From sequence record PV808484.1: a stretch of 64,000 nucleotides of DNA. One strand, given 5' to 3'. Shown here one piece after another: positions 1-64,000 of the stretch. Made by a program: the position numbers and the translations under genes. This stretch comes from a phage. Numbering within the stretch: position 1 is the stretch's first letter; every line of letters starts with the position of its first letter. The notes below the pieces were generated by a model. That model made no database searches, was not told the origin of the DNA, and worked only from the letters and a program-made list of their open reading frames with translations.

Positions 1-216
1 CCGCACACTGTTAAAAAATGCAAGTCAAGTTTTATTTTCAGATGACGAGTATTTCAACAAAGACATTACAGGCGTGAAAAATTTAAAAGACGTGAAGGAT
101 GTTATCGGTATCCGTGGATCTTTACGTAAAGGTGACATATACGGTAACAAGGTGCAATATAAACTGTCAAAAGATTATGATTTTACTTTGACAATTATCA
201 ATTAAGGGATCACAAA

Positions 217-375
217 ATGAAAACTTGCCAATGTGGTAAAAAGTCTATCTCTGGTTTAAAACGTGGCGTTGCTCTTTGTCAATATCACTATAACGCTCAA
301 ACGTGGGGTAAGCAGTGGGCGGATCAGATGGAAGAGGCAAAGAAAGAAAATATAAAAGTAGTTGCAAAGAAATAA
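217..375 (+). CDS. small Cys-rich protein (52 aa), possible zinc-binding
   Basis: ATG 217, stop 373-375; CQCG...CQYH spacing; below the 60 aa ORF-track cutoff. Confidence 0.35.
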   Translation: MKTCQCGKKSISGLKRGVALCQYHYNAQTWGKQWADQMEEAKKENIKVVAKK

Positions 376-400
376 AAATAAAGTAAACTGTATTCATCAA

Positions 401-422
401 GGCGGTGGAATAGCCCACCGCC
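401..422 (+). promoter_or_regulatory. GC-rich leader hairpin (GGCGGTGG-loop-CCACCGCC) just upstream of the start codon at 447
   Basis: 8 bp perfect stem read directly; same position as the conserved leader hairpins further downstream. Confidence 0.4.
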
Positions 423-446
423 TAACAAAGAGAAGAGGAAAACATC

Positions 447-617
447 ATGATCACTTTCGCTACCCGTGAAGCCGCTCGCAACGTTGCACGTAAAGTTAAC
501 GCCGCCAACCTGGGCGCTACGTTTAAAGCCCCGGTGAAAGATGAGTCAGGAAAATGGATCTTCCCTGGTCTGCGTCACGCTGATAAGCTGGGAACATTAA
601 CGTTAAAAAATAAATAA
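447..617 (+). CDS. hypothetical protein (56 aa)
   Basis: ATG 447 preceded by AGAAGAGGAA RBS-like purine run; stop 615-617. Confidence 0.35.
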   Translation: MITFATREAARNVARKVNAANLGATFKAPVKDESGKWIFPGLRHADKLGTLTLKNK

Positions 618-624
618 GATCCGC

Positions 625-683
625 TTGACAGTAGCATGATTTATAAGTAAAGTAACAACAACGGCGGGAAATGGTTTCCCGCC
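625..683 (+). promoter_or_regulatory. TTGACA-type promoter plus conserved leader hairpin GGCGGGA-AATGGTT-TCCCGCC (663-683)
   Basis: TTGACA at 625-630; identical 21 nt hairpin recurs at 2973, 4856 and 5715; followed by conserved ATCAATAAAGAGATAAG and ATG 704. Confidence 0.5.
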
Positions 684-703
684 ATCAATAAAGAGATAAG
701 ATT

Positions 704-1063
704 ATGAAATCAGTAAAAGCAATCAAAACTTACATTGTATCGGCTATTTCTTTTGAAGGTACTACAACCGAAAAAGAAAAAATCACCGAACTGATGCGCC
801 GTTTTAATTCTGAATACTGGTATCCCGATAATCAAAAACGTTACAATTATAACGTGATCAAGGCGATAGCCTCATGGTTACAAGGTTTACCGTCAGACAT
901 TAACATCGCCTTTGATTATAACGAGATCGATCACTTGTTAATTGAATGGAAGTACATAAAAGAAACAAGCAAAGAAACAACCGTTACCCGTGAGCGGGAA
1001 AATTATTGGTTATATATTGCAAGCATGATCGTAATCCTGGCAAAACAGCATAACGTGGCGTAA
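704..1063 (+). CDS. hypothetical protein
   Basis: ORF track; start directly after conserved leader. Confidence 0.5.
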   Translation: MKSVKAIKTYIVSAISFEGTTTEKEKITELMRRFNSEYWYPDNQKRYNYNVIKAIASWLQGLPSDINIAFDYNEIDHLLIEWKYIKETSKETTVTRERENYWLYIASMIVILAKQHNVA

Positions 1064-1078
1064 TTAAGAGGAAGAAAC

Positions 1079-1216
1079 ATGAACGCATCACAGCAGATCG
1101 AAAAATTCAACCGCAGCAAGGCGCGTAAAGATTGGAACGAAGAGATCACCAAAAAAGGCGACAAGCGGAACAAAACAAAAAGAGATCGCAGCACAAAAAG
1201 ACACTGGAACGAATAA
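1079..1216 (+). CDS. small basic protein (45 aa)
   Basis: AAGAGG RBS, ATG 1079; Lys/Arg-rich; followed by terminator. Confidence 0.35.
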   Translation: MNASQQIEKFNRSKARKDWNEEITKKGDKRNKTKRDRSTKRHWNE

Positions 1217-1223
1217 CAAAAAA

Positions 1224-1244
1224 GGGCGCAATAAGCGCCCTTTT
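1224..1244 (+). terminator. intrinsic terminator hairpin GGGCGC-AATAA-GCGCCC plus T-run
   Basis: read directly. Confidence 0.6.
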
Positions 1245-1334
1245 AGCTTATATAGAGGCTTGTTACCCATAGGCAATGGTAACGCCAGGGCAAGCCTATA
1301 AACAACGTTAGACGGCTTTACAGGAGCTTTAAAA

Positions 1335-1517
1335 ATGAGATTAGAAGAAATAAGCAAGGCACTAGCCCAGGGGCAAAGGTTATGCGCCAGATATCGTGAT
1401 CAATATGGCTTCATAACTAGCGGCGTGATCCTGGGGATTGAAGGCAATAAGATTTTTATTGACACGTTGAAAAACGTTGTATATAGTGACAATATAATCT
1501 CAATAAAACATATATGA
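1335..1517 (+). CDS. hypothetical protein
   Basis: ORF track. Confidence 0.4.
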   Translation: MRLEEISKALAQGQRLCARYRDQYGFITSGVILGIEGNKIFIDTLKNVVYSDNIISIKHI

Positions 1518-1525
1518 GGCAAGAA

Positions 1526-1927
1526 ATGAAAAACTTATTGATCGCTGGTTTACTCTCTTTTGGTATGGTTGGAACATCTAGCGCGGCGATATCCTCCACA
1601 GTAGCAGAATTAAGCGCCGTTGATGCAATGGAAAACGTCATGCTTATTAATAATGCGATCCCCGATGAAATCATGGAGGATTCACACATGATCGCTTATG
1701 GTGCTGTTACACAACTAACGGCAAAAATAGATAAATCTATTGTTAATGGCTTAAATGAAGATGTACCATGTGAAATTATTACCAGTGTGCTTACTACTCA
1801 AAATTTTACGCCGTGGTTAAAAAGTATTCAAAAAGTACACAGTACAGCCGCAGATCGTAGCAATGAAAAACTAGTGTCAGCACTTGCAACGTATACCCTA
1901 GCAAAATGCACCGAGATAAAAGATTGA
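1526..1927 (+). CDS. hypothetical secreted protein (N-terminal signal-peptide-like segment)
   Basis: start moved to the ATG at 1526 (MKNLLIAGLLSFGMVGTSSAA hydrophobic leader). Confidence 0.45.
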   Translation: MKNLLIAGLLSFGMVGTSSAAISSTVAELSAVDAMENVMLINNAIPDEIMEDSHMIAYGAVTQLTAKIDKSIVNGLNEDVPCEIITSVLTTQNFTPWLKSIQKVHSTAADRSNEKLVSALATYTLAKCTEIKD

Positions 1928-1974
1928 CAACATAGAAAGCACGTTATAAGATACACACAACAAAGGAGAACTAC

Positions 1975-2277
1975 ATGAACGGCATAGCTAAAACGTTTTT
2001 TCTTTTTTCTGGTGTAAATGATCCATCAATAAAAGTCGATAGTGTAAAAGAAAACAATACTATCACCGCTAAATTGTTTCAAGATGAAACAAATAACGTG
2101 CTAATCATTAATCTTAAAGAAATAACTAAAGGTTATTATACTATTGCTTACCATGCAATCTATCATGCTGGTACTAGTGAGGAAGTGCAAACAAGCAACA
2201 ACGAAAGCGCGGCGCTACCTGGTGATCTGGTGCTGGGCGTTATCAGTTTAATTGTCAATGATTTTTTTAAGGAGTAA
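1975..2277 (+). CDS. hypothetical protein
   Basis: ORF track; AAAGGAG RBS. Confidence 0.45.
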   Translation: MNGIAKTFFLFSGVNDPSIKVDSVKENNTITAKLFQDETNNVLIINLKEITKGYYTIAYHAIYHAGTSEEVQTSNNESAALPGDLVLGVISLIVNDFFKE

Positions 2278-2606
2278 AACCATGCCCTATTTACATTTAT
2301 TTTTCGGTATCTTATTGACAGGATCTTTTTTCTTCTGTATGCTTGTTTCTATTGTAAACCACGTTTTAAGACATTAAGGAAACAGCATGAAAATTATTCC
2401 CGTACAATATAGCGTAATAAATCCAGCATACGAGGAAGGAAGGAAAACAAGCATGGCTTTATGTTGTATTGCTACTATAGCCATGTTGTTATGCATTGTG
2501 TTTTAATAGGTTTTATAGTTGTACGCTTTAAAGGCTTGACAATTTTTTGTTATGCTTTAAACTATATCTTGAAAACGGCAAAGGCCGCAAACAAAAGGGT
2601 AAAATT

Positions 2607-2930
2607 ATGAAATCTGTGATCGGTGTTTATTTGGATAACTCTGATTTTTTCTATCATCGCGCTCGTTTCCTTGATGCGATTGAAATGATAGAATCAGGCT
2701 TTAAAGAGTATCGCCTTGCACATGATGACCTGGAAGCATTACAGGGCAATAGTGTTTTTACATTGCAAGCTAAAGCACTATGCAAAAGCCGGATCGACAT
2801 TGCGAGCAAAAAGATAGAACGCGGCATGTCCTGGTTGCGCACCGCAGAAATCAACATGGGGCAATGGTACGGCGAAAACTTAGAAAATAAACATGCTTTT
2901 GTCAATGTAGAAAATATTGAAGATTATTGA
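2607..2930 (+). CDS. hypothetical protein
   Basis: start at internal ATG 2607 after promoter-like TTGACA at 2536. Confidence 0.45.
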   Translation: MKSVIGVYLDNSDFFYHRARFLDAIEMIESGFKEYRLAHDDLEALQGNSVFTLQAKALCKSRIDIASKKIERGMSWLRTAEINMGQWYGENLENKHAFVNVENIEDY

Positions 2931-2993
2931 TTGACAGCACACCTAACGGGTAGTATATTGTATCTCATAGAGCGGGGAAATGGTTTCCCCGCC
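2931..2993 (+). promoter_or_regulatory. promoter TTGACA-17-TATATT plus conserved leader hairpin GCGGGGA-AATGGTT-TCCCCGC (2973-2993)
   Basis: read directly; followed by ATCAATAAAGAGATAAG and ATG 3013. Confidence 0.55.
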
Positions 2994-3012
2994 ATCAATA
3001 AAGAGATAAGCT

Positions 3013-3297
3013 ATGAAGATCACAAAAGCACTTTCCAACTATGCAGCACGTCGCGGATTATGTTTAACCGTTGAAAATTTAGGGAAAGAAGATTTTTTGT
3101 GCTTTTGGGAGCTTGAGAATGATAATGAGTGGATCTTCTCTTATTCTATCTGCGAAGATCAAAACGGTTGTTTATTAACCTGGCGCGGTAATATCTATCT
3201 ACCGGAAGAAATCAAAGAAGAATTACCAGGCACGATCATGACTGAGAAACAGCTTAAGGAAGTGATCAATTTTGTAGGGCAAAACATTAAAAAATAA
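3013..3297 (+). CDS. hypothetical protein
   Basis: ORF track. Confidence 0.5.
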   Translation: MKITKALSNYAARRGLCLTVENLGKEDFLCFWELENDNEWIFSYSICEDQNGCLLTWRGNIYLPEEIKEELPGTIMTEKQLKEVINFVGQNIKK

Positions 3298-3355
3298 TTT
3301 GACAGCAGAAAAACAACGTAGTAAAGTTTATCACATAGGGCGGCAATAGTGCCGC
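3298..3355 (+). promoter_or_regulatory. TTGACA promoter plus leader hairpin GCGGCA-ATAG-TGCCGC
   Basis: read directly; precedes ATG 3379. Confidence 0.45.
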
Positions 3356-3378
3356 TCATAACAGAAGAGAAACAAATC

Positions 3379-3549
3379 ATGATCCCGACTATGTTTTATG
3401 TATCGCGCAAAGGTCACAATATTTTTTGGTCTGAAGATTTAAATGAAGCCATGACGTTTGCCCGTGATCGTGTTGCTATCGGTGGCGTTAACATTACTGT
3501 AACCGATGAAAATGGCATTGAATACTATAACGGCGACGATGAAGAGTAA
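3379..3549 (+). CDS. hypothetical protein (56 aa)
   Basis: internal ATG of ORF 3349..3549, lying after the leader hairpin. Confidence 0.4.
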   Translation: MIPTMFYVSRKGHNIFWSEDLNEAMTFARDRVAIGGVNITVTDENGIEYYNGDDEE

Positions 3550-3556
3550 TTAACAA

Positions 3557-3575
3557 GGCGGGGAGTATTCCCGCC
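3557..3575 (+). promoter_or_regulatory. leader hairpin GGCGGG-GAGTATT-CCCGCC followed by GTCAATAAAGGATAA and ATG 3595
   Basis: read directly; variant of the conserved leader cassette. Confidence 0.45.
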
Positions 3576-3594
3576 GTCAATAAAGGATAATATC

Positions 3595-3732
3595 ATGAAA
3601 ACTTTCAACGCAACAGCATCAACAATTGGTTATATTATCACCGTGCAAGCTATTGATCTAGTAGCTGCAACAAACAAGATTAAAAACATGATCCCTGTAG
3701 GCAGTGATTTTTCCGTTTGGGAAGTAAAATAA
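3595..3732 (+). CDS. hypothetical protein (45 aa)
   Basis: ATG after leader cassette; below ORF-track cutoff. Confidence 0.35.
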   Translation: MKTFNATASTIGYIITVQAIDLVAATNKIKNMIPVGSDFSVWEVK

Positions 3733-3735
3733 ATC

Positions 3736-3797
3736 TTGACAGTGATTTGTTATTTGATAAGATGTACTACGTAGGGCGTGGCAATAAGGCAACGCCC
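3736..3797 (+). promoter_or_regulatory. TTGACA promoter plus leader hairpin GGGCGT...ACGCCC
   Basis: read directly; precedes ATG 3819. Confidence 0.45.
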
Positions 3798-3818
3798 CAC
3801 ATCAGAAAGGGAAAGATT

Positions 3819-4055
3819 ATGACTATAGCAACAGTATTAACCGCCGTTAAAACCGCCGAATCATCCGGCTTGCATGTTGAGATTATAGATCAACCAGGTG
3901 GCGATCTCCTTGTCCAGGTTTACCCGCCGAAAGTAGGGGATGATTATTATTGGTGCTATTCTGATACGTTCGAACAAGTAGACACGAAAGCGATCACGGC
4001 TTTTATTTTAAAAGCTATTGAAGAAAATAACTTTCATTATAACATCAATCAATAA
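3819..4055 (+). CDS. hypothetical protein
   Basis: internal ATG of ORF 3717..4055; the upstream part of that ORF overlaps the promoter. Confidence 0.45.
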   Translation: MTIATVLTAVKTAESSGLHVEIIDQPGGDLLVQVYPPKVGDDYYWCYSDTFEQVDTKAITAFILKAIEENNFHYNINQ

Positions 4056-4097
4056 ACCATAAGCGGGGCAGTAACGCCCACTAATGAGGGTAAAATC

Positions 4098-4202
4098 ATG
4101 TTAGAGAAAATTTTCACGGTTGTAGTAGTGGGCCTGGCGTTATCGGTTGGAGTGGTTGCAACTATGGCTAACATGATTCTATCTTCTCACGGTATTGGAT
4201 AA
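4098..4202 (+). CDS. small hydrophobic protein (34 aa)
   Basis: ATG 4098; predicted single transmembrane helix. Confidence 0.3.
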   Translation: MLEKIFTVVVVGLALSVGVVATMANMILSSHGIG

Positions 4203-4212
4203 GGTGAATCAA

Positions 4213-4428
4213 ATGATCACGAATAAGACAGGTAAAACAGAATTTTTACGCGGCTTGCAAATAGGTAAACCTGAGATCTGGCATTGCACTAAATCCGCGC
4301 ATAATGAAATGAAAGATTTTACCGCTACTTTACAACGTGTTAAAATATCTATCACACAGAAAAAAGCCTTGTTAGTAGTAGAAAACGAGATCCCGCAAAC
4401 TATTATTATTGTCGAGCGTACAGCATGA
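4213..4428 (+). CDS. hypothetical protein
   Basis: ORF track, start at internal ATG 4213. Confidence 0.4.
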   Translation: MITNKTGKTEFLRGLQIGKPEIWHCTKSAHNEMKDFTATLQRVKISITQKKALLVVENEIPQTIIIVERTA

Positions 4429-4811
4429 AAACAGAAATCATTATTGAAATCATCAACGGTTATAAAGAAGCCTTTATTTTTGCTGAATCCGCCAGGGATC
4501 ATGAAGGTAATTTTATTGATAACTTGACTGATTATGATTTTTCAGATCAAGCCCATCAGCGGATCATTCATGACGTAGCGGCTTATTGTGATGCCAATGA
4601 TGCCGCTATCTCTGAGGCAATGAGCGACGGCGCAACAGCCAACCAGATCGGGAATGATTTACATTTTACCCGTAATAGTCACGGCGTAGGCTTTTGGGAT
4701 CGCCCTGAAATATACACTACTAACACCGCCAACCGCTTAACTAATGCAGCTAAATTGATGCCATCGGTGCATGCTTACATTGGTGAAGATAATTTGATTT
4801 ATATTGAATAA
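4425..4811 (+). CDS. hypothetical protein
   Basis: ORF track; ATGA stop-start overlap with upstream gene. Confidence 0.5.
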   Translation: MKTEIIIEIINGYKEAFIFAESARDHEGNFIDNLTDYDFSDQAHQRIIHDVAAYCDANDAAISEAMSDGATANQIGNDLHFTRNSHGVGFWDRPEIYTTNTANRLTNAAKLMPSVHAYIGEDNLIYIE

Positions 4812-4817
4812 AAAGTA

Positions 4818-4876
4818 TTGACACCGATCCCCAATATGGTACTATTTACCACGTAGGCGGGAAATGGTTTCCCGCC
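4818..4876 (+). promoter_or_regulatory. promoter TTGACA-17-TACTAT plus conserved leader hairpin GGCGGGA-AATGGTT-TCCCGCC (4856-4876)
   Basis: read directly. Confidence 0.55.
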
Positions 4877-4899
4877 AGGTAATCAAAAAGGTAAATACT

Positions 4900-5289
4900 A
4901 TGCGCAACCTGGTTTCTGTTTCTAACGTTGAAAAATTTCAATCTTTACAGGGTATCGTTAACAACGTAGCGCCTTTTTTAGTCAACGGCTTGATTGCAAA
5001 GATGAAAAATAAACATCATGCGGCATGGTCTGCTTACTGCTTTGATAATGATGAAAAAGCGGCTGAAATGATGTTAAATATGCTGTTAGACAGTGTAGAA
5101 TCATCTTTACCGGAAAACATCGCAGAAGAGATCACCTATCGTTATAATATGGCGATCACTTACCAGGAGGTTGCGCAATTTAATATGATGGACGATGACG
5201 AACAACAGGATCAGGAAATTTTCTGGGAGTATGCAGATCGTCAATCGGCTTTTGATGAAAAGTTAGCGATGTATTATAACGAATATTAA
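4900..5289 (+). CDS. hypothetical protein
   Basis: start moved to ATG 4900; the ORF-track start at 4864 lies inside the leader hairpin. Confidence 0.45.
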   Translation: MRNLVSVSNVEKFQSLQGIVNNVAPFLVNGLIAKMKNKHHAAWSAYCFDNDEKAAEMMLNMLLDSVESSLPENIAEEITYRYNMAITYQEVAQFNMMDDDEQQDQEIFWEYADRQSAFDEKLAMYYNEY

Positions 5290-5306
5290 TACACGGTAAA
5301 AGAAAG

Positions 5307-5329
5307 GGGCGCACTAAGCGCCCTTTTTT
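5307..5329 (+). terminator. intrinsic terminator GGGCGC-ACTAA-GCGCCC plus T-run
   Basis: read directly. Confidence 0.6.
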
Positions 5330-5675
5330 GTATTCTTTTTTCACAATGGAAGCGACACGTAAAGAATAGGCGTAAAAGGTGGCGTAAAACCATCTAAAAC
5401 CGACTGTAACCGCTTAAACAAGGCAGGGATGATTAATCCCCTTACCAGGATGAAAAAGCTGTTAGAGAGCTATTCATAGCGTTTAAAGCACATAGGAAAT
5501 AATTTGCTTTTTATCTTGCCTTTTATCCTGCTTTTGATTATTATTATGGAACGGGCGGCACCTGGGGACAGGGGAAGATAATCACCGGAAGATCCCGCTA
5601 TATATTGATAGCTAATACCTATTAAACAACAAAACATCAAAGGGATAAACTATCAAATCTTTACAATCCTACCTA

Positions 5676-5735
5676 TTGACACACGATCACCCTTATACTA
5701 ATATGTATCCCGTAGGCGGGAAATGGTTTCCCGCT
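5676..5735 (+). promoter_or_regulatory. TTGACA promoter plus conserved leader hairpin (5715-5735)
   Basis: read directly; precedes ATG 5754. Confidence 0.5.
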
Positions 5736-5753
5736 TGATATAGGAATCATACC

Positions 5754-5984
5754 ATGATCGAACAAATTAAAAGCACTCAAAATGTTAACGGCAATGTGTT
5801 CCACTTTATCGGCAATAAAGGAAAAGGCGTACCCTACGCCGCCGTAACCGTGCAACCTAATGGCGATTATTGGTTTACCGTGTACGGATCATACTCTTTC
5901 GGACGCCCGGCACATGATAAGATCTTGCAAGCGGTTAAACCTGCGGGGAAGAATATTACAGCAGAAAAATTTTATAAAAAATAG
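5754..5984 (+). CDS. hypothetical protein
   Basis: ORF track. Confidence 0.5.
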   Translation: MIEQIKSTQNVNGNVFHFIGNKGKGVPYAAVTVQPNGDYWFTVYGSYSFGRPAHDKILQAVKPAGKNITAEKFYKK

Positions 5985-6059
5985 CTTGCTTTATTTCTTC
6001 TGTTAACTTATAGTTATCGCGTAGGGCAAACAATTTTAAACGGTAGACGAGGAATCACC

Positions 6060-6443
6060 ATGAGCAATATCATCAACCTGGCAGCGACTGTAAACGGTAA
6101 AGACTTTAACGGCGCTGTAGACCGTGATCCTATGTGGTGCTTATCAGTGTTTAAAGGCGATCTGGTTGAAGTTAGAACAACCGAAGGGTATAGCGATGAT
6201 TATAAATGCGAGATCCATTTACATAACTGGTACACGGGGAAAACTTATGCGCTGAATCACGCGTTTATCGGGAAAATTGAATATCGCGAGATGATCGACG
6301 ATGAAACGGGGCAAGATTTTAGTGATTATGTTTATATTCGTTCAGAAACATTAGCCGAACGTTTGATCGAGAAAATGAAAGCAAAAAATAAAATTAATTT
6401 AGCTCATTGGCTTGATATAACAAATGATCCGGCTTACAAGTAA
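6060..6443 (+). CDS. hypothetical protein
   Basis: ORF track; GAGGAA RBS. Confidence 0.5.
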   Translation: MSNIINLAATVNGKDFNGAVDRDPMWCLSVFKGDLVEVRTTEGYSDDYKCEIHLHNWYTGKTYALNHAFIGKIEYREMIDDETGQDFSDYVYIRSETLAERLIEKMKAKNKINLAHWLDITNDPAYK

Positions 6444-6459
6444 ATAACATTTCATACCA

Positions 6460-6485
6460 GGGCGCACAAAGCGCCCTTTCTTTTT
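6460..6485 (+). terminator. intrinsic terminator GGGCGC-ACAAA-GCGCCC plus T-run
   Basis: read directly. Confidence 0.6.
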
Positions 6486-6742
6486 ACCTAAATAAAGATG
6501 ATAGCTTTTACCTATCAAAAACATTCACCGAAAAAAGTGAATAGATCGCGGTATCGAGCTAATCAAGGAGCAGATGAACAACCATACCATGAAGATCATA
6601 AGGCGCTTACAACGTGTTTTAAACCGCTTATTTTTAATTTCTCCATGTAACTATCTGGCAAAAACAGCCTTTTTCGTGTCTTTCCTCTTAAGTGATAATC
6701 ATTCTTATTTATAGCTGATTATTTATGCAATAAACTGCATAA

Positions 6743-6762
6743 TGCAATAATGATAATCATTC
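6743..6762. repeat. Fur-box-like iteron (AATGCAATAATGATAATCATT)
   Basis: shares the ATGATAATCATT core with the copies at 7629 and 7817; a shorter copy lies at 6694-6704. Confidence 0.45.
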
Positions 6763-7176
6763 TTAACTTATGACCATCTAACCTATAAAATAATAAGTTA
6801 TCTAACTAAATTAAAGCTAATTATTTCACCTTTATTTATAACTTACTGTTACTATCTCATTGATAACCTTATATTAAACAACAATAACTAATATAAATCA
6901 TTACTAAGCTAAATATAATCTATCTAACCTTTAAAACTATAACTATAATCTATCGAATTGTTGCACAAAGTAACTATTAAATTGTTAGTAACATTACTAA
7001 ATAATTCATATCCTATCTATTTATGATCTAATCTTTACTTTCCTATCTATTACCTAAATAATCCTATCATACAGTTACCATTTCATGTAATAATCATTTC
7101 ATACAATAACTATAACAAGAAATATAATTCGCAAGCGTATCATTAGCAGCCTATGCCGGACACATAGGCGGCTAAT

Positions 7177-7312
7177 AATAACGCAACTACACACCCCACA
7201 TAATAACCATCACCGATAGTTATTATTTGTGCTTATGTAGCTTGCAACAATTGCAAGCGCAACAATATACATGGTATATTGTATCCCTTACATTGTTGCG
7301 GTGCGTTATTAT
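7177..7312. repeat. long-range inverted repeat (GCTAATAATAACGCAAC / GTTGCGGTGCGTTATTATTAGC) enclosing palindromes
   Basis: read directly; inner palindromes GCCTATG-N7-CATAGGC and GCTTGCAA-CAA-TTGCAAGC. Confidence 0.4.
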
Positions 7313-7628
7313 TAGCTAATGTTTGGAACATTGGCTATAATATAAGCTAAATAATAAGCTATTCAATAATAAACATAATGAATAATGACACTGATGATCA
7401 TAATGCGCCACCTTCCAGGGGGCGCTATGTGAACACAAAGAAATCTTTCTTGTCAAGAAAAATATTAACACTATTGCGCAAAATTATTTATGTCTGAATA
7501 GATGATTTTTCATACTATTGTTATTATTTATCGGCCCTAACTATTGCCTATTTGTTGAGCCTACTTTCTTAAAAGCGCAATAAATCAGAATTATCTTGAT
7601 TTTTAGGGTGTTTTATAGTATAGAAAAT

Positions 7629-7649
7629 ATGCAAATGATAATCATTATC
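7629..7649. repeat. Fur-box-like iteron GCAAATGATAATCATTATC
   Basis: about 17 of 19 positions match the enterobacterial Fur box consensus GATAATGATAATCATTATC. Confidence 0.45.
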
Positions 7650-7816
7650 AGCTATCTTCCACGGGTGGCACTATTTCACGCAGGATCATTTCATTTGGCA
7701 AGGTGTATATAGATGTTTAGACTTGCCAAGCCATTGATTTACTTAGAATTTATCTGTTTTGTTGTGAGTAGTACCTTTCTTGCTCAGAAAATAATCAAAA
7801 GTCTTATAAGTCATTG

Positions 7817-7845
7817 AATGATAATGCAAATGATAATTATTCTCA
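7817..7845. repeat. Fur-box-like iteron pair GAATGATAATGCAAATGATAATTATTCTC
   Basis: read directly. Confidence 0.45.
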
Positions 7846-8206
7846 TTGATATTTGAGGGGGACGGTCGGCAGAAATCGGGGGGCGCTGAAAATCGCGTTA
7901 AGCACCTCTCGCAAGCGAGCAGTATTTTGCGGCAAGTTATTGATATTATTGGCTTTACGCTTATGGAAAGGGGGTGTGTCGAAATAAATCGGGTATACCG
8001 GAAAATTTTTGTGGCATAGATATTTATTTGTCTATATTATGTACAAAGGGGTGTGTTAAAAATATTAGGTATATATAGAATAATTGATAGGGAAATCCTA
8101 TACTAATTCCTCCATTAATGATGTTTCTATGTTGCTGTTCTTGTAACAGATGAAAAGACGCTGTATGATGTGTAGCATGAAACGTAAATTTATAAAGGAG
8201 TCTGAT

Positions 8207-8575
8207 ATGTGTGTTCCTCTTAGCAGTCCTCTGCTGTTAGAATTTTACAAAGCATGGATGGAAGATCATTCCTCAATGCATCGTGAGAATGTTGGTTTGT
8301 GTAATTGCCTTATGGATTACCTGGCAACCACTATGTCAAAGAAAAAGCCTACGGAAGAAGATATAGAATATTTCAAGATGGTTCGTAGCAAAACGCTGAA
8401 AGAGATGAAACTGCAATTCACGTGTGCTGGGCTATCCTCCTTCCTACCCTTTAATTATGATCTTCTATGTTATGAAGATGAAGGTAAGACACATTCTTGC
8501 CATACCAACCCAAAGAGATTGCAGTGGGTGAAAGATCGTATTGCCGATTCATGTTTGGTGTTAGGGGGGTGGTAA
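8207..8575 (+). CDS. hypothetical protein, paralog family A member 1 (Cys/His-rich)
   Basis: AAGGAG RBS; shared motifs FYKAW, GLCxCL, FTCAGL, LPFN, CHTN, LQWVKDRI with three other genes. Confidence 0.5.
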   Translation: MCVPLSSPLLLEFYKAWMEDHSSMHRENVGLCNCLMDYLATTMSKKKPTEEDIEYFKMVRSKTLKEMKLQFTCAGLSSFLPFNYDLLCYEDEGKTHSCHTNPKRLQWVKDRIADSCLVLGGW

Positions 8576-8943
8576 TGAAAAGTAATATTCCGTTGAGTAG
8601 TGCAGCTTTAATACGATTCTATAAAGCATGGATTGCCAACCATCCGGCAATGAATCGCACAACGAGTGGCTTGTGTGGTTGTCTGGTAGATTATGTAGAT
8701 GATTTTGTTGGCGAGGTAACTAGAGAAGAAGATAAAAGATGGCGTGATCGTTTGTTGGATAGTTTGAAATACGAAATGAGGAAACAATTTACATGTGCAG
8801 GACTGGACTACAATCTTCCGTTCAATGTAGATTGCATGGATTACCTTTCAGAGTGTATAGACTTGGCGTGTCATACCAACACGTTACGTCTTCAATGGGT
8901 GAAAGACAGAATCGAAGATGCAAATAATGCTTGCATTGAATAG
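8575..8943 (+). CDS. hypothetical protein, paralog family A member 2
   Basis: ATGA overlap start; same motif set as 8207..8575. Confidence 0.5.
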   Translation: MKSNIPLSSAALIRFYKAWIANHPAMNRTTSGLCGCLVDYVDDFVGEVTREEDKRWRDRLLDSLKYEMRKQFTCAGLDYNLPFNVDCMDYLSECIDLACHTNTLRLQWVKDRIEDANNACIE

Positions 8944-9014
8944 AAATGTCTGTACACTGTGTTCCATAAGATATGCAATATCGCGCATAACAAAACTACT
9001 AATGAGAGGTGTAA

Positions 9015-9473
9015 ATGAAAACTGTATCTTTGTATCTTGCTAACACGGAGCGTGTACATAATCTCGTAAAAGAATGCGGTGTGAGTGTTCAATTTAATAC
9101 AGGAAAGCCTTCCGTGGTGACAGGCAGTGAGATGTGTGTTATTGATTTCCTCAATGAATATTTTCGTGGAAAACCTATTGCTCGTCACTTCATTCAAGAA
9201 ATGCGAGATGTTCTACAGGATTATGAATTCTACCCAGAAGTTTGTGAACGCTATGAAACGATTCTTAGTTCTGTAGAAGATCCAGATACTAGTGAAACAG
9301 GTGCTTCCCACTTACTGTGGATGTTGAATGAAATTCAGGATGGGTGTAATGGTATGTCTGAAACCAAACGCCATCGTTGGCTAGGCTATATTCAGGGTGT
9401 TATGGTTATGAAAAACCTTATTACAGTGAACGATGAACGTAACGCTACACGCCCCGTCTTTAATGGAGCATAA
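9015..9473 (+). CDS. hypothetical protein
   Basis: ORF track; GAGAGG RBS. Confidence 0.5.
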   Translation: MKTVSLYLANTERVHNLVKECGVSVQFNTGKPSVVTGSEMCVIDFLNEYFRGKPIARHFIQEMRDVLQDYEFYPEVCERYETILSSVEDPDTSETGASHLLWMLNEIQDGCNGMSETKRHRWLGYIQGVMVMKNLITVNDERNATRPVFNGA

Positions 9474-9474
9474 C

Positions 9475-9690
9475 ATGAAAAGCATTAAGGTGTGTATTGA
9501 AAATAATTGTGGCTATCTGGGGTTGACACACGTTGCTTTCCCTCTTATATTGGATGCCGATATAGCTTACAGCGGAGTTGCTTATGTGTCATTCAAGACA
9601 ATGAGCCAAGTACCTGGCTGGAATTGGGAAGTAGTTGATGTTGTTGAAGGAGAAGACTATGTTTTCCTTCCACACGAATATACTGTTTAA
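9475..9690 (+). CDS. hypothetical protein
   Basis: internal ATG 9475 overlapping the upstream stop. Confidence 0.4.
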   Translation: MKSIKVCIENNCGYLGLTHVAFPLILDADIAYSGVAYVSFKTMSQVPGWNWEVVDVVEGEDYVFLPHEYTV

Positions 9691-9705
9691 AGAGAGGAAA
9701 AGAAG

Positions 9706-9882
9706 ATGGATAAACAAACTACTGTGTACTTAGTAACAAAGAATACCCCAGGCTGGAGCCAATGCAGCACTGTCCCTTACAAGATTTGTGCAACATTAGA
9801 ACTAGCACAACGCGCAGAAGCAGAAGTGGATGCCATGCAATACAGCTATGGTGAGATCATTCCTTTTACTCTTGAACAATAA
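9706..9882 (+). CDS. hypothetical protein (58 aa)
   Basis: GAGAGGAAAAGAAG RBS region, ATG 9706. Confidence 0.4.
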   Translation: MDKQTTVYLVTKNTPGWSQCSTVPYKICATLELAQRAEAEVDAMQYSYGEIIPFTLEQ

Positions 9883-9893
9883 GGAGTTGTGTA

Positions 9894-10346
9894 ATGTTTG
9901 AAATTGGTAAAGTGTATCGTTTTAAGAACGCATCTTATATCCGTAAGTTTGCTAATGTGTCTGAGTGCAATAGCAGGATTGCTTCTTTCTTAGGTGATTC
10001 CTGTTTTCGTGTATTAGATGTGGATGCCTGGTATGGTGTCACTTCTTTGCAATCCTTAGCAGGAGAGCAAGAAATTATCACTCAAAATGAAGGAGACTTT
10101 GTTCTGTGTTACACATTGCTTGCAGAAAGTGAGTTTGAGTATTTTGTAGAAGTATTAGAAGAAGCACCAAAAAGTAAACACGAAGAGAAATACCTGCTTG
10201 TAGTGGATGGAGTTCCGATCATGGAAACCACCTCCCGTGAGGAAGTTGAAAAAGAGGCAAAACGTTACAAGCTGGATCGTACACAGAGTGTAGTTGAAGT
10301 CTATTCTCTTGTTGGTGTTGCAGATGTTCATGTGAACATTGTATAA
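9894..10346 (+). CDS. hypothetical protein
   Basis: ORF track; AAGGAG RBS. Confidence 0.5.
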   Translation: MFEIGKVYRFKNASYIRKFANVSECNSRIASFLGDSCFRVLDVDAWYGVTSLQSLAGEQEIITQNEGDFVLCYTLLAESEFEYFVEVLEEAPKSKHEEKYLLVVDGVPIMETTSREEVEKEAKRYKLDRTQSVVEVYSLVGVADVHVNIV

Positions 10347-10349
10347 TAT

Positions 10350-10562
10350 ATGTGTAATGATAGATACATTCTTCGTGTATCTGATAAGTCTCCTATGTTT
10401 GACTGGCGGGGCTGGTGGCTACTAGCTCCGATGCAAGGTCTGACAGACGTGGAAAAGGAGGCTTATGTGTATACAAAAGAAGAGATAGAAGATAGCCTTT
10501 ATTTGACAGATAACATTAAGAATGGTATCTTTGAGTGTAAATTGAAAGGAGAGGAAGAATGA
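10350..10562 (+). CDS. hypothetical protein
   Basis: ORF track. Confidence 0.4.
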   Translation: MCNDRYILRVSDKSPMFDWRGWWLLAPMQGLTDVEKEAYVYTKEEIEDSLYLTDNIKNGIFECKLKGEEE

Positions 10563-10858
10563 CTATTACAGAAAAACTGCGCTGTATTGCAAAGCAAAGT
10601 GGAGAAGGTTTATGGTTTCCTATTGAGGAAATTATTCAGGACTGTTATGATCAGGCTAAGACTGGCAAATACTCCAAAGCATTTAAACCGTCTGTTTTCG
10701 GTTTGGATGACTATCCAAAAAATGAACAAGCAAAGAAACGACAAGTTGATTTGATTGATCTGGCTATGGAAGCACTACGAGAGCATGGACTTAGTAAGGT
10801 GTATGCTTTAAACACCAAAGAGGGCTTTGTAGATTCCGTGATCGTAGACTGGTATTAA
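10559..10858 (+). CDS. hypothetical protein
   Basis: ORF track; ATGA overlap. Confidence 0.45.
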   Translation: MTITEKLRCIAKQSGEGLWFPIEEIIQDCYDQAKTGKYSKAFKPSVFGLDDYPKNEQAKKRQVDLIDLAMEALREHGLSKVYALNTKEGFVDSVIVDWY

Positions 10859-10867
10859 GGAGAAGTC

Positions 10868-11236
10868 ATGCAAGAGAATAGTAAAGTGTGTAGCATGAAA
10901 AGCAGCCCCTATTTGCTACAATTTTATGAGTGGTGGTTAGAACAAGAAGATACAAACTTTAGCAAAAAACATTATGGTCTTTGCACGTGTCTTGTAGACT
11001 TCTTGTACAATATTGCTTTGATAAAAGATGTTGAGAATGTAGCAAAGCTCCAATCCTCTGTACGAGAGGAAATGAAGGAACAATTTAAGAAAGCGGGTTT
11101 GAACCATTTACATCCGTTTAATACGGATTTCTCGCACTACTTTACGGAAACAGAGCTAGGCATTGCACACCTTAATAAAGAACGTGTACAATGGGTGATT
11201 GATCGTATTCGTGATATGGAGGAATACAATGGTTAA
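10868..11236 (+). CDS. hypothetical protein, paralog family A member 3
   Basis: AAGGAG RBS; motifs FYEWW, GLCTCL, HPFN, VQWVIDRI. Confidence 0.5.
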   Translation: MQENSKVCSMKSSPYLLQFYEWWLEQEDTNFSKKHYGLCTCLVDFLYNIALIKDVENVAKLQSSVREEMKEQFKKAGLNHLHPFNTDFSHYFTETELGIAHLNKERVQWVIDRIRDMEEYNG

Positions 11237-11438
11237 GTTTAAAACTTTCTGTGCAATCACTGTTTGTCTTATTCTTGCATACGTGTTATTCTCTGGTATC
11301 GTTCGTTTAGGTGAGTATATGGCAAGAGAAGCTCGTGAAAGTGCAGCTAAAAAAGAACAGTGTATTGTGTTCAAGCATCAAAGAGATGCTGAAAAGTTTC
11401 TTGAACAGGATTGTGGGCGCTATGTGAATTATAATTAG
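11229..11438 (+). CDS. small membrane protein, paralog of 16226..16450
   Basis: GGAGG RBS, ATG 11229; transmembrane helix then C.I.KH...AE.FL...C..Y..Y pattern shared with 16226..16450. Confidence 0.45.
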   Translation: MVKFKTFCAITVCLILAYVLFSGIVRLGEYMAREARESAAKKEQCIVFKHQRDAEKFLEQDCGRYVNYN

Positions 11439-11447
11439 GAGGGAAGT

Positions 11448-11696
11448 ATGTTAGATATTTTTACCTTTGATCGTGTTGGTACACCGATTACCGAAGAAGA
11501 ACGTACCAAAATTGAACAAGAATTGGATGCTTTACGTGCGTCTCTTACAGACACAGCCTCACTACAACGTGAAGCTGCACATCTCACAGAGATCACTGGT
11601 ATTCAGTGGAACACGGAGTGGGTTGTAATTACAATTGAAGCGGATATTTGGGGACATGAAGAGACGCTACGTACCGGAGTAGTAACGGTTTGGTGA
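11448..11696 (+). CDS. hypothetical protein
   Basis: ORF track; AGGAGGG RBS. Confidence 0.5.
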   Translation: MLDIFTFDRVGTPITEEERTKIEQELDALRASLTDTASLQREAAHLTEITGIQWNTEWVVITIEADIWGHEETLRTGVVTVW

Positions 11697-11742
11697 TAGA
11701 TGTTATTCTTTTGTGTTTCTTGATATATAAATAGGAGGGTTT

Positions 11743-11967
11743 ATGGTAAAACGTCTGGAATGGGATGCGTGTACTGCTCACGCTTGTCACTGTGATATTG
11801 TTGAAGATCCTAATGGAGAGATGGTGTATTATGAGGATTACGAAGCATTGCACAATGCTGTGATTGCTTTACTGGATGATATTAGCTCACGCTATCCAGG
11901 ACAACAATTCACGTGTCCACATATCCAACTATTAGCCGAACTTACGGAGTATCCAAGTGTTCCATAA
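11743..11967 (+). CDS. hypothetical protein, paralog of 17102..17374
   Basis: AGGAGGG RBS; shared CDIVxDPxG...DY motif. Confidence 0.45.
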   Translation: MVKRLEWDACTAHACHCDIVEDPNGEMVYYEDYEALHNAVIALLDDISSRYPGQQFTCPHIQLLAELTEYPSVP

Positions 11968-11968
11968 T

Positions 11969-12136
11969 ATGGGTGTCCCTGAACAACTGCTCTTTATTGT
12001 AGGATTAGTAGGCTTATTGGCGGCTGGCGCTAAAGCCGCTTCTCACACGCATCACATAATGTTAAGATTTCTGTTCCTACTCCCTTCTATCCTTGTATTA
12101 TTAGTCATATTGATTGATAACATTTTTCACAATTAA
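11969..12136 (+). CDS. small hydrophobic protein (55 aa)
   Basis: ATG overlapping upstream stop; two predicted transmembrane segments. Confidence 0.3.
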   Translation: MGVPEQLLFIVGLVGLLAAGAKAASHTHHIMLRFLFLLPSILVLLVILIDNIFHN

Positions 12137-12145
12137 GGAGAGGTT

Positions 12146-12730
12146 ATGAGTAAAATTATACCAAGCAGTTATGAATTATTGCAGTTTTATGTATATTACT
12201 TAGACTGGGTTAATAGATCGAATGTTAAAGACAATGCGATGTTTAGTAAAAACATCTGTTTAACAGAAAGTATCTTCCGTTATTGGCACACAGGCAGAAA
12301 GTGTACACACAGTGAAGCTATGCGCATTGTAGGTGAATACCTGGAGCAATTGCAAAAAGCAGAACTTCCTGTCCTTCACCCATTCAACGAATCTAAAGAA
12401 GAATTAGAACAAGAGTGTAGAGAAGGTAAGTGCCATTTAAATGAAAAACGTATCGAATGGGTGAGGCAACGTTTAGCCGATGCAGGGAATCCTCCTAGTG
12501 ACTCTGACTATACGTGGTATGATGTAGAGGGTTTAGTTCAAGGTTTTGAGGCTTGTGCTATAGGTAATACCAACTTTGCCAAAGTTTTATGCGAGGTTTA
12601 TGATCTGGCAGATAAAATCCGAAATCACGGATGGAAACAAGAGCATAAAGAATCATATGAACGCCTTGACAAGATTTTCAAACAGATCTATTCTAACCAC
12701 AAAGAGATGTTCCAAATGGAGGATGTGTAA
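12146..12730 (+). CDS. hypothetical protein, paralog family A member 4 (C-terminally extended)
   Basis: AAGGAGAGG RBS; motifs LQFY, HPFN, CHLN, IEWVRQRLAD. Confidence 0.5.
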   Translation: MSKIIPSSYELLQFYVYYLDWVNRSNVKDNAMFSKNICLTESIFRYWHTGRKCTHSEAMRIVGEYLEQLQKAELPVLHPFNESKEELEQECREGKCHLNEKRIEWVRQRLADAGNPPSDSDYTWYDVEGLVQGFEACAIGNTNFAKVLCEVYDLADKIRNHGWKQEHKESYERLDKIFKQIYSNHKEMFQMEDV

Positions 12731-13416
12731 TGAAAGAGATTATGTTTGAAGGGCATCGTTACGAAGTTCCAGACAATGCAAATTTCATGGCTCGTGATAT
12801 CACTGGAGATGTGTTCTGGTTTGAAGATGAACCTGTGTTTTCTTCGAACAAACACTGGTTTTCACAACAATCTTCTTCGGAAAATATGACTTTTGGCTAC
12901 GTAGAGCCTAAAGTGCGCTGCAAAGCAGCTTCTTCTTTGGTAAAAATTTCCCAAGATGATCAAGAAAATACTCCAGATGTTGTTAGTGCACTACTGAAGT
13001 ACATTGCAGAACTTGAGAAGAAAATTAAAGAAGCAGAAACTAAGGTGAAAGCACGATCAGCCATCATTGAAGCTATGTCTGAACGTATCTTAGAGCTAGA
13101 AGATTTGTGTGGAGAGGCTTATCAAGTGGTTGGTGCGCTGGCTTGTGAAGCACAAATGTTTGAAACTTCAGAACAAGTTTCACATATGTTAGATAATTTG
13201 AGTGAATGTAAAATGATTCATGATGATGTATTGCCATTTTGTTGCAATGTTAACAAAACAGAGCAAACACAAGATTCAGAAACAGTTTATGTTCCGCTAA
13301 TGTGTGTTCCAGATCATCTAAAAGGTGTATTCTCTTGTAAATGGTCGCTGTTGAGCGTTACTAATTGTGGTGAAAACTATTCTGCCAACATTGAATTGCT
13401 AAAACACGTTAAATAA
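12730..13416 (+). CDS. hypothetical protein with coiled-coil-like central segment
   Basis: ORF track; ATGA overlap. Confidence 0.5.
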   Translation: MKEIMFEGHRYEVPDNANFMARDITGDVFWFEDEPVFSSNKHWFSQQSSSENMTFGYVEPKVRCKAASSLVKISQDDQENTPDVVSALLKYIAELEKKIKEAETKVKARSAIIEAMSERILELEDLCGEAYQVVGALACEAQMFETSEQVSHMLDNLSECKMIHDDVLPFCCNVNKTEQTQDSETVYVPLMCVPDHLKGVFSCKWSLLSVTNCGENYSANIELLKHVK

Positions 13417-13426
13417 GGAGAGTAAT

Positions 13427-13831
13427 ATGTGGTCTGTTAAAATCAAATATAATGCGCAGTATTATGGTGGAAAGCCTTACGAAGTTGTTATTTGTGACTG
13501 TATCTCTAAAGAAGTTGCACAGCTTTGTGGTGCTGGTGTTAGTGAAGCTATGAACAAAATGCATAACTCGACTGTGCGTTACCTGGATCAAGATATTCCA
13601 GAAGATGTAAATGACTATGCTTACGAAGTTATTTACAGTGAAGGTAAGAAGCTCTCTATTGAAGATGCACTTAAAGCACTACCTGCTATGTGCAGCCCAA
13701 CACCAGAAGCAGTTAAAGAGATTTTACCAGAATCCAACCCCGATGAATATGCCTCTATGGTTGCTTCAGATATGTGGAATCTCTGTCGAGAAACTATGAT
13801 TAAAAATCTTGTGGAAATGGCGCATGAGTAA
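13427..13831 (+). CDS. hypothetical protein
   Basis: ORF track; AAGGAG RBS. Confidence 0.5.
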   Translation: MWSVKIKYNAQYYGGKPYEVVICDCISKEVAQLCGAGVSEAMNKMHNSTVRYLDQDIPEDVNDYAYEVIYSEGKKLSIEDALKALPAMCSPTPEAVKEILPESNPDEYASMVASDMWNLCRETMIKNLVEMAHE

Positions 13832-14042
13832 AACACACTTTATACATCCGTTTGATCCAAAGAACAAGGCGGTTATACACCGCCGTTGGACTGAAACGCG
13901 CATTACAAAATGTCCTGTGCCAGCAGCACAGGAATATAACAAAACATATAAAGCAGAATTTGTGGAGTACACCTTTGTAAATAACAAAGGGAAGGAGGTT
14001 TATGTTCCAGAATACTGCCTTTGGATAAAATGGGAGGAATAA
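13824..14042 (+). CDS. hypothetical protein
   Basis: internal ATG (MSKTHF...) of ORF 13809..14042. Confidence 0.4.
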   Translation: MSKTHFIHPFDPKNKAVIHRRWTETRITKCPVPAAQEYNKTYKAEFVEYTFVNNKGKEVYVPEYCLWIKWEE

Positions 14043-14209
14043 TGCAAACATTTTTTATCGACAAGTTCAATAAAAGTATGAACACGTGGATGGCAACATT
14101 CACTATGCAATTTGCGTCATTTAAAGAAGCTCAAGAATGGTGCGATCAACACAAGGATTTTGATTTTTACTATCAAATTAATACAAATCTTTCTCCAGAG
14201 GATAAATAA
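14042..14209 (+). CDS. hypothetical protein
   Basis: GGGAGG RBS, ATG 14042. Confidence 0.4.
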   Translation: MQTFFIDKFNKSMNTWMATFTMQFASFKEAQEWCDQHKDFDFYYQINTNLSPEDK

Positions 14210-14210
14210 T

Positions 14211-14555
14211 ATGTTGGCTGATATTGAAATCCTTATGTACCGCCAAGGTATGATCAAAATGTGGCTGGATTCTTTTAGCAACATATACTGCACAGTGCGA
14301 TCAGCAGAGGAGCGTAAAACGCTTATTTTATCTGCTATTGTTGATAAACAACGTTTCTTCAAAGAAGTTTTGCAAACAGGCTTCTCCGATGCAGGAGTAG
14401 AGATTGCAACTCTTAGTCTTGGGGTGCTGTCTTACTTGGAGTCCGTTGTTTTATATGTCTTCTCTTTAGAAGAACACTTGCAATTTGAAGCATTAAAACT
14501 TATCTTAGATGCTGCAATTGACATAGAACAAAATCGAATTGATTCTTTTGAATAA
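14211..14555 (+). CDS. hypothetical protein
   Basis: internal ATG of ORF 14112..14555 directly after the upstream stop. Confidence 0.45.
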   Translation: MLADIEILMYRQGMIKMWLDSFSNIYCTVRSAEERKTLILSAIVDKQRFFKEVLQTGFSDAGVEIATLSLGVLSYLESVVLYVFSLEEHLQFEALKLILDAAIDIEQNRIDSFE

Positions 14556-14570
14556 AATAAGGAGAAAACT

Positions 14571-15029
14571 ATGCAAGAGGTTAAACATTATCCACATGGT
14601 CGTAGTTTTGTAGCTGTATGGCATGTTCCTGCTCGTAATGAACTGTTTTGTGCATCTTTTCATTACAAAGATGGACAATATTTCACCTATGATGAGACGA
14701 TGGATGATTTTATCCCAGAGTGCGATCATGGGTATACACCAATGTTCTTTAAACGTATGAAAGCTCGTTTCTTCGTTACAGATGTTGATGGTGAACCTAC
14801 TTGGCACATCGAAGAAGATTGGCAAGATTCTGTGGATATTAAAGAAGCCCCAGAATGGGCTACACTACTGGTACACGTGAAAACCCCTACCCTTGACATT
14901 ATGGCGTGGGTTAATCATGATGATACCCATTACCAATACATAAACAGTAGCACAGAGATTTCTGGTGAGATTATTGGTCGTTGGAAGCCTACGAATCAGG
15001 TTGCTATTGTCGGATATAAGACAGTATAA
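14571..15029 (+). CDS. hypothetical protein
   Basis: ORF track; AAGGAG RBS. Confidence 0.5.
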   Translation: MQEVKHYPHGRSFVAVWHVPARNELFCASFHYKDGQYFTYDETMDDFIPECDHGYTPMFFKRMKARFFVTDVDGEPTWHIEEDWQDSVDIKEAPEWATLLVHVKTPTLDIMAWVNHDDTHYQYINSSTEISGEIIGRWKPTNQVAIVGYKTV

Positions 15030-15030
15030 T

Positions 15031-15225
15031 ATGAAAAGTAGCGTAGATTGGGATGATTTATCCGCTTTTGAAAAATGGTTCTTAGGTAGTGGTTGTTATG
15101 CAGATGGGGATCTCGAAAGAGATCCTTCTGGAAACTACATTATGCCATTAACCCAAGGTTTTTATGAGTGCTGGTGCGCAGCACAAAACAACGTACTGAA
15201 TAAGGAGACAACACAATGCAATTAA
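15031..15225 (+). CDS. hypothetical protein
   Basis: internal ATG of ORF 14965..15225. Confidence 0.4.
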   Translation: MKSSVDWDDLSAFEKWFLGSGCYADGDLERDPSGNYIMPLTQGFYECWCAAQNNVLNKETTQCN

Positions 15226-15455
15226 ACATCGGACAACCCATTTTTGATGCAGATACTGGTCAATATGCAGTGATTGTTGCTCGTATGAGCGGTGATGACT
15301 TTATTGTTTCAGAACTACTCGGATCAGATCCGCAACTGCGAGTAGTATGTGACCTATATCTTCGAGACGAAAGTGATCGCATTGCACTGAAAGAAGATGG
15401 TATGCTTTACTACACCTGGACTAGAGATCCTGGTGTAAAGGAGGTAGAGGTATAA
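15216..15455 (+). CDS. hypothetical protein
   Basis: ORF track; AAGGAG RBS. Confidence 0.45.
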   Translation: MQLNIGQPIFDADTGQYAVIVARMSGDDFIVSELLGSDPQLRVVCDLYLRDESDRIALKEDGMLYYTWTRDPGVKEVEV

Positions 15456-15754
15456 TGGTAAGGAATAGGGGTTTACATAAAAGAAGACACCTTACTTACT
15501 GGCATCGCAAAGTACATGAACCTGTATCAAAGAAAGAATGGCAATACCTTCCTTATGGAAAGGAGCGAAGGAAGTATTTGTTAGCTCATTTAAGGGTACA
15601 TGGTTCGCTTCCTGTTAACAGTAAGTGGCAATTGCAAACAGCTTATGACGAAGATATGAAATATCTGTTAAAGAGAGGCATTATTTGCCTTGTTAAGATA
15701 GGACGATGGAAATCTCGTCAATCTTATATCGTACTTAAACAGGAGAAACCATGA
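15455..15754 (+). CDS. hypothetical basic protein
   Basis: ORF track; Lys/Arg/His-rich N-terminal half. Confidence 0.45.
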   Translation: MVRNRGLHKRRHLTYWHRKVHEPVSKKEWQYLPYGKERRKYLLAHLRVHGSLPVNSKWQLQTAYDEDMKYLLKRGIICLVKIGRWKSRQSYIVLKQEKP

Positions 15755-16002
15755 ATATCAAAGATGTTGTAGCATATGTAGAAGATGAAGTTAAAAACCA
15801 TACAAGTTTACTGAAAGTAATGGTTGTGGTTAAAAATGGCATTGGACAAGTAAACGTACAACATGTCTTATCTGATACTGTATATAATGTGTTTGAATGT
15901 AAAGACACACCTCATGGAGTACGTGTGGTGTATATTGATAACAATTTCAAAGAGTGTGTGAGACATACCTTAGAAAATGAGCTAAGGATCACAATCTTAT
16001 GA
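15751..16002 (+). CDS. hypothetical protein
   Basis: ORF track. Confidence 0.45.
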   Translation: MNIKDVVAYVEDEVKNHTSLLKVMVVVKNGIGQVNVQHVLSDTVYNVFECKDTPHGVRVVYIDNNFKECVRHTLENELRITIL

Positions 16003-16172
16003 GTTATTATGTTGTACCCTATGCCAATAAGTGGAGAGTAAGAGAAACTTGTTTTCTATTCTCCTGGTGGGCTACGTTCGGAGATGGTTGTGGAAATGAT
16101 ACAGGGAAGCCTGTAGAGTATGACACAAAAGAAGAATGTGAACAGTGGATAAAATTAACACAAAGATGTTGA
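15999..16172 (+). CDS. hypothetical Cys-containing protein (57 aa)
   Basis: ATGA overlap start at 15999. Confidence 0.3.
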   Translation: MSYYVVPYANKWRVRETCFLFSWWATFGDGCGNDTGKPVEYDTKEECEQWIKLTQRC

Positions 16173-16225
16173 CACGATCTTAACTTCTTGTTAGTATCAA
16201 TATGTACTAACGATAAGGAGGGTTT

Positions 16226-16450
16226 ATGAAGTCTGTAAACAAGTTGCAACAATTTTTGTTATCAACAGCAATCTTTTTGCTTTTGTTAATTGGTATTCTG
16301 TATGGTGCATCTAACTTATACAATCTACACAACAATGTAGAACATAATATAGAGAAGTGCACCATCCTAAAACACAATAAACAAGCAGAAGATTTCTTAA
16401 AGAACAAGTGTTACAACTACATTGATTATGAGGAGACAAACAATGATTAA
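16226..16450 (+). CDS. small membrane protein, paralog of 11229..11438
   Basis: AAGGAGGG RBS; promoter-like TTGACA at 16169. Confidence 0.45.
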   Translation: MKSVNKLQQFLLSTAIFLLLLIGILYGASNLYNLHNNVEHNIEKCTILKHNKQAEDFLKNKCYNYIDYEETNND

Positions 16451-16685
16451 AGAATTAGGTATGCGAGTATACAGTGAGTGGACTCCAAGCAATGGCCCAG
16501 GAGTTGTTGCAGCTAAATGTATCAATGGTCGTATTGAGTACCTAGAAGGGTATGAAGATAATGAAGAGTTAGTAGATTATGCTAAATCTTTTATTGAAGA
16601 TGATACAGACTTTATTGTATTATATGATACAGGAGAGTTAGAGTATGGATATGATGGAGATGGGGATATCTTTGAACTTCAATAA
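16443..16685 (+). CDS. hypothetical acidic protein
   Basis: internal ATG of ORF 16422..16685. Confidence 0.4.
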   Translation: MIKELGMRVYSEWTPSNGPGVVAAKCINGRIEYLEGYEDNEELVDYAKSFIEDDTDFIVLYDTGELEYGYDGDGDIFELQ

Positions 16686-16892
16686 GAGTAGTAAGTAAGG
16701 TATAAAGAGTATATAGTTAGTTATAGAGTTAGTAACATTACATATACTCTTCCCATGTATAACATGGAATATTCTCTACCTCGCTATCGCTCGGTATATA
16801 AGATTAGGGTAGCATGTTTTTTACGAAAAGTAAAACTGTTTATACCGATTGATAGCAGGTTTTTAATAGATTCTATCTATGAGGAGTAGAAA

Positions 16893-17111
16893 GTGTACAA
16901 ATTATATAAAGGAAAAGATAAGTTTACGGGTAATACATCTGGTTTCTATGTAACACCACGTGGCGTTGCTGTATTTGATTGGATTCCTGGTACTCCAGAT
17001 CGTGAAATGATCTCTCTTGTAAAACTGTCGGAACAAGAGTACACTTACGGTGACATTACAACATTCTATTCTCGTGCAGAAAATCCAAAACTGATCGCGG
17101 AGTGGGAATAA
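16893..17111 (+). CDS. hypothetical protein
   Basis: ORF track; GAGGAG RBS. Confidence 0.5.
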   Translation: MYKLYKGKDKFTGNTSGFYVTPRGVAVFDWIPGTPDREMISLVKLSEQEYTYGDITTFYSRAENPKLIAEWE

Positions 17112-17374
17112 TGGTTACACGATATGATTTAGAGGTGTACAGCCAAGGTGCTGCTGGTCAATGTGATATTGTACCAGATCCAGAAGGAGACTATGTTCTT
17201 CTTGCTGATTACAACAAGCTAGAAGAAAGACTTCTGGCTGTGTATGCTAAAGAGAACAAAACAATCTGTCCTTATTGCAATGGAATGGGTTGGGTGGTTG
17301 CAGATGTTGGACAAATGTATGAATGTGTACCTTGTAAAACCACAGGCTTTATTGAAAAGGATACTGACAAATGA
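17102..17374 (+). CDS. hypothetical protein with C-terminal CxxC...CxxC, paralog of 11743..11967
   Basis: ORF track; shared CDIVPDPEG motif. Confidence 0.45.
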   Translation: MGIMVTRYDLEVYSQGAAGQCDIVPDPEGDYVLLADYNKLEERLLAVYAKENKTICPYCNGMGWVVADVGQMYECVPCKTTGFIEKDTDK

Positions 17375-17619
17375 CTGTAGCAGATAAAATGAGAGAAATG
17401 GCAGAAAACGCAGAACTTAACAAAGCAAAGGAGAGTTTACAAAACATCTACGCGTATATTGAAAGAGCAGCTAAAGATGGAGACAGAGAAGCTGCCATAT
17501 ACACGCTTTATCCAACTTTTGTAAAAGTTAGTTTGGATGCTGAAGGTTTTTCAACTTTTATTGATACAGAAACATCTCATTACGATGAAAATTTTACTCG
17601 AATAGTTATTCGATGGTAA
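17371..17619 (+). CDS. hypothetical protein
   Basis: ORF track. Confidence 0.45.
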   Translation: MTVADKMREMAENAELNKAKESLQNIYAYIERAAKDGDREAAIYTLYPTFVKVSLDAEGFSTFIDTETSHYDENFTRIVIRW

Positions 17620-17635
17620 ATTTCTGATATTTATG

Positions 17636-17700
17636 CGCCCTGGCTACCTGGGCGTAATAAATTCAGCTTATATTTGATCCGCGCCTTCGGCGCTTAGGCA
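17636..17700 (+). terminator. tandem GC-rich hairpins (GCGCCTTCGGCGC and upstream stem)
   Basis: read directly in intergenic gap. Confidence 0.4.
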
Positions 17701-17724
17701 AAGCCACGCCACACAGGAGAGTTT

Positions 17725-18135
17725 ATGTTCAAATGGTTAAAAGAGTTTCTAACATCTTTGGCAGAACCTAAGCAAGATGTTATTAAAAGCTCTATCACAG
17801 GAAAACCGCTTGTTATAGTTACAGGCGGCTTTGGTCATGGGTTTTCTCTTAAACAAACAGATATAGGTTTACAGGGATCTTTGATTAGTTTTAGAATCAC
17901 TCAATTAGGAGATAATAGACAAACAATCTTAGACCTTTTCAATGGGGAATTTGATGATTATTTATCCAAGAGTGGTAAAGAACGTCTGATCGAGCATATA
18001 AAACACCGCTATGAGCATGGTGGTTACTACTTAGATACAAAACGTAATGCACAAGGTGATCTTGACATAGTTCGTATAGCGTGGGATAATGAATTTAAAA
18101 CTAAACTTGGTAAACTTCTGGAGGAGTTATGGTAA
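17725..18135 (+). CDS. hypothetical protein
   Basis: ORF track; AGGAGAG RBS. Confidence 0.5.
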   Translation: MFKWLKEFLTSLAEPKQDVIKSSITGKPLVIVTGGFGHGFSLKQTDIGLQGSLISFRITQLGDNRQTILDLFNGEFDDYLSKSGKERLIEHIKHRYEHGGYYLDTKRNAQGDLDIVRIAWDNEFKTKLGKLLEELW

Positions 18136-18311
18136 ATATTAAAACAGGTGATATTGTACGTCTTGCTAGTGAAGAAATGTTAATGACTGTAATGGTATCT
18201 ACCTACGATACTTGCGAAGTGGTGTGGTTTGATGTTAATGAACAACTACAGAAAGCTACATTTGATAAACGTATGCTTCGTAAAGTTGAAGAAGTGAAGG
18301 AGGAAGAATAA
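18129..18311 (+). CDS. hypothetical protein
   Basis: ORF track. Confidence 0.45.
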   Translation: MVNIKTGDIVRLASEEMLMTVMVSTYDTCEVVWFDVNEQLQKATFDKRMLRKVEEVKEEE

Positions 18312-18312
18312 T

Positions 18313-18525
18313 ATGACAATGTTGCTTCGTATGTTTGTGTTTCTTATGTTCTGGATTATCGTTGGTAACGGTATTGTGTTTTTGATTTTTCCTGAAGTAA
18401 TGACAGGTAATGAAAATAAGGCAGTGCCTTACATTATGCTTATCGGTTACGGTATTGGTACACTCGGATTACTGTTTGCTGACTGGTTAGTCAATACTTT
18501 GTTCTCTAAGTACAGGAACAACTAA
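18313..18525 (+). CDS. small membrane protein (two predicted TM helices)
   Basis: ORF track; hydrophobic. Confidence 0.5.
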   Translation: MTMLLRMFVFLMFWIIVGNGIVFLIFPEVMTGNENKAVPYIMLIGYGIGTLGLLFADWLVNTLFSKYRNN

Positions 18526-18526
18526 T

Positions 18527-18799
18527 ATGTCGGAAAAATTACCTAATGTTTTCTTTTGTTTTGTAGATTGTGTTACACAAGAAATTATAGTTGACGAAGA
18601 AGGTATGTTTACTTATTTTGCATCTGAAGAAGAGGTAAAACTGTCAGCTATGAAATGTATAAGCCAATTGTCAGTACCTGCTGTCAACAGGTTCGGTATT
18701 GCACAGGTGTATAAAACAGTAACAGAGTTTACACCAGATCGAAAACTAACTTTTCTTAACGTTCACTTTGTTTGTAAGTTTAGTGAACTACGACATTAA
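18527..18799 (+). CDS. hypothetical protein
   Basis: ORF track. Confidence 0.45.
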   Translation: MSEKLPNVFFCFVDCVTQEIIVDEEGMFTYFASEEEVKLSAMKCISQLSVPAVNRFGIAQVYKTVTEFTPDRKLTFLNVHFVCKFSELRH

Positions 18800-18812
18800 A
18801 TCAGGAGTGAAA

Positions 18813-19412
18813 ATGAAAGAATATTGGAGTGGTGAGAAGGGCTTACTAAAGCCAGGAATGCTTTTGCGAGTGAAGAACATGTTGATCACACAAGATTACA
18901 TAATGCCTAATCCTGGAGCATTAGTAGAATTCCTTACTGCGCGAGATCAACCTGGGGTTGGTGAAATGTGGATTGTAACGTGGATATCTCTCGATGGTAA
19001 ATTGCGCGTTGCTCCTATTGACCCAAAACACCTAGAATCTCCTTACGCCAGTATTGATCCTCGGATCATAGATTTGGCTAGAGTTTATAAAGCTCGTACT
19101 GGTGTAGAATTAAATGTGGAAATTTTAAATCAATGTATTGACTTCTTACCGGAAAAAGTGCATAATGCACAACAAGAAGGTAACGGTTTAGAAGTTGTTC
19201 TTCTTAATGATGGGATGTTCTCTGGTTTGGCATCCGTAGATTTTCCAATAACATTAAGATTGTTACCTGGAGAATATGTACTGGATGAAGATACTATTGC
19301 TATATCCTCTAAAATTTTAGAACTCATTCCAGGTGCAAGGTGTGTTGGTGATACATCTTCCTTGCTGTTTACTCTGAATGAAGAAGCCATTATAGTTAAA
19401 AAGGAGAAGTAA
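18813..19412 (+). CDS. hypothetical protein
   Basis: internal ATG 18813 with CAGGAG RBS. Confidence 0.5.
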   Translation: MKEYWSGEKGLLKPGMLLRVKNMLITQDYIMPNPGALVEFLTARDQPGVGEMWIVTWISLDGKLRVAPIDPKHLESPYASIDPRIIDLARVYKARTGVELNVEILNQCIDFLPEKVHNAQQEGNGLEVVLLNDGMFSGLASVDFPITLRLLPGEYVLDEDTIAISSKILELIPGARCVGDTSSLLFTLNEEAIIVKKEK

Positions 19413-19517
19413 ATGATGACGTTTATTGTTGGTGTTATTGTTGGTTATTTTGGTCACAAGTACCAGGATGTTATCATCGCTAAAGTTGACGAAGTAATCG
19501 AAAAATTTAAACACTAA
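19413..19517 (+). CDS. small hydrophobic protein (34 aa)
   Basis: ATG directly after upstream stop. Confidence 0.3.
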   Translation: MMTFIVGVIVGYFGHKYQDVIIAKVDEVIEKFKH

Positions 19518-19568
19518 TTTTTTAAAAGGCTGTACTGCTGTGCAGCCTATCTTTCAAAGGAGAGTAAA

Positions 19569-19742
19569 ATGTTCAAAGATACCAATTATAAATGTGTACA
19601 TTGCGGTAAATCTTTTGGTGATCACAAAGCTAAAACATTCAATTGTCCACGAAAAGGGCGGGGTAGCTTTAAAGGTTTTAATCCATCCCACGTTTACTCT
19701 CCCAACTACGACAAACCAGAAGAAGAAAAATTTGTAATCTGA
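19569..19742 (+). CDS. small zinc-finger-like protein (CxxC...H...C, 57 aa)
   Basis: AAAGGAG RBS 7 nt upstream of ATG 19569; preferred over the ORF-track frame 19540..19737. Confidence 0.4.
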   Translation: MFKDTNYKCVHCGKSFGDHKAKTFNCPRKGRGSFKGFNPSHVYSPNYDKPEEEKFVI

Positions 19743-19751
19743 GGAGGCAAT

Positions 19752-20039
19752 ATGGAACTAGTGCAAGAAGTTTATGAAAAACTGAAAGAAGAGAATCTTG
19801 ATTGGCCTGAACATGCTCTTATTGTCGTCAAAGATACTAATGGTGAAATAAAATTCTCAAGTGTAAGTGAAGATGATGTTGTTTTAAGTCCTACAGGGTA
19901 TTATATGAGAGGTGTTACGTGTCTATTCAACACCAAAGTGTATCCTGAAATTAAACTTAGTTACGGTGAACCTGATCATCCAGAAATCGTTACACGTAAT
20001 GAATATGAAAATTATTATTTTGCTCGTGAAAGCAAATAA
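19752..20039 (+). CDS. hypothetical protein
   Basis: ORF track; GAGGAGG RBS. Confidence 0.5.
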   Translation: MELVQEVYEKLKEENLDWPEHALIVVKDTNGEIKFSSVSEDDVVLSPTGYYMRGVTCLFNTKVYPEIKLSYGEPDHPEIVTRNEYENYYFARESK

Positions 20040-20047
20040 GGAAAACT

Positions 20048-20371
20048 ATGCAAAAAATAAACACTGGTTCTCGTCCTAAACAGAAGCAAACAAAAGCAAG
20101 GGTATCTTATGTTGACAACTCTTGTTATAATTTCAAAAATGTTAAAGAAGTTATCATTGATGAAAAAGAAGGTTTGATTCACATTTCATCTGAACGTTTG
20201 AAAGGTAGTGTTACTCTTCGTGAGAATGTATCTATACCTATGAAAGTTGTGGCTACACTCTGTGTTGATAAGCCAGATGTTGTTAACTACTATGTGTTCC
20301 GTGATAGTTGTATTTCATTACATAATAAGATTTTTAAATCTTCGCACGTTAAAACAAAACACATTGTATAA
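20048..20371 (+). CDS. hypothetical protein
   Basis: ORF track. Confidence 0.5.
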   Translation: MQKINTGSRPKQKQTKARVSYVDNSCYNFKNVKEVIIDEKEGLIHISSERLKGSVTLRENVSIPMKVVATLCVDKPDVVNYYVFRDSCISLHNKIFKSSHVKTKHIV

Positions 20372-20377
20372 CACATA

Positions 20378-20400
20378 AACCCGCTTCGGCGGGTTTTCTT
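20378..20400 (+). terminator. intrinsic terminator AAACCCGC-TTCG-GCGGGTTT plus T-run
   Basis: read directly. Confidence 0.6.
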
Positions 20401-20456
20401 GTATATATGCTCTTTGTGTGTTTTTATTTGTCTTAGCCTAAACAGTAGGAGGTCTT

Positions 20457-20678
20457 ATGTCTGTAGTTGTAGAAGGTAGTATTGGTTTCTTAGTAGATAA
20501 CCCTCACCCTTTCGTGGTTAAGGTTCATATTCAAGAAAAGGTAAGCAACAATACGTGGTTGTGCTTGTTAGATAGTAAGATACACTCTTATACAGAGGTT
20601 TATCTTCACACTTGGCAAATTGGTACGATAACAGCAGAGGATGAATTGATAATTGAATTATATGAACGAGATCTATAG
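20457..20678 (+). CDS. hypothetical protein
   Basis: ORF track; AGGAGG RBS. Confidence 0.5.
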   Translation: MSVVVEGSIGFLVDNPHPFVVKVHIQEKVSNNTWLCLLDSKIHSYTEVYLHTWQIGTITAEDELIIELYERDL

Positions 20679-20757
20679 ATGACTTTACTAGAGAGTATCG
20701 TAGTGTTAATCATCTTTATCATTGTTGTCATAGGATATTTTACAGAAGACTAAAATA

Positions 20758-20790
20758 AAGCCCCTAGAATCGCTTCTAGGGGCTTTTGTT
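20758..20790. terminator. bidirectional terminator hairpin at the convergent strand switch
   Basis: AGCCCCTAGAA-TCGC-TTCTAGGGGCT flanked by A-run and T-run. Confidence 0.55.
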
Positions 20791-20853
20791 TGCATTAGAT
20801 AGGGAAACGTATTACTAAGATAAAAAGTGCGTTAGAATGCGTTACAGGAGGTT

Positions 20854-21111
20854 TTAGGAATGCATAAAATCTTCTTCAGGGCAGGTTGAAAGATAAGAGA
20901 TGCACGTTGGGACAACAACAACATTGTCTTTAAGGTTTGCAACCAAGCCTTTTGTAATTCCAGCCACTGCCCCGTTAATATCTGCTTGACGGATACCAAA
21001 ACCTTGTTGTGCGGATAGATAACAAAATCCCTCACCTTTCTGTTGATTATTATTGAAGTAATAAACGTAGTGCATCATAAAATGGTCTTTAACGATTTGT
21101 TCTGTGGTCAT
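20854..21111 (-). CDS. hypothetical protein
   Basis: ORF track. Confidence 0.4.
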   Translation of the reverse strand: MTTEQIVKDHFMMHYVYYFNNNQQKGEGFCYLSAQQGFGIRQADINGAVAGITKGLVANLKDNVVVVPTCISYLSTCPEEDFMHS

Positions 21112-21126
21112 AATATTCTCCTATAA

Positions 21127-21147
21127 GAAAAGGGGCTTTCGCCCCCT
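21127..21147 (-). terminator. terminator hairpin GGGGCTTTCGCCCC (recurrent element)
   Basis: same hairpin at 32417 and 45499. Confidence 0.5.
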
Positions 21148-21155
21148 TGGTCAAG

Positions 21156-21968
21156 TTACTTAGTCAAATGATCTTCTATCATTTTTATGAAAGCAGGATT
21201 GCTAAAAGCATCTGCTGCCTTTTCTCTATAAACAAAGACTCCTCTATCTTCGTAAAGAAGAGTTTCTTCGTAATTAATTCCTGGGTTAACAACAATCATT
21301 TTTGTACCCATATTAAGTGCAGGGAATAATTCCCAATTAAAATTGATAACTTGGTTTGAACATCCTACTACAACAACCAAATCTTGCATGGTCAAAGTAT
21401 CAAACAAGTGAGCCATATCTGCATACAAAGGTGCAGCCTCACCAAAAAATACAACATTAGGCTTCACCCAGTTATAATCATCTATGTTTATACTATTGTA
21501 ACCAATGTCTACCAGTGTTTTGTAATCTCCAGGATGCATACGGTAAACTACTTCAGGAAGATACCCGTGCACGTGAATAACAGAATCCCTGTCCACACCT
21601 GCTCGCTCTAGTAGATCATCAACGTTTGTTGTCAAGTTTACTACTTGGTTAGGATATTCCTTAAACCACTTTGCTATTTGAATATGTGCAGCATTAGGTT
21701 GTACATCTTTAAGCTCAACACGTCTTTTGTTATAAAATTCGTGTGTTTTGGCATACAAGTCCATACCGTTCTCGTCTACACCACCGACCACTGGAAGATC
21801 TGGAGATGTTCTCACACGATAACCTGCTTGGAAAGCTCCAATATCGCAGACCTCTTCTAAGTCATATTCTTCCCATAAGGCACGACCACTATCTGTGTCT
21901 GTTCGGAACGTTCGAATCCCACTGTCTGCACTTAAACCTGCGCCACTAACAAAAATTACTCTTCGCAT
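21156..21968 (-). CDS. sirtuin-like (Sir2/CobB family) NAD-dependent protein
   Basis: GAGLSADSGIRTFR, NVDDLLERAG, HVHGYL and VVFFGE match sirtuin signature blocks in order. Confidence 0.75.
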   Translation of the reverse strand: MRRVIFVSGAGLSADSGIRTFRTDTDSGRALWEEYDLEEVCDIGAFQAGYRVRTSPDLPVVGGVDENGMDLYAKTHEFYNKRRVELKDVQPNAAHIQIAKWFKEYPNQVVNLTTNVDDLLERAGVDRDSVIHVHGYLPEVVYRMHPGDYKTLVDIGYNSINIDDYNWVKPNVVFFGEAAPLYADMAHLFDTLTMQDLVVVVGCSNQVINFNWELFPALNMGTKMIVVNPGINYEETLLYEDRGVFVYREKAADAFSNPAFIKMIEDHLTK

Positions 21969-21979
21969 TCAATATCCTC

Positions 21980-22525
21980 TTAGTAATCATCATCCCAAGA
22001 AGATGCGTCGTAACGCTCTTCCTCTTCGAAATCCCAATTAATTTCTACTCCAAAATCTAAAAACAATTTAACAATGTTTTCTGTAGAGTAGTATTTATCA
22101 TAAGCATTAGCTAGTTCCCAATACTTGTCACTCAATTTTTTATATTTAGGATCATTATAGTCATAATCTACTTTATAACCATAATCATACATCTCTTGTT
22201 CAGCTTTAAGCATAGCTTCTGGTGTAAGAAGATTAGGGAACGGACGATTTCTTTCTTTTAACTTAGAAGCAATCCAGTTTGCAACATTCGCCACTTCACC
22301 ATCTCGATTATCACCTAAACAACTTGCATAATCTCCATCTTCGTAAGTGCCTAAATCCCCACTAACTTCATGTACAATAGACGAATACGATCCACACGTT
22401 TCACAATCTGAAAAAGTGTCTACTGTTGTAATATCAATAGATAAAACTGGTAAAGCCATAGCTTCTTTCACACAAGCCTCCTCATATAATAACATGTCAT
22501 CAAAACCCATATATCCTCCAGACAA
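21980..22525 (-). CDS. hypothetical acidic protein
   Basis: ORF track. Confidence 0.45.
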   Translation of the reverse strand: MSGGYMGFDDMLLYEEACVKEAMALPVLSIDITTVDTFSDCETCGSYSSIVHEVSGDLGTYEDGDYASCLGDNRDGEVANVANWIASKLKERNRPFPNLLTPEAMLKAEQEMYDYGYKVDYDYNDPKYKKLSDKYWELANAYDKYYSTENIVKLFLDFGVEINWDFEEEERYDASSWDDDY

Positions 22526-22564
22526 ATAAAGCCCCTGTTTGGGGCTTTGGTTAAGTTTTACGGA

Positions 22565-23176
22565 TTATACCAGACTTTTAAGGTACTTGTCAAGGGCTTC
22601 TTGATCACCTTGACAAACATAGCAACGGAAGTCTTGAGCAGAAGGTTCTTTGTCCTCGTCCCAATCCCAATAGACAGTACCTTTATAGCGTGAGCCTGGG
22701 AACTCGAAGTATGCCACATGAGTAATATGGTGTGGGCCACCCCAAAATTCTGTAAAAGTAAATTGAGGATACGCTGCTTTAACTGTATTTTCAAACCAAG
22801 TTTTACGATCTAATGCTTCGTTTATAAAATAAGCATGGCGTTCCATTTCATCCCAATCTTTCCAAACGCATTTTTCATCCAGAGAAAAAACAAAATCTTC
22901 ACTGTTAAAATCGTCTGTATCTGATTCCAAAATATCATAATCATGTGCACTAGGTATCCACCATCCAGCTTCTAATAGTGCTTTTGCAGGTACAAAACCT
23001 TTTTCAGCATATTGATCAAATTCTTTTACTCTACGTACAGTGCAGTATTCATCTTCACCACCAATGTCCAGTAGACAAGCACCTTTGCGTCTTGCTGCAA
23101 GACCATGTGTATCAAAAACTACAACACTACCTTCACCGTCTTCACGATCTACTTGATATGCAACTTTTTGAGTCAT
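22565..23176 (-). CDS. hypothetical protein
   Basis: ORF track. Confidence 0.45.
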   Translation of the reverse strand: MTQKVAYQVDREDGEGSVVVFDTHGLAARRKGACLLDIGGEDEYCTVRRVKEFDQYAEKGFVPAKALLEAGWWIPSAHDYDILESDTDDFNSEDFVFSLDEKCVWKDWDEMERHAYFINEALDRKTWFENTVKAAYPQFTFTEFWGGPHHITHVAYFEFPGSRYKGTVYWDWDEDKEPSAQDFRCYVCQGDQEALDKYLKSLV

Positions 23177-23299
23177 ATTACCCCCAATGTATATGGGAAA
23201 TTAACCAAAAGATAAATTCCCAAAAACACCAACCAAGAAAAGTTAATGGAATTATAAAGGCTATCAGAGCAGTCTTCCAGCCTTTCCACAATGTTTCCA

Positions 23300-24289
23300 C
23301 TATTCCTCCATACATTTAAGAATATGTGCAATGACAGGTATAGTCCAACCGTTACCTAACATCTTATATGCTTGTGTGTTACTACTCACTTTAAAGTAAT
23401 CATCTGGCACACCTTGCAAGCGGCAACACTCTTTAACCGTTAACTTTCTATAATGTACGCCTTCACTCAATTTTTCAAAGGCATCTAGATATCTTCCAGG
23501 TGGAATGTAGGCTAATAGTACGTCTTTAGGCACAGTCGTGAGGCAACGAGTTTTTTCACTGTCCTGAACTTCCAAACAATGTACCAAACGATCAGTTTTA
23601 GATGTACTACGTTTGCCATTTTCATTAATTCTACGCCCATATATTGCTGCCGGATAAAAAACCAGTTGTCTGCGACTCTTTTCAAAATACTGTTCTATAT
23701 TACCACCTTTGGCATAATTTGCATCTATGCAATAAGCCTTATCTCTGTCTACAATACTATCATCTTCAATGATATCTTGCAACACTTCATTGGTAATCTC
23801 CCAGGGTTTTATTTCCCAGTTGCACCAGTATAAACGTTGTCTATTCTGTGCCGTGAAATCTGCGGAGTTAATGAATACGGGATCAACACCTAAGTAACTT
23901 GTGATCACGTTTTCCCACTCCACTTTCATCTTAACGTTTTCAAGCATGAACTTAACATTAGGATTAAACTTTTTAATATGTTCAAGAATTTCAACATATT
24001 CGAAGAATAGCTTAGATCGCGGATCTTGAAAGTTCAAACCCTTACCAGAAGAAGAGAAGCCTTGACACGGACTACCACCTAACAAAAGATCAATTTCTCC
24101 CCACGGGATATCCCATTCTCTCCATTTTGTAACATCACCTAACTGAATAATATCTGGAAAATTTGCTTGGCTTTCAGCTACGGCAAATTTGTCTAATTCT
24201 GAAGCGTAATATGTATCTACTTCAATACCTGCACTTTTTAGCGCAAGCATTCCTCCTGACATACCATCAAAAAGACTTAAAACTTTCAT
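23300..24289 (-). CDS. dcm: DNA (cytosine-5)-methyltransferase
   Basis: LFDGMSGG (motif I), GGSPCQGFS (motif IV), ENV (motif VI). Confidence 0.85.
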   Translation of the reverse strand: MKVLSLFDGMSGGMLALKSAGIEVDTYYASELDKFAVAESQANFPDIIQLGDVTKWREWDIPWGEIDLLLGGSPCQGFSSSGKGLNFQDPRSKLFFEYVEILEHIKKFNPNVKFMLENVKMKVEWENVITSYLGVDPVFINSADFTAQNRQRLYWCNWEIKPWEITNEVLQDIIEDDSIVDRDKAYCIDANYAKGGNIEQYFEKSRRQLVFYPAAIYGRRINENGKRSTSKTDRLVHCLEVQDSEKTRCLTTVPKDVLLAYIPPGRYLDAFEKLSEGVHYRKLTVKECCRLQGVPDDYFKVSSNTQAYKMLGNGWTIPVIAHILKCMEE

Positions 24290-24291
24290 TA

Positions 24292-24702
24292 TTACTTCTT
24301 CTCCTTAACACTAGCTGGTAATTCTGCCTTGAGGCAGAAGTTTAAACGGTAAGCCTCATTCTCATTTAAAAGTACAGATTCACACGATAACCAGAACAAG
24401 AGATCCTCAATACCAGGACTGTTAAGCCAACAGTGCAGAAGAGAATGTTGTTCTATATCAATGTAATTTAGTAACAAGGCTTGTAAGGCGTAACTAGTTC
24501 CTGTCGTTTTTGCTTTTTCAAGGATGATATTGTGTTTACTAACAACTTTCTTCCTAAGACCAAACCATTTATTAACAACAACAGTCTCTTCTTGTAGTTG
24601 TTTTCTTATTTTCTCACATTCTTTAACTACAATCTGCATCTTATCCACTGCTGATTGAAGTTGTTCTTTTGTTGGGTTTACAAAATAATCACTATAATAC
24701 AT
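24292..24702 (-). CDS. hypothetical protein
   Basis: ORF track. Confidence 0.45.
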   Translation of the reverse strand: MYYSDYFVNPTKEQLQSAVDKMQIVVKECEKIRKQLQEETVVVNKWFGLRKKVVSKHNIILEKAKTTGTSYALQALLLNYIDIEQHSLLHCWLNSPGIEDLLFWLSCESVLLNENEAYRLNFCLKAELPASVKEKK

Positions 24703-24784
24703 GCTAAACTCCTCTTCTGTTTTTCTGTAGTCTATTCGAAAAAACTGGTGTTGTCAACAAAAAACCCGCCGAAGCGGGTTTATA

Positions 24785-25042
24785 TTATTCTACAGGAACT
24801 TCTTCACCAAGAGAAACTTCTAAACGGAATGCTTTACTTTCAATACATTCACTACCTTTTAAGAAATCGAATTGCACTATAGACTGACTTAATAGAATAG
24901 ATAGAATCACATCGCAATCTTCACTAGGGGCTAGATGTTTGTATTCTTCCTTCAAGGTAACATCATAAAAACATAAGTCCCCTACTCCTAGTTCATCCCA
25001 TCCTTCCCATGCATCTACAAAGTTAAATTCTAAACCTTTCAT
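24785..25042 (-). CDS. hypothetical protein
   Basis: ORF track. Confidence 0.4.
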   Translation of the reverse strand: MKGLEFNFVDAWEGWDELGVGDLCFYDVTLKEEYKHLAPSEDCDVILSILLSQSIVQFDFLKGSECIESKAFRLEVSLGEEVPVE

Positions 25043-25563
25043 ACAACCTCCTCGTAATCGTTATTGTGTTTTACTGTCTCAACATACAATAAAGATTCCA
25101 TCTGTAATACATTACCAGAAAGAATAAACCCATAAGCCATTTCAGATGTGTCTATATCATATGCCCCGTCTTCCGGTTTAGCAAAGTGTAAAACTATTTC
25201 ATCTGGGTTTTCTGCATCCCATAGTTTAGAAATTTTCCGAACCAGAATGTTAGCTAAAATAGTTGACATTCGGGATAAAGCTGTATCCTCATATCTTTTA
25301 AAACCTAGCCAATAGAGGTTAAGAATTTCTACTTCTTCTTGTGTTAAGTTTTTGTCTAAAGTAATCAGATCTGTAGAGCACGGCGTTTTTGTTGAACCTA
25401 CTGTTACAAAACCTGGAGTGTTATGAAAAACAATCTTAACTTTATCACGTATAAAGTTTAAACCTTGTGCCTCAACTATATATTGTATTGTAGGTACAAT
25501 ATCGTTTGTTACATCAATAAAACTATCTTTAATGACGCTTATATTATTTCTGGACAAGACCAT
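25039..25563 (-). CDS. hypothetical protein
   Basis: ORF track. Confidence 0.45.
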   Translation of the reverse strand: MVLSRNNISVIKDSFIDVTNDIVPTIQYIVEAQGLNFIRDKVKIVFHNTPGFVTVGSTKTPCSTDLITLDKNLTQEEVEILNLYWLGFKRYEDTALSRMSTILANILVRKISKLWDAENPDEIVLHFAKPEDGAYDIDTSEMAYGFILSGNVLQMESLLYVETVKHNNDYEEVV

Positions 25564-26122
25564 TCTCCTCTAAAATAGGCTTAATAAATTCGAAAATTTG
25601 TTTTTTACTTTTACCTCGAATATTAAAACAAGGAACATTAAACTTTTTAGCCAACATCCAAGCTGTTCTTGTACCACCTAAAGGATCTCCATTTTTATCT
25701 GTATTTGCACAAGCTAAAAGAAAACAAGATGGTTTTGGATTCTCAAGATCTCTTCCAAGAACTTGGTGGATATTTCTTTGATGTAATTTTTTAGCACCTT
25801 GAGATAATCTGTCCCAAGCTGGATGCAATTCTTTTGCATATTGCAAGGTTAGAGCATAGTTTACACTATCTGGTCTGTCAAGAACAATAACCTCTCCCTC
25901 TATTTCATTACCTTTAAACGAGAGCCAAGGGATGTATATTTCTTTCTTTGTATTGTTCCCACTATCATATACCCCGCATTCAAATGCGGAATCTGCACCT
26001 TCTGCTTTACCGGATCGCAAAATGAACCATGTAGATAACCATTTTGCAACAGATACCATAGTATCCCATTCTTCGTCTGTAATATCTCTGCTACCAACAC
26101 CTGTGTAGAATAAATCGCTCAT
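25544..26122 (-). CDS. Rossmann-fold nucleotide-binding protein, possibly SLOG/DprA-like
   Basis: start moved to ATG 26122 (AAGGAG RBS); YTGVGSRDIT and GKAEGADSAFECG glycine-rich loops; family assignment tentative. Confidence 0.35.
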   Translation of the reverse strand: MSDLFYTGVGSRDITDEEWDTMVSVAKWLSTWFILRSGKAEGADSAFECGVYDSGNNTKKEIYIPWLSFKGNEIEGEVIVLDRPDSVNYALTLQYAKELHPAWDRLSQGAKKLHQRNIHQVLGRDLENPKPSCFLLACANTDKNGDPLGGTRTAWMLAKKFNVPCFNIRGKSKKQIFEFIKPILEENGLVQK

Positions 26123-26132
26123 GGTTTTCTCC

Positions 26133-26453
26133 TTAACAAGTAATATTGGGAGTAACAATTGGATTAACAATTGGAGTAATAGGGTACGTAAACCAAGGGC
26201 TTCCAATTTCCCAAGGATAATAAGGTCTACGAGGATCGTATGGAGGAGTTACTTCAGGCTTTTTCCAAATCTCCGCTAATTGTTTCTTCCATTTATCCCT
26301 TGCTGTCTCATTATCTTCATCCAACTGTTCATCATTATCTTTTATTTCTGGTTTTGGAAATAAAAGCTCTTTGACTAATTCAACATCTTCCGTCTCAATA
26401 GTAGTTTCTTTCGTAAGTTCTCCTACTGTTTCTTTAATTGTGATTTTATACAT
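26133..26453 (-). CDS. hypothetical Pro-rich protein
   Basis: ORF track. Confidence 0.4.
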   Translation of the reverse strand: MYKITIKETVGELTKETTIETEDVELVKELLFPKPEIKDNDEQLDEDNETARDKWKKQLAEIWKKPEVTPPYDPRRPYYPWEIGSPWFTYPITPIVNPIVTPNITC

Positions 26454-27199
26454 TAGTCCTCCTCTAAAGTAGAATAAAATTGTAACGTATTTGAATCATC
26501 AAAATATGCAAAGGTTAAATTACCATTGAAGCAAGATCCTGTGTCCATATATACCCTATTACTGCTAATCACAGGTTTAGGAACATAAGAATGCCCGTGA
26601 AATACATAATCTACTCCTGAAACCCTAGGAAGAAGAATTCCTTCAAGTGCGCAATCTATCATATCACGATCCCACATTAAAGATTCTGTGAATCGAGAAA
26701 CTTGCTCTTTATTCATATTCAAACAAAATGGCAAAACTTCTGTCACTGGCAAATGTTCCAAAACTGAAGGATACCCACCGTGAATAAAGCCTAGTTTCAT
26801 ATTACGATAATTGACAACAAGTACAACAGGTAAATCTTCTAGCATCAAAGCAAGAGCAGTTGCACCCTCTTCTCCACACTCGTCTAGAACTGTATGGCCT
26901 CCGTTCTGAAACCAACATTCGTAATATCGTCTATCACCTTCTAGCAACCCTTTAATCATCATATCTTCATGGTTCCCACGAATAGCATAACGATTTAGCT
27001 TTCTGGTGAATTCAACAACACAACGAAAATTCTGCTTGCCGCGATCTGTAAGATCTCCTAAAGATACAACAACATCTTGATCTCGGATACCTAAAGTATT
27101 AACACCTTTCTGGTACAAATCAAAGCAACCATGTAAATCACCAATAATAAACAGGTCTTGATCATCTTTTACACTAATTTCTTGATATACTAACATCAA
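26453..27199 (-). CDS. PPP-family Ser/Thr protein phosphatase (lambda-phosphatase-like)
   Basis: GDLHG, GDLTDRG and GNHE metallophosphoesterase motifs in canonical order. Confidence 0.85.
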   Translation of the reverse strand: MMLVYQEISVKDDQDLFIIGDLHGCFDLYQKGVNTLGIRDQDVVVSLGDLTDRGKQNFRCVVEFTRKLNRYAIRGNHEDMMIKGLLEGDRRYYECWFQNGGHTVLDECGEEGATALALMLEDLPVVLVVNYRNMKLGFIHGGYPSVLEHLPVTEVLPFCLNMNKEQVSRFTESLMWDRDMIDCALEGILLPRVSGVDYVFHGHSYVPKPVISSNRVYMDTGSCFNGNLTFAYFDDSNTLQFYSTLEED

Positions 27200-27522
27200 C
27201 TCTCCTCAAAATCCATAAGTATAAAGATATTAACTTTACCTTCTATATTATGTTCTACAACAAGATCTGCAAATTCTTTGTAGGCTTTTTCTTCTATTTG
27301 TTCAATGTGAGACGCTACATCTTTGTATATAGCGTCACCATCTACTTTAACAAGGAGGAATAGAGATCTTACTTCAATCTCTTTATTTTTACGGGGTAGA
27401 AAATCGACGGCTTCTTGTATACGCCAGCCGAGATACCCTGGAGTCCTTTGAATATCCTCCAAATGACTTTCTAAGATTTCCCTTCCTTTGTCTATTAAAG
27501 CCTGTTCTGTCGTTATTTTCAT
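27196..27522 (-). CDS. hypothetical protein
   Basis: ORF track. Confidence 0.45.
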   Translation of the reverse strand: MKITTEQALIDKGREILESHLEDIQRTPGYLGWRIQEAVDFLPRKNKEIEVRSLFLLVKVDGDAIYKDVASHIEQIEEKAYKEFADLVVEHNIEGKVNIFILMDFEES

Positions 27523-27532
27523 CCCCTTCTCC

Positions 27533-28105
27533 TTAATGTGTTAATGAAACTGCGTAGCTAAACACAGGTTCAGATATTACATCGGCTACAGTAATAAAAA
27601 CGTCTTCGTCTTGAGTTGTTTCTACACGACATACAGTTACACCATTCACCACGAATTCAACGCAATGTGGAATATTTTCACAAACGAAGGTAGTGTAAGT
27701 AACACCCAAAGCATCATACAAAGATTTAACAGTGTTTGCAAGTGCCGCAGTTTCTTCTTTTTCTGAGACAATGAATGCTGTAACAACAAGATTGTTTGCA
27801 TAGTTTAGACTGTCCTCTATAGCCAATGATTTACAAGGTAGTAATGCAAAATATTTACCTGGTTTAATCAGACCTGCTTCCCATTGATTCAAAATTGCCT
27901 GGGATGGTTTAGTAATATAAAACAGATTTTCACTTGGGTTATCAATATTACTTCTGGCGATACAACGTGAAGGATTATTAATATCAAACACATGATCAAA
28001 ATCTACACAAACAGGTAAACTGAAAGGTGTGAATTTTTTACCTAATAATCCTATGGCTGATAATATGTTTGCTGTGCTTATCTTCCCGTTAAAAGCTAAA
28101 CGCAT
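27533..28105 (-). CDS. hypothetical protein
   Basis: ORF track. Confidence 0.45.
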   Translation of the reverse strand: MRLAFNGKISTANILSAIGLLGKKFTPFSLPVCVDFDHVFDINNPSRCIARSNIDNPSENLFYITKPSQAILNQWEAGLIKPGKYFALLPCKSLAIEDSLNYANNLVVTAFIVSEKEETAALANTVKSLYDALGVTYTTFVCENIPHCVEFVVNGVTVCRVETTQDEDVFITVADVISEPVFSYAVSLTH

Positions 28106-28116
28106 ATTTAACTCCT

Positions 28117-28320
28117 TTAACTAGCAACCGTAACTTCCGAACTTTCTTCTTTCGTACTGTCTACGATATGCCTGGTGGCAATATACGAGACTTGCCAGTT
28201 ACCATCTGGTGTAGTCTCAATAAGTACCCTATCTACTTCGAGAAAATGCAAAAATTCAACCATCGCTCGCTTCGATAGGAATTGTTTTTTAACAGTCTCC
28301 TCAAAAGATTGAACTGCCAT
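28117..28320 (-). CDS. hypothetical protein
   Basis: ORF track. Confidence 0.4.
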   Translation of the reverse strand: MAVQSFEETVKKQFLSKRAMVEFLHFLEVDRVLIETTPDGNWQVSYIATRHIVDSTKEESSEVTVAS

Positions 28321-28329
28321 GTTTCCTCC

Positions 28330-28992
28330 TTATTTAATATTCAATTTTGCACAAAGACGTTGTACCGCTTTGGCATCGAACAAACTCCCACGAATAGTTC
28401 TCTTTCCTGATTCATTCAGATGCTTTGCAATCGTCATATATGGCGTTTTACAAGCTCTGTATGCAACTAAAGAATCTTTTAAAGAAAGCGCAAACTCTCT
28501 TGAGCGTTTTGCTTCTTCCGTTTTCGTATAATCTGTTCTTTTGTATTTAGGGTTTGCTGCACCAAGAAGCGTTCCCTTCGCTTTTGCTACCTTAAGGCTC
28601 TTCTTAACACGATCAGATATTGCACGAGCCTCTTCTTCTGCCAGAACTGCTAAAATATTTATTATCATATTTTCAGCGGAGGGCATAGTTGCTATTCGTA
28701 CATTAATCATCTCTAACAAGGTTGCAACAGAAGCTGTGTTACGTCCAAGACGGTCAACCTTAGCAACAACAAGTGTAGCACCTGTTTCTTTGCAAAGATT
28801 AACAGCTTTTACAAGCTCTCTACGTTGCTTCCAATCGCCTTTACCCGAATAAAACTCTGCAAAGCTACCTACAATAGTATAATTTTCTTGTGAATCCAGG
28901 AAGCGTTGAATATCTGCTTCCTGTGATTCTATACCATACTGGTTGCCTTGTTGTTTCTTCTTAGAAAGTCGATGATATAGTACAAACTTCAT
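28330..28992 (-). CDS. serine recombinase (resolvase/invertase family)
   Basis: N-terminal YHRLSKKKQ (catalytic Ser), VVAKVDRLGRN, SDRVKKSLKVAKAKG; C-terminal HTH-like tail. Confidence 0.75.
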   Translation of the reverse strand: MKFVLYHRLSKKKQQGNQYGIESQEADIQRFLDSQENYTIVGSFAEFYSGKGDWKQRRELVKAVNLCKETGATLVVAKVDRLGRNTASVATLLEMINVRIATMPSAENMIINILAVLAEEEARAISDRVKKSLKVAKAKGTLLGAANPKYKRTDYTKTEEAKRSREFALSLKDSLVAYRACKTPYMTIAKHLNESGKRTIRGSLFDAKAVQRLCAKLNIK

Positions 28993-29049
28993 AATACCCT
29001 CCTGTTCTGTTACAGGAAGTATGCACTACCTTAATGTTAAAGTCAACAG

Positions 29050-29253
29050 TTAAGTAGTGGTAATATCATCCTCTTGAATACCAGGGTCAACTTCTGCAAA
29101 GATAGCCTCTACAGGAATTTCTTCACCTGCTATTCTAGAAAGAAGCACTGAACCAATAGCTTTTGCGTGTTCTTCGGATTCCGCATAAACATTAGTTCCT
29201 GTGTCTTTTTTCTTAGTTTCGTTAAAATATACCAGATAGTAATTGTATGCCAT
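29050..29253 (-). CDS. hypothetical protein
   Basis: ORF track. Confidence 0.4.
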   Translation of the reverse strand: MAYNYYLVYFNETKKKDTGTNVYAESEEHAKAIGSVLLSRIAGEEIPVEAIFAEVDPGIQEDDITTT

Positions 29254-29504
29254 TATTCATCCCAATCGTTGTTACGAGCACTTTCAAGAACCTTGACAAC
29301 TTCTGCATACTCTACAGCTAAACCAGCACACACTTCAGCTTGTTTTGCAATTGCTTGTTTAAAGAACATAGCGATTGCAACACTCTGTGTTGTGTGAATG
29401 TTATCTGCTTTAGTTGATACATGAAGATCAAAATCTTCTTCATCAAAGGTGAGTTCCATAGTAACAATAAATTTCTCGGTCATAAAAATGCTCCTCTTAA
29501 ACAA
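29253..29504 (-). CDS. hypothetical protein
   Basis: ORF track. Confidence 0.4.
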   Translation of the reverse strand: MFKRSIFMTEKFIVTMELTFDEEDFDLHVSTKADNIHTTQSVAIAMFFKQAIAKQAEVCAGLAVEYAEVVKVLESARNNDWDE

Positions 29505-30006
29505 AATAGAAAGGTTGAGTTAAACCCAGCCTGTTTTTTGGGTCGTAGACGTACCAAGCATATGCTGTCTTATCAGTACCACCTGCAACAAAAGATGGTC
29601 GTTCAGAAAGAACAATCAAATTTGTTGGTGGATTCTGTTTATGGAATTCCCTTCGTTTAATAGACTCTAGGAACCCAAGACGCAACAAGTATATGCAAAC
29701 GTCTGCTTCTTTTAAGCTCTTTTGCAAGAACTCAAGTGCAAGTTTGAATGGGGGATTTGTGATTATAATATCCGGCTTAGTATGCCATTCGTGGTTAAAA
29801 TAATCTTTCCCTTCTTCTAACTCACAATATTCTGATCCTTCTGGAAAATGTTGATAAATTGCAGCAGCAGCGCCTTTACACGGTTCTGCAAAAATAAAAC
29901 CTTCTTCTTTAAGGTTATTAAAATCTATTACACTAAATAATGCATTTATACATTTTTGTGGAGTAGGATAGTAATCAGTTGGTGGACGATCATACTTATT
30001 TGCCAC
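29497..30006 (-). CDS. DNA N6-adenine methyltransferase (small phage Dam-like)
   Basis: YPTP, EPCKGAAA (AdoMet loop) and IITNPPF motifs. Confidence 0.6.
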   Translation of the reverse strand: MANKYDRPPTDYYPTPQKCINALFSVIDFNNLKEEGFIFAEPCKGAAAAIYQHFPEGSEYCELEEGKDYFNHEWHTKPDIIITNPPFKLALEFLQKSLKEADVCIYLLRLGFLESIKRREFHKQNPPTNLIVLSERPSFVAGGTDKTAYAWYVYDPKNRLGLTQPFYFV

Positions 30007-30424
30007 TACTTAAAATCTCCTCTTTTGTGATTTCAGGGTCTTCTTCAAAAACCATAATATCTCTTAAGAACGTTAATTCTTCCATAGATACTGGTATTGT
30101 ATCTTCTTCTGTTTTTCGTTTACATAAATCGTCAAGAAAGTTTTTAAAGTTTTCTGACAAGTCGTAAAATTTCAACAGTTGATAATCACAGGAGGAGATC
30201 CTATCTAGTTCTAACATTCTTTCTAAGATATTTTCTGTGTTGCCGTACAACACACGAACTTCTCCGAAAGGGTTGACTAAATATTGTGAAGTTCTGAACC
30301 ATCCCTTTTTAGATACAGTGTAACGCTGTTCTGCTAAACTTTCAATAAAATTTTTAGCTCTTTTACAGTTTTGTTCTAAAGAGTAGTAGGCTTTTTCTAC
30401 AAAGTTTACAGGTACTGGTAACAT
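29996..30424 (-). CDS. hypothetical protein
   Basis: ORF track. Confidence 0.45.
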   Translation of the reverse strand: MLPVPVNFVEKAYYSLEQNCKRAKNFIESLAEQRYTVSKKGWFRTSQYLVNPFGEVRVLYGNTENILERMLELDRISSCDYQLLKFYDLSENFKNFLDDLCKRKTEEDTIPVSMEELTFLRDIMVFEEDPEITKEEILSSGK

Positions 30425-30429
30425 ATCTC

Positions 30430-30458
30430 CTCCTAATAACCCCCCTTGAGGGGGTTTA
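30430..30458 (-). terminator. terminator hairpin CCCCCCTTGAGGGGG
   Basis: read directly. Confidence 0.5.
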
Positions 30459-30465
30459 TACTAGA

Positions 30466-31119
30466 TTAATTATCAGAGGACACTTTATCAAGTTTTTCAG
30501 AGACTGTCAATACTTTTTCTTGTGATTCTTTCATTTCTGCTAAAATACTTTCAGCTTCATCACTATCAGGATCACCAGTCAACAGCATACTAATTAGTTG
30601 CTCCTTGCTGAAGTTCAGAATATCTTCCGCTGTTAACTCCAGTTGTTCTTCGATCTCTTCGATAAAAGTTTCACCGCCTGAAAAAGCATCTCGCAGTTTT
30701 GCAACTTCCATCGCTTCTTCTGGGGTTGCCCCAGCGTCTAAAGCTGCTAAAGCAAAATCTGCCCCACTACCCACAGCATAATAATCTTCAGTTAAAGGAT
30801 ATGCTCGCGTTGGATTATTACCCTCGTGCATATAAATTTTACCGTCTGGGTGAACAACCAATGCCACAAACTCTTCATCTTCTTTATCAGGATCTGACTG
30901 GATCACCAAACCTGGGATTGTCTCTTGTGCTGCTTGGCATTGTAAGTTTTGTTCGAACCAAGAAAAGAAAGTCAGGATAGAAGACAGACGTCCTGCACCA
31001 CCAACAAGGTAATCCCCAATTTTACGCACTTTCTTGAAATTTAAAGTGTCTACACGACTACCTACTGTTACCTTACCGTCAGACAGAATTTTGTTACGTG
31101 TTGCAATAATTGTTGTCAT
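30466..31119 (-). CDS. HslV/proteasome beta-subunit-like N-terminal-nucleophile peptidase with acidic C-terminal extension
   Basis: MTTIIATR (Thr2), KKVRKIGDYLVGGAG and YAVGSGADFALAA align with the HslV N-terminus, Gly-rich loop and GSG block. Confidence 0.6.
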   Translation of the reverse strand: MTTIIATRNKILSDGKVTVGSRVDTLNFKKVRKIGDYLVGGAGRLSSILTFFSWFEQNLQCQAAQETIPGLVIQSDPDKEDEEFVALVVHPDGKIYMHEGNNPTRAYPLTEDYYAVGSGADFALAALDAGATPEEAMEVAKLRDAFSGGETFIEEIEEQLELTAEDILNFSKEQLISMLLTGDPDSDEAESILAEMKESQEKVLTVSEKLDKVSSDN

Positions 31120-31610
31120 TATACTTCCTCCTGTAGTGTTTTAAGGACTGCTTTACCACCGCTTACATATTTACGGAGGTAATCAATAGCTCTTAGTGTT
31201 TCTTTATCCACAAGAATTTTATTAGTTCTTGTTAGTGGATGATTTAGTAAATCACTGCAATTTCTTACTAACATAGATTTCTTGTGAAAGATACTGCTAA
31301 GAAAAAGAAGTTTAGAATCTTCTTCATCAATCAGGAGTAATTCTGAATTAGACCCAGCTATATTTATTATACACTCAAACAAGCCTTCTTGACTATCAGA
31401 TAATTCCTGGTAATATTTAGTTAGCCAATCCTCGCCTTTTAACCAACTAAAAAACATCTGAACTTTTTGCAAAGTTGTCATGTTCTCTAAACGAAGAGAT
31501 ATTTCTTTTTCAATCTTGTCAATATAAATCTGTCTAAACTCATTCGGCTTAACTAAGCCAGCTTGATAGCATTCATCAATACCATTGCGATCAATCTCAA
31601 TTAGCGTCAT
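31119..31610 (-). CDS. hypothetical protein
   Basis: ORF track. Confidence 0.45.
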   Translation of the reverse strand: MTLIEIDRNGIDECYQAGLVKPNEFRQIYIDKIEKEISLRLENMTTLQKVQMFFSWLKGEDWLTKYYQELSDSQEGLFECIINIAGSNSELLLIDEEDSKLLFLSSIFHKKSMLVRNCSDLLNHPLTRTNKILVDKETLRAIDYLRKYVSGGKAVLKTLQEEV

Positions 31611-31646
31611 TTAACCTCCATAACAGGCATCCTTGCCTTGTAATTA

Positions 31647-32399
31647 TTAATATACTTCCGTGATGAACTGAGACAAACGGGAACGTTGGTTATCAGCAGT
31701 TGTCATTTCAACATAACCAATAAAATCCACAATAGCTTCCCTTTCTCCTTCTTCGTTAATAGGAACAACACGATCTAACAAATCACCTAACCCGTTAGCT
31801 CTTCGTTTAATTGCATATGTTTGATTAACATCGCCCATAATGACAATACGTGTATTAAGACCTGCTCGCTCAAGGAGAAGTTTTACTGTATTTGGTGACA
31901 TAAGTTGAACTTCATCAATAAGAATAATGCTGTTATCCCACGTAGCACCTAGTGCATAGTTTGGAATATTAAGTTCAATTTTGCCACTTGCAATATCGTT
32001 TTCCAATTTATTTGCAGTCATAAACTGTTGGAAAATTCTTTTAGTTGATTCGTAGTGTGCTGCTAGTTTATCAGTTTTATCTCCAGATAAGAAACCAATT
32101 TGATCATCACCTACTTCTGTCGGGTTTTTAAGGAAAATCAACTTTCTGAAATCACCAGCTTTAAGCATTTGCAATGCTTTCCATAGTGCTGTTGTCGTTT
32201 TTCCTGTTCCTGCTGGGGCATTAACAATGGTTAAATCATTCCAAACCATGCTTCTTACAATAGCTTCTTGATTCCCAATAGGGGTAAATTCATCAAGACG
32301 GTAATCATCATTTCCTACTGCTTTAGCCGCATAACGACTGGCACGTTTGTCATCATTGGCTGCTGATTGACGACGAGCCTTTGCGGTTTTATTTCCCAT
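31647..32399 (-). CDS. phoH: PhoH-like ATPase
   Basis: Walker A GTGKTTTAL and overall PhoH-like layout. Confidence 0.8.
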   Translation of the reverse strand: MGNKTAKARRQSAANDDKRASRYAAKAVGNDDYRLDEFTPIGNQEAIVRSMVWNDLTIVNAPAGTGKTTTALWKALQMLKAGDFRKLIFLKNPTEVGDDQIGFLSGDKTDKLAAHYESTKRIFQQFMTANKLENDIASGKIELNIPNYALGATWDNSIILIDEVQLMSPNTVKLLLERAGLNTRIVIMGDVNQTYAIKRRANGLGDLLDRVVPINEEGEREAIVDFIGYVEMTTADNQRSRLSQFITEVY

Positions 32400-32416
32400 G
32401 TTTGCACTCCTTATAA

Positions 32417-32434
32417 AAGGGGCTTTCGCCCCTT
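32417..32434 (-). terminator. terminator hairpin GGGGCTTTCGCCCC
   Basis: recurrent element. Confidence 0.5.
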
Positions 32435-32437
32435 TGT

Positions 32438-32938
32438 TTAGTTATAAGCGTCTAATGTTCCAGTTTTAAGTACCTGAATTACACGCTCTGCGCGATTAGG
32501 CGTTTGGCGATACCATTTACTTTTACGTAAATTTATAGAGGCTTGAGTATAATATGAATTACTCACTAAAGTCAAGCTATTTTTGAAAGATTCTGCACCT
32601 TTCAATCCCATTTGAAATACCATATTAATAATAGCCATTTTACGATTAGGACTTACTTTATCGTAAATAGGAGATAATATGGTACTTGAATGGATTTGTT
32701 GTATCGCTTTCTTTACGTCACTCTCAAAGATTTTTCTAGCTTCCGCTTCAGTAATAACTCCATTGGTTTTTCTACCTACTAAGTTATCAAGAATGCGTAT
32801 AGCTTCTGCTTTATCTTTGCGTTTTGTCAGAAGGTGTCCAATACCAACTGTCCAATACCCTTCGGTATCAGGATATACAGTTAGCTTTAGTCCTTCATCA
32901 AAACGTAACATATCAAACACATCAACTACCTTAGCCAT
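32438..32938 (-). CDS. T4-type lysozyme (endolysin)
   Basis: N-terminus MLRFDEGLKLTVYPDTEGYWTVGIGHLLT matches the T4 lysozyme catalytic Glu/Asp/Thr block; C-terminal KSKWYRQTPNRAERV. Confidence 0.9.
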   Translation of the reverse strand: MAKVVDVFDMLRFDEGLKLTVYPDTEGYWTVGIGHLLTKRKDKAEAIRILDNLVGRKTNGVITEAEARKIFESDVKKAIQQIHSSTILSPIYDKVSPNRKMAIINMVFQMGLKGAESFKNSLTLVSNSYYTQASINLRKSKWYRQTPNRAERVIQVLKTGTLDAYN

Positions 32939-32950
32939 GTTTTCCTTATA

Positions 32951-33094
32951 TCAGTCGCCCTCCCCATGATCTAGCTCTTGAAACAGTAGGTGTTCAGGAG
33001 ACATTTCACGTTTAGGCTTCGTCTTTTTAGTTTGGGACTTAAGCTCTGTTGCCAAAGCACGAGAAAAGATCTTACGTTTCTGTTTACCTTTCAT
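32951..33094 (-). CDS. small basic protein (47 aa)
   Basis: ATG 33094 to stop 32951; Lys/Arg-rich; below ORF-track cutoff. Confidence 0.25.
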   Translation of the reverse strand: MKGKQKRKIFSRALATELKSQTKKTKPKREMSPEHLLFQELDHGEGD

Positions 33095-33098
33095 ATTG

Positions 33099-33365
33099 TT
33101 ACTCCGCAATCTGAGCCATGAATTCACGTAGTTCAGAAAAACCTCCTACGTGGGTTAGCTGTTCACCATCTTCCACAAAAATCTGAGGAAATGTGCGTGG
33201 TAGAACACCTGTTTTCTCTAAAACCAGATTCTGAATCTGATCTAAAGAATAGTCTTCATCTAAGGTAAGGTATTTAAAATCCTGTTCACGCTGTTCTAGT
33301 AGAATCTTAGCGTTAGTGCAGAAAGGACAATTTGGTTTACCGTAGATAATAAAATTCATTTTCAC
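33099..33365 (-). CDS. glutaredoxin/NrdH-like redoxin
   Basis: N-terminal IYGKPNCPFC active site; next to the nrd genes. Confidence 0.8.
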   Translation of the reverse strand: MKMNFIIYGKPNCPFCTNAKILLEQREQDFKYLTLDEDYSLDQIQNLVLEKTGVLPRTFPQIFVEDGEQLTHVGGFSELREFMAQIAE

Positions 33366-34192
33366 TCCTTGTTTAAAAGTATAGTTAAAGTTCTTACAAT
33401 ACCGCTATCAACACTTCGCGGATTTAAAGTAGGATCTGTTTTTAAATAAGATGTTGCTGGTCTGACTGCTTTGGAATTATAGGTTGAAGCAGACACAGGA
33501 TTAACTGTAACAGATAAATCTATAACAAGAAATATCTTTCGTGCAAAATCATACCAAGAAATATAATCTGCACCTGCATAGTGTACAATTTTACTATTTA
33601 CACCATCTTTTACAAGTTTAAAAATTGTTTCTGCAAGATCAGGTGCATAAGTAGGACATGATAAATGATCACATACTACATTAAATTCTTTTTGACCACC
33701 GTTGTAGCGTTCCAACATAGTTTTCAAAAAGTTATGTCCAAATTCACTATAAACAGAAGCTGTTCTGATAATAAGTGCTGTAGGACAAACTGTTTGTACT
33801 AAAGTTTCACCTAATTGTTTACTGTAACCGTAGGTGTTCAAGGGGTTTGTTTTACTATCTTCTGTGCCAGCAACATGCCCATCAAAAACATAGTCTGTTG
33901 AAATATGTACAAACTGTATCAGTAAATCATTACATGCTTTGGCAATGTTTGTTGCACCGTATGCATTAACATTTATACAGGTGTTAACATCTTCTTCAGC
34001 TTTATCTACTGCCGTGTAAGCCGCACAATTCACAACAACATCAGGCACATGCTGTACAAGACTATTCATAACATCTTTAAAGTTGGTAATGTCTATATCA
34101 CTTGCTTCAATCAAAACAACATCTTCTGGTGCAACTTTTGCCAAAGATTGTCCTAATTGACCTTTTGATCCAAAGACTAAAAATTTTGTCAA
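33362..34192 (-). CDS. rmlD: dTDP-4-dehydrorhamnose reductase
   Basis: VFGSKGQLGQSL N-terminal Rossmann motif, VNCAAYTAVDKAEED, STDYVF, YGYSK; last gene of the rml operon. Confidence 0.85.
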   Translation of the reverse strand: MTKFLVFGSKGQLGQSLAKVAPEDVVLIEASDIDITNFKDVMNSLVQHVPDVVVNCAAYTAVDKAEEDVNTCINVNAYGATNIAKACNDLLIQFVHISTDYVFDGHVAGTEDSKTNPLNTYGYSKQLGETLVQTVCPTALIIRTASVYSEFGHNFLKTMLERYNGGQKEFNVVCDHLSCPTYAPDLAETIFKLVKDGVNSKIVHYAGADYISWYDFARKIFLVIDLSVTVNPVSASTYNSKAVRPATSYLKTDPTLNPRSVDSGIVRTLTILLNKE

Positions 34193-34743
34193 AGTATGAT
34201 CTCCTTTAGTGTTTTTGCTTCCTGATCTTTTTGTGACAAGATAGGTTTAAAATTAATATCATTAAAGATTAAATCAAAACCCCAATCTATATTGATATCT
34301 GGATCATTCCACGCAAGACTACATTCTGAAGTCGGATCGTAATATTCTGTACATTTATATTCAAAATCAGCAATATCGCTAATCACAACAAAGCCATGAG
34401 CGAAACCAGGAGGAATCCAAAATTGTGTTTTATTCTTTTCAGATAAGAGAACACCTACCCATTCTCCAAATGTTGGACTACCAACCCTAATATCTACAGC
34501 AACATCATAAACTTCACCACGAACACAGCGTACTAACTTCCCTTGTGGGTTTTTCTTTTGAAAATGAAGCCCACGTAGAACTCCTCGGATAGAACGTGAA
34601 TGGTTATCTTGGACAAAGTTTTGTTTACCTATGTATTGATCATATAAAGCCTGATTAAAACTTTCTAAGAAAAAGCCACGTTCATCTCCGTAAACGTCAG
34701 GTTGAATGATCAACAAATCTTCGATTTTTGTTGCTTGAATCAT
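34189..34743 (-). CDS. rmlC: dTDP-4-dehydrorhamnose 3,5-epimerase
   Basis: DERGFFLESF, RGLHFQ and WIPPGFAHGF cupin motifs. Confidence 0.85.
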   Translation of the reverse strand: MIQATKIEDLLIIQPDVYGDERGFFLESFNQALYDQYIGKQNFVQDNHSRSIRGVLRGLHFQKKNPQGKLVRCVRGEVYDVAVDIRVGSPTFGEWVGVLLSEKNKTQFWIPPGFAHGFVVISDIADFEYKCTEYYDPTSECSLAWNDPDINIDWGFDLIFNDINFKPILSQKDQEAKTLKEIIL

Positions 34744-34755
34744 TTAATTCCCCTT

Positions 34756-35625
34756 TTATTTTAATTTAAGTAAATACTTACCGTAGTCTGTTTTACTTAA
34801 AACCTCTCCAGAACTTTTTACAGAGTCTAAAGTAATCCATTCATTTTTAAAAGCAATCTCTTCCAGGCATGCAACCTTCATACCTTGTTGCTTCTCTATT
34901 GCATGAACAAATTGAGATGCTTCCATAAGACTTTCATGTGTTCCTGTATCCAGCCAAGTGAAACCTCTTCCTAGCTTACAGACACGTAAAGCCTTTTCTT
35001 TCCAGTACATCTCATTTATATCTGTGATCTCTAACTCCCCTCTAGCAGAAGGCTTAACGCTTTTAGCTTTCTGTATAACAGAATTATCGTAAAAGTACAA
35101 GCCTGTAATTGCATAGTTGCTTTTTGGTGCTTTTGGTTTTTCTTCAATACTTACTACTGTACCTTCAGAATCAAACTCAACAACACCAAATCTTTCAGGA
35201 TCATTTACGTGATACCCAAAAATATTAGCTCCACCATTCTTTTCAATATGTTCTCTAGCAGAATCTAAAATGCTACCAAAACTCTGACCAAAGAATAAAT
35301 TATCACCTAGAACAAGTGCTACAGAATCTTCACCAATAAAGCTCTCACCAATAATAAACGCTTCTGCTAAACCTTTTGGGCTGTCCTGTATTGCATACTG
35401 TAGGGAAACACCAAAAGAAGAACCATCACCTAGAAGATTTACAAAATTAATTTGATCTTCTGGTGTTGTAATTATTAGTATTTCCCTAATTCCAGAAAGC
35501 ATTAGGACAGAGAGTGGATAATAAATCATAGGTTTATCGTAAATTGGTAATAGTTGTTTACTAACCCCTTTAGTAACTGGGTAAAGTCTTGTCCCACTAC
35601 CACCCGCTAAGATAATACCTTTCAT
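34756..35625 (-). CDS. rmlA: glucose-1-phosphate thymidylyltransferase
   Basis: [39 protein letters not shown] is close to the enterobacterial RfbA N-terminus. Confidence 0.95.
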
Positions 35626-35633
35626 ACTCCTCC

Positions 35634-36623
35634 TTAAACTTTATTTTCCCACCACTCTTTGTTATCTACATACCAATCAATGGTTGAATAAAGTTTTTCT
35701 TCAAATGTGCCTTTAGCTTTCCACCCTAATTCCTTTTCAATCTTATAAGGATTCACTTCATATCTTAAATCATGCCCAGGTCTATCTGTAACCATCTCAA
35801 TGAGGCTACAAGCATCTGTTTCAGATGGATATACCGCATCCATATAATCACAAATCATATAGATTACATCAATATTAGTTCTAGGGTTTCTGCTCCCAAT
35901 ATTATATGTCTCTCCAGATTTGCCTTTAGTTACTACCAGGTGTAATGCTTCTGCGTGATCATCAACGTATAGCCAATCTCTTACTTGAAGACCATCGCCA
36001 TAAACAGGGATTGGTTTATTCATTAAGATATTTGTTATCGTCTTAGGTATTAGTTTTTCTGGATGATGATATGCTCCAAAATTATTTGAACAATTTGTTA
36101 TAACTGTCGGAATACCATAAGTACGATGCCACGCTCTTACCAAATGATCGCTTGCAGCTTTAGATGCAGCATATGGACTACTTGGTTTATAAGGATTCTG
36201 TTCTGTAAACGGATAATCCCCTTCTTCCATATCACCATACACTTCATCTGTTGAAATATGATGGAACATTTTAAGATTTGATTTATCTCCCATTAAACGA
36301 ACAGCTTCTAGAAGATTAAATGTTCCAACAATATTTGAATTTATAAAAACACTCGGTGATGCTATTGAATTATCTACGTGACTCTCTGCTGCAAGATGCA
36401 TTATATAATCTGGATTAACATCTGCCACAATCTTAGCAGTTAACTGCGCATTTGTCAAGTCAACACGACAAAACTTTACATTAGGTGTTTCTGATAAATT
36501 TCTAGGGTCTGAAGCGTAACCCCATTTATCTATAACGTAAATATCATTCTTAGTATTTTTAGCTAGGAAACGAACTACCGCACTTCCAATAAAGCCTAAA
36601 CCACCTGTTACTAAGTATTTCAT
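35634..36623 (-). CDS. rmlB: dTDP-glucose 4,6-dehydratase
   Basis: [19 protein letters not shown], catalytic [11 protein letters not shown] (YxxxK), ISTDEVYG. Confidence 0.9.
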
Positions 36624-36817
36624 TTAGTCTCCTTCCAATTATTACCTTCAGTAAAAATAATACCTTCATAAAACAACCATCTGGAACCTTTTTCAACAGG
36701 AACAGGAAGCTCTTCTTCAGTAAAGTTATAAACCTCTCTAGCATCTTCTAAAAGTGATGCAAATGTTTTTGGACTTACTGTTACGCGAGGAGCATTGATC
36801 AATTGATCTAGCATCAT
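36620..36817 (-). CDS. hypothetical protein
   Basis: start moved to internal Met with AAGGAGG RBS at 36821-36830. Confidence 0.4.
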   Translation of the reverse strand: MMLDQLINAPRVTVSPKTFASLLEDAREVYNFTEEELPVPVEKGSRWLFYEGIIFTEGNNWKETK

Positions 36818-36830
36818 TCTACTATCCTCC

Positions 36831-37157
36831 TTACCAAACGTGTTGAGAAATAATAGTTTCCGTTTCAATGTTATATTTTTCAAGAAGTTGTGCATAGGCT
36901 TCTTTTGCATTTTTATTTAGTTGCTCAAGATCTACAGCTACACTTCCTTCGCCACCTTCTAAATAAATGCCATATATGCAATAAGATTCATCAGCGTCAT
37001 AGAAAGGTGAGATACGGCTTAAATCAAGACCTTCTTGTAAGAACCAATTAAAATCTCCATCAAATTCTTCTTCAATTCTAGGATCTTCTCCTACAGCCTC
37101 TTCCCATTTATTAAAAGGTGCACCCTGTAACATACGCCATTCAGTGTCAACTCCCAT
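36831..37157 (-). CDS. hypothetical acidic protein
   Basis: ORF track. Confidence 0.45.
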   Translation of the reverse strand: MGVDTEWRMLQGAPFNKWEEAVGEDPRIEEEFDGDFNWFLQEGLDLSRISPFYDADESYCIYGIYLEGGEGSVAVDLEQLNKNAKEAYAQLLEKYNIETETIISQHVW

Positions 37158-37297
37158 TATCTTCCTCTTCTTCTTCCGTGTGAACGAAGCCTAAACCGTT
37201 ACAATTCCAACACGGAATAAATTGTTCCATACTAACAATAAAATTCCCAGTACCACCGCAGATAGGACAAATACTTACATCATCCATTATTAAAGCT
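37157..37297 (-). CDS. small zinc-ribbon protein (CPICGG...CWNC, 46 aa)
   Basis: manual translation; two CxxC pairs; below ORF-track cutoff. Confidence 0.3.
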
Positions 37298-37496
37298 CCT
37301 CAATCTTTTCTAACATCTGTTTTAACTCATTCTCTGTTAACAGAATTTCTGTGATACCATCATAAGTTTCTACCATCAGAGTAAAACATTTTTCTCCATC
37401 TGAACACACAAAAGCACCACCTTCATCTTCTGTTAAGTCAGAATTAATATCCACATCAACAAAATCAATCATCTTTTTCTCCTTTGATAATTTCAA
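37290..37496 (-). CDS. hypothetical protein
   Basis: ORF track. Confidence 0.4.
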   Translation of the reverse strand: MKLSKEKKMIDFVDVDINSDLTEDEGGAFVCSDGEKCFTLMVETYDGITEILLTENELKQMLEKIEEL

Positions 37497-37683
37497 ACTT
37501 GGCTACACCATTAACTATAATGTGACCGCAAGACATAACCCCTAGCCAATGATCACCATTCTTTTTTAAACGTTTACCGTAAACATCACAGAAACCATTC
37601 TGTAATTCGGAAGCCTCATAAGAGGCTCCCTTTTCGAAAACGTCTTTGAAGTCAGAAATTAATCCAACACAAAGTAGTTTCAT
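37465..37683 (-). CDS. hypothetical protein
   Basis: ORF track. Confidence 0.4.
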   Translation of the reverse strand: MKLLCVGLISDFKDVFEKGASYEASELQNGFCDVYGKRLKKNGDHWLGVMSCGHIIVNGVAKFEIIKGEKDD

Positions 37684-38768
37684 TAAAAGTCTAACTCCTC
37701 GTCATCACTTACATCTTTATTTGCTGAATTCAGTTTGTAAGCTGTAATTTGGATCTCCTGTGCTGCTGCTTGAATTTGATCTGGATTTAACCAAACATCC
37801 ATCCAAGGCAGTGGACTTTTCTTCGGTGCACGGAATTTGTGTTTCATTTTCAGTCTGCGATAGATAGGCGCGGCATTGAAGTAAACCCAAAGTTTGAACA
37901 ACTCTGCGTTACCACCAACGATAACCCTTCCTTCACTAAACAGATAGTCACACCAATCTTCCTCTTGTCCAACTACCGTATCAAGAATTTCTGTCAGAAC
38001 GTCGATATTGTCTTCGTATACTTTTCTCCAGACAGGATCTTTCAGCAGTGCATCAATAATAGCATAATCCATTTTAACGTGCAATAGTTCATCCAACATA
38101 ATTTTTTGAATGAGTTTAGCTGCACCTACAAACAGTTGCTGCTCTGCTAAGGCAAATGTTGCAGCAAAAGATGATATGAATTGAATGCCTTCCAGACCGA
38201 TAAGTGCAATCATTCCTTTCAGAATCAGTAGACGAAGGTTATCATCCTTCTCAATCAGACCTAGAGCATATTTATGTCCTGCCTCTGCCAGATCACTCAT
38301 TATCTCTTCAACTATACCCATCCTCTGGAAGATTCTTTCGTTCTCCATAATCTGATCGATAACTTCATTTGGATTAGGGATACACTGACGAATAATTTCA
38401 GAATATGTCAAAGCGTGTAAAACTTCCATTTCTGATTGCTTCATCATCATTGCACATGCTTCGTTGTTGCTTAAAAATGGTGCAAACAAAGTGATGATTG
38501 ATTTAGCAAGTGAATCATTTTCCCATTGGAAGGATAGGTTTTTGATCATAACATCATAGTTGCTTTTAGAACAAGCTACGAAATCTTTTCGTGTCTGATC
38601 TAAGTTTACTTCGTTTTCATCCCAATCTTGCTGTTTTTGTAGTTTGTACAGACGATGCATTTCTGGGTATGTTACATTAATAGAATCAAAAATACCTAAC
38701 TGTTCTCCCAAAAATACAGGGTAGAAACCTTCTTTGTAAGTGTCGTTGTATAAGTTAATTGCTGCCAT
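37683..38768 (-). CDS. nrdB: ribonucleotide reductase class Ia beta subunit
   Basis: length and conserved-block layout of the R2 subunit; adjacent to nrdA. Confidence 0.85.
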   Translation of the reverse strand: MAAINLYNDTYKEGFYPVFLGEQLGIFDSINVTYPEMHRLYKLQKQQDWDENEVNLDQTRKDFVACSKSNYDVMIKNLSFQWENDSLAKSIITLFAPFLSNNEACAMMMKQSEMEVLHALTYSEIIRQCIPNPNEVIDQIMENERIFQRMGIVEEIMSDLAEAGHKYALGLIEKDDNLRLLILKGMIALIGLEGIQFISSFAATFALAEQQLFVGAAKLIQKIMLDELLHVKMDYAIIDALLKDPVWRKVYEDNIDVLTEILDTVVGQEEDWCDYLFSEGRVIVGGNAELFKLWVYFNAAPIYRRLKMKHKFRAPKKSPLPWMDVWLNPDQIQAAAQEIQITAYKLNSANKDVSDDEELDF

Positions 38769-39090
38769 TTAAATCCTCCACAATATCACACATTGCTTTT
38801 ATTGTATCAATGTGTTCTCTCTCCATACCATCCTCTAGGTAAGCCTTCTCTAATGCGTCCCATACACTCTTTGTGAGTAGTATAGTAACCTCTCCCTCAT
38901 ACCTTGCTCTGGTTAAAGCATACCAGGTAGCTATGGGATCATTGGAAGCCCATATTTCAACACTGGAAAATTGAAAACCTGCAATATAATGACAACACCA
39001 ATCGAATGTAAAATCTTTACTATCTACCAGTGTATAATTTCCCCAGCGTCTTTGTGGTGTTGCCCCAGGTAATACAACTAATGTAGGCAT
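38755..39090 (-). CDS. hypothetical protein
   Basis: start moved to internal Met with AAGGAGGAAT RBS; the ORF-track N-terminus would overlap nrdA. Confidence 0.4.
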   Translation of the reverse strand: MPTLVVLPGATPQRRWGNYTLVDSKDFTFDWCCHYIAGFQFSSVEIWASNDPIATWYALTRARYEGEVTILLTKSVWDALEKAYLEDGMEREHIDTIKAMCDIVEDLNGSN

Positions 39091-39104
39091 ATTCCTCCTT
39101 AAGA

Positions 39105-39125
39105 AAGGGGGACAAAGCCCCCTAG
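39105..39125 (-). terminator. terminator hairpin GGGGGACAAAGCCCCC
   Basis: read directly downstream of nrdA. Confidence 0.5.
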
Positions 39126-39130
39126 TTTCA

Positions 39131-41392
39131 TTACATCTTACAAGCCTCACAACCGGATTCTTCATCCTCTTGAGCGAGTGAGGTTGCCGATTTTGTTCTG
39201 CTATTTAGATAGTACAAAGATTTACCACCAAGTTTTGCAAACTGAAGAATATATTGCATTTCTGATTTAATGGATAAACGACCACCTTCCATCTTAGAAT
39301 AGTCAATCCACTTATCACATGATGCACCTTGATCTAAGAATTTAGTCAATAGTCCATATGCTTCAGCCATATCTTTATCTGGCGTATCCCAAGCCGATTG
39401 GTAAATATCTTTTAGTTTATCGTAATCTGGCACAATAAACAGAACATTACCTTTTTGGCTTTGTTTATAAACTATAGTATCACGTACAGGATACACAGAG
39501 TTAGTCGTATTACTTACAAGACTACTGGACTCATTCGGAGCAATAGCTGCTAATACACTATTTCGGATACCGCCTTGTGCAATGATATCTTGTCGTAAAC
39601 CTTCCCAATCCATTTTAAGTTTAAAATTGCCAATATCATCTACAGCTTTAGCGTAGGTGTCAATAGGCAACCATCCTTCAGGCCATTTGGTTTTATGCAT
39701 CCATTCTGCATTACCTTTCTCTTTTGCCAAACGAAGAGAAGCTCTTGCTAACCAATAATAATGTCTTTCTGCTAATTCGTGAATTAGTTTTTTGCCGTAA
39801 GGATCTGAATAAGTAACAAAATTACTTGCCAGATAATGTGCAAGGTTTGTAATACCTACACCGATAGACCTACGTGCTTTAGCAGTGATTTCGTTATGTT
39901 TAAACGGATACTGCATTGTTTCAATCACATTATCAATAGTTAGAACGGTATAATATGCAACATCTTCATATTCTTCTGGTGTAACACGACCAGCTACAAT
40001 AGAAGACAAGAAGCATAATGCCAATTCTTGATCTTCTGTGTTCTCACCTGTGAAAAGATCCGTCATACTGTGAAATGCTTTCGTAGGTAAGAAAATTTCT
40101 TGGCACAAGTTTGACTGATAAATAACATCCTTAAACGGAGTATGCTTATTAGCATTATCCGCAAAGAACATATAAATACGTCCTGTCTCTGCTCTTTGTG
40201 TAATAATTTCTGCCAGAAGATCTCGTGCTTTTACAAACTTCTTCTTAATTCGTTTGCGACTAACTTTTTCATATACTTCTTCAAACTCTTCCTCGCTTTT
40301 ATAAAGCGCCTCATAGAGTTCTGGTGCTTCGTCATAACTGACTAGCATCCAATCTTTGCCTTTTGCTGCACGGCGCAGGAAAGCATTGTTTACTACAATA
40401 GAGTAATCAAGTTTATCTACTCGTTTTTCACTAACAGTAGTTGGGTTTTTCAAACGTACCAGATCTTCAAAATCAGGTTCTAGTATTGTAAACGTTACTG
40501 TTGCACTTCCACCACGACTTGCTTGTTTTGATGCTCCAACACTTGTTTCCATCCATTTCAGATATGGTAAAAGACCACCGTGAACGATACGGTTGTTCTT
40601 AACACCTTGTCCTGTAGCACGGGTTTGGAGGTTAACACCAATACCTGCATTATTCAATGTATATTCATGAGCAAGATAGTTAGCAATTGCTAAAGATTCT
40701 GCTGTATCGTCTGCTCTAAACAGACAACAAGAAGCACTACCTTTAATCTTAGTACGCAAAGTTGTTAAATAAGGTGATGGTAAATTAATCTTAAGATCAC
40801 TTACGTAGGTATATAGACGTTTAATGTCTTCTACTCTGCGATCTTTTGGTTGGATTTCCATTACCTTCATTGCTACACCAATGAATAAAAATTGTGGTGA
40901 TTCAAAAACCACATCATTGATCGCATCTTTCACAAGATACTTATCAACCATCTGGCGCAGTACGGAATAACCATAAGTTAGGTTTTTATCATGATTGATA
41001 ATTTTACCAATCTCAATAATTTCTTCTTCTGTATAATCCATTTTCCCCCAATAGCCTTTACTTACAGACATATTGTAGAAATCCAGGAGGGAGGGGATAT
41101 TGTGATATCCCCCATGAGCCTGTTTATAGATCATACCAAGAAGTAACCGACCTGCCATATCACTATATGCCTGATCTTTCTTATCAATACATGCTGCTAT
41201 CATAGCTTTATGTAAATCACGAGTAGGCACACCGTCGTAACAACGTTTAACAGCTTCGAGTTCAATTTCAGACCAATTTAATTTACCAGCAGCAAACTCT
41301 GACCATTTACGAAGTTTTTCTGGATTAAATTCTTCTTTCTTGCCGTTTGTTTTTGTTACATAACGGATAGATTTGCTTAGATACTGAGTCAC
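39131..41392 (-). CDS. nrdA: ribonucleotide reductase class Ia alpha subunit
   Basis: 753 aa; SNLCQEIFLPTK, STGRIYM blocks and C-terminal ESGCEACKM tail characteristic of NrdA. Confidence 0.95.
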   Translation of the reverse strand: MTQYLSKSIRYVTKTNGKKEEFNPEKLRKWSEFAAGKLNWSEIELEAVKRCYDGVPTRDLHKAMIAACIDKKDQAYSDMAGRLLLGMIYKQAHGGYHNIPSLLDFYNMSVSKGYWGKMDYTEEEIIEIGKIINHDKNLTYGYSVLRQMVDKYLVKDAINDVVFESPQFLFIGVAMKVMEIQPKDRRVEDIKRLYTYVSDLKINLPSPYLTTLRTKIKGSASCCLFRADDTAESLAIANYLAHEYTLNNAGIGVNLQTRATGQGVKNNRIVHGGLLPYLKWMETSVGASKQASRGGSATVTFTILEPDFEDLVRLKNPTTVSEKRVDKLDYSIVVNNAFLRRAAKGKDWMLVSYDEAPELYEALYKSEEEFEEVYEKVSRKRIKKKFVKARDLLAEIITQRAETGRIYMFFADNANKHTPFKDVIYQSNLCQEIFLPTKAFHSMTDLFTGENTEDQELALCFLSSIVAGRVTPEEYEDVAYYTVLTIDNVIETMQYPFKHNEITAKARRSIGVGITNLAHYLASNFVTYSDPYGKKLIHELAERHYYWLARASLRLAKEKGNAEWMHKTKWPEGWLPIDTYAKAVDDIGNFKLKMDWEGLRQDIIAQGGIRNSVLAAIAPNESSSLVSNTTNSVYPVRDTIVYKQSQKGNVLFIVPDYDKLKDIYQSAWDTPDKDMAEAYGLLTKFLDQGASCDKWIDYSKMEGGRLSIKSEMQYILQFAKLGGKSLYYLNSRTKSATSLAQEDEESGCEACKM

Positions 41393-41403
41393 TTCCTCTC
41401 CTA

Positions 41404-41664
41404 TTAATTGTGCATGTTTAGAACATCTACATCATAACCGCCACGCATCTCATTATATAAGCCATTTGCGTATAGAAAACCTTCAAAATGATCTATACCT
41501 TCAAAACCTTTTGCCTTTGCTTTGCGGTCTGCTTCTTGTCTTTTTGGGGATAATCTTTTAGATGTATCAAGGATAACTGTTACATTGCAACCTAATGTTT
41601 CATCAAAATAGACTTCAATTTCACAGCCTTCATATTTATTACTTTCTGTCATTTGGCCTCTCAA
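41404..41664 (-). CDS. hypothetical protein
   Basis: ORF track. Confidence 0.45.
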   Translation of the reverse strand: MRGQMTESNKYEGCEIEVYFDETLGCNVTVILDTSKRLSPKRQEADRKAKAKGFEGIDHFEGFLYANGLYNEMRGGYDVDVLNMHN

Positions 41665-42075
41665 TTAGAATTCAGAATCATCATCTCGTGATGGATCATG
41701 TTCATTTCCGAAGTCTTCCATTTTGATATGAGAGCTACCCCAACCTGTAAAATCTTCTTCTCCAAAGTGCAAAATATCTACACCTTGATAGATTCGCTTA
41801 TATTTATAGTCTTGTCGAACTGGGAAAGTATACAATGTAGTATTTGCAAACACCACACGTCGATTGTTGTTACTACGAATATTAACACCACGTTCTACTG
41901 TATAATGTCCATCGGTAGACATACCAAGCATTACTAATGCTGCTCGCAATGTAGTGTTATGATATTCGTGAGGAATTTTTCCTCCGTGCTTTTTAGCCAT
42001 TTCTTTCCAGATCGGTGTAGCCTTAATGGTAGACATACTTACGGTCGCCCAAATGGTTGTATTAATTAGTGACAT
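41665..42075 (-). CDS. hypothetical protein
   Basis: ORF track. Confidence 0.45.
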   Translation of the reverse strand: MSLINTTIWATVSMSTIKATPIWKEMAKKHGGKIPHEYHNTTLRAALVMLGMSTDGHYTVERGVNIRSNNNRRVVFANTTLYTFPVRQDYKYKRIYQGVDILHFGEEDFTGWGSSHIKMEDFGNEHDPSRDDDSEF

Positions 42076-42172
42076 AAATTCTCCTTCTCTCTTTTAAGGA
42101 GAGCATAGCTCTCCTAACGTTAGCCTATACTACACGAATCTCAATTAAAAGTCAACTATAATTTTAAGTTGA

Positions 42173-43144
42173 TCACCATTTTGTATGGTTAGTCAAAAGT
42201 TGACGATGTTGAATCCAACCACAGAAGTTTCCACTCCACAAACGATGTTTACGATCCATATGTGTAATACCTTCTTCCCAAGAGGAAGGGAACGGAGGAA
42301 TATTAATACCACCTTTCTGTTGTTTTAATCCTGACAAATCCATTTCTTTCATTGGCGTTGCCTGGTGTTCAAACGGAGATGCATGTACCTTTTGTCCAGA
42401 CAGCAAACGAGAATAGATATCCAATGCTTTATCTTTAGTATCATTCAACTTACGATAACTTACCTGAGCGCAACAAGAAGCTGAAATAGCTTTTGCTTCA
42501 TCTTCTGTCAACATTTTCTCGTTGGAGAAGGTTTCACCCAAGAAATAACGGATCATACCAGTTTCTGGATCTCGATCACGATTAACGTAAGGTGTATGCC
42601 ACTCCCCTGGGAAAAGAAGATATGGTTCAGAAGATTCATACAGTTTTTTAATTTCTTTAGCAAGAGCCTCAATAGTAGGATCTGCATCAGCATCTACGCG
42701 CAACCACAAGAAGTTTTCTAACTCTGTAGTGGTTACTACAGTCTTCATACGCTGGAATGGTTCTAGTAGTCGGTTTGCAACCTGTTTATGATAACCAGCA
42801 AGAGCAAACTCTTCTGCAAAACGTGCAGCACTTAGCGCAGCCAAGTCCCACCATTCTTTTGCAGTGTAACCTGCATCAATCAGGGCATCGTGATCTGTGC
42901 CTTTATCTTGCATACCTGGTTGGTTAGCACCAAAACGATAAGGACGTGCTGGAGATTGCCGTACCATTTCAATTAGAGTTTTAACAGGGATAGCTCGACT
43001 TGATGCGGCATTACGAGAAAACAAACGATGCGTCATCAATTCAGAGTGAATGATTCGAGGATATTCAAGTTCAAAGGTAACAATATCCTTACCTTCAGAT
43101 GTTTGAGAGTGTGCAATAATTTTTGCTGAAATAGAATCTGTCAT
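42173..43144 (-). CDS. thyX: ThyX-like flavin-dependent thymidylate synthase (extended, 323 aa)
   Basis: HRLFSRNAASSRAIP resembles the ThyX RHRxxxxxS motif (first Arg replaced by Thr); C-terminal HASPFEH block. Confidence 0.6.
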   Translation of the reverse strand: MTDSISAKIIAHSQTSEGKDIVTFELEYPRIIHSELMTHRLFSRNAASSRAIPVKTLIEMVRQSPARPYRFGANQPGMQDKGTDHDALIDAGYTAKEWWDLAALSAARFAEEFALAGYHKQVANRLLEPFQRMKTVVTTTELENFLWLRVDADADPTIEALAKEIKKLYESSEPYLLFPGEWHTPYVNRDRDPETGMIRYFLGETFSNEKMLTEDEAKAISASCCAQVSYRKLNDTKDKALDIYSRLLSGQKVHASPFEHQATPMKEMDLSGLKQQKGGINIPPFPSSWEEGITHMDRKHRLWSGNFCGWIQHRQLLTNHTKW

Positions 43145-43153
43145 TATTTCTCC

Positions 43154-43744
43154 TTAAGGTAGTAAAATACTTTCAATTTCTTCCCACTGATTATCTAAAC
43201 CAGTGATAATTACATTAGGAAGTTTCTTTAACTCTTCCAAGTATGGATCTTCATAAATAGTGTTGAAATATATTTTCAACGTTTCATCTGGAAACAGGAC
43301 AAGATTTTCAGCCCTATCATCAATAGTTACGTCGCAAGGTAATAAGTATTTTTCTTTTGTTGCGAAAAAACCATTACCAGATGTTCTACTAAAATCCACT
43401 TTATCTAAAGACCGTGTTACGTGTCTATATTTAGAACTAAGGTGTCCACCCTTAGTGTGGCTTGCTATAGATATATTAGCTCCATTTGCAATTATACGAT
43501 GAACAACATCTGTACTATTAGGTACTACGCCCATAGTATCATATAGATGTTGGTTATCCCAAAAAGAGTAAGGATCTACACCAAATTGCTTTTTAAAATC
43601 AGGGAAATATTTCGTAATATCATAATGCACAGTTTTATGTGTCTTATCAAATTTGATATTAGATCTACTTACCGCATTTAACCAATTTAACCATTCTATA
43701 TCCGCAGGAGCTATTACTAAATCCCAATCACATACTAGACGCAT
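43154..43744 (-). CDS. HAD-superfamily phosphatase, possible 5'-deoxynucleotidase
   Basis: start moved to Met with AGGAG RBS; N-terminal DWD (DxD motif I) and distal IDDR. Confidence 0.4.
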   Translation of the reverse strand: MRLVCDWDLVIAPADIEWLNWLNAVSRSNIKFDKTHKTVHYDITKYFPDFKKQFGVDPYSFWDNQHLYDTMGVVPNSTDVVHRIIANGANISIASHTKGGHLSSKYRHVTRSLDKVDFSRTSGNGFFATKEKYLLPCDVTIDDRAENLVLFPDETLKIYFNTIYEDPYLEELKKLPNVIITGLDNQWEEIESILLP

Positions 43745-44291
43745 TATTTCTCCTGTTATAACATTTTCTACACATTGTTTCGTAAATGTCTTCTCCCCCA
43801 ATAACAATCTGTTCTTTAGAGTCGATAAGTCTAGCATTGAAAATAGCTTTTCTTCCACATTTACAAATGCTTTTCAATTCTGTAATTGAATCTGCTATAG
43901 CTAATAACCGTTCAGAACCTTCAAACAATTCTGTAGCAAAATCTGTTTTAAGTCCATAGCAGAATACAGGAATATCGTAATTATCTACCACATCTCCAAG
44001 AATGTCAACCATATCTTTAGTTAGGAATTGTGATTCATCTACAAATACTGCATCTACTGGATTTTCTTTAAGCTGTGTATAAATTTCCAGCATATCTTCT
44101 TTTGTTTTAACTGGTTTTGCTTCCTCTTTAATACCTATCCTAGAAGCAATAGCACAACCAGATCTGGTATCTAAAGCTGAAGTTAAAAGAAGAACTTTCA
44201 TATTTCTTTCTTTATAGTTCCAAGCTGTTTGTAGAAGATGTGTGCTTTTACCACTGTTCATCGGACTATATCGGAAATAAAGTTTAGCCAT
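43728..44291 (-). CDS. tdk: thymidine kinase
   Basis: FRYSPMNSGKSTHLLQ P-loop; C-terminal CRKCYNRR zinc-binding tail. Confidence 0.9.
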   Translation of the reverse strand: MAKLYFRYSPMNSGKSTHLLQTAWNYKERNMKVLLLTSALDTRSGCAIASRIGIKEEAKPVKTKEDMLEIYTQLKENPVDAVFVDESQFLTKDMVDILGDVVDNYDIPVFCYGLKTDFATELFEGSERLLAIADSITELKSICKCGRKAIFNARLIDSKEQIVIGGEDIYETMCRKCYNRRNNASSM

Positions 44292-44336
44292 ATTTTCTCC
44301 TCTAACGCTCCCGTTTGTGGGAGCGATAATACTTTA

Positions 44337-44912
44337 TTATTTCTCTTCGTCAAGAAGAATTTTTACTATTTGTTTTCTTCGCTTACTTACTGTACTTTCT
44401 GGTGAAATTCCGCGCTTCGTTAGCCAATTTTTATCCTTTTTAGACTGGCATAAAGCTATCGCTTCCTTCTCCGCTTTTGCTTCCCTGAATGTCATATCGT
44501 GCTTGTCAGCATAAGCCAGGATAGCGTTACACTGCTTACAAACTACACGCAGGTCGTCTTCTGTTACATACAATAGGCGTAAAACAAAACTTGGGATATC
44601 TTCATAACAGGTTAATGTACCTGCTGCATTGATATGGTCTACTTGAAAGTCTTTCATACCTCCTGTGTGTCCACACAATTCACACTTACAATTCCAAACC
44701 TGTTTCGGTTTGCCTGTTTTCTTATCTAAAACTACATTGCCATCTTTGTCCAACCTATCGGCTTTAAATCGTACAGATTGGATCTTTTTTATCTTATTTG
44801 GGTGTCTCACCCATGCTTTCCTTAAGCAACCCCTTAAATATGTATAAAAGGCTGCTTGAGTTTTCCAAGGTGTTCCATCTCCCCAAATAACTTTAGGTTC
44901 TTTATTTTCCAA
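44337..44912 (-). CDS. HNH-type endonuclease-like protein
   Basis: CELCGHTGG...DHINAAG...CKQCN metal-binding pattern; assignment tentative. Confidence 0.4.
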   Translation of the reverse strand: MENKEPKVIWGDGTPWKTQAAFYTYLRGCLRKAWVRHPNKIKKIQSVRFKADRLDKDGNVVLDKKTGKPKQVWNCKCELCGHTGGMKDFQVDHINAAGTLTCYEDIPSFVLRLLYVTEDDLRVVCKQCNAILAYADKHDMTFREAKAEKEAIALCQSKKDKNWLTKRGISPESTVSKRRKQIVKILLDEEK

Positions 44913-45096
44913 TAGTGCTCACCTTTTTAGCTACATAATCTCCAGGTGGGATGTTATATTTAAAGAAAAGCATACGGTCTAAACCAGCCTTACACATGTT
45001 TTCTGGGATTGTGATTGTATATAGGAGTTTATCTCCACGCTTATTGTATATTTTATATACTTCACCCTCTCCGTATTGTTTACCGTGAGAAGCCAT
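44902..45096 (-). CDS. hypothetical protein
   Basis: ORF track. Confidence 0.4.
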   Translation of the reverse strand: MASHGKQYGEGEVYKIYNKRGDKLLYTITIPENMCKAGLDRMLFFKYNIPPGDYVAKKVSTIGK

Positions 45097-45481
45097 CTAC
45101 ACTCTCCTTCAATTGTTCAATAGCATCTGCTGCTTCAATGTACTTACCTTTATACATTGCTTTTAAAGCCTTACGAACAAGATCATCGTCTGTGTATAAA
45201 TCAATTAGCTGATTAGCTAACTCAATTTTTACAGGGTTTTTTAGATTAGGGTAGGCTTCATACAACATATTGTAATACTTATCACTCAATTCTTTTTCAA
45301 TATGAATAACGTGAATCGCTTTGTTTAGGTTGATCACACGATCACCTTTGTTTCGACAAGCATACTTAGCTAACTTAGTGAAACAAGGAGTTGCACCAAT
45401 TAGATATGCAAGTTCCAAAGGTTGCATACGCATACGTTTGTAGTGATCACCATCAATTTGAATATCCAGTGCTGTAGTCAT
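45080..45481 (-). CDS. hypothetical protein, DUF3310-like
   Basis: IDGDHYK...MQPLELAYLIGATPCF pattern recalled from phage DUF3310 proteins; tentative. Confidence 0.35.
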   Translation of the reverse strand: MTTALDIQIDGDHYKRMRMQPLELAYLIGATPCFTKLAKYACRNKGDRVINLNKAIHVIHIEKELSDKYYNMLYEAYPNLKNPVKIELANQLIDLYTDDDLVRKALKAMYKGKYIEAADAIEQLKESVDGFSR

Positions 45482-45498
45482 AAATCCTCCAAAAATAA

Positions 45499-45516
45499 AG
45501 GGGCTTTCGCCCCTTT
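45499..45516 (-). terminator. terminator hairpin GGGGCTTTCGCCCC
   Basis: recurrent element. Confidence 0.5.
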
Positions 45517-45519
45517 TTA

Positions 45520-46482
45520 TTAAATTCCAATAACAGTGTTTACACGCTTCTCTTTGCTACGCAAATTAACACGTCCACGAGACAGGCTATTACATGATGT
45601 GCATCTTAGCACTTGGAATGTACTAACCGCTGTTGTGTAAACCTTACCAGGAACAACTTCAAGGTGCTCTTTACCGCAACGAGGACAACGAAGTTTTTCA
45701 TCGTCATAGAATGCAGATACGTTAGGATGCTGTGGAATCCACGCACGAAGTTTGATGTAAAGATCTCTAAGAGAAACAACATCACCATCGTTGTATGTTT
45801 GCATACGGAAGAAGGCGTGTCTGTCTCCTTCACAACATGCTTTCCACAAAGGAAAACCTTCATTGTCAAGTTTAAAGTTTTCTGTATCAAAATACAAACA
45901 CATTTCTTTAAGCGCATTAGAAGGTAGTGCAAACTGCTTCTTAGCTGCCTTGAGTGTATCAATCACAACATAGTGTGATGGTGGCTCCATACCGTGAAAA
46001 GCAAAACGTTGGTTAATATAAGCCTTATCAAACTTAATACCGTTATGCGCGATCACAATATCTGCATCGTCAAGCAAGTGCCACAGATCTTGACATAATT
46101 CCCAATCATCGGTATGATCTATGTCAAACAGAGGGTAATTGCTAAGGTTCTTACCTTCTACTTCTCCTGTTTCTAAGTCAGCAGATGAATAGGAAAGCAA
46201 GTAACCTCGACGAATAACTTGTTCAGGTGAAATAAAGGCTTTGAAACGTGAGAAGCTATACACAATCTCCGGTGCTGTCTCTACGTCAATAATTTTAATT
46301 ACTGGCCCACCTTTGTCTTGCGGAGCACCGCGATGTGGTGAATTTACACGAGCTAAGTAATCATTTACTGTGCTCTTCTTAGTAGAACTTCCCAACACCT
46401 CTTGTGCAATCTTACGCGAAGAGTAACCTTGTGCTTTCATAGATACAATCAAGGCTTTCTGTTCGTCTGTTAATTTACTCAA
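45520..46482 (-). CDS. DEDD-family 3'-5' exonuclease with N-terminal HTH-like and C-terminal zinc-ribbon segments
   Basis: IIDVETAPE and HNGIKFDKAYI exonuclease motifs; CPRCGK...CTSCNS. Confidence 0.65.
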   Translation of the reverse strand: MSKLTDEQKALIVSMKAQGYSSRKIAQEVLGSSTKKSTVNDYLARVNSPHRGAPQDKGGPVIKIIDVETAPEIVYSFSRFKAFISPEQVIRRGYLLSYSSADLETGEVEGKNLSNYPLFDIDHTDDWELCQDLWHLLDDADIVIAHNGIKFDKAYINQRFAFHGMEPPSHYVVIDTLKAAKKQFALPSNALKEMCLYFDTENFKLDNEGFPLWKACCEGDRHAFFRMQTYNDGDVVSLRDLYIKLRAWIPQHPNVSAFYDDEKLRCPRCGKEHLEVVPGKVYTTAVSTFQVLRCTSCNSLSRGRVNLRSKEKRVNTVIGI

Positions 46483-47513
46483 TGTTCCTCCTGCTCTGAA
46501 ATATATGCTTGTAGCATACTTTCAAAAGTTGTTTCATCATTCGCCCAACGTTTCATATATACCAACTGAAAAATTGTCTCTATCCATTCGTCAGTTGTCA
46601 TCTCTACTTCTTCACCATCCCAAGAAGTAAATTTAACGCCATCTGGGAACCATTCATAATACTGATCTTTAACTGTCTGAAAAAGTTCAGCCTGTGTTTT
46701 ACATTTGGAAATAAGATTAAAGCAAGTAATATCTCCAAACTTAACATCGAAATCTTGGTAAGGTCGAATACTATCTGTCTTATCGCCCATTAGCATTTGA
46801 TAAGCTAACCAGTAACTACCCCAGCCCTTAATTTCTTTTTTCTTACCTTTTTCTACGATCCAGATATCACCGATAGATTCATCAATCAAAATAATACAAG
46901 GGTTTTTATAAACACCATCCTCTTTATAAAAGTTAAAGAGTAAACTTGGTGTGTGTAAGCTATCTTTGTCGATAGATGCTACAATATGAGAAAACTTACC
47001 AGTTTCCTTGTAGGCTTTATACCCTGCATATCCATAGATTTCTAAAGCATCATCTGCCTCAATACCAGTAACAACGTCACCGTTATGTTTTTCAACTAGA
47101 TAATCTTTAGTATCTGATAAATGGATTGGTCTTAAATCTGATCGTTCTGATTTATATTCTTTTGGCATTTTGAAAGAATGCCGGAAGGTTTTTCCTACCC
47201 CGATGACACCGCAATACTTTTGAAGTTTTAGGTGATCCATCATCTGGGTTATTTTTGTCTTTGCAGCTTGAAACGTAAAAGAAATATTATCTGGGACTAT
47301 TTGAACATCTTTTATTTCAAAATCTTCTCTAGAGAACAACTTTTTACCAGCAGCTTCGCGTTGCGCGTTAAGTGCTCCTAGCCATCCTCCAATATTTTTT
47401 GAAGACTTACCCCAAAAATCTGTTCTTGTTTCAAACTCTTTTACATTACCGGAAGCCTTGTGTACAGCGTGGATTTTTCTTTGTTCTAAAGCTGAAGACG
47501 CTTGGAACGCCAC
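46479..47513 (-). CDS. 5'-3' exonuclease / flap endonuclease
   Basis: GIEADDALEIYG, SIDKDSLHT and MGDKTDSIRP match FEN acidic clusters and H3TH region. Confidence 0.7.
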   Translation of the reverse strand: MAFQASSALEQRKIHAVHKASGNVKEFETRTDFWGKSSKNIGGWLGALNAQREAAGKKLFSREDFEIKDVQIVPDNISFTFQAAKTKITQMMDHLKLQKYCGVIGVGKTFRHSFKMPKEYKSERSDLRPIHLSDTKDYLVEKHNGDVVTGIEADDALEIYGYAGYKAYKETGKFSHIVASIDKDSLHTPSLLFNFYKEDGVYKNPCIILIDESIGDIWIVEKGKKKEIKGWGSYWLAYQMLMGDKTDSIRPYQDFDVKFGDITCFNLISKCKTQAELFQTVKDQYYEWFPDGVKFTSWDGEEVEMTTDEWIETIFQLVYMKRWANDETTFESMLQAYISEQEEH

Positions 47514-47605
47514 TTGATCGTAGTCTATTGCAAGAATTGTGTTCTCGTCAACATATTTGTGCAGGTCTTCCGGTTGGATTAAAATGTAACCGCTAATATT
47601 ACCTC

Positions 47606-47818
47606 CTATTCATCATCTGAACTCTCTGTTGAGAATGTTCGTGTGTAGGGACACTGACGACTTGCAGAAACCTCTATAACCTTGTCGTACATACCGTTAG
47701 AGTAAAAACAGTATTTTGTACTTCCAGAAACTTGTTCTCCAGAATTAATTAAAGTTATTTGACCAGCATAAGAATAAGAACTGATTACTAAAAGTAAACC
47801 GACAAGAAGTTTTTTCAT
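47606..47818 (-). CDS. small secreted protein (signal peptide)
   Basis: MKKLLVGLLLVISSYSYAGQ signal-peptide-like N-terminus. Confidence 0.5.
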   Translation of the reverse strand: MKKLLVGLLLVISSYSYAGQITLINSGEQVSGSTKYCFYSNGMYDKVIEVSASRQCPYTRTFSTESSDDE

Positions 47819-47893
47819 TGGTGTGTCTCCTTAAAAGCCCACCTAACTAAGTAGGTAGGCATATTAACACATATTAAATTAGTAAGTCAAGTA

Positions 47894-48778
47894 TTATTTT
47901 TGAATAGTTGACTTGATAAGGTCTTGCATAATACCACGGATTTCATTAAAGCACAGAAGGACAGATGCTTCAAAAGATCCTTCTTCATCGTTAAAGTATT
48001 TAGGGAATTTAATACCACTCAACTTAAATTCTTTATCGACAATAAAGTTAACGAAACCGTCATATTCCAGGCCAATGGCAACAACGTGCTTACCATCTTC
48101 CATAAGTTCTACTGCACGAGATTCATAAAGGGACTCTTTACTCCATACAACCACACCTTCAGAATCTTCAAGTTTAATATAATTACCCAGGGTAAGTCGT
48201 TCAGCCTCATGTTCTTCTAAGATGGTATCAAAACCTTTAATAATGGCTTCTTCGTGTACACTAAACGGCAGAACTGGGAAAGTACCCAACACCTCACGAA
48301 GAAATACAGCAATATCTTCACTAATTTTCTTAGAACCATTAAGAACATAGGTAATACTGTTTTCAGTGTCTACAACAACATAGTTGTAGAAATCATCTGC
48401 CTCTGTTTCTGGAAGCAGAGAAAACACGATATCAGCCTCAATTGCTTTTTTACTTTCTTTATCCAAGAAGAATTCTTTAGTAGGATTTGCAGCAATAAAT
48501 TCTTGTTCCATCTCCTGGAGTTTTTCATTAAGAATGCGTTTAACTTTCTTCTTGTTAACTTTCTTAACAGACTGCCCTACTTTAATAACCTCTAAACCAG
48601 AGAACACTTTTACATAGGAACCATCATCTTCAAAACGAACAAGACCAATGGTATGTGCTTGTTGCCCCTGTGCCACAACAAAATCCAGCGGTTTGTCTGT
48701 TACTGTGTCCAGTGCTGAAATAGACAGACCATCACCAGAAATCAGGGTTACGCAAGATTTGAAATTTTTAGCAAACAT
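47894..48778 (-). CDS. RdgC-like recombination-associated protein
   Basis: start moved to Met with GAGGAG RBS; length and LGTFPVLPFS block resemble RdgC. Confidence 0.5.
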   Translation of the reverse strand: MFAKNFKSCVTLISGDGLSISALDTVTDKPLDFVVAQGQQAHTIGLVRFEDDGSYVKVFSGLEVIKVGQSVKKVNKKKVKRILNEKLQEMEQEFIAANPTKEFFLDKESKKAIEADIVFSLLPETEADDFYNYVVVDTENSITYVLNGSKKISEDIAVFLREVLGTFPVLPFSVHEEAIIKGFDTILEEHEAERLTLGNYIKLEDSEGVVVWSKESLYESRAVELMEDGKHVVAIGLEYDGFVNFIVDKEFKLSGIKFPKYFNDEEGSFEASVLLCFNEIRGIMQDLIKSTIQK

Positions 48779-48788
48779 AGTTTTCTCC

Positions 48789-49067
48789 TCAAATAACAAC
48801 TACAAAATATTTTACACCATCATATTCTACAATATGATCAGGATATTTAAATCCTTTATAAGATTTACCAAACAGACTAACAGCCTCATTAGCTTTGTTT
48901 TGCGGATTACTCAACCACTGTTCTTCTGTGTAAAACTTAAATTCTGTTCTCTTACCTTCTTTTTCTAAACCAACAATTTCCTGTGTGATATCTTCAATAC
49001 CTGCATTCTTCAAGGATTTGATCACCTGACGCAAACCGTGTTTAAAGATATCTTCTGCTGTTAACAT
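48789..49067 (-). CDS. hypothetical protein
   Basis: ORF track. Confidence 0.45.
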   Translation of the reverse strand: MLTAEDIFKHGLRQVIKSLKNAGIEDITQEIVGLEKEGKRTEFKFYTEEQWLSNPQNKANEAVSLFGKSYKGFKYPDHIVEYDGVKYFVVVI

Positions 49068-49079
49068 AATACCTCCAAT

Positions 49080-49097
49080 AAGCCCCCGAAGGGGCTT
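49080..49097 (-). terminator. terminator hairpin AGCCCCCGAAGGGGCT
   Basis: read directly. Confidence 0.5.
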
Positions 49098-49103
49098 TAT
49101 TTC

Positions 49104-49826
49104 TTAAGCAATGATTGCTGCGATATTAGGTTTAACAAAGGTAGATGGTTTCATAATTTTACCTTTGTCATCAAAGAATACATACACCTTTTGAACTTCG
49201 TTATATACAGCGTGTACCCCAGTATAAGAACCTTCTGCACGATCTTTGCTTCGCATCTCTATAGCATCACATTCTTTTTCAAGAGCTTCAATAATATCCT
49301 TAGTTTCCCAAATAGCCAGGAGTTGCTTCTTGGTAGGATATTTGGACTCATTGCTATTCAACACTTCACGCATAACCTTCTTCTCGTTATAAACAGAACG
49401 TACCAAAGTATCTCGTGCCATACGTGTAAGTGTAAGAGACATTAGGGCAAATTGCAAGTCATTTTCTACCATTTTATCAAATTCAATGATAACATCGTAA
49501 ATGTTTTCTGCCAGAACATCTCCTGTCGGCATTTCCAGAGCTTTATCAACACCTTCTTTACCAAAGAACATAAACGCCAGGTAGGATGCTACCACAAAAA
49601 TATCTGCTGCTGCATCAAGTAATTCAACGTGATCATTTTCCTGTGCTGCTGCTTGGAACTCTTTAAGTTCTTCTCGTACAAAAGAAAGTTGAGCTTCAAA
49701 CATCTCTTGAGTAAACTCTGGAGTTACTCCACCACGTGCCTTAGCATTCCAAGCAACAATCTGATCGGCAGCTTTGATAAAGAAGCTATTGTCCACTTTT
49801 ACTTGTTTGAAAAAATTCTCGATCAT
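49104..49826 (-). CDS. MazG-like nucleotide pyrophosphohydrolase (tentative)
   Basis: EELKEF and ELLDAAADIF acidic helices typical of all-alpha NTP pyrophosphatases. Confidence 0.4.
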   Translation of the reverse strand: MIENFFKQVKVDNSFFIKAADQIVAWNAKARGGVTPEFTQEMFEAQLSFVREELKEFQAAAQENDHVELLDAAADIFVVASYLAFMFFGKEGVDKALEMPTGDVLAENIYDVIIEFDKMVENDLQFALMSLTLTRMARDTLVRSVYNEKKVMREVLNSNESKYPTKKQLLAIWETKDIIEALEKECDAIEMRSKDRAEGSYTGVHAVYNEVQKVYVFFDDKGKIMKPSTFVKPNIAAIIA

Positions 49827-49835
49827 TGTTTCTCC

Positions 49836-50042
49836 TTATTTAAAATATTGTTCTAACAAAACACTAATGCGAACTACCGATTCGCCCATATACGCCCCAG
49901 CACAGAGGAAAACAACAAATCTACAAAAATTGCAGTACCATTTGTCAACTGGAAACGAGGCTAACATTATAATTGCAATAGCAATTAACATCATAAGAAC
50001 TGTTGCTAATACCATACTACCTCTTACTCTGCTGGTTCCCAA
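49836..50042 (-). CDS. small membrane protein
   Basis: hydrophobic core VLATVLMMLIAIAIIMLASF. Confidence 0.45.
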   Translation of the reverse strand: MGTSRVRGSMVLATVLMMLIAIAIIMLASFPVDKWYCNFCRFVVFLCAGAYMGESVVRISVLLEQYFK

Positions 50043-51139
50043 GTACCTGGAATCATCTTACGTACACGTACCCCAACAGGTTTAGTAGGAATACCTTCGT
50101 CTGAAAATTCTTCGTACTCAATTTCAACAAATTGACCAATAAGTGTCAAAGCATTTTCTTCTTTACGATAGTTAATGGTTTCATCTGAATCCTTACGCAT
50201 CAGGAATTCGACTACTTTACCATTTTCCATCTCGCCTGTCAATACCCCGTCACCATTTTTATCACGTTTTGCACTGACTACCTTAACTTCAAGAGTCTGC
50301 CGTGGTTTACGTTTAATAACATCATAAGAACGTTTATCAAACTCGTAAACACCTTGTGCGTTACGATACACAACACCTTCCGCTTTCTCATGCAGAGCTT
50401 TTGCATAGAAAGCATCAAACTGCTCTTGGTTTTCAATGTATTCTGTATGTACTACACAAATGAGTTCATCTAAACCTTTATCTTCAACAACTTCTTTTAG
50501 AGCAGCTAAAACTTGAACCCTCTTCTCAAATGGTACAGATGGCACAGGAACATCATATACATAGTATTTAAGAAGCGGAGTGTTAGCATTATGCTTTTTC
50601 CACGCACTATTAATTTGTTGAAGGCTAAGGACACCCAAACCAGCAAAAACTTCACCGTCAAGAGGATGACCAACTACTTCTTTAATGAAGGTTGGAATTT
50701 CTTTCCAGTGAGGTGGAAGTTTATATACCTCCCCAGCTTTAGATAAACATTCACCTTGCATGTTAATCATTGAACGTAGACCATTCAATTTATATTGTGC
50801 ATAACCTGGGAACAAAACACGATCAGCATAATCTTTATAATCCTGACATTTCATGGGTGTGGAAGGAACATGGTTTTCAGCTTCCTCTTTTGTTTTATAA
50901 TACCCACTCTTAAGTTGCTTTGTCCATTTGGCAAGAGCTTCTATTTCAGCTTGTTCTTCTGCTGTTGTTTCATTTGAGCGACCAATATTTTTAGGTTCTG
51001 CTGTATAAGATTTGCTAGTAATCTTTCCACCTAATTGACCATGAGCAACAGTTACAACACTACCTTCGGTATAGACTGACCACTGTTTAATTTTACCTGT
51101 AGAAGTTTTACCATATAATGTAGGATTAGTTTGTTTCAT
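50024..51139 (-). CDS. ATP-dependent DNA ligase-like nucleotidyltransferase
   Basis: start moved to Met with GGAGG RBS; motif I YKLNGLR (N where D is canonical), motif III HPLDGEV, motif IV EGVVYR, motif V DVIKRK. Confidence 0.7.
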   Translation of the reverse strand: MKQTNPTLYGKTSTGKIKQWSVYTEGSVVTVAHGQLGGKITSKSYTAEPKNIGRSNETTAEEQAEIEALAKWTKQLKSGYYKTKEEAENHVPSTPMKCQDYKDYADRVLFPGYAQYKLNGLRSMINMQGECLSKAGEVYKLPPHWKEIPTFIKEVVGHPLDGEVFAGLGVLSLQQINSAWKKHNANTPLLKYYVYDVPVPSVPFEKRVQVLAALKEVVEDKGLDELICVVHTEYIENQEQFDAFYAKALHEKAEGVVYRNAQGVYEFDKRSYDVIKRKPRQTLEVKVVSAKRDKNGDGVLTGEMENGKVVEFLMRKDSDETINYRKEENALTLIGQFVEIEYEEFSDEGIPTKPVGVRVRKMIPGTWEPAE

Positions 51140-51329
51140 CTTTAACCTCCAGTTGCGAAAGAACCCATTTAGCCATTTCAATTTCACCGTGTAGTCTGCC
51201 TAGTTCATAGGCATCATCAATATTACCACCAGTGTAATCATCCACCATAAAGTAAGGATCTTCGCTACTGTTAGGTGCGTTTGCAATTCTCGTTAGTTCT
51301 TCAATAAATGTCATAGTCACCCTTACCAA
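51126..51329 (-). CDS. hypothetical protein
   Basis: ORF track. Confidence 0.4.
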   Translation of the reverse strand: MVRVTMTFIEELTRIANAPNSSEDPYFMVDDYTGGNIDDAYELGRLHGEIEMAKWVLSQLEVKDETN

Positions 51330-51547
51330 TTATACACAAGAGTTTGAATTTCTTCCATTAAGTCTTCAAGATCTGTATCAACGTATTCAGAAGATGTTGC
51401 CATAAAGTATGTAATCATTGTGAACCCTTCTGAAGAAAGGGCATCAAGGATATCATTAAACATATCTTCCATTTCAGTATTCTCACCAAATGAGAATAAC
51501 ATTTGTTGATCTTCGCTTACACCTTTAACATAGATAGCTGTACTCAT
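51323..51547 (-). CDS. hypothetical acidic protein
   Basis: ORF track. Confidence 0.4.
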   Translation of the reverse strand: MSTAIYVKGVSEDQQMLFSFGENTEMEDMFNDILDALSSEGFTMITYFMATSSEYVDTDLEDLMEEIQTLVYNW

Positions 51548-51550
51548 ATA

Positions 51551-51871
51551 TTAATCCTTAAGACGTTCATTTAAATCTGCAATAACATCACCTAAATCTT
51601 CACATTCCAGTGTTAATTCTGAAACTTGTCCACTCAAATAACAAACTTCTTCATTTAGATCTGAAATAATGTTTTCTAATGAATCTACTTGGTCATCATA
51701 TGAACGTTTTGTTTCTTCAAGTTCTTCCGTAAGATCATTAATCAAATGGAGCAAAGATAAGATATAACCGTCTCCTGTCGCGTTCCTCCACTCACTTCCG
51801 TAGCGATAAATAATAATTTCACCATTATCGACTACTGTAAAATACTTACCTTCACCAGAATAAATTTCCAT
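51551..51871 (-). CDS. hypothetical protein with coiled-coil-like C-terminus
   Basis: ORF track. Confidence 0.45.
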   Translation of the reverse strand: MEIYSGEGKYFTVVDNGEIIIYRYGSEWRNATGDGYILSLLHLINDLTEELEETKRSYDDQVDSLENIISDLNEEVCYLSGQVSELTLECEDLGDVIADLNERLKD

Positions 51872-51880
51872 ACGCTCTCC

Positions 51881-52285
51881 TTATTGTAGCTTAAGTGAAC
51901 TGCGAAGACGTTTCTCTTGCTGATCACGAATATGTTGTGGAACCTCATGAATTGAGTCGTTACCGTGCCTATTTTCAACAACTAAAGAGATAACTTGATA
52001 ACCAAACTCTTCAGCAAGAGTAAAATAAGGTTTAAGTTCTTTCTCTGTGGTTGAAGTGTTAGAGACAATAATCTTTTTAATATTAGACTGCATAGCATCA
52101 CGAACAATGACTCGACACCATGCGTGTGCTTTACCTACATTCTCTGGCTTCCAATCGTAAACACCACTTTCTGTGTAATGATATTGATCTGCCTCACAGA
52201 TAGGCCAATAACCTTCAGAAATAATTTCTGCTACTGTAGATTTACCTGCACCTGAAACACCACGTAAAATGATAAGTTGTTTCAT
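51881..52285 (-). CDS. P-loop polynucleotide kinase-like protein
   Basis: ILRGVSGAGKST Walker A; short kinase-only protein. Confidence 0.6.
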   Translation of the reverse strand: MKQLIILRGVSGAGKSTVAEIISEGYWPICEADQYHYTESGVYDWKPENVGKAHAWCRVIVRDAMQSNIKKIIVSNTSTTEKELKPYFTLAEEFGYQVISLVVENRHGNDSIHEVPQHIRDQQEKRLRSSLKLQ

Positions 52286-53218
52286 TTAGCCTCCAAAGAA
52301 GTTTTCTATTTCTTTACGTCGCTCTTGTGGATCTAGAGCAGCCCATTGAACCTTCGTAAAATTATTTCGAAGCCATTCTAGCAAAGTATAATATTCTTCG
52401 TCAACAATTTGTTTAGCATTTTTTGGGTTGTCCCAAATCATATCCCACTTCTTATTGCCACCACGCATAAGGAATTTCTTAGCAAGATAGTATGGTGACT
52501 TAATCTTTAAAAGTAAGTTAAACGGATAGTTTGTTTCACGAACAACAAAGCCTTCGTGTCTACAATGTTTAGACATTTCAACAACATCTGAAAATTTAAT
52601 CATTGGATAAACTTCAGGACGTTTAAACTTTGTAATAGATGCAATCCCATCAAGAACACCTTCAGGTAACATGAAACTTGTCCCATCAAGATTTTGAATT
52701 CTTGCTCCAATTAAGTATGCGCCTGGTTCTTCTTCGACAATATGTGGATCAGAAGGATCACAGATTTCAAAAAGGAAAGTTGCTTTTGCACTTTCTGTCC
52801 ACTTAATGAAATACTCTATGTCGTCACACTCGGAAACAATACGGTTCTTTGCCATAATTGCAAAATCTGATTCTAGGCTCCCTGTTGTTGATACAACAAG
52901 TTTCCCTTTGTACACACCTACAGATGCCATAAAACCGTTTACTTTACGGACAGCATCTACAAGCTGGTCTGCTGGAAGATCTGTACCATTCTCAAAACGA
53001 TTAAAGATTTTAGTAAAAGGCCAAATAACAACATTGTCTTCTGAGTCAACAACCAACCCACGACAATATAGAAGCCGTTTGTCAACGTTCCACAAATTAT
53101 CCCAGAATACATTGTTTTTGTATTTAAGTACAGCAAGACCAGCATACTCTCCAGATTTAACTTCTTTTTTATGCACTAAACCTTTTGCAATCAGGTCATC
53201 ACAATTGAACTTAGCCAC
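52286..53218 (-). CDS. RNA ligase-like nucleotidyltransferase
   Basis: motif I KVNGF, motif IV EGFVVR, motif V KIKSPYY. Confidence 0.6.
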   Translation of the reverse strand: MAKFNCDDLIAKGLVHKKEVKSGEYAGLAVLKYKNNVFWDNLWNVDKRLLYCRGLVVDSEDNVVIWPFTKIFNRFENGTDLPADQLVDAVRKVNGFMASVGVYKGKLVVSTTGSLESDFAIMAKNRIVSECDDIEYFIKWTESAKATFLFEICDPSDPHIVEEEPGAYLIGARIQNLDGTSFMLPEGVLDGIASITKFKRPEVYPMIKFSDVVEMSKHCRHEGFVVRETNYPFNLLLKIKSPYYLAKKFLMRGGNKKWDMIWDNPKNAKQIVDEEYYTLLEWLRNNFTKVQWAALDPQERRKEIENFFGG

Positions 53219-53219
53219 C

Positions 53220-53771
53220 TTAATCTCCTTTGATTATCTTATGATGGTCTACAACAACAATATCACGCTTATCCATAATAGAGATGATTTCGTCAAAATG
53301 CAAGATTTTCCCGTGTGCATCCCAACCAACATCCAACATCTTCCCATACAAATGATCAGGGAATGATCCGTGAGAGTGTCCGTGTAGCATGATTGATCCA
53401 TGCCCTTGTTTATTCCAGGCAGCCATAGGGTAATGGCTTAAGACGAAAAACAGCTTCTGATATTTCACTTCGTCATAATAAACCACTTCTCCATACTCTG
53501 CAAGCACTTTTCTGTGTTTACTGTAATCATGGTTCCCAACACAGTAAGTAATATCCCCTTGGAGACGGGAAGCAATCTTACGGGTATCTTCTTCAGTCCC
53601 GAAACAGAAGTCCCCAAGATGGTACATCTTTACTCCTGGTGTTGTGGCACATTTATTCCATGCTTCGATCAGTGCTTCTGTCATATGCTCCATATCTTCC
53701 CACGGGCGATATTCAGGAGCAAACTCTCGGATACGTTTGTGCATAAAATGCAAATCACTTGTAATAAACAT
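53220..53771 (-). CDS. calcineurin-like metallophosphoesterase
   Basis: SDLHFMH, HLGDF and GNHDY motifs. Confidence 0.7.
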   Translation of the reverse strand: MFITSDLHFMHKRIREFAPEYRPWEDMEHMTEALIEAWNKCATTPGVKMYHLGDFCFGTEEDTRKIASRLQGDITYCVGNHDYSKHRKVLAEYGEVVYYDEVKYQKLFFVLSHYPMAAWNKQGHGSIMLHGHSHGSFPDHLYGKMLDVGWDAHGKILHFDEIISIMDKRDIVVVDHHKIIKGD

Positions 53772-54133
53772 TAGTATAATCCCTCGCTGAATAGTTCACT
53801 GTCGTGACCATTTCTTTCATAGTTAATTTGTTTGGCGTTATCTGCAATGATATAAGCATCTTTGCGACTCCACCAATTATAATACTGATCAATAAACCCT
53901 TGATTATCAGGTAAGCAAAACAGTTTATCGATCAATCCTGCATCTTTTAAAACATTAAGTTGTGCAGATAGTACAGGATTTGCATGCCTAACACAAGGAA
54001 TAATTAACTCTTCGCCATTGTTGAGAATATACTTATTCGCAGCGCAGACTATAACACGTTGAGCATAGTGATCCTCACCAATCCAAGTAAGAGGTTGGTA
54101 ACAAATATCATGTTGATTAGTAGCGCACATCAA
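53771..54133 (-). CDS. hypothetical protein
   Basis: ORF track. Confidence 0.45.
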   Translation of the reverse strand: MMCATNQHDICYQPLTWIGEDHYAQRVIVCAANKYILNNGEELIIPCVRHANPVLSAQLNVLKDAGLIDKLFCLPDNQGFIDQYYNWWSRKDAYIIADNAKQINYERNGHDSELFSEGLY

Positions 54134-54288
54134 TTTTCTCCATACTCTTTTAATTTATCAGCGAAAAAACTGTAGTCAGGAAGTAAAAGATCATTACTAG
54201 TATCGCTCCAGTTTTCTTCCTCTCTATAGATAAAATGCCCTTCATCCTCTTCTTGCTCTGACCAAACTGAATAATGCATAATACCTAC

Positions 54289-54663
54289 TTAATAGTTAAC
54301 ACGTTTAATTTCAACACCATAGGATGAAATAAAATTTTCCTTAGCTAACATATATTTACCAGCAGCAGAAGGATTTGATGTATGAACATAGATAGTTTTA
54401 AGAGCATCCCATTCACCCGCGTACAACATACATTCTACATCCAAGAACGCATGATATCCTTCTTGATCTTCTCCAAGATCATTGTCGAAGTGTATCTCTG
54501 AGATAGTATTGAAATTATCTTCATCTGAAACAAAAGCTAACCAATCCTCAAAAGATTTTAACCAAATGGCATCCTCATAACCATAATCTTTAGGATTTCT
54601 TAAATCGTCTAACCAAAGAATTTTAGCCACTATCAACCCCCTGCCTGTTTCTCTTCTTTCCAA
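54289..54663 (-). CDS. hypothetical protein
   Basis: ORF track. Confidence 0.45.
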   Translation of the reverse strand: MERRETGRGLIVAKILWLDDLRNPKDYGYEDAIWLKSFEDWLAFVSDEDNFNTISEIHFDNDLGEDQEGYHAFLDVECMLYAGEWDALKTIYVHTSNPSAAGKYMLAKENFISSYGVEIKRVNY

Positions 54664-54824
54664 GTTTTACCTTTATCTACCAATTTCTTAGAAACAGCAA
54701 ATCTTTCCCCATTGATATAAAACAAATAAAGAATAAAGGATTTTCCTATAGTTACAGTATCTACTACTTCTACACGCTTCACACCTTGCATGTATTTGGC
54801 TTTACCTGAATAAATAAGAAACAT
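54633..54824 (-). CDS. hypothetical protein
   Basis: ORF track. Confidence 0.35.
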   Translation of the reverse strand: MFLIYSGKAKYMQGVKRVEVVDTVTIGKSFILYLFYINGERFAVSKKLVDKGKTWKEEKQAGG

Positions 54825-55102
54825 TACTTATTCCTTTTGTTGTTGATCACATCTAAAGCTGTGTAAGGCTTGTTTGTACCGCTGTATTCAAGAATAATTG
54901 GTACATATTCATAAACCAACTCAAAAGTGCCATACACAGAATCTGCAACTGAAATAAGCATTTCAGTGCCTTCGTCGTTCTTAATTAATGAAAATCTTGC
55001 CCCTGGTTTATTGAGCACTTCATATTTCTTACCTGCTGTCAGCAAACCTGAATACCATTCGTTTTGCACAACAGACAAACACTTCAGATAAGTTTTTCTC
55101 AT
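54824..55102 (-). CDS. hypothetical protein
   Basis: ORF track. Confidence 0.45.
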   Translation of the reverse strand: MRKTYLKCLSVVQNEWYSGLLTAGKKYEVLNKPGARFSLIKNDEGTEMLISVADSVYGTFELVYEYVPIILEYSGTNKPYTALDVINNKRNK

Positions 55103-55440
55103 TTCTTTTTGCTCCTTCTTTTAGGCTTCTCGTATAAACCTAACACAGCCGATTCTTTTGCACAAATAGGAACTGACTTCATTCCTCGTTTTTTAGCTTC
55201 TGGTAGATTCAAAACCCACCAGCCAAACCAGTACAATTCATCTTCTGTGAAAGGATCTGCCATAGGATCTGCATCACGTGCTTCAAATTTAGCAAGAGCT
55301 TCTTCTATCTTTTCTATTGGAGTATCAAAGACAAAAGCCTCTGTGTCAAATTTTTGTTTCTTAGGAGCGGCTTTTGCCGCCCCATCTTTAGATGCGCGCT
55401 TTGTTACGGATCGCTTCTTCGGTGTTTTCGCCATCAACAA
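55099..55440 (-). CDS. hypothetical basic protein (Lys-rich termini)
   Basis: ORF track. Confidence 0.45.
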   Translation of the reverse strand: MLMAKTPKKRSVTKRASKDGAAKAAPKKQKFDTEAFVFDTPIEKIEEALAKFEARDADPMADPFTEDELYWFGWWVLNLPEAKKRGMKSVPICAKESAVLGLYEKPKRRSKKK

Positions 55441-55627
55441 CCTCCATGCGGTGTAAGAAATCTTGCTGGAATCGCCAATACTGTTGACCAGTCCTTACAT
55501 CTTCGTAGATCACAACAGGATCAAATACTTTAGATACACCCGCTGGTTTAGGAAAACCAACTACACGATATAAACCGCCTTTGCTAATACAAGAATATGT
55601 TACATCAGTTAAAATTTCTTTTTTCAT
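55388..55627 (-). CDS. hypothetical protein
   Basis: ORF track. Confidence 0.4.
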   Translation of the reverse strand: MKKEILTDVTYSCISKGGLYRVVGFPKPAGVSKVFDPVVIYEDVRTGQQYWRFQQDFLHRMEVVDGENTEEAIRNKARI

Positions 55628-55821
55628 TTCTTAATAAACTCCAATACAGGTACGTGATCAGCAGTTAAAGTTACACAATTGTAACTCACCTTTTCAACTT
55701 CAGAGAATGCTTCAACCCATAGCAAGAAATTCTCTTTAGCTTCTTCATAATTCAATGTTGACTTAACAACATGGAACTCGCCAAGGATTACTCTATAGAT
55801 TGTTTGCATAGTTTGATTCAT
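55624..55821 (-). CDS. hypothetical protein
   Basis: ORF track. Confidence 0.4.
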   Translation of the reverse strand: MNQTMQTIYRVILGEFHVVKSTLNYEEAKENFLLWVEAFSEVEKVSYNCVTLTADHVPVLEFIKK

Positions 55822-55887
55822 TTATTTTTCCTTTGTTTAAAATGTGTTAAACAATCGCAAATGCTTGTGACGCACTTTGTGATTCCA

Positions 55888-56256
55888 CTAATTAATGTCA
55901 GCACTATGATTGTTGAGAGTATAGGATACTCCATCGCCCAAGTCAACATGAATCTCAACTCCTAACTGTCTTTCTAATGGTAAACGTTTTGAGAATTGAT
56001 AATTACAAAGTTTACAGTCTAAGTCAAGCAATTCATGTTTGCTTAAACCTGCAACGATAACTTTGCTTCCCACTGTCCACTCAATACCTTCAAAGTTATC
56101 TCTTCTTTTCAAAATGTCAAGTAAGAAGATGATTTGTTGCCATTCCGTAGACAAGTCTTCTTCATAGAAGGCAGAACAAAAAGTTTTATCATCGTAGAAA
56201 GCATACATTATGCCTCCATCTATTGTTTCACTTCTAACGTAACGTGTGACCCTCAT
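55888..56256 (-). CDS. hypothetical protein
   Basis: ORF track. Confidence 0.45.
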   Translation of the reverse strand: MRVTRYVRSETIDGGIMYAFYDDKTFCSAFYEEDLSTEWQQIIFLLDILKRRDNFEGIEWTVGSKVIVAGLSKHELLDLDCKLCNYQFSKRLPLERQLGVEIHVDLGDGVSYTLNNHSADIN

Positions 56257-56387
56257 TATTCCCTCCTGTATGGCTCTGTAACGAGCTAATAGCCTCTAAG
56301 ATATGCAATCACCTTACCTCACAGTAAAACTCGTTACAATCGTTTTTAGGAGGTTTAGGTTGTACTTAAAAATAATCTAAAAAGGTG

Positions 56388-56416
56388 TTGACAAACGCAA
56401 AAAAGTATGCTACCCT
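56388..56416 (+). promoter_or_regulatory. TTGACA-type promoter in the divergent AT-rich region
   Basis: TTGACA 56388-56393 with TACCCT about 17 bp downstream. Confidence 0.35.
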
Positions 56417-56677
56417 AACCCCCGAAAAACGCCGAGCGCAGCGAGGGGGTGTTATCTAATCTTGTGATACATGATCTAACAGACAACTGAGTAGTCTACA
56501 TATAGCACTATGTTATGTCTATAATACTAACATACATACTCTATACTAACAATAGATTCTTTATTAATTTTATTATTAATTAAATAATAAATTAAATAAT
56601 AAATATCTATTGACTTTAGATCTATCTGGAGGTAGAGTAGAGAACATAAAGTCCTAACTCAACTAAGGAGATAAAGA

Positions 56678-57571
56678 ATGAAAGTTAGTATTCTACATGG
56701 TGTTGACTGTTATGTTACTGATGTAGACGTTAAAGTGTTTACATTCTCTGGTGGAGAACAACATGTTCAATTAGATACGAACCTGTCAGGTTTCAATCAT
56801 GCTACAGACAGAATCTTACTCACATTAGAAGTAAGATCTGCTAAAGACTTGATGACTTTGGTTATGACTAAGAATGCATTGGACAATATGCTATATCATA
56901 AACCATATTGTGTTGATTTACTCATGTTGTATGTACCGTATGCACGACAAGACAGAGTGTGTGAGCCTGGGGAAGCATTTGGAGTTAAAGCATTTGCTTC
57001 TATAATTAACTCATTAAATTTCTCACGTGTTATCGTTGCTGATCCACACAGTGATGTTACTCCAGCAGTGTTTGACAGACTCTGTGTAATACCTCAAGAA
57101 GAGATTGCTTACGAAACTTTAAAATGGAAGTTACGTATGGAGAATTTTGCTCTTGTTAGTCCTGATGGTGGTGCTCTTAAGAAAATATTTAAATTATCTA
57201 AGAAAATGTCTTTAGATGTGTTCTGTGCAGAGAAGGTTAGAGATACCGCAACAGGTGCTATTGTTCGTACAGACATTTCTGTACAGGATTTCAATAAGCG
57301 TAACCTGATGATCGTAGACGATATCTGTGATGGTGGTAGAACTTTTATCGAATTGGCTAAAGTGCTACGTGCTCGTAACGCAGGTAAGATTGAGCTATAT
57401 GTTACACACGGTATCTTTTCTAAAGGTCTTAAAGAGTTAAGTGAGCACTTTGACTGCATTCATTCTCTTAATATATGGGAAGATAACATCCAAGAAGATT
57501 CCGGTGTTCTTGTTAAGAATCAGTCAGATTTGCAACAACAAATTGTATCTCCATACGTGTGGAATTTTTAA
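56678..57571 (+). CDS. prs: ribose-phosphate pyrophosphokinase (Prs)-like enzyme; candidate ADP-ribose pyrophosphokinase
   Basis: YVPYARQDR, VIVADPHSD and MIVDDICDGGRTF phosphoribosyltransferase-type blocks aligned to Prs. Confidence 0.8.
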   Translation: MKVSILHGVDCYVTDVDVKVFTFSGGEQHVQLDTNLSGFNHATDRILLTLEVRSAKDLMTLVMTKNALDNMLYHKPYCVDLLMLYVPYARQDRVCEPGEAFGVKAFASIINSLNFSRVIVADPHSDVTPAVFDRLCVIPQEEIAYETLKWKLRMENFALVSPDGGALKKIFKLSKKMSLDVFCAEKVRDTATGAIVRTDISVQDFNKRNLMIVDDICDGGRTFIELAKVLRARNAGKIELYVTHGIFSKGLKELSEHFDCIHSLNIWEDNIQEDSGVLVKNQSDLQQQIVSPYVWNF

Positions 57572-57581
57572 ATAATAAGTG

Positions 57582-57625
57582 TTGACAATAGGGAGTATGC
57601 TTAGTAAGATACTCCCACACTAACA
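57582..57625 (+). promoter_or_regulatory. TTGACA promoter plus leader hairpin GGGAGTAT-N-ATACTCCC
   Basis: read directly upstream of ATG 57643. Confidence 0.45.
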
Positions 57626-57642
57626 AACAAGGAGACATAACT

Positions 57643-59376
57643 ATGAATATTTTTGCACCTTTTGCTACTGATTGGTATAAACCTGGTCACAAGCAGATGT
57701 ACAACCAAAATACAAAACTTATTTTCTCTAATTTAACTCCTCGTAATGATAAAAACTTTGCACACTATGCAGATCGTGAAGCACGTGGTGTCATTGTTTT
57801 AGGTATTCGTAGAGCAGTAACCGATGCTCTTGTAACTATGTGGGACGGCTTCTTTAAAATGTCTCGTAGTGCAGCAGTAAATAAATTTTATCGTATGTCT
57901 AAAAATGCATTAGGTGCTTCTGCTCCTTCTGCTGAATGTTGGGGAGAATTGCACGATTTAGGTTATCTTCCGCTGGAAGTTCGATCTCTGCCAGAAGGTG
58001 TTTTGTGTCCTATTGGTGTTCCTGTGTTTACTGTGCATAATACTTTAGAAAAATTCTTTTGGTTAACTAATTATGTGGAAACACTGTTGTCAGATGAAAC
58101 TTGGAAGACAATGACTAATGCCACAGCAGCTTTTCAGTATAAGCGTATCGCTATGGCATATGCGATGGCAACGTGTGATAATATTGATCACGTTAACTTC
58201 CAGTGTCATGACTTTAGCCTACGTGGTTTAAGTAATATCGAAGATGGTTATAAGAGTGGTATCGCTCATTTGGCATCGTTCACAGGAACAGATAATATTC
58301 TGGCTATTGAAACTGTACATGATTATTATGGTATTGATTATGATCAGTTTGTTGCAGGTTCTATTCCGGCTACAGAACATTCAGTAGCAACGACTAACAT
58401 TGGAGCTATTGTTGAAGATCTGAAGGAACATTTCCCACGTCTTAAAGATGATGTAGATTGGCTTCGTTATGTAGCAGAAAAAGAGTTTCTTCGTCGTTAT
58501 ATTGAAGAAATTGTTCCAGAAGGTTTTTGTTCATATGTAGCAGATTCTTATGATTACTGGGCTGTATTGACTAACATTCTGGTAGAGTTGAAAGATTCTA
58601 TTATGTCACGAAATGGTCGTCTTGTTATTCGTCCAGACTCAGGAGATCCGGTTAAAGTTGTTGCAGGATACAATATTGAATCTTTTGATAACTATGAAGA
58701 CCTTTTAAATAATGGTATTGCGACAGCCACTGAAGTAGTTCATTTGGCTGATGTTAATAAGTATTACAATGTTCTTCAGGATTGCAGTGTTGCTGACTGT
58801 ATTGATGAAACTTATGAAATTCCTTATTATGAAGCAGTAGGTTCTATTCAAATCCTTTGGGAAGTGTTTGGTGGTACTATCAACCGAAAAGGCTACAAGG
58901 TTCTTGATCAGCATATCGGTATGATTTATGGTGATTCTATTACTGTTGAACGAGAACACGAGATCTTACGCCGACTGAAGAAGAAAGGTTTTGCAGCTTC
59001 CAATATTGTATTTGGTGTTGGTAGTTATACTTATCAGTTCAATACACGAGATACTTTCGGTTTTGCTGTTAAAGCAACAGGTAGTATCATCGGTGAACAC
59101 GAAATTTTGGTAAGTAAGGAGCCTAAAACTGATCCTGGTAAACGCTCTGCAAAAGGCTTTATTAAGGTTGTTAAGGATACCAATGGTAATCTCTCTCTTG
59201 TAGATAATCTTTCTTTTAAAGATATCCAGGATGAAGACAATGAGTTACAAGTTATCTTCAAGAATGGTAAGGTTATTACACCACAAGTAGAAGGACGTGA
59301 TGAAACATTTACTGATATCCGCAACCGTGTTGACGTAGAGGTTCTTCGTACTATGGGAACCATCCAGGTTGACTAA
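57643..59376 (+). CDS. nadV: nicotinamide phosphoribosyltransferase (NAMPT/NadV)-like enzyme
   Basis: N-terminal FATDWYKPGHKQMY block typical of NAMPT; 577 aa with extensions. Confidence 0.85.
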   Translation: MNIFAPFATDWYKPGHKQMYNQNTKLIFSNLTPRNDKNFAHYADREARGVIVLGIRRAVTDALVTMWDGFFKMSRSAAVNKFYRMSKNALGASAPSAECWGELHDLGYLPLEVRSLPEGVLCPIGVPVFTVHNTLEKFFWLTNYVETLLSDETWKTMTNATAAFQYKRIAMAYAMATCDNIDHVNFQCHDFSLRGLSNIEDGYKSGIAHLASFTGTDNILAIETVHDYYGIDYDQFVAGSIPATEHSVATTNIGAIVEDLKEHFPRLKDDVDWLRYVAEKEFLRRYIEEIVPEGFCSYVADSYDYWAVLTNILVELKDSIMSRNGRLVIRPDSGDPVKVVAGYNIESFDNYEDLLNNGIATATEVVHLADVNKYYNVLQDCSVADCIDETYEIPYYEAVGSIQILWEVFGGTINRKGYKVLDQHIGMIYGDSITVEREHEILRRLKKKGFAASNIVFGVGSYTYQFNTRDTFGFAVKATGSIIGEHEILVSKEPKTDPGKRSAKGFIKVVKDTNGNLSLVDNLSFKDIQDEDNELQVIFKNGKVITPQVEGRDETFTDIRNRVDVEVLRTMGTIQVD

Positions 59377-59447
59377 ATAAAAACTTCGTGATAAGATTAA
59401 GGTAAGGAGAGCCTACAACTGCCCTGGATGGGCTTCACGAAGGATTT

Positions 59448-59669
59448 ATGAAACAACATAATTTTTATTTTCGTTGCCGAGCCTGTAACAGACACTTGAC
59501 TAATCATTCCCGTAGAGACAGGAATGGTAATATTCAAGAGTCGGATCTATGCTCGATTTGTACAAGTTTGGCATTCGACGACAGTCCCGAAAGGGTTTAT
59601 CAACATCAAAGTGTAACTGATCTTCTTCTAAATTACACAGCATCAGAGGAGGAATTAGATTTCACATAA
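59448..59669 (+). CDS. small zinc-finger-like protein
   Basis: CRACNRH...CSIC. Confidence 0.45.
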   Translation: MKQHNFYFRCRACNRHLTNHSRRDRNGNIQESDLCSICTSLAFDDSPERVYQHQSVTDLLLNYTASEEELDFT

Positions 59670-59682
59670 TTAAGGAAACAGT

Positions 59683-59796
59683 ATGTCTACAGAAATTATT
59701 TTTGGCTTATCTGTTTTTATTGCTATTGTATCCTTTGTATGCGGTTATACACTATTTTTATTGCTGTTGTATCTTTTGTATGCTGCTCTACACTAG
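59683..59796 (+). CDS. small hydrophobic protein (37 aa) containing a tandem 41 bp duplication
   Basis: ACAGTATG start; direct repeat 59716-59755 and 59757-59796. Confidence 0.3.
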   Translation: MSTEIIFGLSVFIAIVSFVCGYTLFLLLLYLLYAALH

Positions 59797-59830
59797 GTTA
59801 CAGATTAAGAAAAAATATTGTAAAAACTAG

Positions 59831-59860
59831 TTGACAACATAGCTAGTTATTTGCTAAGAT
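59831..59860 (+). promoter_or_regulatory. TTGACA-type promoter
   Basis: TTGACA 59831-59836, TAAGAT about 18 bp downstream. Confidence 0.4.
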
Positions 59861-59889
59861 AAGCACAAGTTAAACAAAAGGAGAAAACT

Positions 59890-60156
59890 ATGACAGAAAA
59901 GACTTATGGCAAAGAATTGATTGAGAAGCACGTATTGATTGATAATAAAGGTGGAGCAATCTTTATTTTTGATCCTGAATCAGTTCTTACTGAAAACGAA
60001 AATGGTAGCGTTAGCCTTAAAACAGAAAGTTTGGTAATTGACTTCCTTGCTCTTCTGGATGAAATGGGGCTTCCTCACGAAGAAGAAGCAGCTATTGCTT
60101 TGATTGCAGTTCTTCTGGAGAAACGCGAAGCTGGTGAAATGACCCAGTATGCTTAA
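59890..60156 (+). CDS. hypothetical protein
   Basis: ORF track; AAAGGAG RBS. Confidence 0.5.
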   Translation: MTEKTYGKELIEKHVLIDNKGGAIFIFDPESVLTENENGSVSLKTESLVIDFLALLDEMGLPHEEEAAIALIAVLLEKREAGEMTQYA

Positions 60157-60163
60157 TATTCAA

Positions 60164-60239
60164 GGTTCCATAGCTCACTGACGAGAGCGCACACCTCATA
60201 AGTGTCGAGGGCAGGGATTGTAACACTGGGGAACCACCA
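60164..60239 (+). tRNA. tRNA-like element, possible tRNA-Met (anticodon loop CTCATAA), atypical T-loop
   Basis: 6 bp acceptor pairing GGTTCC/GGAACC, ACCA 3' end, D-stem GCTC/GAGC; T-loop ATTGTAA non-canonical. Confidence 0.35.
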
Positions 60240-60270
60240 TTTAAAAGGAGGTGTTATGCATCTCCTATAT

Positions 60271-60356
60271 GCAAGTGTGGTGGAATTGGTGATACACATT
60301 GTGCTTAAAACGCAACGCTTAAATGATTGAGGGTTCGAATCCCTCCACTTGCACCA
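60271..60356 (+). tRNA. tRNA-Leu (anticodon TAA), class II
   Basis: acceptor GCAAGTG/CACTTGC, T-arm GAGGG-TTCGAAT-CCCTC, anticodon loop CTTAAAA, long variable arm, encoded CCA. Confidence 0.7.
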
Positions 60357-60358
60357 AC

Positions 60359-60464
60359 GCCTAGTAGGGTATTTGGTAATTCCGAGGCCATCAAAGCCTG
60401 AAAAATATGTTAGACCGCTTTGTCTAACTAAATACGAAATATGGTTCGATTCCATAACTAGGCT
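60359..60464 (+). tRNA. atypical 106 nt tRNA-like element
   Basis: perfect 7 bp acceptor GCCTAGT/ACTAGGC and canonical T-arm TATGG-TTCGATT-CCATA, but about 30 nt too long; candidate anticodon loop CATCAAA. Confidence 0.3.
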
Positions 60465-60497
60465 TCAATTTAAATAGTAATTTTAGTAAAAAATATC

Positions 60498-60526
60498 TTG
60501 ACATTTACTTAGTTTTTTGTTATAGT
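60498..60526 (+). promoter_or_regulatory. promoter TTGACA-17-TATAGT driving downstream tRNAs
   Basis: read directly; ideal 17 bp spacing. Confidence 0.55.
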
Positions 60527-60537
60527 CGTTATGAAAA

Positions 60538-60619
60538 CGGGGTGTATCTCACCTGACTTCTAATCAGGCGTTAACCGAGTAATTGGAGTATGCAGGTTCG
60601 AATCCTGTCACCCCGGCCA
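60538..60619 (+). tRNA. tRNA-like element, possible tRNA-Arg (anticodon loop CTTCTAA) with irregular D region
   Basis: perfect acceptor CGGGGTG/CACCCCG, T-arm GCAGG-TTCGAAT-CCTGT, CCA; perfect stem-loop CCTGA-CTTCTAA-TCAGG; cloverleaf not resolved. Confidence 0.4.
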
Positions 60620-60682
60620 AAAAGTTTTAAAAACTACTTGACAAGCAAGATAGTTTTATGTTAGATTTAAAGTATGATAACT

Positions 60683-60772
60683 GGAAGGTAGGGCGCAGCG
60701 GTGCGCAACCAGGTTTGAACCCTGGCCCATTGTAGCGATACGGTGATGGTTCGACTCCATTATCTTCCTCCA
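60683..60772 (+). tRNA. tRNA-Ser (anticodon TGA), class II
   Basis: acceptor GGAAGGT/ATCTTCC, D-arm GCGC-AGCGGT-GCGC, anticodon arm CCAGG-TTTGAAC-CCTGG, 19 nt variable arm, T-arm GATGG-TTCGACT-CCATT, CCA. Confidence 0.8.
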
Positions 60773-60790
60773 AATTCAATGAGTGATTTT

Positions 60791-60943
60791 ATGAATTATA
60801 AAACTATTGGACAGGTTGTTACCGGAGTTAAGATTGTAAATAATAAAGTTGTTTATGAGTATTCTAATCTTCAACAATCTGAAGATGGTAAGAATATTCG
60901 TATGGTAAAAGCAGAACAAAAAGATTCCGGTTGTTTTGAATAA
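60791..60943 (+). CDS. hypothetical protein (50 aa)
   Basis: internal ATG of ORF 60743..60943; the upstream part overlaps tRNA-Ser. Confidence 0.35.
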   Translation: MNYKTIGQVVTGVKIVNNKVVYEYSNLQQSEDGKNIRMVKAEQKDSGCFE

Positions 60944-60951
60944 TTAAGAAC

Positions 60952-61037
60952 GGTAGATTGGTGAAATGGTAGCCACAACAGTTTGCTAAACTGTCGTCGG
61001 AAACGGCGTGTAGGTTCAAGTCCTACATCTACCGCCA
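60952..61037 (+). tRNA. tRNA-Ser (anticodon GCT), class II
   Basis: acceptor GGTAGAT/ATCTACC, anticodon arm ACAGT-TTGCTAA-ACTGT, variable hairpin CGTCGGAAACGGCG, T-arm GTAGG-TTCAAGT-CCTAC, CCA. Confidence 0.8.
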
Positions 61038-61172
61038 AGTTATCTTTAATGTAGCTTGTAATCTTACTTTAGCAGAGTAAATCTTCGGCAAGTGGCGGTA
61101 ACCACTTTACCGATACCCCAATACTTCATAGCTAAGTGCCGCAAACACTGGCTATTTTAAAGATAATTTTAT

Positions 61173-61247
61173 ACATCGTTAGCCAAGCGGTAAGGCACTT
61201 GACTTTTAATCAAGGGAGCGAAGGTTCGAATCCTTCACGATGTACCA
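61173..61247 (+). tRNA. tRNA-Lys (anticodon TTT)
   Basis: acceptor ACATCGT/ACGATGT, anticodon arm CTTGA-CTTTTAA-TCAAG, T-arm GAAGG-TTCGAAT-CCTTC, CCA. Confidence 0.85.
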
Positions 61248-61252
61248 AACAC

Positions 61253-61339
61253 GTAGGTATCGCATAGCGGCAATTGCTGGAGACTGTAAATCTCCTGCCC
61301 TTCGGGGCTTCGTTGGTTCGAGTCCAACTACCTGCACCA
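61253..61339 (+). tRNA. tRNA-Tyr (anticodon GTA), class II
   Basis: acceptor GTAGGTA/TACCTGC (one G-U), anticodon arm GGAGA-CTGTAAA-TCTCC, variable hairpin, T-arm GTTGG-TTCGAGT-CCAAC, CCA. Confidence 0.8.
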
Positions 61340-61346
61340 AATTAAA

Positions 61347-61431
61347 GATGGATTGGCCTAGTGGTTGGGCGACGGACTGTTAATCCGTGAACGAAAGTTC
61401 TAGCAAGGTTCAAATCCTTGATCCATCGCCA
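61347..61431 (+). tRNA. tRNA with Asn anticodon (GTT) on a class II (long variable arm) scaffold
   Basis: acceptor GATGGAT/ATCCATC, 3 bp D-stem GCC/GGC, anticodon arm ACGGA-CTGTTAA-TCCGT, 15 nt extra arm GAACGAAAGTTCTAG, T-arm CAAGG-TTCAAAT-CCTTG, G73, CCA. Confidence 0.65.
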
Positions 61432-61435
61432 AATA

Positions 61436-61504
61436 GTGCTTGTAGAGTTAATAGAAACCTCTAGAATTTTCTAGAATTGTAGGTATCAAATCCTACCAAG
61501 CAAA
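61436..61504 (+). tRNA. tRNA-like element, no encoded CCA, irregular anticodon region
   Basis: 6 bp acceptor pairing, T-arm GTAGG...CCTAC with 8 nt loop; region contains TCTAGA-ATTTTC-TAGA palindrome. Confidence 0.25.
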
Positions 61505-61510
61505 TATTTT

Positions 61511-61585
61511 GCTCCTATCGTATAACGGCTATTACGGTTGCCTTGTAAGCAACTTATCAGGGTTCGAGTCCTTGTGGGAGCACCA
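61511..61585 (+). tRNA. tRNA-Thr (anticodon TGT)
   Basis: acceptor GCTCCTA/TGGGAGC (one G-U), anticodon arm GTTGC-CTTGTAA-GCAAC, T-arm CAGGG-TTCGAGT-CCTTG, CCA. Confidence 0.8.
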
Positions 61586-61607
61586 ATTTAACTCTAAAGG
61601 AGTGTAT

Positions 61608-61931
61608 GTGACAGAAAAAGAGTTAGAGAAATATTTTAATATCAATGTTTTCGATGGTTTTGATGATATTGAAGATGTTGAAAGATACTATGAAGTAGAG
61701 TTAGATAAGGATAACATTGTAATTCTTTCTGCCACTTATGATTGTGCATATTATGAAGGCGAATCTCACGTTTATTTCTATGATATGAAAACATCTTTGT
61801 TTTATGAAGTACACGCATATCATTGTTCTTGTTATGGCTTAGAAGGTCAGTGGGAACCTGAAGAAATAGGTGATTTGAGCTTTACGGTTGCATATCTAAA
61901 CAGACGTGGTGCATCTACTATTTTAAAATAA
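61608..61931 (+). CDS. hypothetical protein
   Basis: GTG start 5 nt after AAAGGAG RBS; the ORF-track N-terminus overlaps tRNA-Thr. Confidence 0.45.
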   Translation: MTEKELEKYFNINVFDGFDDIEDVERYYEVELDKDNIVILSATYDCAYYEGESHVYFYDMKTSLFYEVHAYHCSCYGLEGQWEPEEIGDLSFTVAYLNRRGASTILK

Positions 61932-61945
61932 ATATTAAAAGCCTC

Positions 61946-61975
61946 TTGACAAAGGGGCTAATAATATGTTAGAGT
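61946..61975 (+). promoter_or_regulatory. TTGACA-type promoter upstream of tRNA-Gly
   Basis: TTGACA 61946-61951. Confidence 0.45.
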
Positions 61976-61986
61976 AATATTGTTAA

Positions 61987-62061
61987 GCGGGTATAGTGTT
62001 AATGGTAGCATATGAGGTTTCCACCCTCCAGGTGCAGGTTCAAGTCCTGTTACTCGCTCCA
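61987..62061 (+). tRNA. tRNA-Gly (anticodon TCC)
   Basis: acceptor GCGGGTA/TACTCGC, anticodon loop TTTCCAC, T-arm GCAGG-TTCAAGT-CCTGT, CCA. Confidence 0.7.
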
Positions 62062-62160
62062 AGATTATTTAAATGGAATCGCTAGAGAAAATTTCTCTTT
62101 TCGCTCATGGTTTTCTCCTTCAAACTCTAGCGGTTCTTTTTAAGTGATTTTTAGTTTTAT

Positions 62161-62235
62161 TGGAGATTAGCCTAGTGGGAAGGCAACGGCCTTTGAAGTC
62201 GTGATGACTAGGTTCGATTCCTAGATCTCCAGCCA
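62161..62235 (+). tRNA. tRNA-Gln (anticodon TTG)
   Basis: U1-A72 acceptor TGGAGAT/ATCTCCA, anticodon arm ACGGC-CTTTGAA-GTCGT, T-arm CTAGG-TTCGATT-CCTAG, CCA. Confidence 0.85.
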
Positions 62236-62242
62236 ATATTTA

Positions 62243-62318
62243 CAGTGCGTAGCGCAGTTGGTAGCGTGGGAGCTTTGGATGCTTCGGGTCGCAGGTTCGA
62301 GTCCTGCCGCACTGACCA
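62243..62318 (+). tRNA. tRNA-Pro (anticodon TGG)
   Basis: acceptor CAGTGCG/CGCACTG, D-arm GCGC-AGTTGGTA-GCGT, anticodon arm GGAGC-TTTGGAT-GCTTC, T-arm GCAGG-TTCGAGT-CCTGC, CCA. Confidence 0.85.
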
Positions 62319-62323
62319 AATTT

Positions 62324-62398
62324 GCAGAGATAGCTGAGACGGATTAGTGCTACCCTGAAAAGGTAGAAAGGATGGATCGTTACCATCTCTCTGCACCA
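62324..62398 (+). tRNA. tRNA-Phe (anticodon GAA)
   Basis: acceptor GCAGAGA/TCTCTGC, anticodon arm CTACC-CTGAAAA-GGTAG, T-arm GATGG-ATCGTTA-CCATC, CCA. Confidence 0.8.
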
Positions 62399-62475
62399 AA
62401 TAACACCATCCAAGGAGTAGACTTGGTTAACTGTCAATAGCACATTGAGGCTTCTTACAGTGGTGCACTTATTAT

Positions 62476-62560
62476 GGCTAAGTGGTGGAATGGTATACAC
62501 GATACGCTTAGAACGTATTGCCCCAAGGGATTGTGAGTTCGAGTCTCACCTTAGCTACCA
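62476..62560 (+). tRNA. tRNA-Leu (anticodon TAG), class II
   Basis: acceptor GGCTAAG/CTTAGCT, anticodon arm ATACG-CTTAGAA-CGTAT, long variable arm, T-arm GTGAG-TTCGAGT-CTCAC, CCA. Confidence 0.8.
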
Positions 62561-62575
62561 AATTACTACAGATTG

Positions 62576-62654
62576 CGCGGGATAGAGGAGTCTGGTCGTC
62601 CTCGCCAGTTTCATATGCTGGAGATCATCGGTTCGAATCCGATTCCCGCCTCCA
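62576..62654 (+). tRNA. tRNA-Met (anticodon CAT; elongator, initiator or Ile2 not distinguishable)
   Basis: acceptor with one C-C mismatch at pair 1-72, D-arm GAGG...CCTC, anticodon arm CCAGT-TTCATAT-GCTGG, T-arm ATCGG-TTCGAAT-CCGAT, CCA. Confidence 0.7.
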
Positions 62655-62698
62655 ATAAATACTTCCCTTCTGGTGTAATGATTAAATTACATTGACAC

Positions 62699-62795
62699 TT
62701 CAAGGAACTCATAGCCGGGTAGATTTAAAAGAGTATGGTACTCAATATGGCTCCAAACCATAGATCAGGGGGTTCGATTCCTCACCTTGCTGCCA
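62699..62795 (+). tRNA. tRNA-like element with Trp anticodon loop (CTCCAAA) but unpaired or extended 5' region
   Basis: perfect anticodon arm TATGG-CTCCAAA-CCATA, T-arm GGGGG-TTCGATT-CCTCA, CCA; 5' acceptor partner only 5 bp and about 22 nt too far upstream. Confidence 0.35.
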
Positions 62796-62800
62796 ATTAT

Positions 62801-62876
62801 TGTGGTATCGTACAGATGGTTAGTACACTCGACCGATAATCGAGAAACAACGGTTCGACTCCGTTTACCACGACCA
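62801..62876 (+). tRNA. tRNA-Ile (anticodon GAT)
   Basis: acceptor TGTGGTA/TACCACG, D-arm GTAC...GTAC, anticodon arm CTCGA-CCGATAA-TCGAG, T-arm AACGG-TTCGACT-CCGTT, CCA. Confidence 0.85.
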
Positions 62877-62987
62877 AACTCCGTGCCAGCGGTGTCTTCG
62901 AAGAACAAGCCTAGTTCCTTCTGAGATGGAGGGGTGCGACTCCTTAACGCACAATATACTACTACTAAATACTTATCAGGAGATATC

Positions 62988-63257
62988 ATGTATACTTTAA
63001 AAGTAATTCGCAAGTTTCCTCAAGAAGAGGAAGTAAGAATTTATAACACTGTACCATTCGTAGTAAATGAAGAAGAATTCTTTTATTGCTTAGAAGATGA
63101 AGTAATTATTCAATATCATTGGGAAGGTTACGACAGACAAGATGGTGTTGTAGCTTCTGTGCTTGCTGGTGATAGAGTGTTATTCATTCACAAAACTGAA
63201 TCAGCATATTTAATGAATGATAAAGGACAAACTGTTAAAGTAATTAACAGACCATAA
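62988..63257 (+). CDS. hypothetical protein
   Basis: ATG 62988 after AGGAGA RBS; the ORF-track GTG start at 62934 lies in tRNA-like sequence. Confidence 0.45.
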   Translation: MYTLKVIRKFPQEEEVRIYNTVPFVVNEEEFFYCLEDEVIIQYHWEGYDRQDGVVASVLAGDRVLFIHKTESAYLMNDKGQTVKVINRP

Positions 63258-63270
63258 AGAATTTTATAAA

Positions 63271-63295
63271 AGCCTCCTTTTTGGAGGTTTTTTAT
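63271..63295 (+). terminator. intrinsic terminator AGCCTCC-TTTTT-GGAGGTT plus T-run
   Basis: read directly. Confidence 0.6.
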
Positions 63296-63363
63296 TATCT
63301 ATAAAATAAAGATCTTTACAAAACGTATAAAATATGTTATCCTTAAGTAAGGAGGTGCATATT

Positions 63364-63654
63364 ATGCCTAAATTGAAAAGAGGTCGAGGTAGACCTACAG
63401 CCGAAATGCAACAGATTTATGCTATGGATGCTGCACAGGCGCAAGTAAAAGAAATTTTTGCTGGTCGTTATTTAGATGCTATGCGTTACATTGCAGATCT
63501 TGTTGTAGATGAAAAGGCTTCTGCTAATATTAAGTTGACTGCTTCTAAGATCATCAAAGAACAAGTAGAAGAATGGCTGGAAGAACATTATGAATCTATG
63601 GAAGAAGAAGATATTCTTCCAGAAAATTCTCCCCCTCAAAAAATCGTTATCTAA
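63364..63654 (+). CDS. hypothetical protein
   Basis: ATG 63364 after AAGGAGG RBS. Confidence 0.5.
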   Translation: MPKLKRGRGRPTAEMQQIYAMDAAQAQVKEIFAGRYLDAMRYIADLVVDEKASANIKLTASKIIKEQVEEWLEEHYESMEEEDILPENSPPQKIVI

Positions 63655-63700
63655 TTCTCCTCTCTTGGGAACTTTGTTCCCCCTCTCCTTGTTAATTAAC

Positions 63701-63731
63701 ACCCCTTTCCGAAAGGTTAGGGGGTTTTTTA
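63701..63731 (+). terminator. GC-rich hairpin plus T-run
   Basis: CCCCTTTCCGAAAGG...GGGGG followed by TTTTTT. Confidence 0.45.
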
Positions 63732-63791
63732 TTTATACCTATTGCTTTTATATATGTTTTTATGATATGATTAATACAGGAGGATTATAAA

Positions 63792-63965
63792 ATGAGAAAC
63801 TATGTAGCTAAACACGATTTCAATAGGGCTTCTTATCACAGAGATAAGAAGAACAGTTATTCGCGTAAATGGGATCTGGAGGAAGAGTTAGACTATGATT
63901 ACAGAAGAACAATGGAAGGAGATTTTGGAGAATGCACAACCGATGGTAGTGAAGAAGATAGTTAA
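63792..63965 (+). CDS. hypothetical protein (57 aa)
   Basis: ACAGGAGG RBS, ATG 63792. Confidence 0.4.
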   Translation: MRNYVAKHDFNRASYHRDKKNSYSRKWDLEEELDYDYRRTMEGDFGECTTDGSEEDS

Positions 63966-64000
63966 TAATTCACCAAGTCTCCCTAAAGTAAAATTTAAAG

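What the first reader, a model, noticed from the sequence alone, without database searches (positions are those of the whole stretch)
21156..23176. Sirtuin-like protein encoded by a virulent phage, followed by two unknown acidic proteins
The 270 aa protein carries the canonical sirtuin blocks GAGLSADSGIRTFR, NVDDLLERAG, HVHGYL and VVFFGE, so it is probably an NAD-dependent deacylase or ADP-ribosyltransferase. The two genes upstream of it (21980-22525 and 22565-23176) have no recognisable motifs. A phage that both consumes NAD through a sirtuin and appears to regenerate NAD (56678-59376) may be modifying host or phage proteins in an NAD-dependent way, for example as a take-over function or to inactivate a host defence factor.
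Basis: partly seen in the sequence, partly recalled or inferred. Interest (0 to 1): 0.65.

Follow-up and report, generated by a model that had tools for sequence, protein, structure and literature searches.

The report
Known phage sirtuin lacking zinc site
The gene is a real, probably active NAD-consuming sirtuin, but it belongs to a family already annotated in about a thousand phage genomes whose true substrate (protein lysines or broken RNA ends) has never been tested.

Summary
It is not new. The window is the right end of a phi92-like Justusliebigvirus (99% identical to Escherichia phage EmilieFrey/Bas61), and the protein is phi92 gp038, already labelled Sir2-like in GenBank. Homologues occur in 993 phage records.

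It derives from CobB/SIRT5-type (class III) sirtuins but has no zinc-binding cysteines, has Thr in place of the Gln of TQNID, and scores below every curated CobB cut-off. In rV5-, Mydo-, T5- and GAP32-like phages its orthologue sits beside RNA-end or ADP-ribose-phosphate processing genes. Here those genes lie 30 kb away. This agrees with the published, untested prediction of a KptA/Tpt1-like 2'-phosphotransferase (Iyer et al. 2022). A lysine deacylase role is not excluded.

The two acidic upstream proteins are lineage-specific and not co-distributed with the sirtuin. The "NAD regeneration" genes are NARP1, a demonstrated counter-defence. Verdict: real, ordinary as a finding, function open.

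The parts
21156..21968 (-). Sirtuin (phi92 gp038 orthologue, 270 aa). A zinc-less, class III-derived phage sirtuin of PHROG 2162.
21130..21148 (-). Terminator-like hairpin (AAGGGGGCGAAAGCCCCTT followed by TTCTTAT) 8 nt after the sirtuin stop codon.
   Evidence: A terminator is annotated at the same place in phage Paula.
21980..22510 (-). Acidic protein (phi92 gp039 orthologue, 176 aa from ATG 22510, pI 4.05). It ends 11 nt before the sirtuin start. Function unknown (PHROG 9509).
22528..22548 (-). G+C-rich hairpin between the promoter and the gp039 start. It could terminate upstream transcripts and forms the 5' leader of the gp039-sirtuin transcript.
22564..22593 (-). The only perfect sigma-70 consensus promoter in the window (TTGACA-18-TATAAT with an extended -10 TG). 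Its -10 box overlaps the gp041 stop codon. It predicts early transcription of gp039 and the sirtuin by host RNA polymerase.
   Evidence: 1 match; 0.1 expected. Conserved in EmilieFrey and Paula.
22565..23176 (-). Acidic protein (phi92 gp040/041 orthologue, 203 aa, pI 4.58). Function unknown (PHROG 8514). The C-terminal half has a generic NTF2/cystatin-like fold.
49107..54663 (-). RNA-repair type cluster, an inferred functional partner 30 kb from the sirtuin. It contains a MazG-like protein (49107-49835), DNA ligase (50024-51187), a P-loop kinase (51881-52285), a T4 Rnl1-type RNA ligase (52286-53218), a Metallophos_2 phosphoesterase (53220-53771) and cREC (54289-54663).
56678..59376 (+). NARP1 operon: Adps (56678-57571) and Namat (57643-59376). 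It rebuilds NAD+ from ADP-ribose and nicotinamide. It could recycle sirtuin products, but this link is inferred only.
   Evidence: Preprint 10.1101/2024.02.11.579819.

Best explanation
The gene encodes a catalytically competent, stand-alone sirtuin of the phage-specific clade PHROG 2162 (phi92 gp038, the T5 and rV5 'Sir2-like' proteins). The clade descends from CobB/SIRT5-type class III sirtuins. It has lost the four zinc-binding cysteines and the Gln of the TQNID motif.

In this phage the gene is probably transcribed early by host RNA polymerase, from a perfect sigma-70 promoter, together with the small acidic protein gp039.

Mechanism (inferred). The enzyme binds NAD+, expels nicotinamide and transfers ADP-ribose to an oxyanion acceptor, and His134 then activates the ribose 2''-OH for a second attack. 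The acceptor is most likely a phosphate, namely a 2'-phosphate on cleaved or re-ligated (t)RNA. The reaction would then parallel KptA/Tpt1 and release ADP-ribose 1'',2''-cyclic phosphate.

The phage's cREC, phosphoesterase, kinase and Rnl1 genes (49-55 kb) would do the rest of the RNA repair and process the ADP-ribose product. NARP1 could turn the resulting ADP-ribose and nicotinamide back into NAD+.

Shown here: homology, fold, catalytic residues, loss of the zinc site, and the gene contexts. Inferred: the activity, the acceptor and the coupling to NARP1.
For: - Sirtuin identity and active-site residues. AF2 model pLDDT 89.8, closest to CobB (Foldseek E=3.5e-17, TM 0.72-0.85).
- Departure from deacylases. 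There is no Cys in the zinc module. Among 151 relatives, 46 of 58 zinc-less sequences also lack the TQNID Gln, against 15 of 93 zinc-containing ones (odds ratio 20). All NCBIfam CobB models score far below their cut-offs (106 bits against 243; 87 against 320).
- Context in relatives. In rV5-like slur16 the order is Rnl1, cREC, Sir2. In Mydovirus BIS47 it is phosphoesterase, Rnl1, cREC, kinase, Sir2, DNA ligase. In T5-like HildyBeyeler Sir2 is followed by HAD_SAK_2. In GAP32 a 2H protein precedes Sir2 and a Nudix-cREC fusion follows it. These neighbours handle cyclic or terminal phosphates, not acyl esters, and none of the neighbours scanned has a Macro domain.
- The same gene set is present in this window at 49107-54663.
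- This reproduces the prediction of Iyer et al. 2022 (PMC9503650, section 3.7.3).
- The chemistry of the sirtuin and Tpt1 reactions is analogous (established knowledge).
- The Tpt1 product pathway Appr>p to ADPR-1''P to ADPR is known, and ADPR feeds NARP1.
- Early expression: the window's only consensus promoter lies just upstream.
Against: - No experiment on any member of the clade was found.
- In this genome the sirtuin is 30 kb from the RNA-repair cluster.
- The protein is strongly acidic (pI 4.8, net charge -15; family pI 4.65-5.8). It has no clade-specific conserved basic residues beyond those shared with zinc-containing relatives. Both are unexpected for an RNA-binding enzyme.
- The class III Y-x-x-R motif (Tyr79, Arg82) and the VVFFGE acyl-lysine strand are retained, which would also fit a desuccinylase or deacetylase.
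- Coupling to the RNA ligase is not strict. Rnl1 homologues occur in 675 records, many in Pseudomonas phages; Pseudomonas is not among the ten commonest organism names in the sirtuin hit list. Only 15 are in Salmonella phages, so most T5-like sirtuin carriers lack this ligase.
- The Metallophos_2 enzyme could heal RNA ends without leaving a 2'-phosphate.
- E. coli already has KptA (own knowledge).
Confidence: 0.4

Rival explanations
1. It is an ordinary CobB-like NAD-dependent lysine deacylase (deacetylase, desuccinylase or similar).
For: - The closest solved structures and sequences are E. coli CobB, archaeal Sir2 and SIRT5.
- The catalytic His, Asn and Asp are kept, along with the class III Tyr79-x-x-Arg82 pair that binds acidic acyl groups in SIRT5 and CobB, and the VVFFGE strand that hydrogen-bonds the acyl-lysine.
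- An acidic surface is compatible with basic protein substrates.
Against: - The zinc module, regarded as structurally required in canonical deacylases, has no cysteines.
- The Gln of TQNID is replaced by Thr.
- The V-x-P substrate-staple motif after GTS reads VINFNW.
- The protein scores below every curated CobB model cut-off.
- None of the neighbours scanned in five lineages has a Macro domain, the known de-esterase of O-acyl-ADP-ribose. Instead, cyclic-phosphate or phosphate-processing enzymes flank it in four of the six lineages examined.
Confidence: 0.3
2. It is an NADase or a macromolecular ADP-ribosyltransferase used for host take-over or against a host defence factor. NARP1 would compensate for the NAD+ spent.
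For: - Zinc-less SIR2 domains in bacterial defence systems are NADases (own knowledge).
- The gene is predicted to be expressed early from a strong host-type promoter.
- The phage carries NARP1.
- Some sirtuins ADP-ribosylate proteins (PMC9503650).
Against: - There is no significant match to any defence SIR2 model in PADLOC (best E=0.0066).
- The best matches are housekeeping sirtuins, not ThsA, DSR or HerA-type SIR2.
- Wasting NAD+ would harm a phage that invests in rebuilding it.
- No partner Macro domain or antitoxin-like gene is present.
- NARP1 is fully explained as a counter-defence.
Confidence: 0.15
3. It acts on small ADP-ribose-derived molecules rather than macromolecules. For example, nicotinamide exchange on ADP-ribose-1''-phosphate-type compounds would assist NAD+ reconstitution when defences such as aRES make products that NARP1 cannot use.
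For: - Sirtuins catalyse nicotinamide base exchange (own knowledge).
- Its neighbours in other phages (cREC, 2H, Nudix, HAD) are all predicted processors of ADP-ribose derivatives.
- In GAP32 the sirtuin lies about 2 kb from the Nampt gene and about 4 kb from the NMNAT gene.
- The aRES and NARP1-AP work shows that ADPR-1''P matters in this arms race.
Against: Purely speculative. The reverse reaction is thermodynamically uphill. No precedent exists, and no co-location with NARP1 is seen in this genome (35 kb apart).
Confidence: 0.07

Closest known systems
Phage sirtuin clade of Iyer, Burroughs, Anantharaman and Aravind 2022 (PMC9503650). It equals PHROG 2162 and includes phi92 gp038 and the T5, rV5, Mydo, SP15 and Serratia BF 'Sir2-like' proteins.
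   Same: Direct sequence membership: PHROG E=1e-105, 100% identity to phage arall, and 47-60% identity to rV5-, Mydo- and T5-like orthologues. The zinc-less architecture is the same. The genome encodes the same partner set: Rnl1, cREC, kinase, MazG-like protein and calcineurin-like phosphoesterase.
   Different: In Stephanstirmvirinae the sirtuin has been moved about 30 kb away from that cassette. It sits behind two lineage-specific acidic genes and has its own consensus promoter.
E. coli CobB and human SIRT5 (class III sirtuins, lysine deacylases)
   Same: Fold (TM 0.72-0.85), the GAGxSxxSGIRTFR loop, the Y-x-x-R motif, Asn and Asp, the catalytic His-Gly, and the FGE strand.
   Different: 27% identity. 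There are no zinc cysteines, the TQNID Gln is Thr, and the V-x-P motif is changed. There is a 4-residue insertion after FR and a variable insertion at residues 47-72. The protein scores below all curated CobB cut-offs.
KptA/Tpt1 RNA 2'-phosphotransferase
   Same: Proposed to work alike: NAD+-dependent removal of an RNA 2'-phosphate through an ADP-ribosylated intermediate and attack by the 2''-OH. Relatives have a comparable RNA-repair gene context.
   Different: The fold is unrelated (Tpt1 is an ART-fold enzyme), so this is an analogy and not family membership. No biochemical evidence exists.
Defence-associated SIR2 NADases (ThsA, DSR1/2, SIR2-HerA, SPARSA)
   Same: SIR2 superfamily members without a zinc ribbon that consume NAD+ in phage-host conflict.
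   Different: The phage protein has no sensor or partner domain and no PADLOC model match. It is closest to housekeeping sirtuins and is encoded by the phage, not the host.

Membership tests
Sirtuin / SIR2 superfamily (PF02146) | Significant match to the family profile and a Rossmann-type sirtuin fold | tested here: met
   Pfam E=1.3e-22, above the gathering cut-off. AF2 model pLDDT 89.8 with top Foldseek hits all sirtuins.
Sirtuin / SIR2 superfamily (PF02146) | NAD-binding loop GAGxSxxSGIxxFR, Asn and Asp of the (T)QN(I)D motif, and the catalytic His of the HG motif | tested here: met
   Residues 9-22, Asn115, Asp117 and His134-Gly135. His, Gly and Asn are invariant in 151 relatives.
Canonical sirtuin deacylases (classes I-IV, U) | Four-cysteine zinc-binding module between the HG and FGE motifs | tested here: not met
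   There is no Cys in residues 136-170. A three-stranded sheet is still predicted there.
Canonical sirtuin deacylases (classes I-IV, U) | Gln of the TQNID motif | tested here: not met
   Thr114 in this protein. The position is Thr, Ala, Ser or another non-Gln residue in 46 of 58 zinc-less relatives.
Class III sirtuins (CobB/SIRT5) | Y-x-x-R motif of the acyl pocket, and closest similarity to CobB and SIRT5 | tested here: met
   Tyr79 and Arg82 align with CobB Tyr92 and Arg95. CobB 1S5P is the best sequence and structure hit.
CobB protein deacylase equivalogs (NCBIfam NF040867, NF001752-5) | Score above the curated whole-protein cut-off | tested here: not met
   106.5 bits against 243; 86.6 against 320; 83.7 against 318; 62 against 221.
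Class III sirtuins (CobB/SIRT5) | NAD-dependent lysine deacylase activity | not testable with these tools
   Requires enzyme assays.
Phage 'RNA-repair' sirtuin clade (PHROG 2162; Iyer et al. 2022) | Sequence membership in the clade | tested here: met
   PHROG 2162 E=1.3e-105. tblastn gives 47-60% identity over 98% or more of the length to rV5-, Mydo- and T5-like proteins.
Phage 'RNA-repair' sirtuin clade (PHROG 2162; Iyer et al. 2022) | Sirtuin gene adjacent to RNA-end processing genes (Rnl1, cREC, kinase, HAD_SAK, 2H, Nudix) | tested here: not met
   In this window the neighbours are gp039, gp041, gp037 and a Dcm methylase. The cassette lies at 49107-54663. Adjacency is met in the relatives slur16, BIS47, HildyBeyeler and GAP32.
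KptA/Tpt1 2'-phosphotransferase (PF01885) | ART-fold Tpt1 domain | tested here: not met
   Only the SIR2 domain is detected. The resemblance is mechanistic and by inference only.
Defence-associated SIR2 NADases | Match to the SIR2 models of defence systems, and a fused or adjacent sensor or partner (SLOG, HerA, pAgo, DSR C-terminal domain) | tested here: not met
   PADLOC gives only a marginal PDC-S65 hit, E=0.0066. The protein is a 270-aa single domain and its neighbours have no such domains.
SirTM (Macro-linked ADP-ribosylating sirtuins) | Operon partner with a Macro domain | tested here: not met
   No Macro domain was found in the ORFs scanned around the sirtuin (20854-24702) or in the other window ORFs scanned. 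The EmilieFrey annotation of the region has none.
NARP1 (Adps + Namat) for 56678-59376 | Adjacent phage Prs-like (PF14572) and Nampt-like (PF04095) genes, listed in the Adps and Namat clades | tested here: met
   Pfam. The N-termini are identical to the EmilieFrey entries in the supplementary tables of 10.1101/2024.02.11.579819. The region is 97.5% identical in nucleotides to EmilieFrey. Activity was not testable.

The most novel reading that the evidence does not exclude
The phage sirtuin would be the first sirtuin-fold enzyme to use a nucleic-acid 2'-phosphate as acceptor, making it a Tpt1 analogue. Together with cREC, a phosphatase and NARP1 it would form a closed loop:

NAD+ + RNA-2'P -> nicotinamide + ADP-ribose-1'',2''-cyclic phosphate -> ADPR-1''P -> ADPR -> NAD+

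The phage could then repair tRNAs cut by host anticodon nucleases at no net NAD+ cost, even in NAD+-depleted cells.
Probability: 0.25. Interest if true: 0.7.

Novelty: already known. Interest (0 to 1): 0.3.

Why it matters
If the published prediction is right, a sirtuin would act on RNA phosphate instead of acyl-lysine. That would widen sirtuin chemistry and tie phage tRNA repair to the NAD+ arms race (NARP1-3, aRES).

The family is common, at about 2% of deposited phage genomes. It includes model and therapeutic coliphages: T5-like, rV5-like, phi92-like and the BASEL phages Bas33 and Bas61. The tools to test it exist.

As a scan finding it adds little, because the gene, the family and the hypothesis are all already on record. 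The small new points are:
- The joint loss of the zinc cysteines and the TQNID Gln as a clade signature.
- The failure to reach the curated CobB thresholds, which means the GenBank 'deacetylase' labels are unproven.
- The displacement of the gene from the RNA-repair cassette in Stephanstirmvirinae.
- Its own consensus early promoter.

Tried and rejected
- **gp039 and gp041 as dedicated sirtuin partners.** Rejected. They occur in 137 and 154 phage records against 993 for the sirtuin. gp039 is absent next to the sirtuin in Klebsiella phage KP13-26. Neither matches Pfam, NCBIfam, PADLOC or PDB sequences.
- **Defence-type SIR2 or SirTM.** Rejected.
- **CobB equivalog.** Rejected on curated cut-offs.
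- **Strict genomic coupling of the sirtuin to the Rnl1 RNA ligase.** Not found.
- **Universal co-occurrence of the sirtuin with NAD+ reconstitution pathways.** Confirmed only for Justusliebigvirus, Mydovirus BIS47 and GAP32. It could not be shown for T5-like or rV5-like phages, because the annotation is silent and the supplementary tables are truncated.
- **Fetching Bas63 by a guessed accession.** Failed.
- **Experimental work on phage sirtuins.** Literature searches found none.
- **Surface and electrostatics of the model.** Could not be examined because the coordinates are not exposed.
Full report
**Origin of the window.** The region 20500-24500 is 99.3% identical to Escherichia phage EmilieFrey (Bas61, MZ501063; Justusliebigvirus, Stephanstirmvirinae). 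More than 50 phi92-like genomes cover it in full. Window position equals EmilieFrey position minus 82666, so the window is the last 64 kb of such a genome.

**Check of the observation.** ORF 21156-21968(-) gives the 270-aa protein with all four quoted motifs.
- It matches Pfam SIR2 (E=1.3e-22), PHROG 2162 'Sir2' (E=1.3e-105) and E. coli CobB (E=1.5e-18).
- It is 100% identical to the 'putative Sir2-like protein' of phage arall. It is the orthologue of phi92 gp038, 'putative Sir2-like transferase'.
- The two ORFs upstream in the direction of transcription are real, acidic (pI 4.05 and 4.58) and lack any recognisable domain.
- The first of them most likely starts at ATG 22510, behind a GGAGG, and not at TTG 22525.

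**What kind of sirtuin it is.** An AlphaFold model built from 25 homologues is confident (pLDDT 89.8). Its best structural matches are CobB, archaeal Sir2 and SIRT5 (Foldseek E about 1e-17, TM 0.72-0.85, 27% identity).

Features it keeps:
- the GAGxSxxSGIRTFR loop;
- Asn115 and Asp117;
- the catalytic His134-Gly135;
- the FGE strand;
- the class III Tyr79-x-x-Arg82 pair.

Features that differ:
- There is no cysteine where the four zinc ligands should be, although a three-stranded sheet is still predicted there.
- The Gln of TQNID is Thr114.
- The V-x-P motif after GTS reads VINFNW.

A search of 1.84 billion representative proteins gave 2174 relatives, of which only 26 had E<=1e-30. I aligned 151 sequences: 143 of the 150 best, those of at least 180 residues, plus this protein, five phage orthologues, CobB and Sir2Tm. 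Of these, 58 are zinc-less and 46 of those also lack the Gln. Of the 93 zinc-containing sequences, 78 keep it. The odds ratio is 20, with the caveat that the sequences are not phylogenetically independent. The protein scores below every curated NCBIfam cut-off for CobB-type deacylases. It matches no defence-system SIR2 model. The common GenBank label 'NAD-dependent protein deacetylase' is therefore an unproven transfer of function.

**Distribution and context.** tblastn finds the family in 993 of 50,697 phage records:
- Stephanstirmvirinae;
- Vequintavirinae (rV5, Mydovirus; 47-57% identity);
- T5-like Demerecviridae (52-60%);
- KVP40-like Vibrio phages (37-39%);
- GAP32-like jumbo phages (about 35%).

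I examined neighbourhoods in six lineages:
- rV5-like slur16: Rnl1, cREC, Sir2.
- Mydovirus BIS47: phosphoesterase, Rnl1, cREC, kinase, a small ORF, Sir2, DNA ligase.
- T5-like HildyBeyeler: Sir2, a small ORF, then a HAD 'Swiss-army-knife RNA repair' phosphatase.
- GAP32: Nampt and NMNAT nearby, then a 2H protein, a small ORF, Sir2 and a Nudix-cREC fusion.
- Vibrio phage nt-1: no clear partner.
- This window: the sirtuin is flanked by gp039, gp041, gp037 and a Dcm-like methylase. The same partner set lies at 49107-54663: a MazG-like protein, DNA ligase, a kinase, Rnl1, a Metallophos_2 phosphoesterase and cREC.

The sirtuin has therefore been displaced from this cassette in Stephanstirmvirinae. 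Phapecoctavirus and KP13-26 share the displaced position.

This independently reproduces the analysis of Iyer et al. 2022 (PMC9503650). They proposed that this viral sirtuin clade acts like KptA and removes RNA 2'-phosphates. I found no experimental test of that idea or of any phage sirtuin.

**Weighing the mechanisms.**

For a phosphate acceptor:
- The recurrent neighbours open cyclic phosphates or remove phosphates. These are the steps needed before and after a Tpt1-type reaction.
- None of the neighbours scanned has a Macro domain, the esterase for O-acyl-ADP-ribose.
- The sirtuin and Tpt1 reactions are chemically parallel.
- The enzyme has diverged from deacylases at three conserved sites.

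Against it:
- The protein and its family are acidic.
- No clade-specific basic patch appears in the conservation analysis.
- The acyl-pocket residues are retained.
- Most T5-like carriers lack an Rnl1 homologue, while Rnl1 is common in Pseudomonas phages, which are not among the main sirtuin carriers.
- In this genome the genes are 30 kb apart.

I put the RNA 2'-phosphate model at about 0.4, a CobB-like deacylase at 0.3, an NADase or ADP-ribosyltransferase at 0.15, and small-molecule ADP-ribose chemistry at under 0.1.

**Expression.** The only perfect sigma-70 consensus promoter in the 64 kb (TTGACA-18-TATAAT with a TG) lies at 22593-22564(-). Its -10 box overlaps the gp041 stop codon. One match was found against 0.1 expected by chance. 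A hairpin follows at 22548-22528, then gp039, then the sirtuin 11 nt later, then a terminator at 21148-21130. This predicts an early bicistronic gp039-sirtuin transcript made by host RNA polymerase. The promoter is conserved within Justusliebigvirus, but gp039 is dispensable elsewhere.

**The upstream proteins.** gp039 (PHROG 9509) and gp041 (PHROG 8514) are largely confined to Stephanstirmvirinae. There are a few distant hits in Erwinia jumbo phages and in Pseudomonas and Xanthomonas phages. The gp041 model (pLDDT 77.8) shows only a generic NTF2/cystatin-like C-terminal half. Their function is unknown, and nothing links them mechanistically to the sirtuin beyond position.

**The 'NAD regeneration' genes.** 56678-57571 (Prs-like) and 57643-59376 (Nampt-like) are the NARP1 enzymes Adps and Namat. 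The EmilieFrey and phi92 proteins, with N-termini identical to those in the window, are listed in the NARP1 tables of Osterman et al.. That study showed that NARP1 rebuilds NAD+ from ADP-ribose and nicotinamide and defeats SIR2-HerA and other NAD+-depleting defences. Its presence is thus already explained. A link to the sirtuin, in which NARP1 recycles the sirtuin's products, is possible. The Tpt1 product pathway Appr>p to ADPR-1''P to ADPR is known, and phages extend NARP1 with an ADPR-1''P phosphatase. The link is nonetheless inferred only.

**Verdict.** The finding is real and correctly read as a sirtuin. It is an already annotated member of a known phage family with a published functional hypothesis. 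Novelty is low. The open and experimentally tractable question of its substrate gives it modest interest.

Noticed in passing
window 22528-22593 (-): The single perfect sigma-70 consensus promoter of the window has a -10 box that contains the stop codon of the upstream gene. It is followed within about 10-30 nt of the expected start site by a terminator-like hairpin. Transcripts from it may therefore be attenuated, or may carry a stabilising 5' hairpin.
   Followed up: partly
window 20377-20396 and 24762-24781: The same 20-nt bidirectional terminator hairpin (AAACCCGCTTCGGCGGGTTT) occurs twice, 4.4 kb apart. The second copy is immediately followed by a TTGACA promoter. The two copies look like reused transcription punctuation units bracketing the methylase-to-sirtuin block.
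   Followed up: no
window ~20300-21150: The GC skew changes sign near 20 kb, and convergent terminators lie at 20757-20786. The sirtuin is the second-to-last gene of the long minus-strand gene block that runs from about 56 kb down to 20.8 kb.
   Followed up: no
window 49107-54663 (-): A complete RNA-repair style cluster: a MazG-like protein, an ATP-dependent DNA ligase, a kinase-only Pnk (134 aa, no phosphatase domain), a T4 Rnl1-type ligase, a Metallophos_2 phosphoesterase and a cREC protein. It lies next to NARP1 and a 14-tRNA array.
   Followed up: partly
window 60271-62876 (+): An array of 14 tRNA genes lies just downstream of NARP1. The T5-like sirtuin-carrying phage HildyBeyeler has more than 20 tRNA genes, and six lie at the edge of the slur16 (rV5-like) locus. 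tRNA arrays may therefore be common in sirtuin-carrying lineages.
   Followed up: partly
window ~33360-36620 (-) (EmilieFrey 116028-119289): A four-gene dTDP-rhamnose pathway (RmlA, B, C and D homologues) is annotated in this virulent phage. Its purpose, whether modification of DNA, virion or host surface, is unclear.
   Followed up: no
window 30466-31119 (-) and 28330-28992 (-): A proteasome-subunit-like protein (Pfam Proteasome, E=1.6e-5, 25.1 bits against a cut-off of 22.4) and a resolvase-family serine recombinase (E=8e-22) are encoded by a phage regarded as strictly lytic.
   Followed up: no
window 23178-23300 (-): A 40-aa Trp-rich hydrophobic ORF (probably a small membrane protein) is wedged between the Dcm-like C5 methylase and gp041. 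It has no family match.
   Followed up: no
window 22565-23176 (-); L009 2348-2960: The gp041 orthologue is annotated as two separate ORFs in phi92 (genes 040/041, from the BFVD hit) and in Phapecoctavirus vB_EcoM_01. This suggests frameshifts or sequencing errors in those records.
   Followed up: no
hits: Several records named 'Campylobacter phage' (A150, A145, C3, A110a, A141) are about 97% identical to E. coli phi92-like or rV5-like phages. The host labels are probably wrong or reflect contamination.
   Followed up: no
window 21980-22510 and 27533-28105 (-): Both ORFs are annotated 'putative aminoacyl-tRNA synthetase' in EmilieFrey. Pfam gives only a sub-threshold PhetRS_B1 hit (E=0.032) for the first and nothing for the second, so the labels look spurious.
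   Followed up: partly

What the first reader, a model, noticed from the sequence alone, without database searches (positions are those of the whole stretch)
23300..30006. Two DNA methyltransferases of different classes in the same block
A C5-cytosine methyltransferase (23300-24289) and a small gamma-class N6-adenine methyltransferase (29497-30006) lie a few kb apart. Methylation of phage DNA on both C and A would protect against a broad range of restriction systems, and combined with the possible sugar pathway suggests layered DNA protection.
Basis: partly seen in the sequence, partly recalled or inferred. Interest (0 to 1): 0.4.

Follow-up and report, generated by a model that had tools for sequence, protein, structure and literature searches.

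The report
Two orphan methyltransferases in phi92-like phage
The two genes are real and already annotated in near-identical E. coli phages, but published tests show these phages are easily cut by restriction systems, so they do not give broad DNA protection.

Summary
The window is a phi92-like E. coli myophage (Justusliebigvirus), 99.2% identical to phage EmilieFrey (Bas61).

- **Observation confirmed.** Both ORFs sit at the stated coordinates, on the minus strand.
- **23300-24289** is a complete C5-cytosine DNA methyltransferase (PF00145, E 1.7e-43; all catalytic motifs present).
- **29497-30006** is a 169-aa NPPF methyltransferase with gamma-type motif order and no target-recognition domain. 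It reaches no Pfam or NCBIfam threshold.
- **Already annotated.** GenBank calls them 'Dcm-like C5 cytosine methyltransferase' and 'putative N6 adenine methyltransferase'.
- **Orphans under selection.** Neither has a neighbouring endonuclease, and both show strong purifying selection.
- **Different histories.** The C5 gene is a genus-level accessory, absent from phAPEC8. The small gene is conserved across Stephanstirmvirinae and Vequintavirinae.
- **Interpretation not supported.** In the one raw-data row read, EmilieFrey formed no plaques on EcoRI, EcoRV or EcoP1 hosts. Relatives PATM and Pau lose 7 logs to BREX. [quoted passage not shown]
- **Best reading.** These are narrow, site-specific orphan methyltransferases whose targets cannot be predicted. 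The small enzyme's substrate is unproven: its fold matches rRNA m6A and DNA m6A enzymes equally well.
- **In passing.** 25 of 64 palindromic hexamers are absent from the window (about 4 expected). Site avoidance looks like the main anti-restriction strategy.

The parts
23300..24289 (-). Orphan C5-cytosine DNA methyltransferase, 329 aa (phi92 gp043; EmilieFrey bas61_0190). Motifs: I FDGMSGG (7-13), IV GGSPCQGFS (catalytic Cys75), VI ENV (117-119), VIII QNRQR (148-152), IX RKLTVKECCRLQGVPDDY (about 281-298), X GNGWTIPV (312-319). The variable target-recognition segment spans about 212-280.
   Evidence: PF00145 E 1.7e-43. TIGR00675 142 bits. PADLOC MTase_II E 9.9e-46. PDB matches to DNMT3A, M.HhaI and M.HaeIII at about 1e-23 to 1e-22. 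Motifs are invariant in a 30-sequence alignment. 100% amino-acid identity to EmilieFrey, muut, inny and PATM. pN 0.10 against pS 0.77 versus an 85%-identical relative.
29497..30006 (-). Small stand-alone NPPF (amino-group) methyltransferase, 169 aa (phi92 gp056; EmilieFrey bas61_0203). Motifs: X-like YPTP (13-16), I-like EPCKG (41-45), acidic E62, IV TNPPF (83-87). It has no target-recognition domain. It is probably a DNA N6-adenine methyltransferase, but the substrate is not shown.
29996..30424 (-). 142-aa ORF of unknown function whose end overlaps the start of the small methyltransferase by 11 nt. It is context only, not a demonstrated partner.
   Evidence: The overlap is visible. There is no Pfam or PADLOC hit. 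Homologues occupy the same position in phAPEC8 (46% identity) and L003 (26%), but not next to distant homologues of the methyltransferase.
It is context only, and no link to DNA has been shown.
   Evidence: RmlD_sub_bind 2.4e-73, dTDP_sugar_isom 3.2e-72, NTP_transferase 2.7e-76, GDP_Man_Dehyd/Epimerase 1.1e-81. The same genes are annotated in EmilieFrey and phAPEC8.

Best explanation
The block holds two independent orphan SAM-dependent methyltransferases of a virulent phi92-like coliphage. Neither is part of a restriction-modification system, and together they do not form a broad shield.

(1) The 329-aa enzyme is a standard C5-cytosine DNA methyltransferase. By the established mechanism of this family, it flips the target cytosine out of the helix. 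Cys75 of the PCQ motif attacks C6, the ENV glutamate protonates N3, and SAM donates the methyl group to C5. A variable segment (about residues 212-280) reads a short sequence that cannot be predicted from sequence. The gene is an accessory of the Justusliebigvirus lineage.

(2) The 169-aa enzyme is a minimal Rossmann-fold methyltransferase with the NPPF motif of enzymes that methylate exocyclic amino groups. It is most likely a DNA adenine-N6 methyltransferase with a short specific site. It is an old, conserved gene of the rV5/phi92 supergroup.

Each enzyme would mark progeny DNA at one motif. That protects only against restriction enzymes sharing the motif, or serves some other phage-internal purpose.

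Shown here: gene identity, intact motifs, fold, orphan status, distribution and purifying selection. Shown by others: these phages are highly sensitive to EcoRI, EcoRV, EcoP1 and BREX. Inferred: that the small enzyme acts on DNA adenine, that either enzyme is active in infection, and that the purpose is anti-restriction.
For: Identity and intactness: for the C5 enzyme; for the small enzyme.

Orphan status: no flanking ORF matches a Pfam or PADLOC nuclease model. Homologues of the C5 enzyme sit in phage or prophage replication modules without endonucleases.

Functional constraint: C5 pN 0.10 against pS 0.77; small enzyme dN/dS 0.065.

Distribution:
- The C5 enzyme is at least 95% identical in only 55 phage records, all 40 listed being phi92-like. 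Identity then falls below 60%, in Vibrio, Bacteroides and Cellulophaga phages.
- It is absent from the syntenic block of phAPEC8 and of L003.
- The small enzyme occurs in 501 phage records: Justusliebigvirus, Phapecoctavirus at about 87%, rV5-like at about 47%, and KVP40 in part.

DNA substrate for the small enzyme:
- Sub-threshold Pfam hits are mostly DNA adenine methylases: EcoRI_methylase in 29 of 32 members, N6_Mtase in 10, Dam in 9, Eco57I in 8.
- There is a weak PADLOC type II MTase hit.
- Distant homologues lie among other phage DNA methyltransferases: PF05869 and PF02086 in L005, PF00145 in L009.
- The best BFVD structural matches are phage 'DNA methyltransferase' entries.

Narrow rather than broad protection: RM and BREX sensitivity. 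EcoRI and EcoRV sites occur at expected frequency in the genome.
Against: No methylome or nucleoside data for any phi92-like phage turned up in the held literature, so the activity of either enzyme on virion DNA is unverified.

I could not predict a target for the C5 enzyme. K-mer statistics gave inconsistent hints: CCWGG is at 1.17 of expectation in the window but 0.60 in another 50 kb of the genome type.
Confidence: 0.65

Rival explanations
1. Combined m5C and m6A methylation, plus a sugar modification fed by the rml genes, gives the phage layered protection against a broad range of restriction systems.
For: Two methyltransferases of different chemistry lie in the block, and a third, Dam-like, lies elsewhere in the genome type. 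The rmlABCD genes lie 3 kb away. Olsen et al. speculated that rhamnose might glycosylate hydroxymethylated bases. The BME3 paper asserts a protective role without testing it.
Against: In the raw-data row read, EmilieFrey gave no plaques on EcoRI, EcoRV or EcoP1 hosts. The authors conclude there is no effective protection despite the sugar genes. PATM and Pau are BREX-sensitive by 7 logs and are not listed as BrxU-sensitive. Bas61 and Bas62 are sensitive to Druantia III and ARMADA II. The only thymidylate-synthase-like gene I found among the window ORFs scanned is ThyX-type, and I found no base hydroxymethylase among them. The genome instead shows extreme restriction-site avoidance, which a broadly masked genome would not need.
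Confidence: 0.04
2. The 169-aa enzyme does not methylate DNA. It methylates RNA (host rRNA, or phage or host tRNA, at adenine N6 or guanine N2) or a protein glutamine, as other small NPPF/NPPY enzymes do (METTL5, RsmD, TrmN6, HemK). It would then tune translation during infection.
Against: Gamma-class DNA enzymes score almost as high (MmeI 12.9, TaqI 12.8, HsdM 12.3). Sub-threshold sequence hits favour DNA adenine methylases, as does the PADLOC hit. Distant homologues cluster with DNA methyltransferases in phage replication modules. From general knowledge, METTL5 needs the partner TRMT112, whereas no conserved partner gene accompanies this family.
Confidence: 0.18
3. The methyltransferases do act on phage DNA, but their main role is not anti-restriction. 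The methyl marks would serve phage-internal purposes: telling phage DNA from host DNA for phage nucleases, controlling packaging or replication, or timing gene expression. Dam methylation does this for P1 packaging.
For: Both genes are under strong purifying selection, although the phage is readily restricted. The small gene is conserved over a very wide phage group regardless of host, which fits a housekeeping role better than an arms-race role. The genome already handles many restriction sites by avoidance.
Against: There is no direct evidence. The C5 gene is accessory and patchy, which fits an arms-race gene better. Its homologues carry several alternative recognition segments, as expected for defence evasion.
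Confidence: 0.12

Closest known systems
Orphan phage and prophage C5-cytosine DNA methyltransferases of the PF00145 family (mechanistic models M.HhaI and M.HaeIII; the catalytic core also resembles DNMT3A/B)
   Same: All conserved motifs are present in the standard order, with a variable recognition segment between motifs VIII and IX. The match covers the whole Pfam model. Like many phage copies, it has no partner endonuclease.
   Different: The recognition sequence is unknown. It is not an orthologue of E. coli Dcm: the NCBIfam Dcm model scores 30 bits against a cut-off of 710, and only over motifs IX-X. The GenBank label 'Dcm-like' is therefore generic. The family has a conserved block of its own after motif VIII, VDRDK.C.DANY.KGGN..YF.K.RRQLVF.
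Gamma-class N6-adenine DNA methyltransferases (M.TaqI, M.EcoRI, MmeI, type I HsdM)
   Different: The protein is 169 aa with no C-terminal target-recognition domain. The SAM loop reads EPCKG rather than a G-x-G loop. No curated model reaches threshold. DNA as substrate is unproven.
METTL5 / PH1948-type small rRNA m6A methyltransferases
   Different: Sequence identity is only 17-18%. The profile search gives E 0.44. No conserved partner gene is present. The genomic company in other phages is DNA methyltransferases.
Restriction-site avoidance as a phage anti-restriction strategy (Rusinov et al. 2018; T7 and N4 relatives in the BASEL study)
   Same: The genome lacks 25 of 64 palindromic hexamers, the same kind of signal described for other coliphages.
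   Different: This is a property of the genome, not of the two genes. It does not cover GAATTC or GATATC, which is why the phage is sensitive in the BASEL assays.

Membership tests
C5-cytosine DNA methyltransferase (PF00145 / TIGR00675) | Score above the curated thresholds over the whole domain | tested here: met
   PF00145 scores 149.8 bits against 22, covering residues 1-327. TIGR00675 scores 142 bits against 100.65.
C5-cytosine DNA methyltransferase (PF00145 / TIGR00675) | Catalytic motifs: I FxGxG, IV PCQ with the nucleophilic Cys, VI ENV, VIII QxRxR, IX and X | tested here: met
   FDGMSGG, GGSPCQGFS (Cys75), ENV (117-119), QNRQR, RKLT..E..RLQG.PD.Y and GNGW..PV are all present. The core residues are invariant across 30 homologues.
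C5-cytosine DNA methyltransferase (PF00145 / TIGR00675) | Produces 5-methylcytosine at a defined DNA sequence | not testable with these tools
   The held literature contains no methylome data for phi92-like phages. The recognition segment (212-280) varies among homologues.
E. coli Dcm orthologue (CCWGG) | Match to the Dcm subfamily model at threshold | tested here: not met
   NF007772 (PRK10458) scores 30 bits against a cut-off of 710, over residues 280-328 only.
Gamma-class N6-adenine DNA methyltransferase | Motif IV (D/N)PP(Y/F), and the linear order motif X, then SAM-binding motif I, then motif IV | tested here: met
   YPTP 13-16, EPCKG 41-45 and TNPPF 83-87 are invariant or nearly so in 32 homologues.
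Gamma-class N6-adenine DNA methyltransferase | Class I Rossmann-like methyltransferase fold | tested here: met
Gamma-class N6-adenine DNA methyltransferase | A C-terminal target-recognition domain after the catalytic domain | tested here: not met
   The protein ends at residue 169, with the last predicted strand at residues 166-168. Nearly all family members are 150-220 aa.
Gamma-class N6-adenine DNA methyltransferase | Match to a curated DNA adenine methylase model at threshold | tested here: not met
   The best hit is PF13651 EcoRI_methylase at 13.6 bits against 26.4. There is no NCBIfam hit.
Gamma-class N6-adenine DNA methyltransferase | DNA adenine N6 as the methyl acceptor | not testable with these tools
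   The fold matches RNA m6A and DNA m6A enzymes about equally well.
Type II restriction-modification system | A cognate restriction endonuclease gene next to the methyltransferase | tested here: not met
   The flanking ORFs have no Pfam or PADLOC nuclease hit. Homologues elsewhere also lack one.
Phage DNA sugar hypermodification (T4-like glucosyl-hmC type) | Phage DNA resistant to restriction systems whose sites it contains | tested here: not met
   Published plating data show no plaques on EcoRI, EcoRV or EcoP1 hosts. GAATTC and GATATC occur at expected frequency in the genome.
Phage DNA sugar hypermodification (T4-like glucosyl-hmC type) | A pyrimidine hydroxymethylase plus a DNA glycosyltransferase | tested here: inconclusive
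   Among the window ORFs scanned, the only thymidylate-synthase-like gene is ThyX-type. EmilieFrey has annotated glycosyltransferases outside the window, which I did not analyse.

The most novel reading that the evidence does not exclude
The 169-aa protein belongs to a very large family of TRD-less NPPF methyltransferases: about 13,000 clusters at 50% identity, nearly all 150-220 aa. In the contexts sampled here the family sits in phage genomes. It has no curated model and, as far as I could find, no characterised member. It might not be an ordinary site-specific DNA adenine methylase. It could methylate rRNA or tRNA to reprogram translation. Alternatively it could recognise DNA in a new way using only loops of the catalytic domain; in some homologues a four-cysteine insertion sits at that position.
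Probability: 0.2. Interest if true: 0.5.

Novelty: already known. Interest (0 to 1): 0.15.

Why it matters
As stated, it matters little. Both genes are already annotated in dozens of near-identical genomes. The idea that they shield the phage has been raised in print and does not fit the published restriction-sensitivity data.

Two residual points have some value. First, the small enzyme belongs to a huge uncharacterised family whose substrate nobody seems to have tested. Second, this therapeutically interesting broad-host-range phage group appears to rely on restriction-site avoidance rather than DNA modification. That would predict which host restriction systems will stop it.

Tried and rejected
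- **C5 target from neighbouring endonucleases.** All homologue contexts examined were orphan phage or prophage genes.
- **C5 target from solved structures.** DNMT3A, M.HhaI and M.HaeIII match equally well, and only over the catalytic core.
- **C5 target from k-mer non-avoidance.** GCGC and GATC are not depleted, but CCWGG gives 1.17 in the window and 0.60 in another 50 kb, and avoidance predates the gene. I rejected this as a predictor.
- **Conserved partner or specificity subunit for the small enzyme.** The overlapping upstream 142-aa ORF is conserved only within Stephanstirmvirinae.
- **Informative domain fusions in the small-enzyme family.** None appeared among the longest members.
- **Sequence search of the small enzyme against PDB.** The single sequence gave nothing. 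The profile gave only weak matches around NPPF.
- **Methylome or restriction-digest data for phi92-, phAPEC8- or rV5-like phages.** None is in the held library. The phi92 genome paper, the PVP-SE1 paper and Kelly et al. 2023 are not held. The 2026 Durham modification paper covers only BrxU-sensitive T-even-type phages.
- **afdb50 fold library.** It was unavailable.
- **Structure prediction for the C5 enzyme.** I did not run it, because it could not have settled the target sequence.
Full report
**What the window is.** Region 21000-33000 is 99.2% identical over its full length to Escherichia phage EmilieFrey (BASEL Bas61, MZ501063). It is 98-99% identical to dozens of other phi92-like phages (Justusliebigvirus, Stephanstirmvirinae), including phi92 itself, PATM and Paula. 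Experiments on those phages therefore apply to this sequence.

**Checking the observation.** Both ORFs exist at exactly the stated coordinates, on the minus strand.
- ORF 23300-24289 (329 aa) matches Pfam PF00145 end to end (E 1.7e-43). It also matches TIGR00675 above its cut-off and a PADLOC type II methyltransferase model.
- It carries every catalytic motif of C5-cytosine DNA methyltransferases, including the PCQ cysteine (Cys75), ENV and QNRQR. These are invariant across 30 homologues.
- ORF 29497-30006 (169 aa) reaches no Pfam or NCBIfam threshold. It matches phrog_799 'DNA methyltransferase' strongly (E 7.8e-57).
- It holds the only (D/N/S)PP(Y/F/W/H) motif among window ORFs of at least 80 aa: NPPF at 84-87.
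- GenBank already names the two genes 'Dcm-like C5 cytosine methyltransferase' (bas61_0190) and 'putative N6 adenine methyltransferase' (bas61_0203). In phi92 they are gp043 and gp056.

**The C5 enzyme.** Its closest solved relatives are DNMT3A/B, M.HhaI and M.HaeIII, all at about 1e-23 to 1e-22 and only over the catalytic core.
- It is not an orthologue of E. coli Dcm. The Dcm model scores 30 bits against a cut-off of 710.
- It belongs to a very large family: 8000 scored hits, the listed ones mostly 50-64% identical. In the three contexts I examined, the gene is an orphan in a phage or prophage genome with no endonuclease nearby.
- In the family alignment the catalytic motifs and a family-specific block (residues 180-211) are conserved. 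Residues 212-280 fall into several unrelated subtypes. That is the expected look of a swappable recognition segment, and it means the target cannot be read from sequence.
- Among sequenced phages the protein is at least 95% identical in only 55 records, all 40 listed being phi92-like. Identity then drops below 60%.
- It is missing from the syntenic block of phAPEC8 and of a more distant relative, L003. It is present at 85% identity in another relative, L015.
- Against L015 it shows pN 0.10 and pS 0.77.

It is therefore a functional, horizontally acquired accessory gene.

**The small enzyme.** Homologues are almost all 150-220 aa stand-alone proteins with no Pfam domain.
- A profile search of 1.84 billion representatives finds 13,254 clusters at E up to 1e-3 and 388 at E up to 1e-30. 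Longer members show no informative fusions.
- Invariant residues are YPTP (13-16), E-P-C-x-G (41-45), T-N-P-P-F (83-87) and a C-terminal set: R118, R136-P137, F139, D145, Y149, W151, D155.
- The AlphaFold model is confident (pLDDT 90.1, pTM 0.87). It is a single Rossmann-type domain that ends at residue 169.
- The motif order is gamma-like, but the defining C-terminal recognition domain is absent.
- Weak evidence leans toward DNA. Sub-threshold Pfam hits are mostly DNA adenine methylases (EcoRI_methylase in 29 of 32 members). One PADLOC type II MTase model hits weakly. In unrelated phages the gene sits among Dam-type or C5 DNA methyltransferases.
- No conserved partner gene accompanies it.
- It is an old gene of the group, present in 501 phage records from Justusliebigvirus to rV5-like phages. 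dN/dS against phAPEC8 is 0.065.

I put about 0.65 on a site-specific DNA m6A enzyme and about 0.2 on an RNA or other substrate.

**The functional claim.** It does not hold up.
- Maffei et al. tested Bas60-62 against six RM systems. [quoted passage not shown] They attribute this to the many recognition sites in such large genomes.
- In the one EmilieFrey raw-data row I read, the count was 2.7e7 pfu on vector. It was at the floor value that stands for no plaques on EcoRI, EcoRV and EcoP1.
- Picton et al. found the near-identical PATM and Pau reduced seven orders of magnitude by BREX. They list them among the five BREX-sensitive phages, not the 13 sensitive to BrxU, which cuts 5mC-, 5hmC- and glc-5hmC-containing DNA.
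- Bas61 and Bas62 are also sensitive to Druantia III and ARMADA II, which the authors think recognise unmodified DNA.
- These results show that adenines in GAATTC, GATATC, AGACC and GCTAAT are not masked. The small enzyme is therefore not a non-specific adenine methylase, and there is no bulky base modification.
- They do not exclude methylation at other short motifs, which is what orphan site-specific enzymes do.

**The sugar pathway.** The genes are rmlD, rmlC, rmlA and rmlB at 33362-36623. They are shared with phAPEC8 and L003. I found no evidence that links them to DNA. The only thymidylate-synthase-like gene I found among the window ORFs scanned is ThyX-type, and the restriction data argue against a sugar-decorated genome.

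**What the genome does instead.** While counting sites to look for the C5 target, I found that 25 of the 64 palindromic hexamers are completely absent from the 64-kb window. The summed expectation from a maximal-order Markov model is 113.6.
- The same 25 are absent from window plus 50 kb of EmilieFrey, with summed expectation 221.
- Simulated Markov order 3 and 4 sequences lack about 4 on average, and at most 7.
- Only 6 of about 1964 non-palindromic hexamer pairs with expectation of at least 5 are absent.
- GGWCC is also absent (0 against 16.4). GGCC, CATG, CCGG and CTAG are depleted, whereas GATC and GCGC are not.
- Twenty-two of the absent hexamers are also absent from 40 kb of phAPEC8, which lacks the C5 gene. 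Avoidance is therefore ancestral and independent of that enzyme.
- GAATTC (25 against 27.9) and GATATC (42 against 42.9) are not avoided. This matches the sensitivity to EcoRI and EcoRV.

Site avoidance, not methylation, looks like the main anti-restriction strategy of this lineage.

**Other context.**
- The genome type has a third methyltransferase outside the window: the Dam-like bas61_0037, which is probably the phi92 gp155 that RAST calls 'Adenine-specific methyltransferase'.
- The BME3 paper counts four methyltransferase CDSs in a member of this genus.

**Verdict.** The interpretation of broad, layered DNA protection is contradicted by published phenotypes. The most useful open point is the untested substrate of the small TRD-less NPPF family.

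Noticed in passing
window 1-64000 (whole window); also L010 and L014: Extreme restriction-site avoidance. 25 of 64 palindromic hexamers are absent from the window, including AAGCTT, CTGCAG, GGATCC, GGTACC, AGTACT, CAGCTG and CCATGG. The summed expectation is 113.6, and Markov simulations lack about 4 on average (at most 7). GGWCC is absent (0 against 16.4 expected) and GGCC is at 0.3 of expectation. GAATTC and GATATC are not avoided. 22 of the absent sites are also absent from 40 kb of phAPEC8.
   Followed up: partly
outside the window: EmilieFrey MZ501063 35999-36730 (L010): A third methyltransferase, annotated 'Dam-like N6-adenine methyltransferase' (bas61_0037), lies elsewhere in this genome type. 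It is probably the phi92 gp155 that RAST calls adenine-specific methyltransferase. GATC is not depleted in the genome (ratio 1.01).
   Followed up: partly
window 33362-36623 (-); EmilieFrey 44552-47728 (L010): A complete dTDP-L-rhamnose pathway (rmlD, rmlC, rmlA, rmlB) lies in a virulent phage. In the near-identical EmilieFrey, four annotated glycosyltransferase or 'disaccharide synthase' genes sit next to the DNA polymerase and primase. The acceptor of the sugar is unknown, and published restriction sensitivity argues against DNA.
   Followed up: partly
window 28330-28992 (-): A 220-aa serine recombinase (Resolvase N-terminal domain, E 8.4e-22; PHROG 'DNA invertase') lies in a phage regarded as strictly lytic. 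I did not look for inverted repeats or an invertible segment.
   Followed up: no
window 21156-21968, 25544-26206, 30466-31119, 21980-22525, 27533-28105 (all -): The same block encodes a Sir2-family protein, a DprA-like protein and an HslV/proteasome-like peptidase. It also encodes two small proteins labelled aminoacyl- or histidyl-tRNA-synthetase-like. Their roles in infection are unknown.
   Followed up: no
window 60271-62876 (+): A cluster of 14 tRNA genes.
   Followed up: no
homologues P0056, P0061, P0073, P0087, P0094, P0106, P0117 (alignment A1, columns about 165-200): About a fifth of the sampled homologues of the small methyltransferase carry a cysteine-rich insertion of about 30 residues between the RPxF and TD..YAW motifs. 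It has C..C....C..C spacing and looks like a zinc ribbon. It sits where a recognition element might be. The phi92-like copy lacks it.
   Followed up: partly
search hits H25, H93-H96 (MG065639 and others): Several GenBank records named 'Campylobacter phage' with host C. jejuni are 98-99% identical to these E. coli phi92-like phages. This suggests mislabelled hosts or contaminating coliphages in that data set.
   Followed up: no
window 42173-43144 (-): The thymidylate-synthase-like gene is of the flavin-dependent ThyX type (Thy1, E 3.9e-9). The match is weak and partial, so its product is worth checking.
   Followed up: no

What the first reader, a model, noticed from the sequence alone, without database searches (positions are those of the whole stretch)
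25544..27199. Rossmann-type nucleotide-binding protein next to a lambda-type Ser/Thr phosphatase
The 192 aa protein at 25544-26122 has glycine-rich loops (YTGVGSRDIT, GKAEGADSAFECG) that recall SLOG or DprA-like ligand-binding Rossmann domains, but I cannot place the family with confidence. It lies two genes from a clear PPP phosphatase. SLOG domains bind nucleotide-derived signals in several defence systems, so a phage copy could be a signal sponge, and the phosphatase could reverse host kinase-based signalling.
Basis: inference. Interest (0 to 1): 0.4.

Follow-up and report, generated by a model that had tools for sequence, protein, structure and literature searches.

The report
Phage DprA-like SLOG nucleotide-binding protein
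The gene is phage phi92 gp047, an already catalogued "DprA-like" member of the SLOG family of nucleotide-binding Rossmann domains; it is very common in phages and conjugative plasmids, its function has never been tested, and it most likely grips an ADP-ribose-type or DNA nucleotide as part of the phage's counter-defence.

Summary

It keeps both published DprA pocket motifs (G-S-R; L-x-x-R-N). It lacks the LOG catalytic motif, the other DprA domains and any Pfam hit above threshold. Close relatives are fused to NADAR, DUF4326 and Macro domains, not to recombination domains.

The database label "recombination mediator" is therefore weakly founded. I favour a non-catalytic pocket protein that binds an ADP-ribose-bearing nucleotide, free or on ssDNA, in counter-defence.

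Linkage to the phosphatase is real but limited: 6 of 38 dereplicated clusters, in two unrelated phage lineages.

Already known; modest interest.

The parts
25544..26122 (-). SLOG-superfamily, DprA-like single-domain protein, 192 aa (phi92 gp047; PHROG 768)
26129..26134 (-). Ribosome-binding site AAGGAG, 6 nt upstream of the ATG; it overlaps the gp048 stop codon
   Evidence: Read from the sequence. The phi92 record annotates an AGGAG RBS at the same place.
26087..26095 (-). G10-S11-R12, the loop after strand 1; this is DprA signature motif 1 (G-S/T/A-R)
   Evidence: G10 and R12 invariant, S11 in 97% of 71 homologues. Motif defined in PMC3950713.
25991..26011 (-). G38-x-A40-x-G42-x-D44, the glycine-rich loop after strand 2
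   Evidence: All four named residues invariant. The profile aligns this stretch to SGLA(R/K)GID of solved DprA proteins.
25772..25786 (-). L113-H114-Q115-R116-N117; this is DprA signature motif 2 (F/L/Y-x-x-R-N/D), the base-orienting helix
   Evidence: L113 in 97%; H114, R116 and N117 invariant. Motif defined in PMC3950713.
25661..25678 (-). G149-G150-T151-R152-T153-A154, the loop after strand 4; it corresponds to DprA SGSxxTA and has no LOG-type glutamate downstream
   Evidence: G149, G150 and T151 invariant; T153 and A154 in at least 97%; position 156 is Glu in only 4 of 71. HMMER aligns the stretch to HpDprA SGSMSSA.
26133..26453 (-). gp048, a 106-aa protein of unknown function lying between the phosphatase and the SLOG gene
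   Evidence: PHROG 15301 (unknown function) E 5.9e-52; no Pfam hit.
26453..27199 (-). Lambda/NinI-type PPP metallophosphatase (phi92 gp049; annotated ATG at 27196)
   Evidence: PF00149 E 6.1e-14; PHROG 246 E 4.2e-77; NCBIfam PrpA/PrpB-like E 9e-28 and 6e-24, both below the equivalog cut-offs. All metal-binding motifs present.
25039..25563 (-). gp046, 174 aa, unknown function; its start overlaps the SLOG gene's 3' end by 20 nt
   Evidence: PHROG 8569 E 1e-54; coordinates.
24762..24781 (.). Bidirectional intrinsic-terminator-like hairpin (8 pairs, 5 of them G-C) that closes the phosphatase-gp048-SLOG-gp046-gp045 gene string
   Evidence: No comparable hairpin lies between 24785 and 27199.

Best explanation
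gp047 is a stand-alone SLOG-superfamily Rossmannoid domain. It belongs to a very large family carried by mobile elements (PHROG 768), whose nearest characterised relative is the DprA Rossmann domain. It keeps the single-nucleotide pocket of that clade: the G-S-R loop, the L-x-x-R-N helix and the GGTxTA loop. It has no LOG-type catalytic glutamate and no DprA accessory domains. I therefore read it as a non-catalytic pocket protein. It is encoded in a tightly packed gene string together with a lambda-type phosphoesterase. Its most likely job is to grip an ADP-ribose-bearing or related nucleotide, either a free NAD-derived signal or a modified or unmodified base on single-stranded DNA. That would help the phage establish infection against NAD+/ADP-ribose-based host defences, rather than load RecA. 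Shown here: the gene, the fold, the conserved pocket motifs, the absence of the LOG motif, the distribution, and the fusion partners of relatives. Inferred: the ligand, the lack of catalysis, the counter-defence role and the timing of expression.

For: Pocket: invariant G10, R12, G38, A40, G42, D44, H114, R116, N117, Q120, G149, G150 and T151 across 71 homologues that are 40-77% identical.

Not an LOG-type enzyme: there is no PGGxGTxxE motif; the Glu position is variable and is Glu in 4 of 71.

Fusions in close relatives (profile E 1e-50 to 1e-69): NADAR in P0121, P0122, P0143 and P0193; DUF4326 in P0072, P0209, P0220 and P0222; Macro in a 415-aa plasmid protein. No fusion to SAM, DML1 or recombinase domains was seen. 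NADAR and Macro are the enzymes that remove ADP-ribose, for example T4 AdfN against DarT1 (PMC11825919).

Same phage: it also encodes a sirtuin four genes downstream, plus PRPP synthetase and Nampt, so it invests in NAD+.

Mobile-element distribution: at least 1,247 phage records; 26 plasmids, 12 of them conjugative. On pNL1 it sits among SSB, SRAP, DUF736 and DUF1173 genes.

Published predictions and precedent: Iyer et al. 2022 (PMC9503650). A remote SLOG relative, DruSM1 ORF83 of the YAcAr family, has an anti-Avs type III phenotype (10.1101/2024.04.14.589459). I matched its orthologue to phage Seurat gp80.
Against: No ligand was tested.

The two best-conserved motifs are exactly those that bind a thymine of ssDNA in H. 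pylori DprA. Foldseek ranks DprA first. A plain ssDNA-binding role is therefore not excluded and may be the whole story.

The fusion partners act on ADP-ribosylated DNA as well as on soluble molecules, so they do not separate the two ligand classes.

The experimentally supported anti-defence SLOG (ORF83) is a different family, PF10686, related only at superfamily level (9.9 bits; hhalign probability 13%). Its phenotype cannot be transferred.

No Macro, NADAR or DUF4326 gene was found in this window.
Confidence: 0.45

Rival explanations
1. It is what the databases call it: a minimal DprA-like recombination mediator or ssDNA-binding protein. It would bind phage ssDNA through the G-S-R / L-x-x-R-N pocket and either load a recombinase (host RecA) or protect replication and recombination intermediates.
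Against: The query gives no PF02481 hit at all, and all homologue hits tabulated individually (19.1-20.8 bits) are below the 29.6-bit cut-off and cover only the first two motifs. The SAM and DML1 domains are absent. The family has a neutral median pI of 7.0. No RecA/UvsX-type recombinase is annotated in the 50 kb examined. The fusion partners are ADP-ribose hydrolases, not recombination proteins. HpDprA needs a dimer with two pockets for tight ssDNA binding, and I could not test a dimer interface here.
Confidence: 0.25
2. It is an enzyme: an LOG-like N-glycosidase (phosphoribohydrolase) that cleaves the base from AMP, a cADPR isomer or another nucleotide. This is what was proposed for viral SLOG domains and for DruSM1 ORF83.
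Against: The PGGxGTxxE motif with the catalytic Glu is absent and the equivalent position is variable. There is no Pfam LOG hit. The only invariant acidic residue, D44, is also conserved in non-catalytic DprA. The motif pattern matches DprA, not LOG.
Confidence: 0.1
3. The SLOG protein and the adjacent metallophosphoesterase form a two-gene module acting on one substrate. For example, the SLOG holds an ADP-ribose or nucleotide derivative, or a nucleic-acid end, while the phosphoesterase removes a phosphate. This would parallel the SLOG-DUF4326 fusions.
For: The phosphatase is the most recurrent neighbour: 6 of 38 dereplicated clusters, always upstream on the same strand. The phosphatase / small ORF / SLOG order recurs in a phage lineage (L056, L062, L070) that shares no other neighbouring gene family with phi92; there the two proteins are only 28-30% and 36-37% identical to the phi92 ones. 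In L041 a DUF4326 gene lies between the phosphatase and the SLOG gene. In the window the genes are packed without a terminator in between. From my own knowledge: lambda phosphatase also has 2',3'-cyclic phosphodiesterase activity (Keppetipola & Shuman 2007).
Against: 32 of 38 clusters have no phosphatase within 6 kb. Three of the six positive clusters belong to one broadly syntenic lineage. The phosphatase is closest to the protein phosphatases PrpA, PrpB and NinI. Large phages pack many unrelated early genes together.
Confidence: 0.15
4. It mimics ShosA, the DprA-like antitoxin of the ShosTA defence system, and replaces the unstable host antitoxin during infection.
Against: No PADLOC model, including ShosA, matches gp047 at E <= 1. 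ShosA needs its SAM domain, dimerisation and RecA binding, and gp047 has only the core domain. ShosA is a weaker structural match than DprA, LOG or Moco carrier protein.
Confidence: 0.05

Closest known systems
DprA/Smf Rossmann-fold domain (Pfam PF02481; H. pylori DprA 4LJR/5MLL, S. pneumoniae DprA 3UQZ)
   Different: Only 14-21% identity. Below the Pfam threshold. No SAM or DML1/winged-helix domains. A family-specific helical insert (about residues 70-112) with its own invariant residues (H100, H114, Q120). Fusion partners are ADP-ribose-processing domains. Dimerisation and RecA contact are unknown.
Viral SLOG domains fused to Macro/NADAR/DUF4326, as described by Iyer, Burroughs, Anantharaman and Aravind 2022 (PMC9503650)
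   Same: Same superfamily. Relatives of gp047 show the same fusion partners. Same occurrence in medium and jumbo phages. Usually stand-alone.
   Different: That paper places most viral SLOG domains in the 'YpsA-like clade' and predicts degradation or sensing of cADPR. No experiment exists. I could not check whether gp047 itself was in their set, because no supplement is held.
DruSM1 ORF83 / phage Seurat gp80 (Pfam PF10686, YAcAr; anti-Avs type III phenotype)
   Same: A small stand-alone phage SLOG domain with the same order of motifs: G-G/S-R, G-x-A-x-G-x-D, P-W, R-N, GG-x-x-T.
   Different: A different family: 130 aa; only 9.9 bits to the gp047 profile; hhalign probability 13%. It has a PGGAGT-x-D loop closer to LOG. 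Its phenotype cannot be transferred to gp047.
LOG / PpnN phosphoribohydrolases (PF03641)
   Different: gp047 lacks PGGxGTxxE and its catalytic Glu, and has the G-S-R loop that LOG lacks.
ThsA SLOG domain (Thoeris effector sensor, 7UXS) and phage signal sponges (Tad1, Tad2, Acb2, Acb4)
   Different: ThsA is a weaker match than DprA or LOG. The sponges named here (Tad1, Tad2, Acb2, Acb4) are, to my knowledge, not SLOG-fold proteins, and the sponge papers I checked describe no Rossmann- or DprA-like sponge.
Lambda phosphatase NinI / E. coli PrpA, PrpB (for the neighbouring gene)
   Same: PPP metallophosphatase with all metal-binding motifs. PHROG 246.
   Different: Below the NCBIfam equivalog cut-offs (97.7 bits against 326). 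The substrate is unknown.

Membership tests
SLOG superfamily (SMF/DprA-LOG Rossmannoid domains) | Three-layer alpha/beta sandwich with a parallel sheet, superposable on known SLOG members | tested here: met
SLOG superfamily (SMF/DprA-LOG Rossmannoid domains) | Conserved polar or glycine-rich loops after strands 1, 2 and 4, and a conserved Arg in the helix after strand 3 | tested here: met
   Invariant G10/R12, G38/A40/G42/D44, R116/N117 and G149/G150/T151.
DprA/Smf (PF02481) | Pfam model above the gathering score (29.6 bits) | tested here: not met
   No hit for gp047 even at E <= 10. 47 of 71 homologues hit weakly (best E 3.6e-6); the homologue hits tabulated individually score 19.1-20.8 bits and cover only the N-terminal motifs.
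DprA/Smf (PF02481) | Motif 1, G-S/T/A-R, in the loop that gates the pocket (Wang et al. 2014) | tested here: met
   G10-S11-R12, invariant or 97%.
DprA/Smf (PF02481) | Motif 2, F/L/Y-x-x-R-N/D, in the base-orienting helix (Wang et al. 2014) | tested here: met
   L113-H-Q-R116-N117: L in 97%, R and N in 100%.
DprA/Smf (PF02481) | Accessory domains (N-terminal SAM and/or C-terminal DML1/winged helix). These are typical but not universal. | tested here: not met
   192 aa forming one domain. No such domain was seen in 20 longer relatives scanned.
DprA/Smf (PF02481) | Dimerisation, ssDNA binding and RecA interaction | not testable with these tools
   Needs biochemistry or multimer modelling.
LOG phosphoribohydrolases (PF03641) | PGGxGTxxE motif with catalytic Glu | tested here: not met
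   The loop is P-L-G-G-T-R-T-A-W-M. The Glu position is V, M, N or K, with Glu in 4 of 71. No Pfam hit.
YAcAr / DUF2493 SLOG family (PF10686; DruSM1 ORF83 type) | Pfam model match or profile-level relatedness | tested here: not met
   No PF10686 hit in gp047 or its stand-alone homologues. Seurat gp80 scores 9.9 bits against the gp047 profile. hhalign probability is 13.6% and the alignment is mis-registered.
ShosA antitoxin (ShosTA defence system) | Match to the PADLOC ShosA model; SAM + DprA architecture | tested here: not met
   0 PADLOC families at E <= 1. Single domain.
Nucleotide-signal sponge (functional class) | High-affinity, non-destructive binding of cADPR isomers or cyclic oligonucleotides; rescue of phage on Thoeris or CBASS strains | not testable with these tools
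PPP (lambda/NinI-type) metallophosphatase, for the gene at 26453-27199 | GDxHG, GDxxDRG, GNHE, HGG and GH metal-binding motifs, and the Pfam Metallophos model | tested here: met
   GDLHG, GDLTDRG, GNHE, IHGG and HGH in the translation. PF00149 53.3 bits against a cut-off of 21.5. PHROG 246 E 4e-77.

The most novel reading that the evidence does not exclude
The PHROG 768 family is neither a RecA loader nor a free-signal sponge. It is a reader of ADP-ribosylated (or otherwise damaged) bases on single-stranded DNA. On this reading, the DprA-type one-base pocket docks onto DarT-type lesions and brings in, or is fused to, the Macro, NADAR or DUF4326 hydrolases. In phi92 the partner might be the neighbouring phosphoesterase. 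That would explain both the DprA-like motifs and the ADP-ribose-domain fusions, and why the family sits in phages and in conjugative-plasmid regions that also encode SSB. It would define a widespread anti-DNA-ADP-ribosylation module.
Probability: 0.12. Interest if true: 0.65.

Novelty: already known. Interest (0 to 1): 0.3.

Why it matters
This is one of the commonest uncharacterised accessory genes of large phages: at least 1,247 of 50,697 phage records and about 6,000 protein clusters at 50% identity. It also occurs on conjugative plasmids. It is routinely labelled a 'recombination mediator' on the strength of two short motifs. If it in fact binds ADP-ribose-type ligands or ADP-ribosylated DNA, it would be a broadly distributed counter-defence factor, and many genome annotations would be misleading. 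The gene, the family, its DprA-like fold and the counter-signalling hypothesis are all already in the public record. The value here is clarification, not discovery.

Tried and rejected
1. Single-sequence searches of gp047 against Pfam, NCBIfam, PADLOC and PDB sequences gave nothing useful.

2. Profile-profile comparison (hhalign) of the family against the YAcAr family and against E. coli Smf was uninformative. Both gave about 13% probability and E about 0.002, and the YAcAr alignment was mis-registered. It cannot rank the two relationships.

3. I tried to transfer the anti-Avs type III phenotype of DruSM1 ORF83. I found its orthologue, phage Seurat gp80; residues R89, N90, T112 and D114 match the published numbering. 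It belongs to PF10686, a different SLOG family, so I rejected the transfer.

4. The ShosA-mimic idea has no sequence support.

5. I looked for NADAR and DUF4326 genes in the window using small HMMs built from the fused relatives. There were none.

6. The AlphaFold-database fold library was unavailable.

7. One literature search on Pfam family names (YAcAr, DUF2493, LDcluster4) returned only caiman papers.

8. Searches for any experimental study of PHROG 768 or phage 'DprA-like' proteins found only genome-annotation mentions.

9. My first gene calling on high-GC bacterial loci lost most SLOG ORFs. I redid it with a GC3-weighted choice.
Full report
**What the window is.** The 4.2 kb around the finding is 98.8-99.5% identical to the best-listed of the 56 matching Justusliebigvirus (phi92-like) coliphage records; identities across all 56 range from 95% upwards. 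The 192-aa protein is 100% identical to Escherichia phage phi92 gp047. The phi92 record annotates it as 'potential DNA processing protein like fold'. Other records call it 'putative DprA-like recombination protein' or 'DprA-like DNA recombination-mediator protein'.

**Observation check.** The ORF runs from ATG 26122 to TAA 25544 on the minus strand. An AAGGAG ribosome-binding site at 26129-26134 overlaps the stop codon of the upstream gene. The longer TTG-initiated ORF in the mechanical list (26206) is not the annotated gene.

The phosphatase (26453-27196/27199, phi92 gp049) is separated from the SLOG gene by one 106-aa gene, gp048. It has Pfam Metallophos at E 6e-14, PHROG 246 'NinI-like serine-threonine phosphatase' at E 4e-77, and every PPP metal-binding motif. 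It resembles E. coli PrpA and PrpB but scores below the equivalog cut-offs.

The genes phosphatase, gp048, gp047, gp046 and gp045 abut or overlap. The string ends at a strong bidirectional hairpin at 24762-24781. They are probably co-transcribed; this is an inference.

**Family and fold.** gp047 alone hits nothing in Pfam, NCBIfam, PADLOC or PDB sequences. It matches PHROG 768 at E 8.6e-60.

- tblastn finds a homologue in 1,247 of 50,697 phage records, in Pseudomonas, Klebsiella, Escherichia, Aeromonas, Vibrio, Acinetobacter and other phages, including jumbo, T4-like and N4-like phages.
- A profile of 71 homologues (alignment A1) finds 6,056 representatives of 50%-identity clusters, 2,111 of them at E <= 1e-30.
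- The AlphaFold model is very confident: pLDDT 96.8, pTM 0.92.
- Foldseek ranks H. pylori DprA first, at E 2.8e-5 and TM 0.58.
- The PDB profile search also picks DprA, but only over the first two motifs, at E about 0.1.

**Which SLOG family?** Wang et al. 2014 defined two motifs that identify an ssDNA-binding DprA domain. They are G-S/T/A-R, where Arg52 gates the pocket, and F/L/Y-x-x-R-N/D, where Phe140, Arg143 and Asn144 orient one base into the pocket. They contrast these with the LOG motif PGGxGTxxE (PMC3950713).

gp047 has G10-S11-R12 and L113-H-Q-R116-N117. These are invariant or nearly so in the family. The loop after strand 4 is GGT(R)TA(W), like DprA SGSxxTA. The LOG glutamate position is variable, with Glu in 4 of 71 sequences.

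By motifs, then, the protein belongs to the DprA clade and not to LOG, and it is probably non-catalytic. It is still not a bona fide DprA:

- There is no PF02481 hit for the query.
- Hits in 47 of 71 relatives are weak (best E 3.6e-6); those I tabulated individually score 19.1-20.8 bits, below the 29.6-bit cut-off.
- There are no SAM or DML1 domains.
- There is a family-specific helical insert with its own invariant residues: H100, H114, Q120, S132, W66.
- The family's median pI is neutral, 7.0.

**What the relatives are fused to.** Among the best 150 cluster representatives, 14 are longer than 250 aa. I scanned 20 longer relatives in all.

- Four carry NADAR: P0121, P0122, P0143 and P0193. 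P0121 and P0122 are about 1,480-aa proteins that also contain YAcAr and LDcluster4 SLOG copies.
- Four carry DUF4326: P0072, P0209, P0220 and P0222.
- A 415-aa plasmid protein carries a C-terminal Macro domain. A second plasmid hit (NZ_CP035502, H78) lies in a gene annotated 'macro domain-containing protein' but was not scanned.
- None carries a recombination domain.

This is exactly the architecture set that Iyer et al. 2022 reported for viral SLOG domains. From it they predicted that these domains sense or degrade ADP-ribose-derived immune signals (PMC9503650). The same group had earlier suggested that phage DprA/Smf proteins act as extra ssDNA-binding proteins (PMC7824862).

NADAR and Macro domains are now known to remove ADP-ribose from DNA bases modified by DarT toxins. 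T4 gp30.3, renamed AdfN, does this as a counter-defence (PMC11825919). The fusions therefore fit both a soluble-ligand reading and a DNA-lesion reading.

**Genomic context.** In 80 IMG/VR loci, which fall into 38 clusters at 70% identity, no neighbour is universal. The most recurrent is a homologue of the phosphatase, in 6 clusters, always upstream and co-directional.

Three of those clusters (L006, L012, L041) share wider synteny with phi92. The other three (L056, L062, L070) share no other neighbouring gene family with phi92, yet keep the order phosphatase / small ORF / SLOG. There the phosphatase is 28-30% identical and the SLOG 36-37% identical to the phi92 proteins. In L041 a DUF4326 gene lies between the two. 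This hints at functional coupling but is far from an obligate pair.

Other neighbours are ordinary early or nucleotide-metabolism genes: Dam-like methylase, RNR small subunit, ClpP-like protease, PhoH, PolA, HNH.

The window itself also encodes:

- a sirtuin (21156-21968);
- PRPP synthetase and Nampt (56678-59376);
- Dcm-like and Dam-like methylases;
- an RNA-repair set;
- an exonuclease-type 'recombination-associated' protein.

No RecA/UvsX is annotated in the 50 kb examined.

In bacteria the family sits on conjugative plasmids and ICE-like regions. There are 26 plasmids, 12 of them conjugative. Examples are pNL1, with DUF736, SRAP, DUF1173 and SSB genes nearby, and Solirubrobacterales loci with RepB-type primase and ParB. 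It is therefore a mobile-element establishment gene, not a housekeeping recombination gene.

**Experimental precedent.** I found no study of PHROG 768. The nearest is DruSM1 ORF83, annotated 'Smf/DprA', whose deletion sensitises the phage to Avs type III (10.1101/2024.04.14.589459). A later structural analysis predicted that it is an AMP-binding LOG-like enzyme (10.1101/2025.06.06.658234).

I located its orthologue in phage Seurat: gp80, 130 aa. Residues R89, N90, T112 and D114 match the published numbering exactly. It belongs to Pfam PF10686, YAcAr. It shares the order of motifs with gp047 but is related only at superfamily level, so its phenotype cannot be assigned to gp047.

ShosA, the DprA-like antitoxin of ShosTA, binds ssDNA and RecA (PMC12961424). 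It is a weaker structural match, and no PADLOC model hits gp047.

The most defensible mechanism is a non-catalytic, DprA-clade SLOG pocket protein that mobile elements use during establishment. It would bind an ADP-ribose-type nucleotide or a base on ssDNA, in the context of NAD+/ADP-ribose-based conflict. I give this confidence of about 0.45. A plain DprA-like ssDNA-binding or recombination role is the main rival, at about 0.25.

The specific 'sponge' and 'anti-kinase phosphatase' ideas are untested. The gene, its DprA-like fold and the counter-signalling hypothesis are already in the public record, so novelty is low. The family remains a large, experimentally untouched target with a probably over-confident database name.

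Noticed in passing
window 56678-57571 (+), 57643-59376 (+) and 21156-21968 (-): The phage encodes a PRPP synthetase and a nicotinamide phosphoribosyltransferase (an NAD+ salvage / reconstitution pair). It also encodes a sirtuin-family protein four genes downstream of the SLOG gene. The phage clearly manipulates NAD+.
   Followed up: partly
L056:5119-6552, L062:4954-6555, L070:5120-6555 (IMG/VR contigs of about 105 kb): A metallophosphatase, usually a 67-aa ORF (absent in L070), and the SLOG gene lie in the same order as in phi92. These phages share no other neighbouring gene family with phi92, and the two proteins are only about 28-37% identical to the phi92 ones. This may be a conserved two-gene module.
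   Followed up: partly
L041:3970-6633: Phosphatase (3970-4731), a DUF4326-like gene (4893-5249) and the SLOG gene (5989-6633) lie in one string. DUF4326 is elsewhere fused directly to this SLOG family.
   Followed up: no
L004:3656-4048 (Escherichia phage Seurat gp80): This 130-aa protein is the orthologue of DruSM1 ORF83, the reported anti-Avs type III gene; R89, N90, T112 and D114 match the published numbering. It belongs to Pfam PF10686 (YAcAr), not to DprA or PHROG 768. PHROGs assigns it to phrog_289 'GTP-binding domain'.
   Followed up: yes
window 33362-36623 (-): A complete dTDP-rhamnose pathway (RmlD, RmlC, RmlA, RmlB homologues) is encoded in the phage early/metabolic region. It could serve DNA or surface glycan modification.
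   Followed up: no
window 27533-28105 (-) and 21980-22525 (-): Two small proteins are annotated in relatives as 'putative aminoacyl-tRNA synthetase' or 'histidyl tRNA synthetase' (PHROG 4806 for the first). The first has no Pfam hit; the second was scanned only against PHROGs, where it matches phrog_9509 (unknown function). At 181-190 aa both are far too short to be synthetases.
   Followed up: no
window 30466-31119 (-): An HslV / 20S-proteasome-like peptidase gene (phi92 gp058, 'putative 20S proteasome') lies a few genes upstream. Phage Seurat has a similar HslV-family gene near its own SLOG gene.
   Followed up: no
window 51881-53771 (-): An RNA-repair-type cluster: polynucleotide kinase, RNA ligase and a second phosphoesterase (PHROG 547).
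   Followed up: no
window 24762-24781: A perfect 8-bp-stem bidirectional terminator hairpin is followed immediately by a TTGACA-type promoter-like site (24757-24729, - strand). It marks a transcription-unit boundary between gp045 and gp044.
   Followed up: partly
L168 (plasmid pNL1, NC_002033.1 66281-78739) and L087-L166: Bacterial copies of the family lie on conjugative plasmids or ICE-like regions next to DUF736, SOS-response-associated peptidase, DUF1173, SSB, RepB-type primase and ParB genes. This looks like a plasmid establishment or leading-region gene set.
   Followed up: partly
L128:5779-9795: One Sphingomonadaceae MAG has a 1,338-aa open frame with the SLOG domain at residues 73-236 and an SbcC/Rad50 Walker B segment at 1236-1294. 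This may be a real fusion or a read-through artefact of my ORF calling in high-GC DNA.
   Followed up: no
window 60271-62876 (+): A cluster of 14 tRNA genes follows the NAD+ salvage genes. Coordinates were transferred from the annotation of phage EmilieFrey.
   Followed up: no
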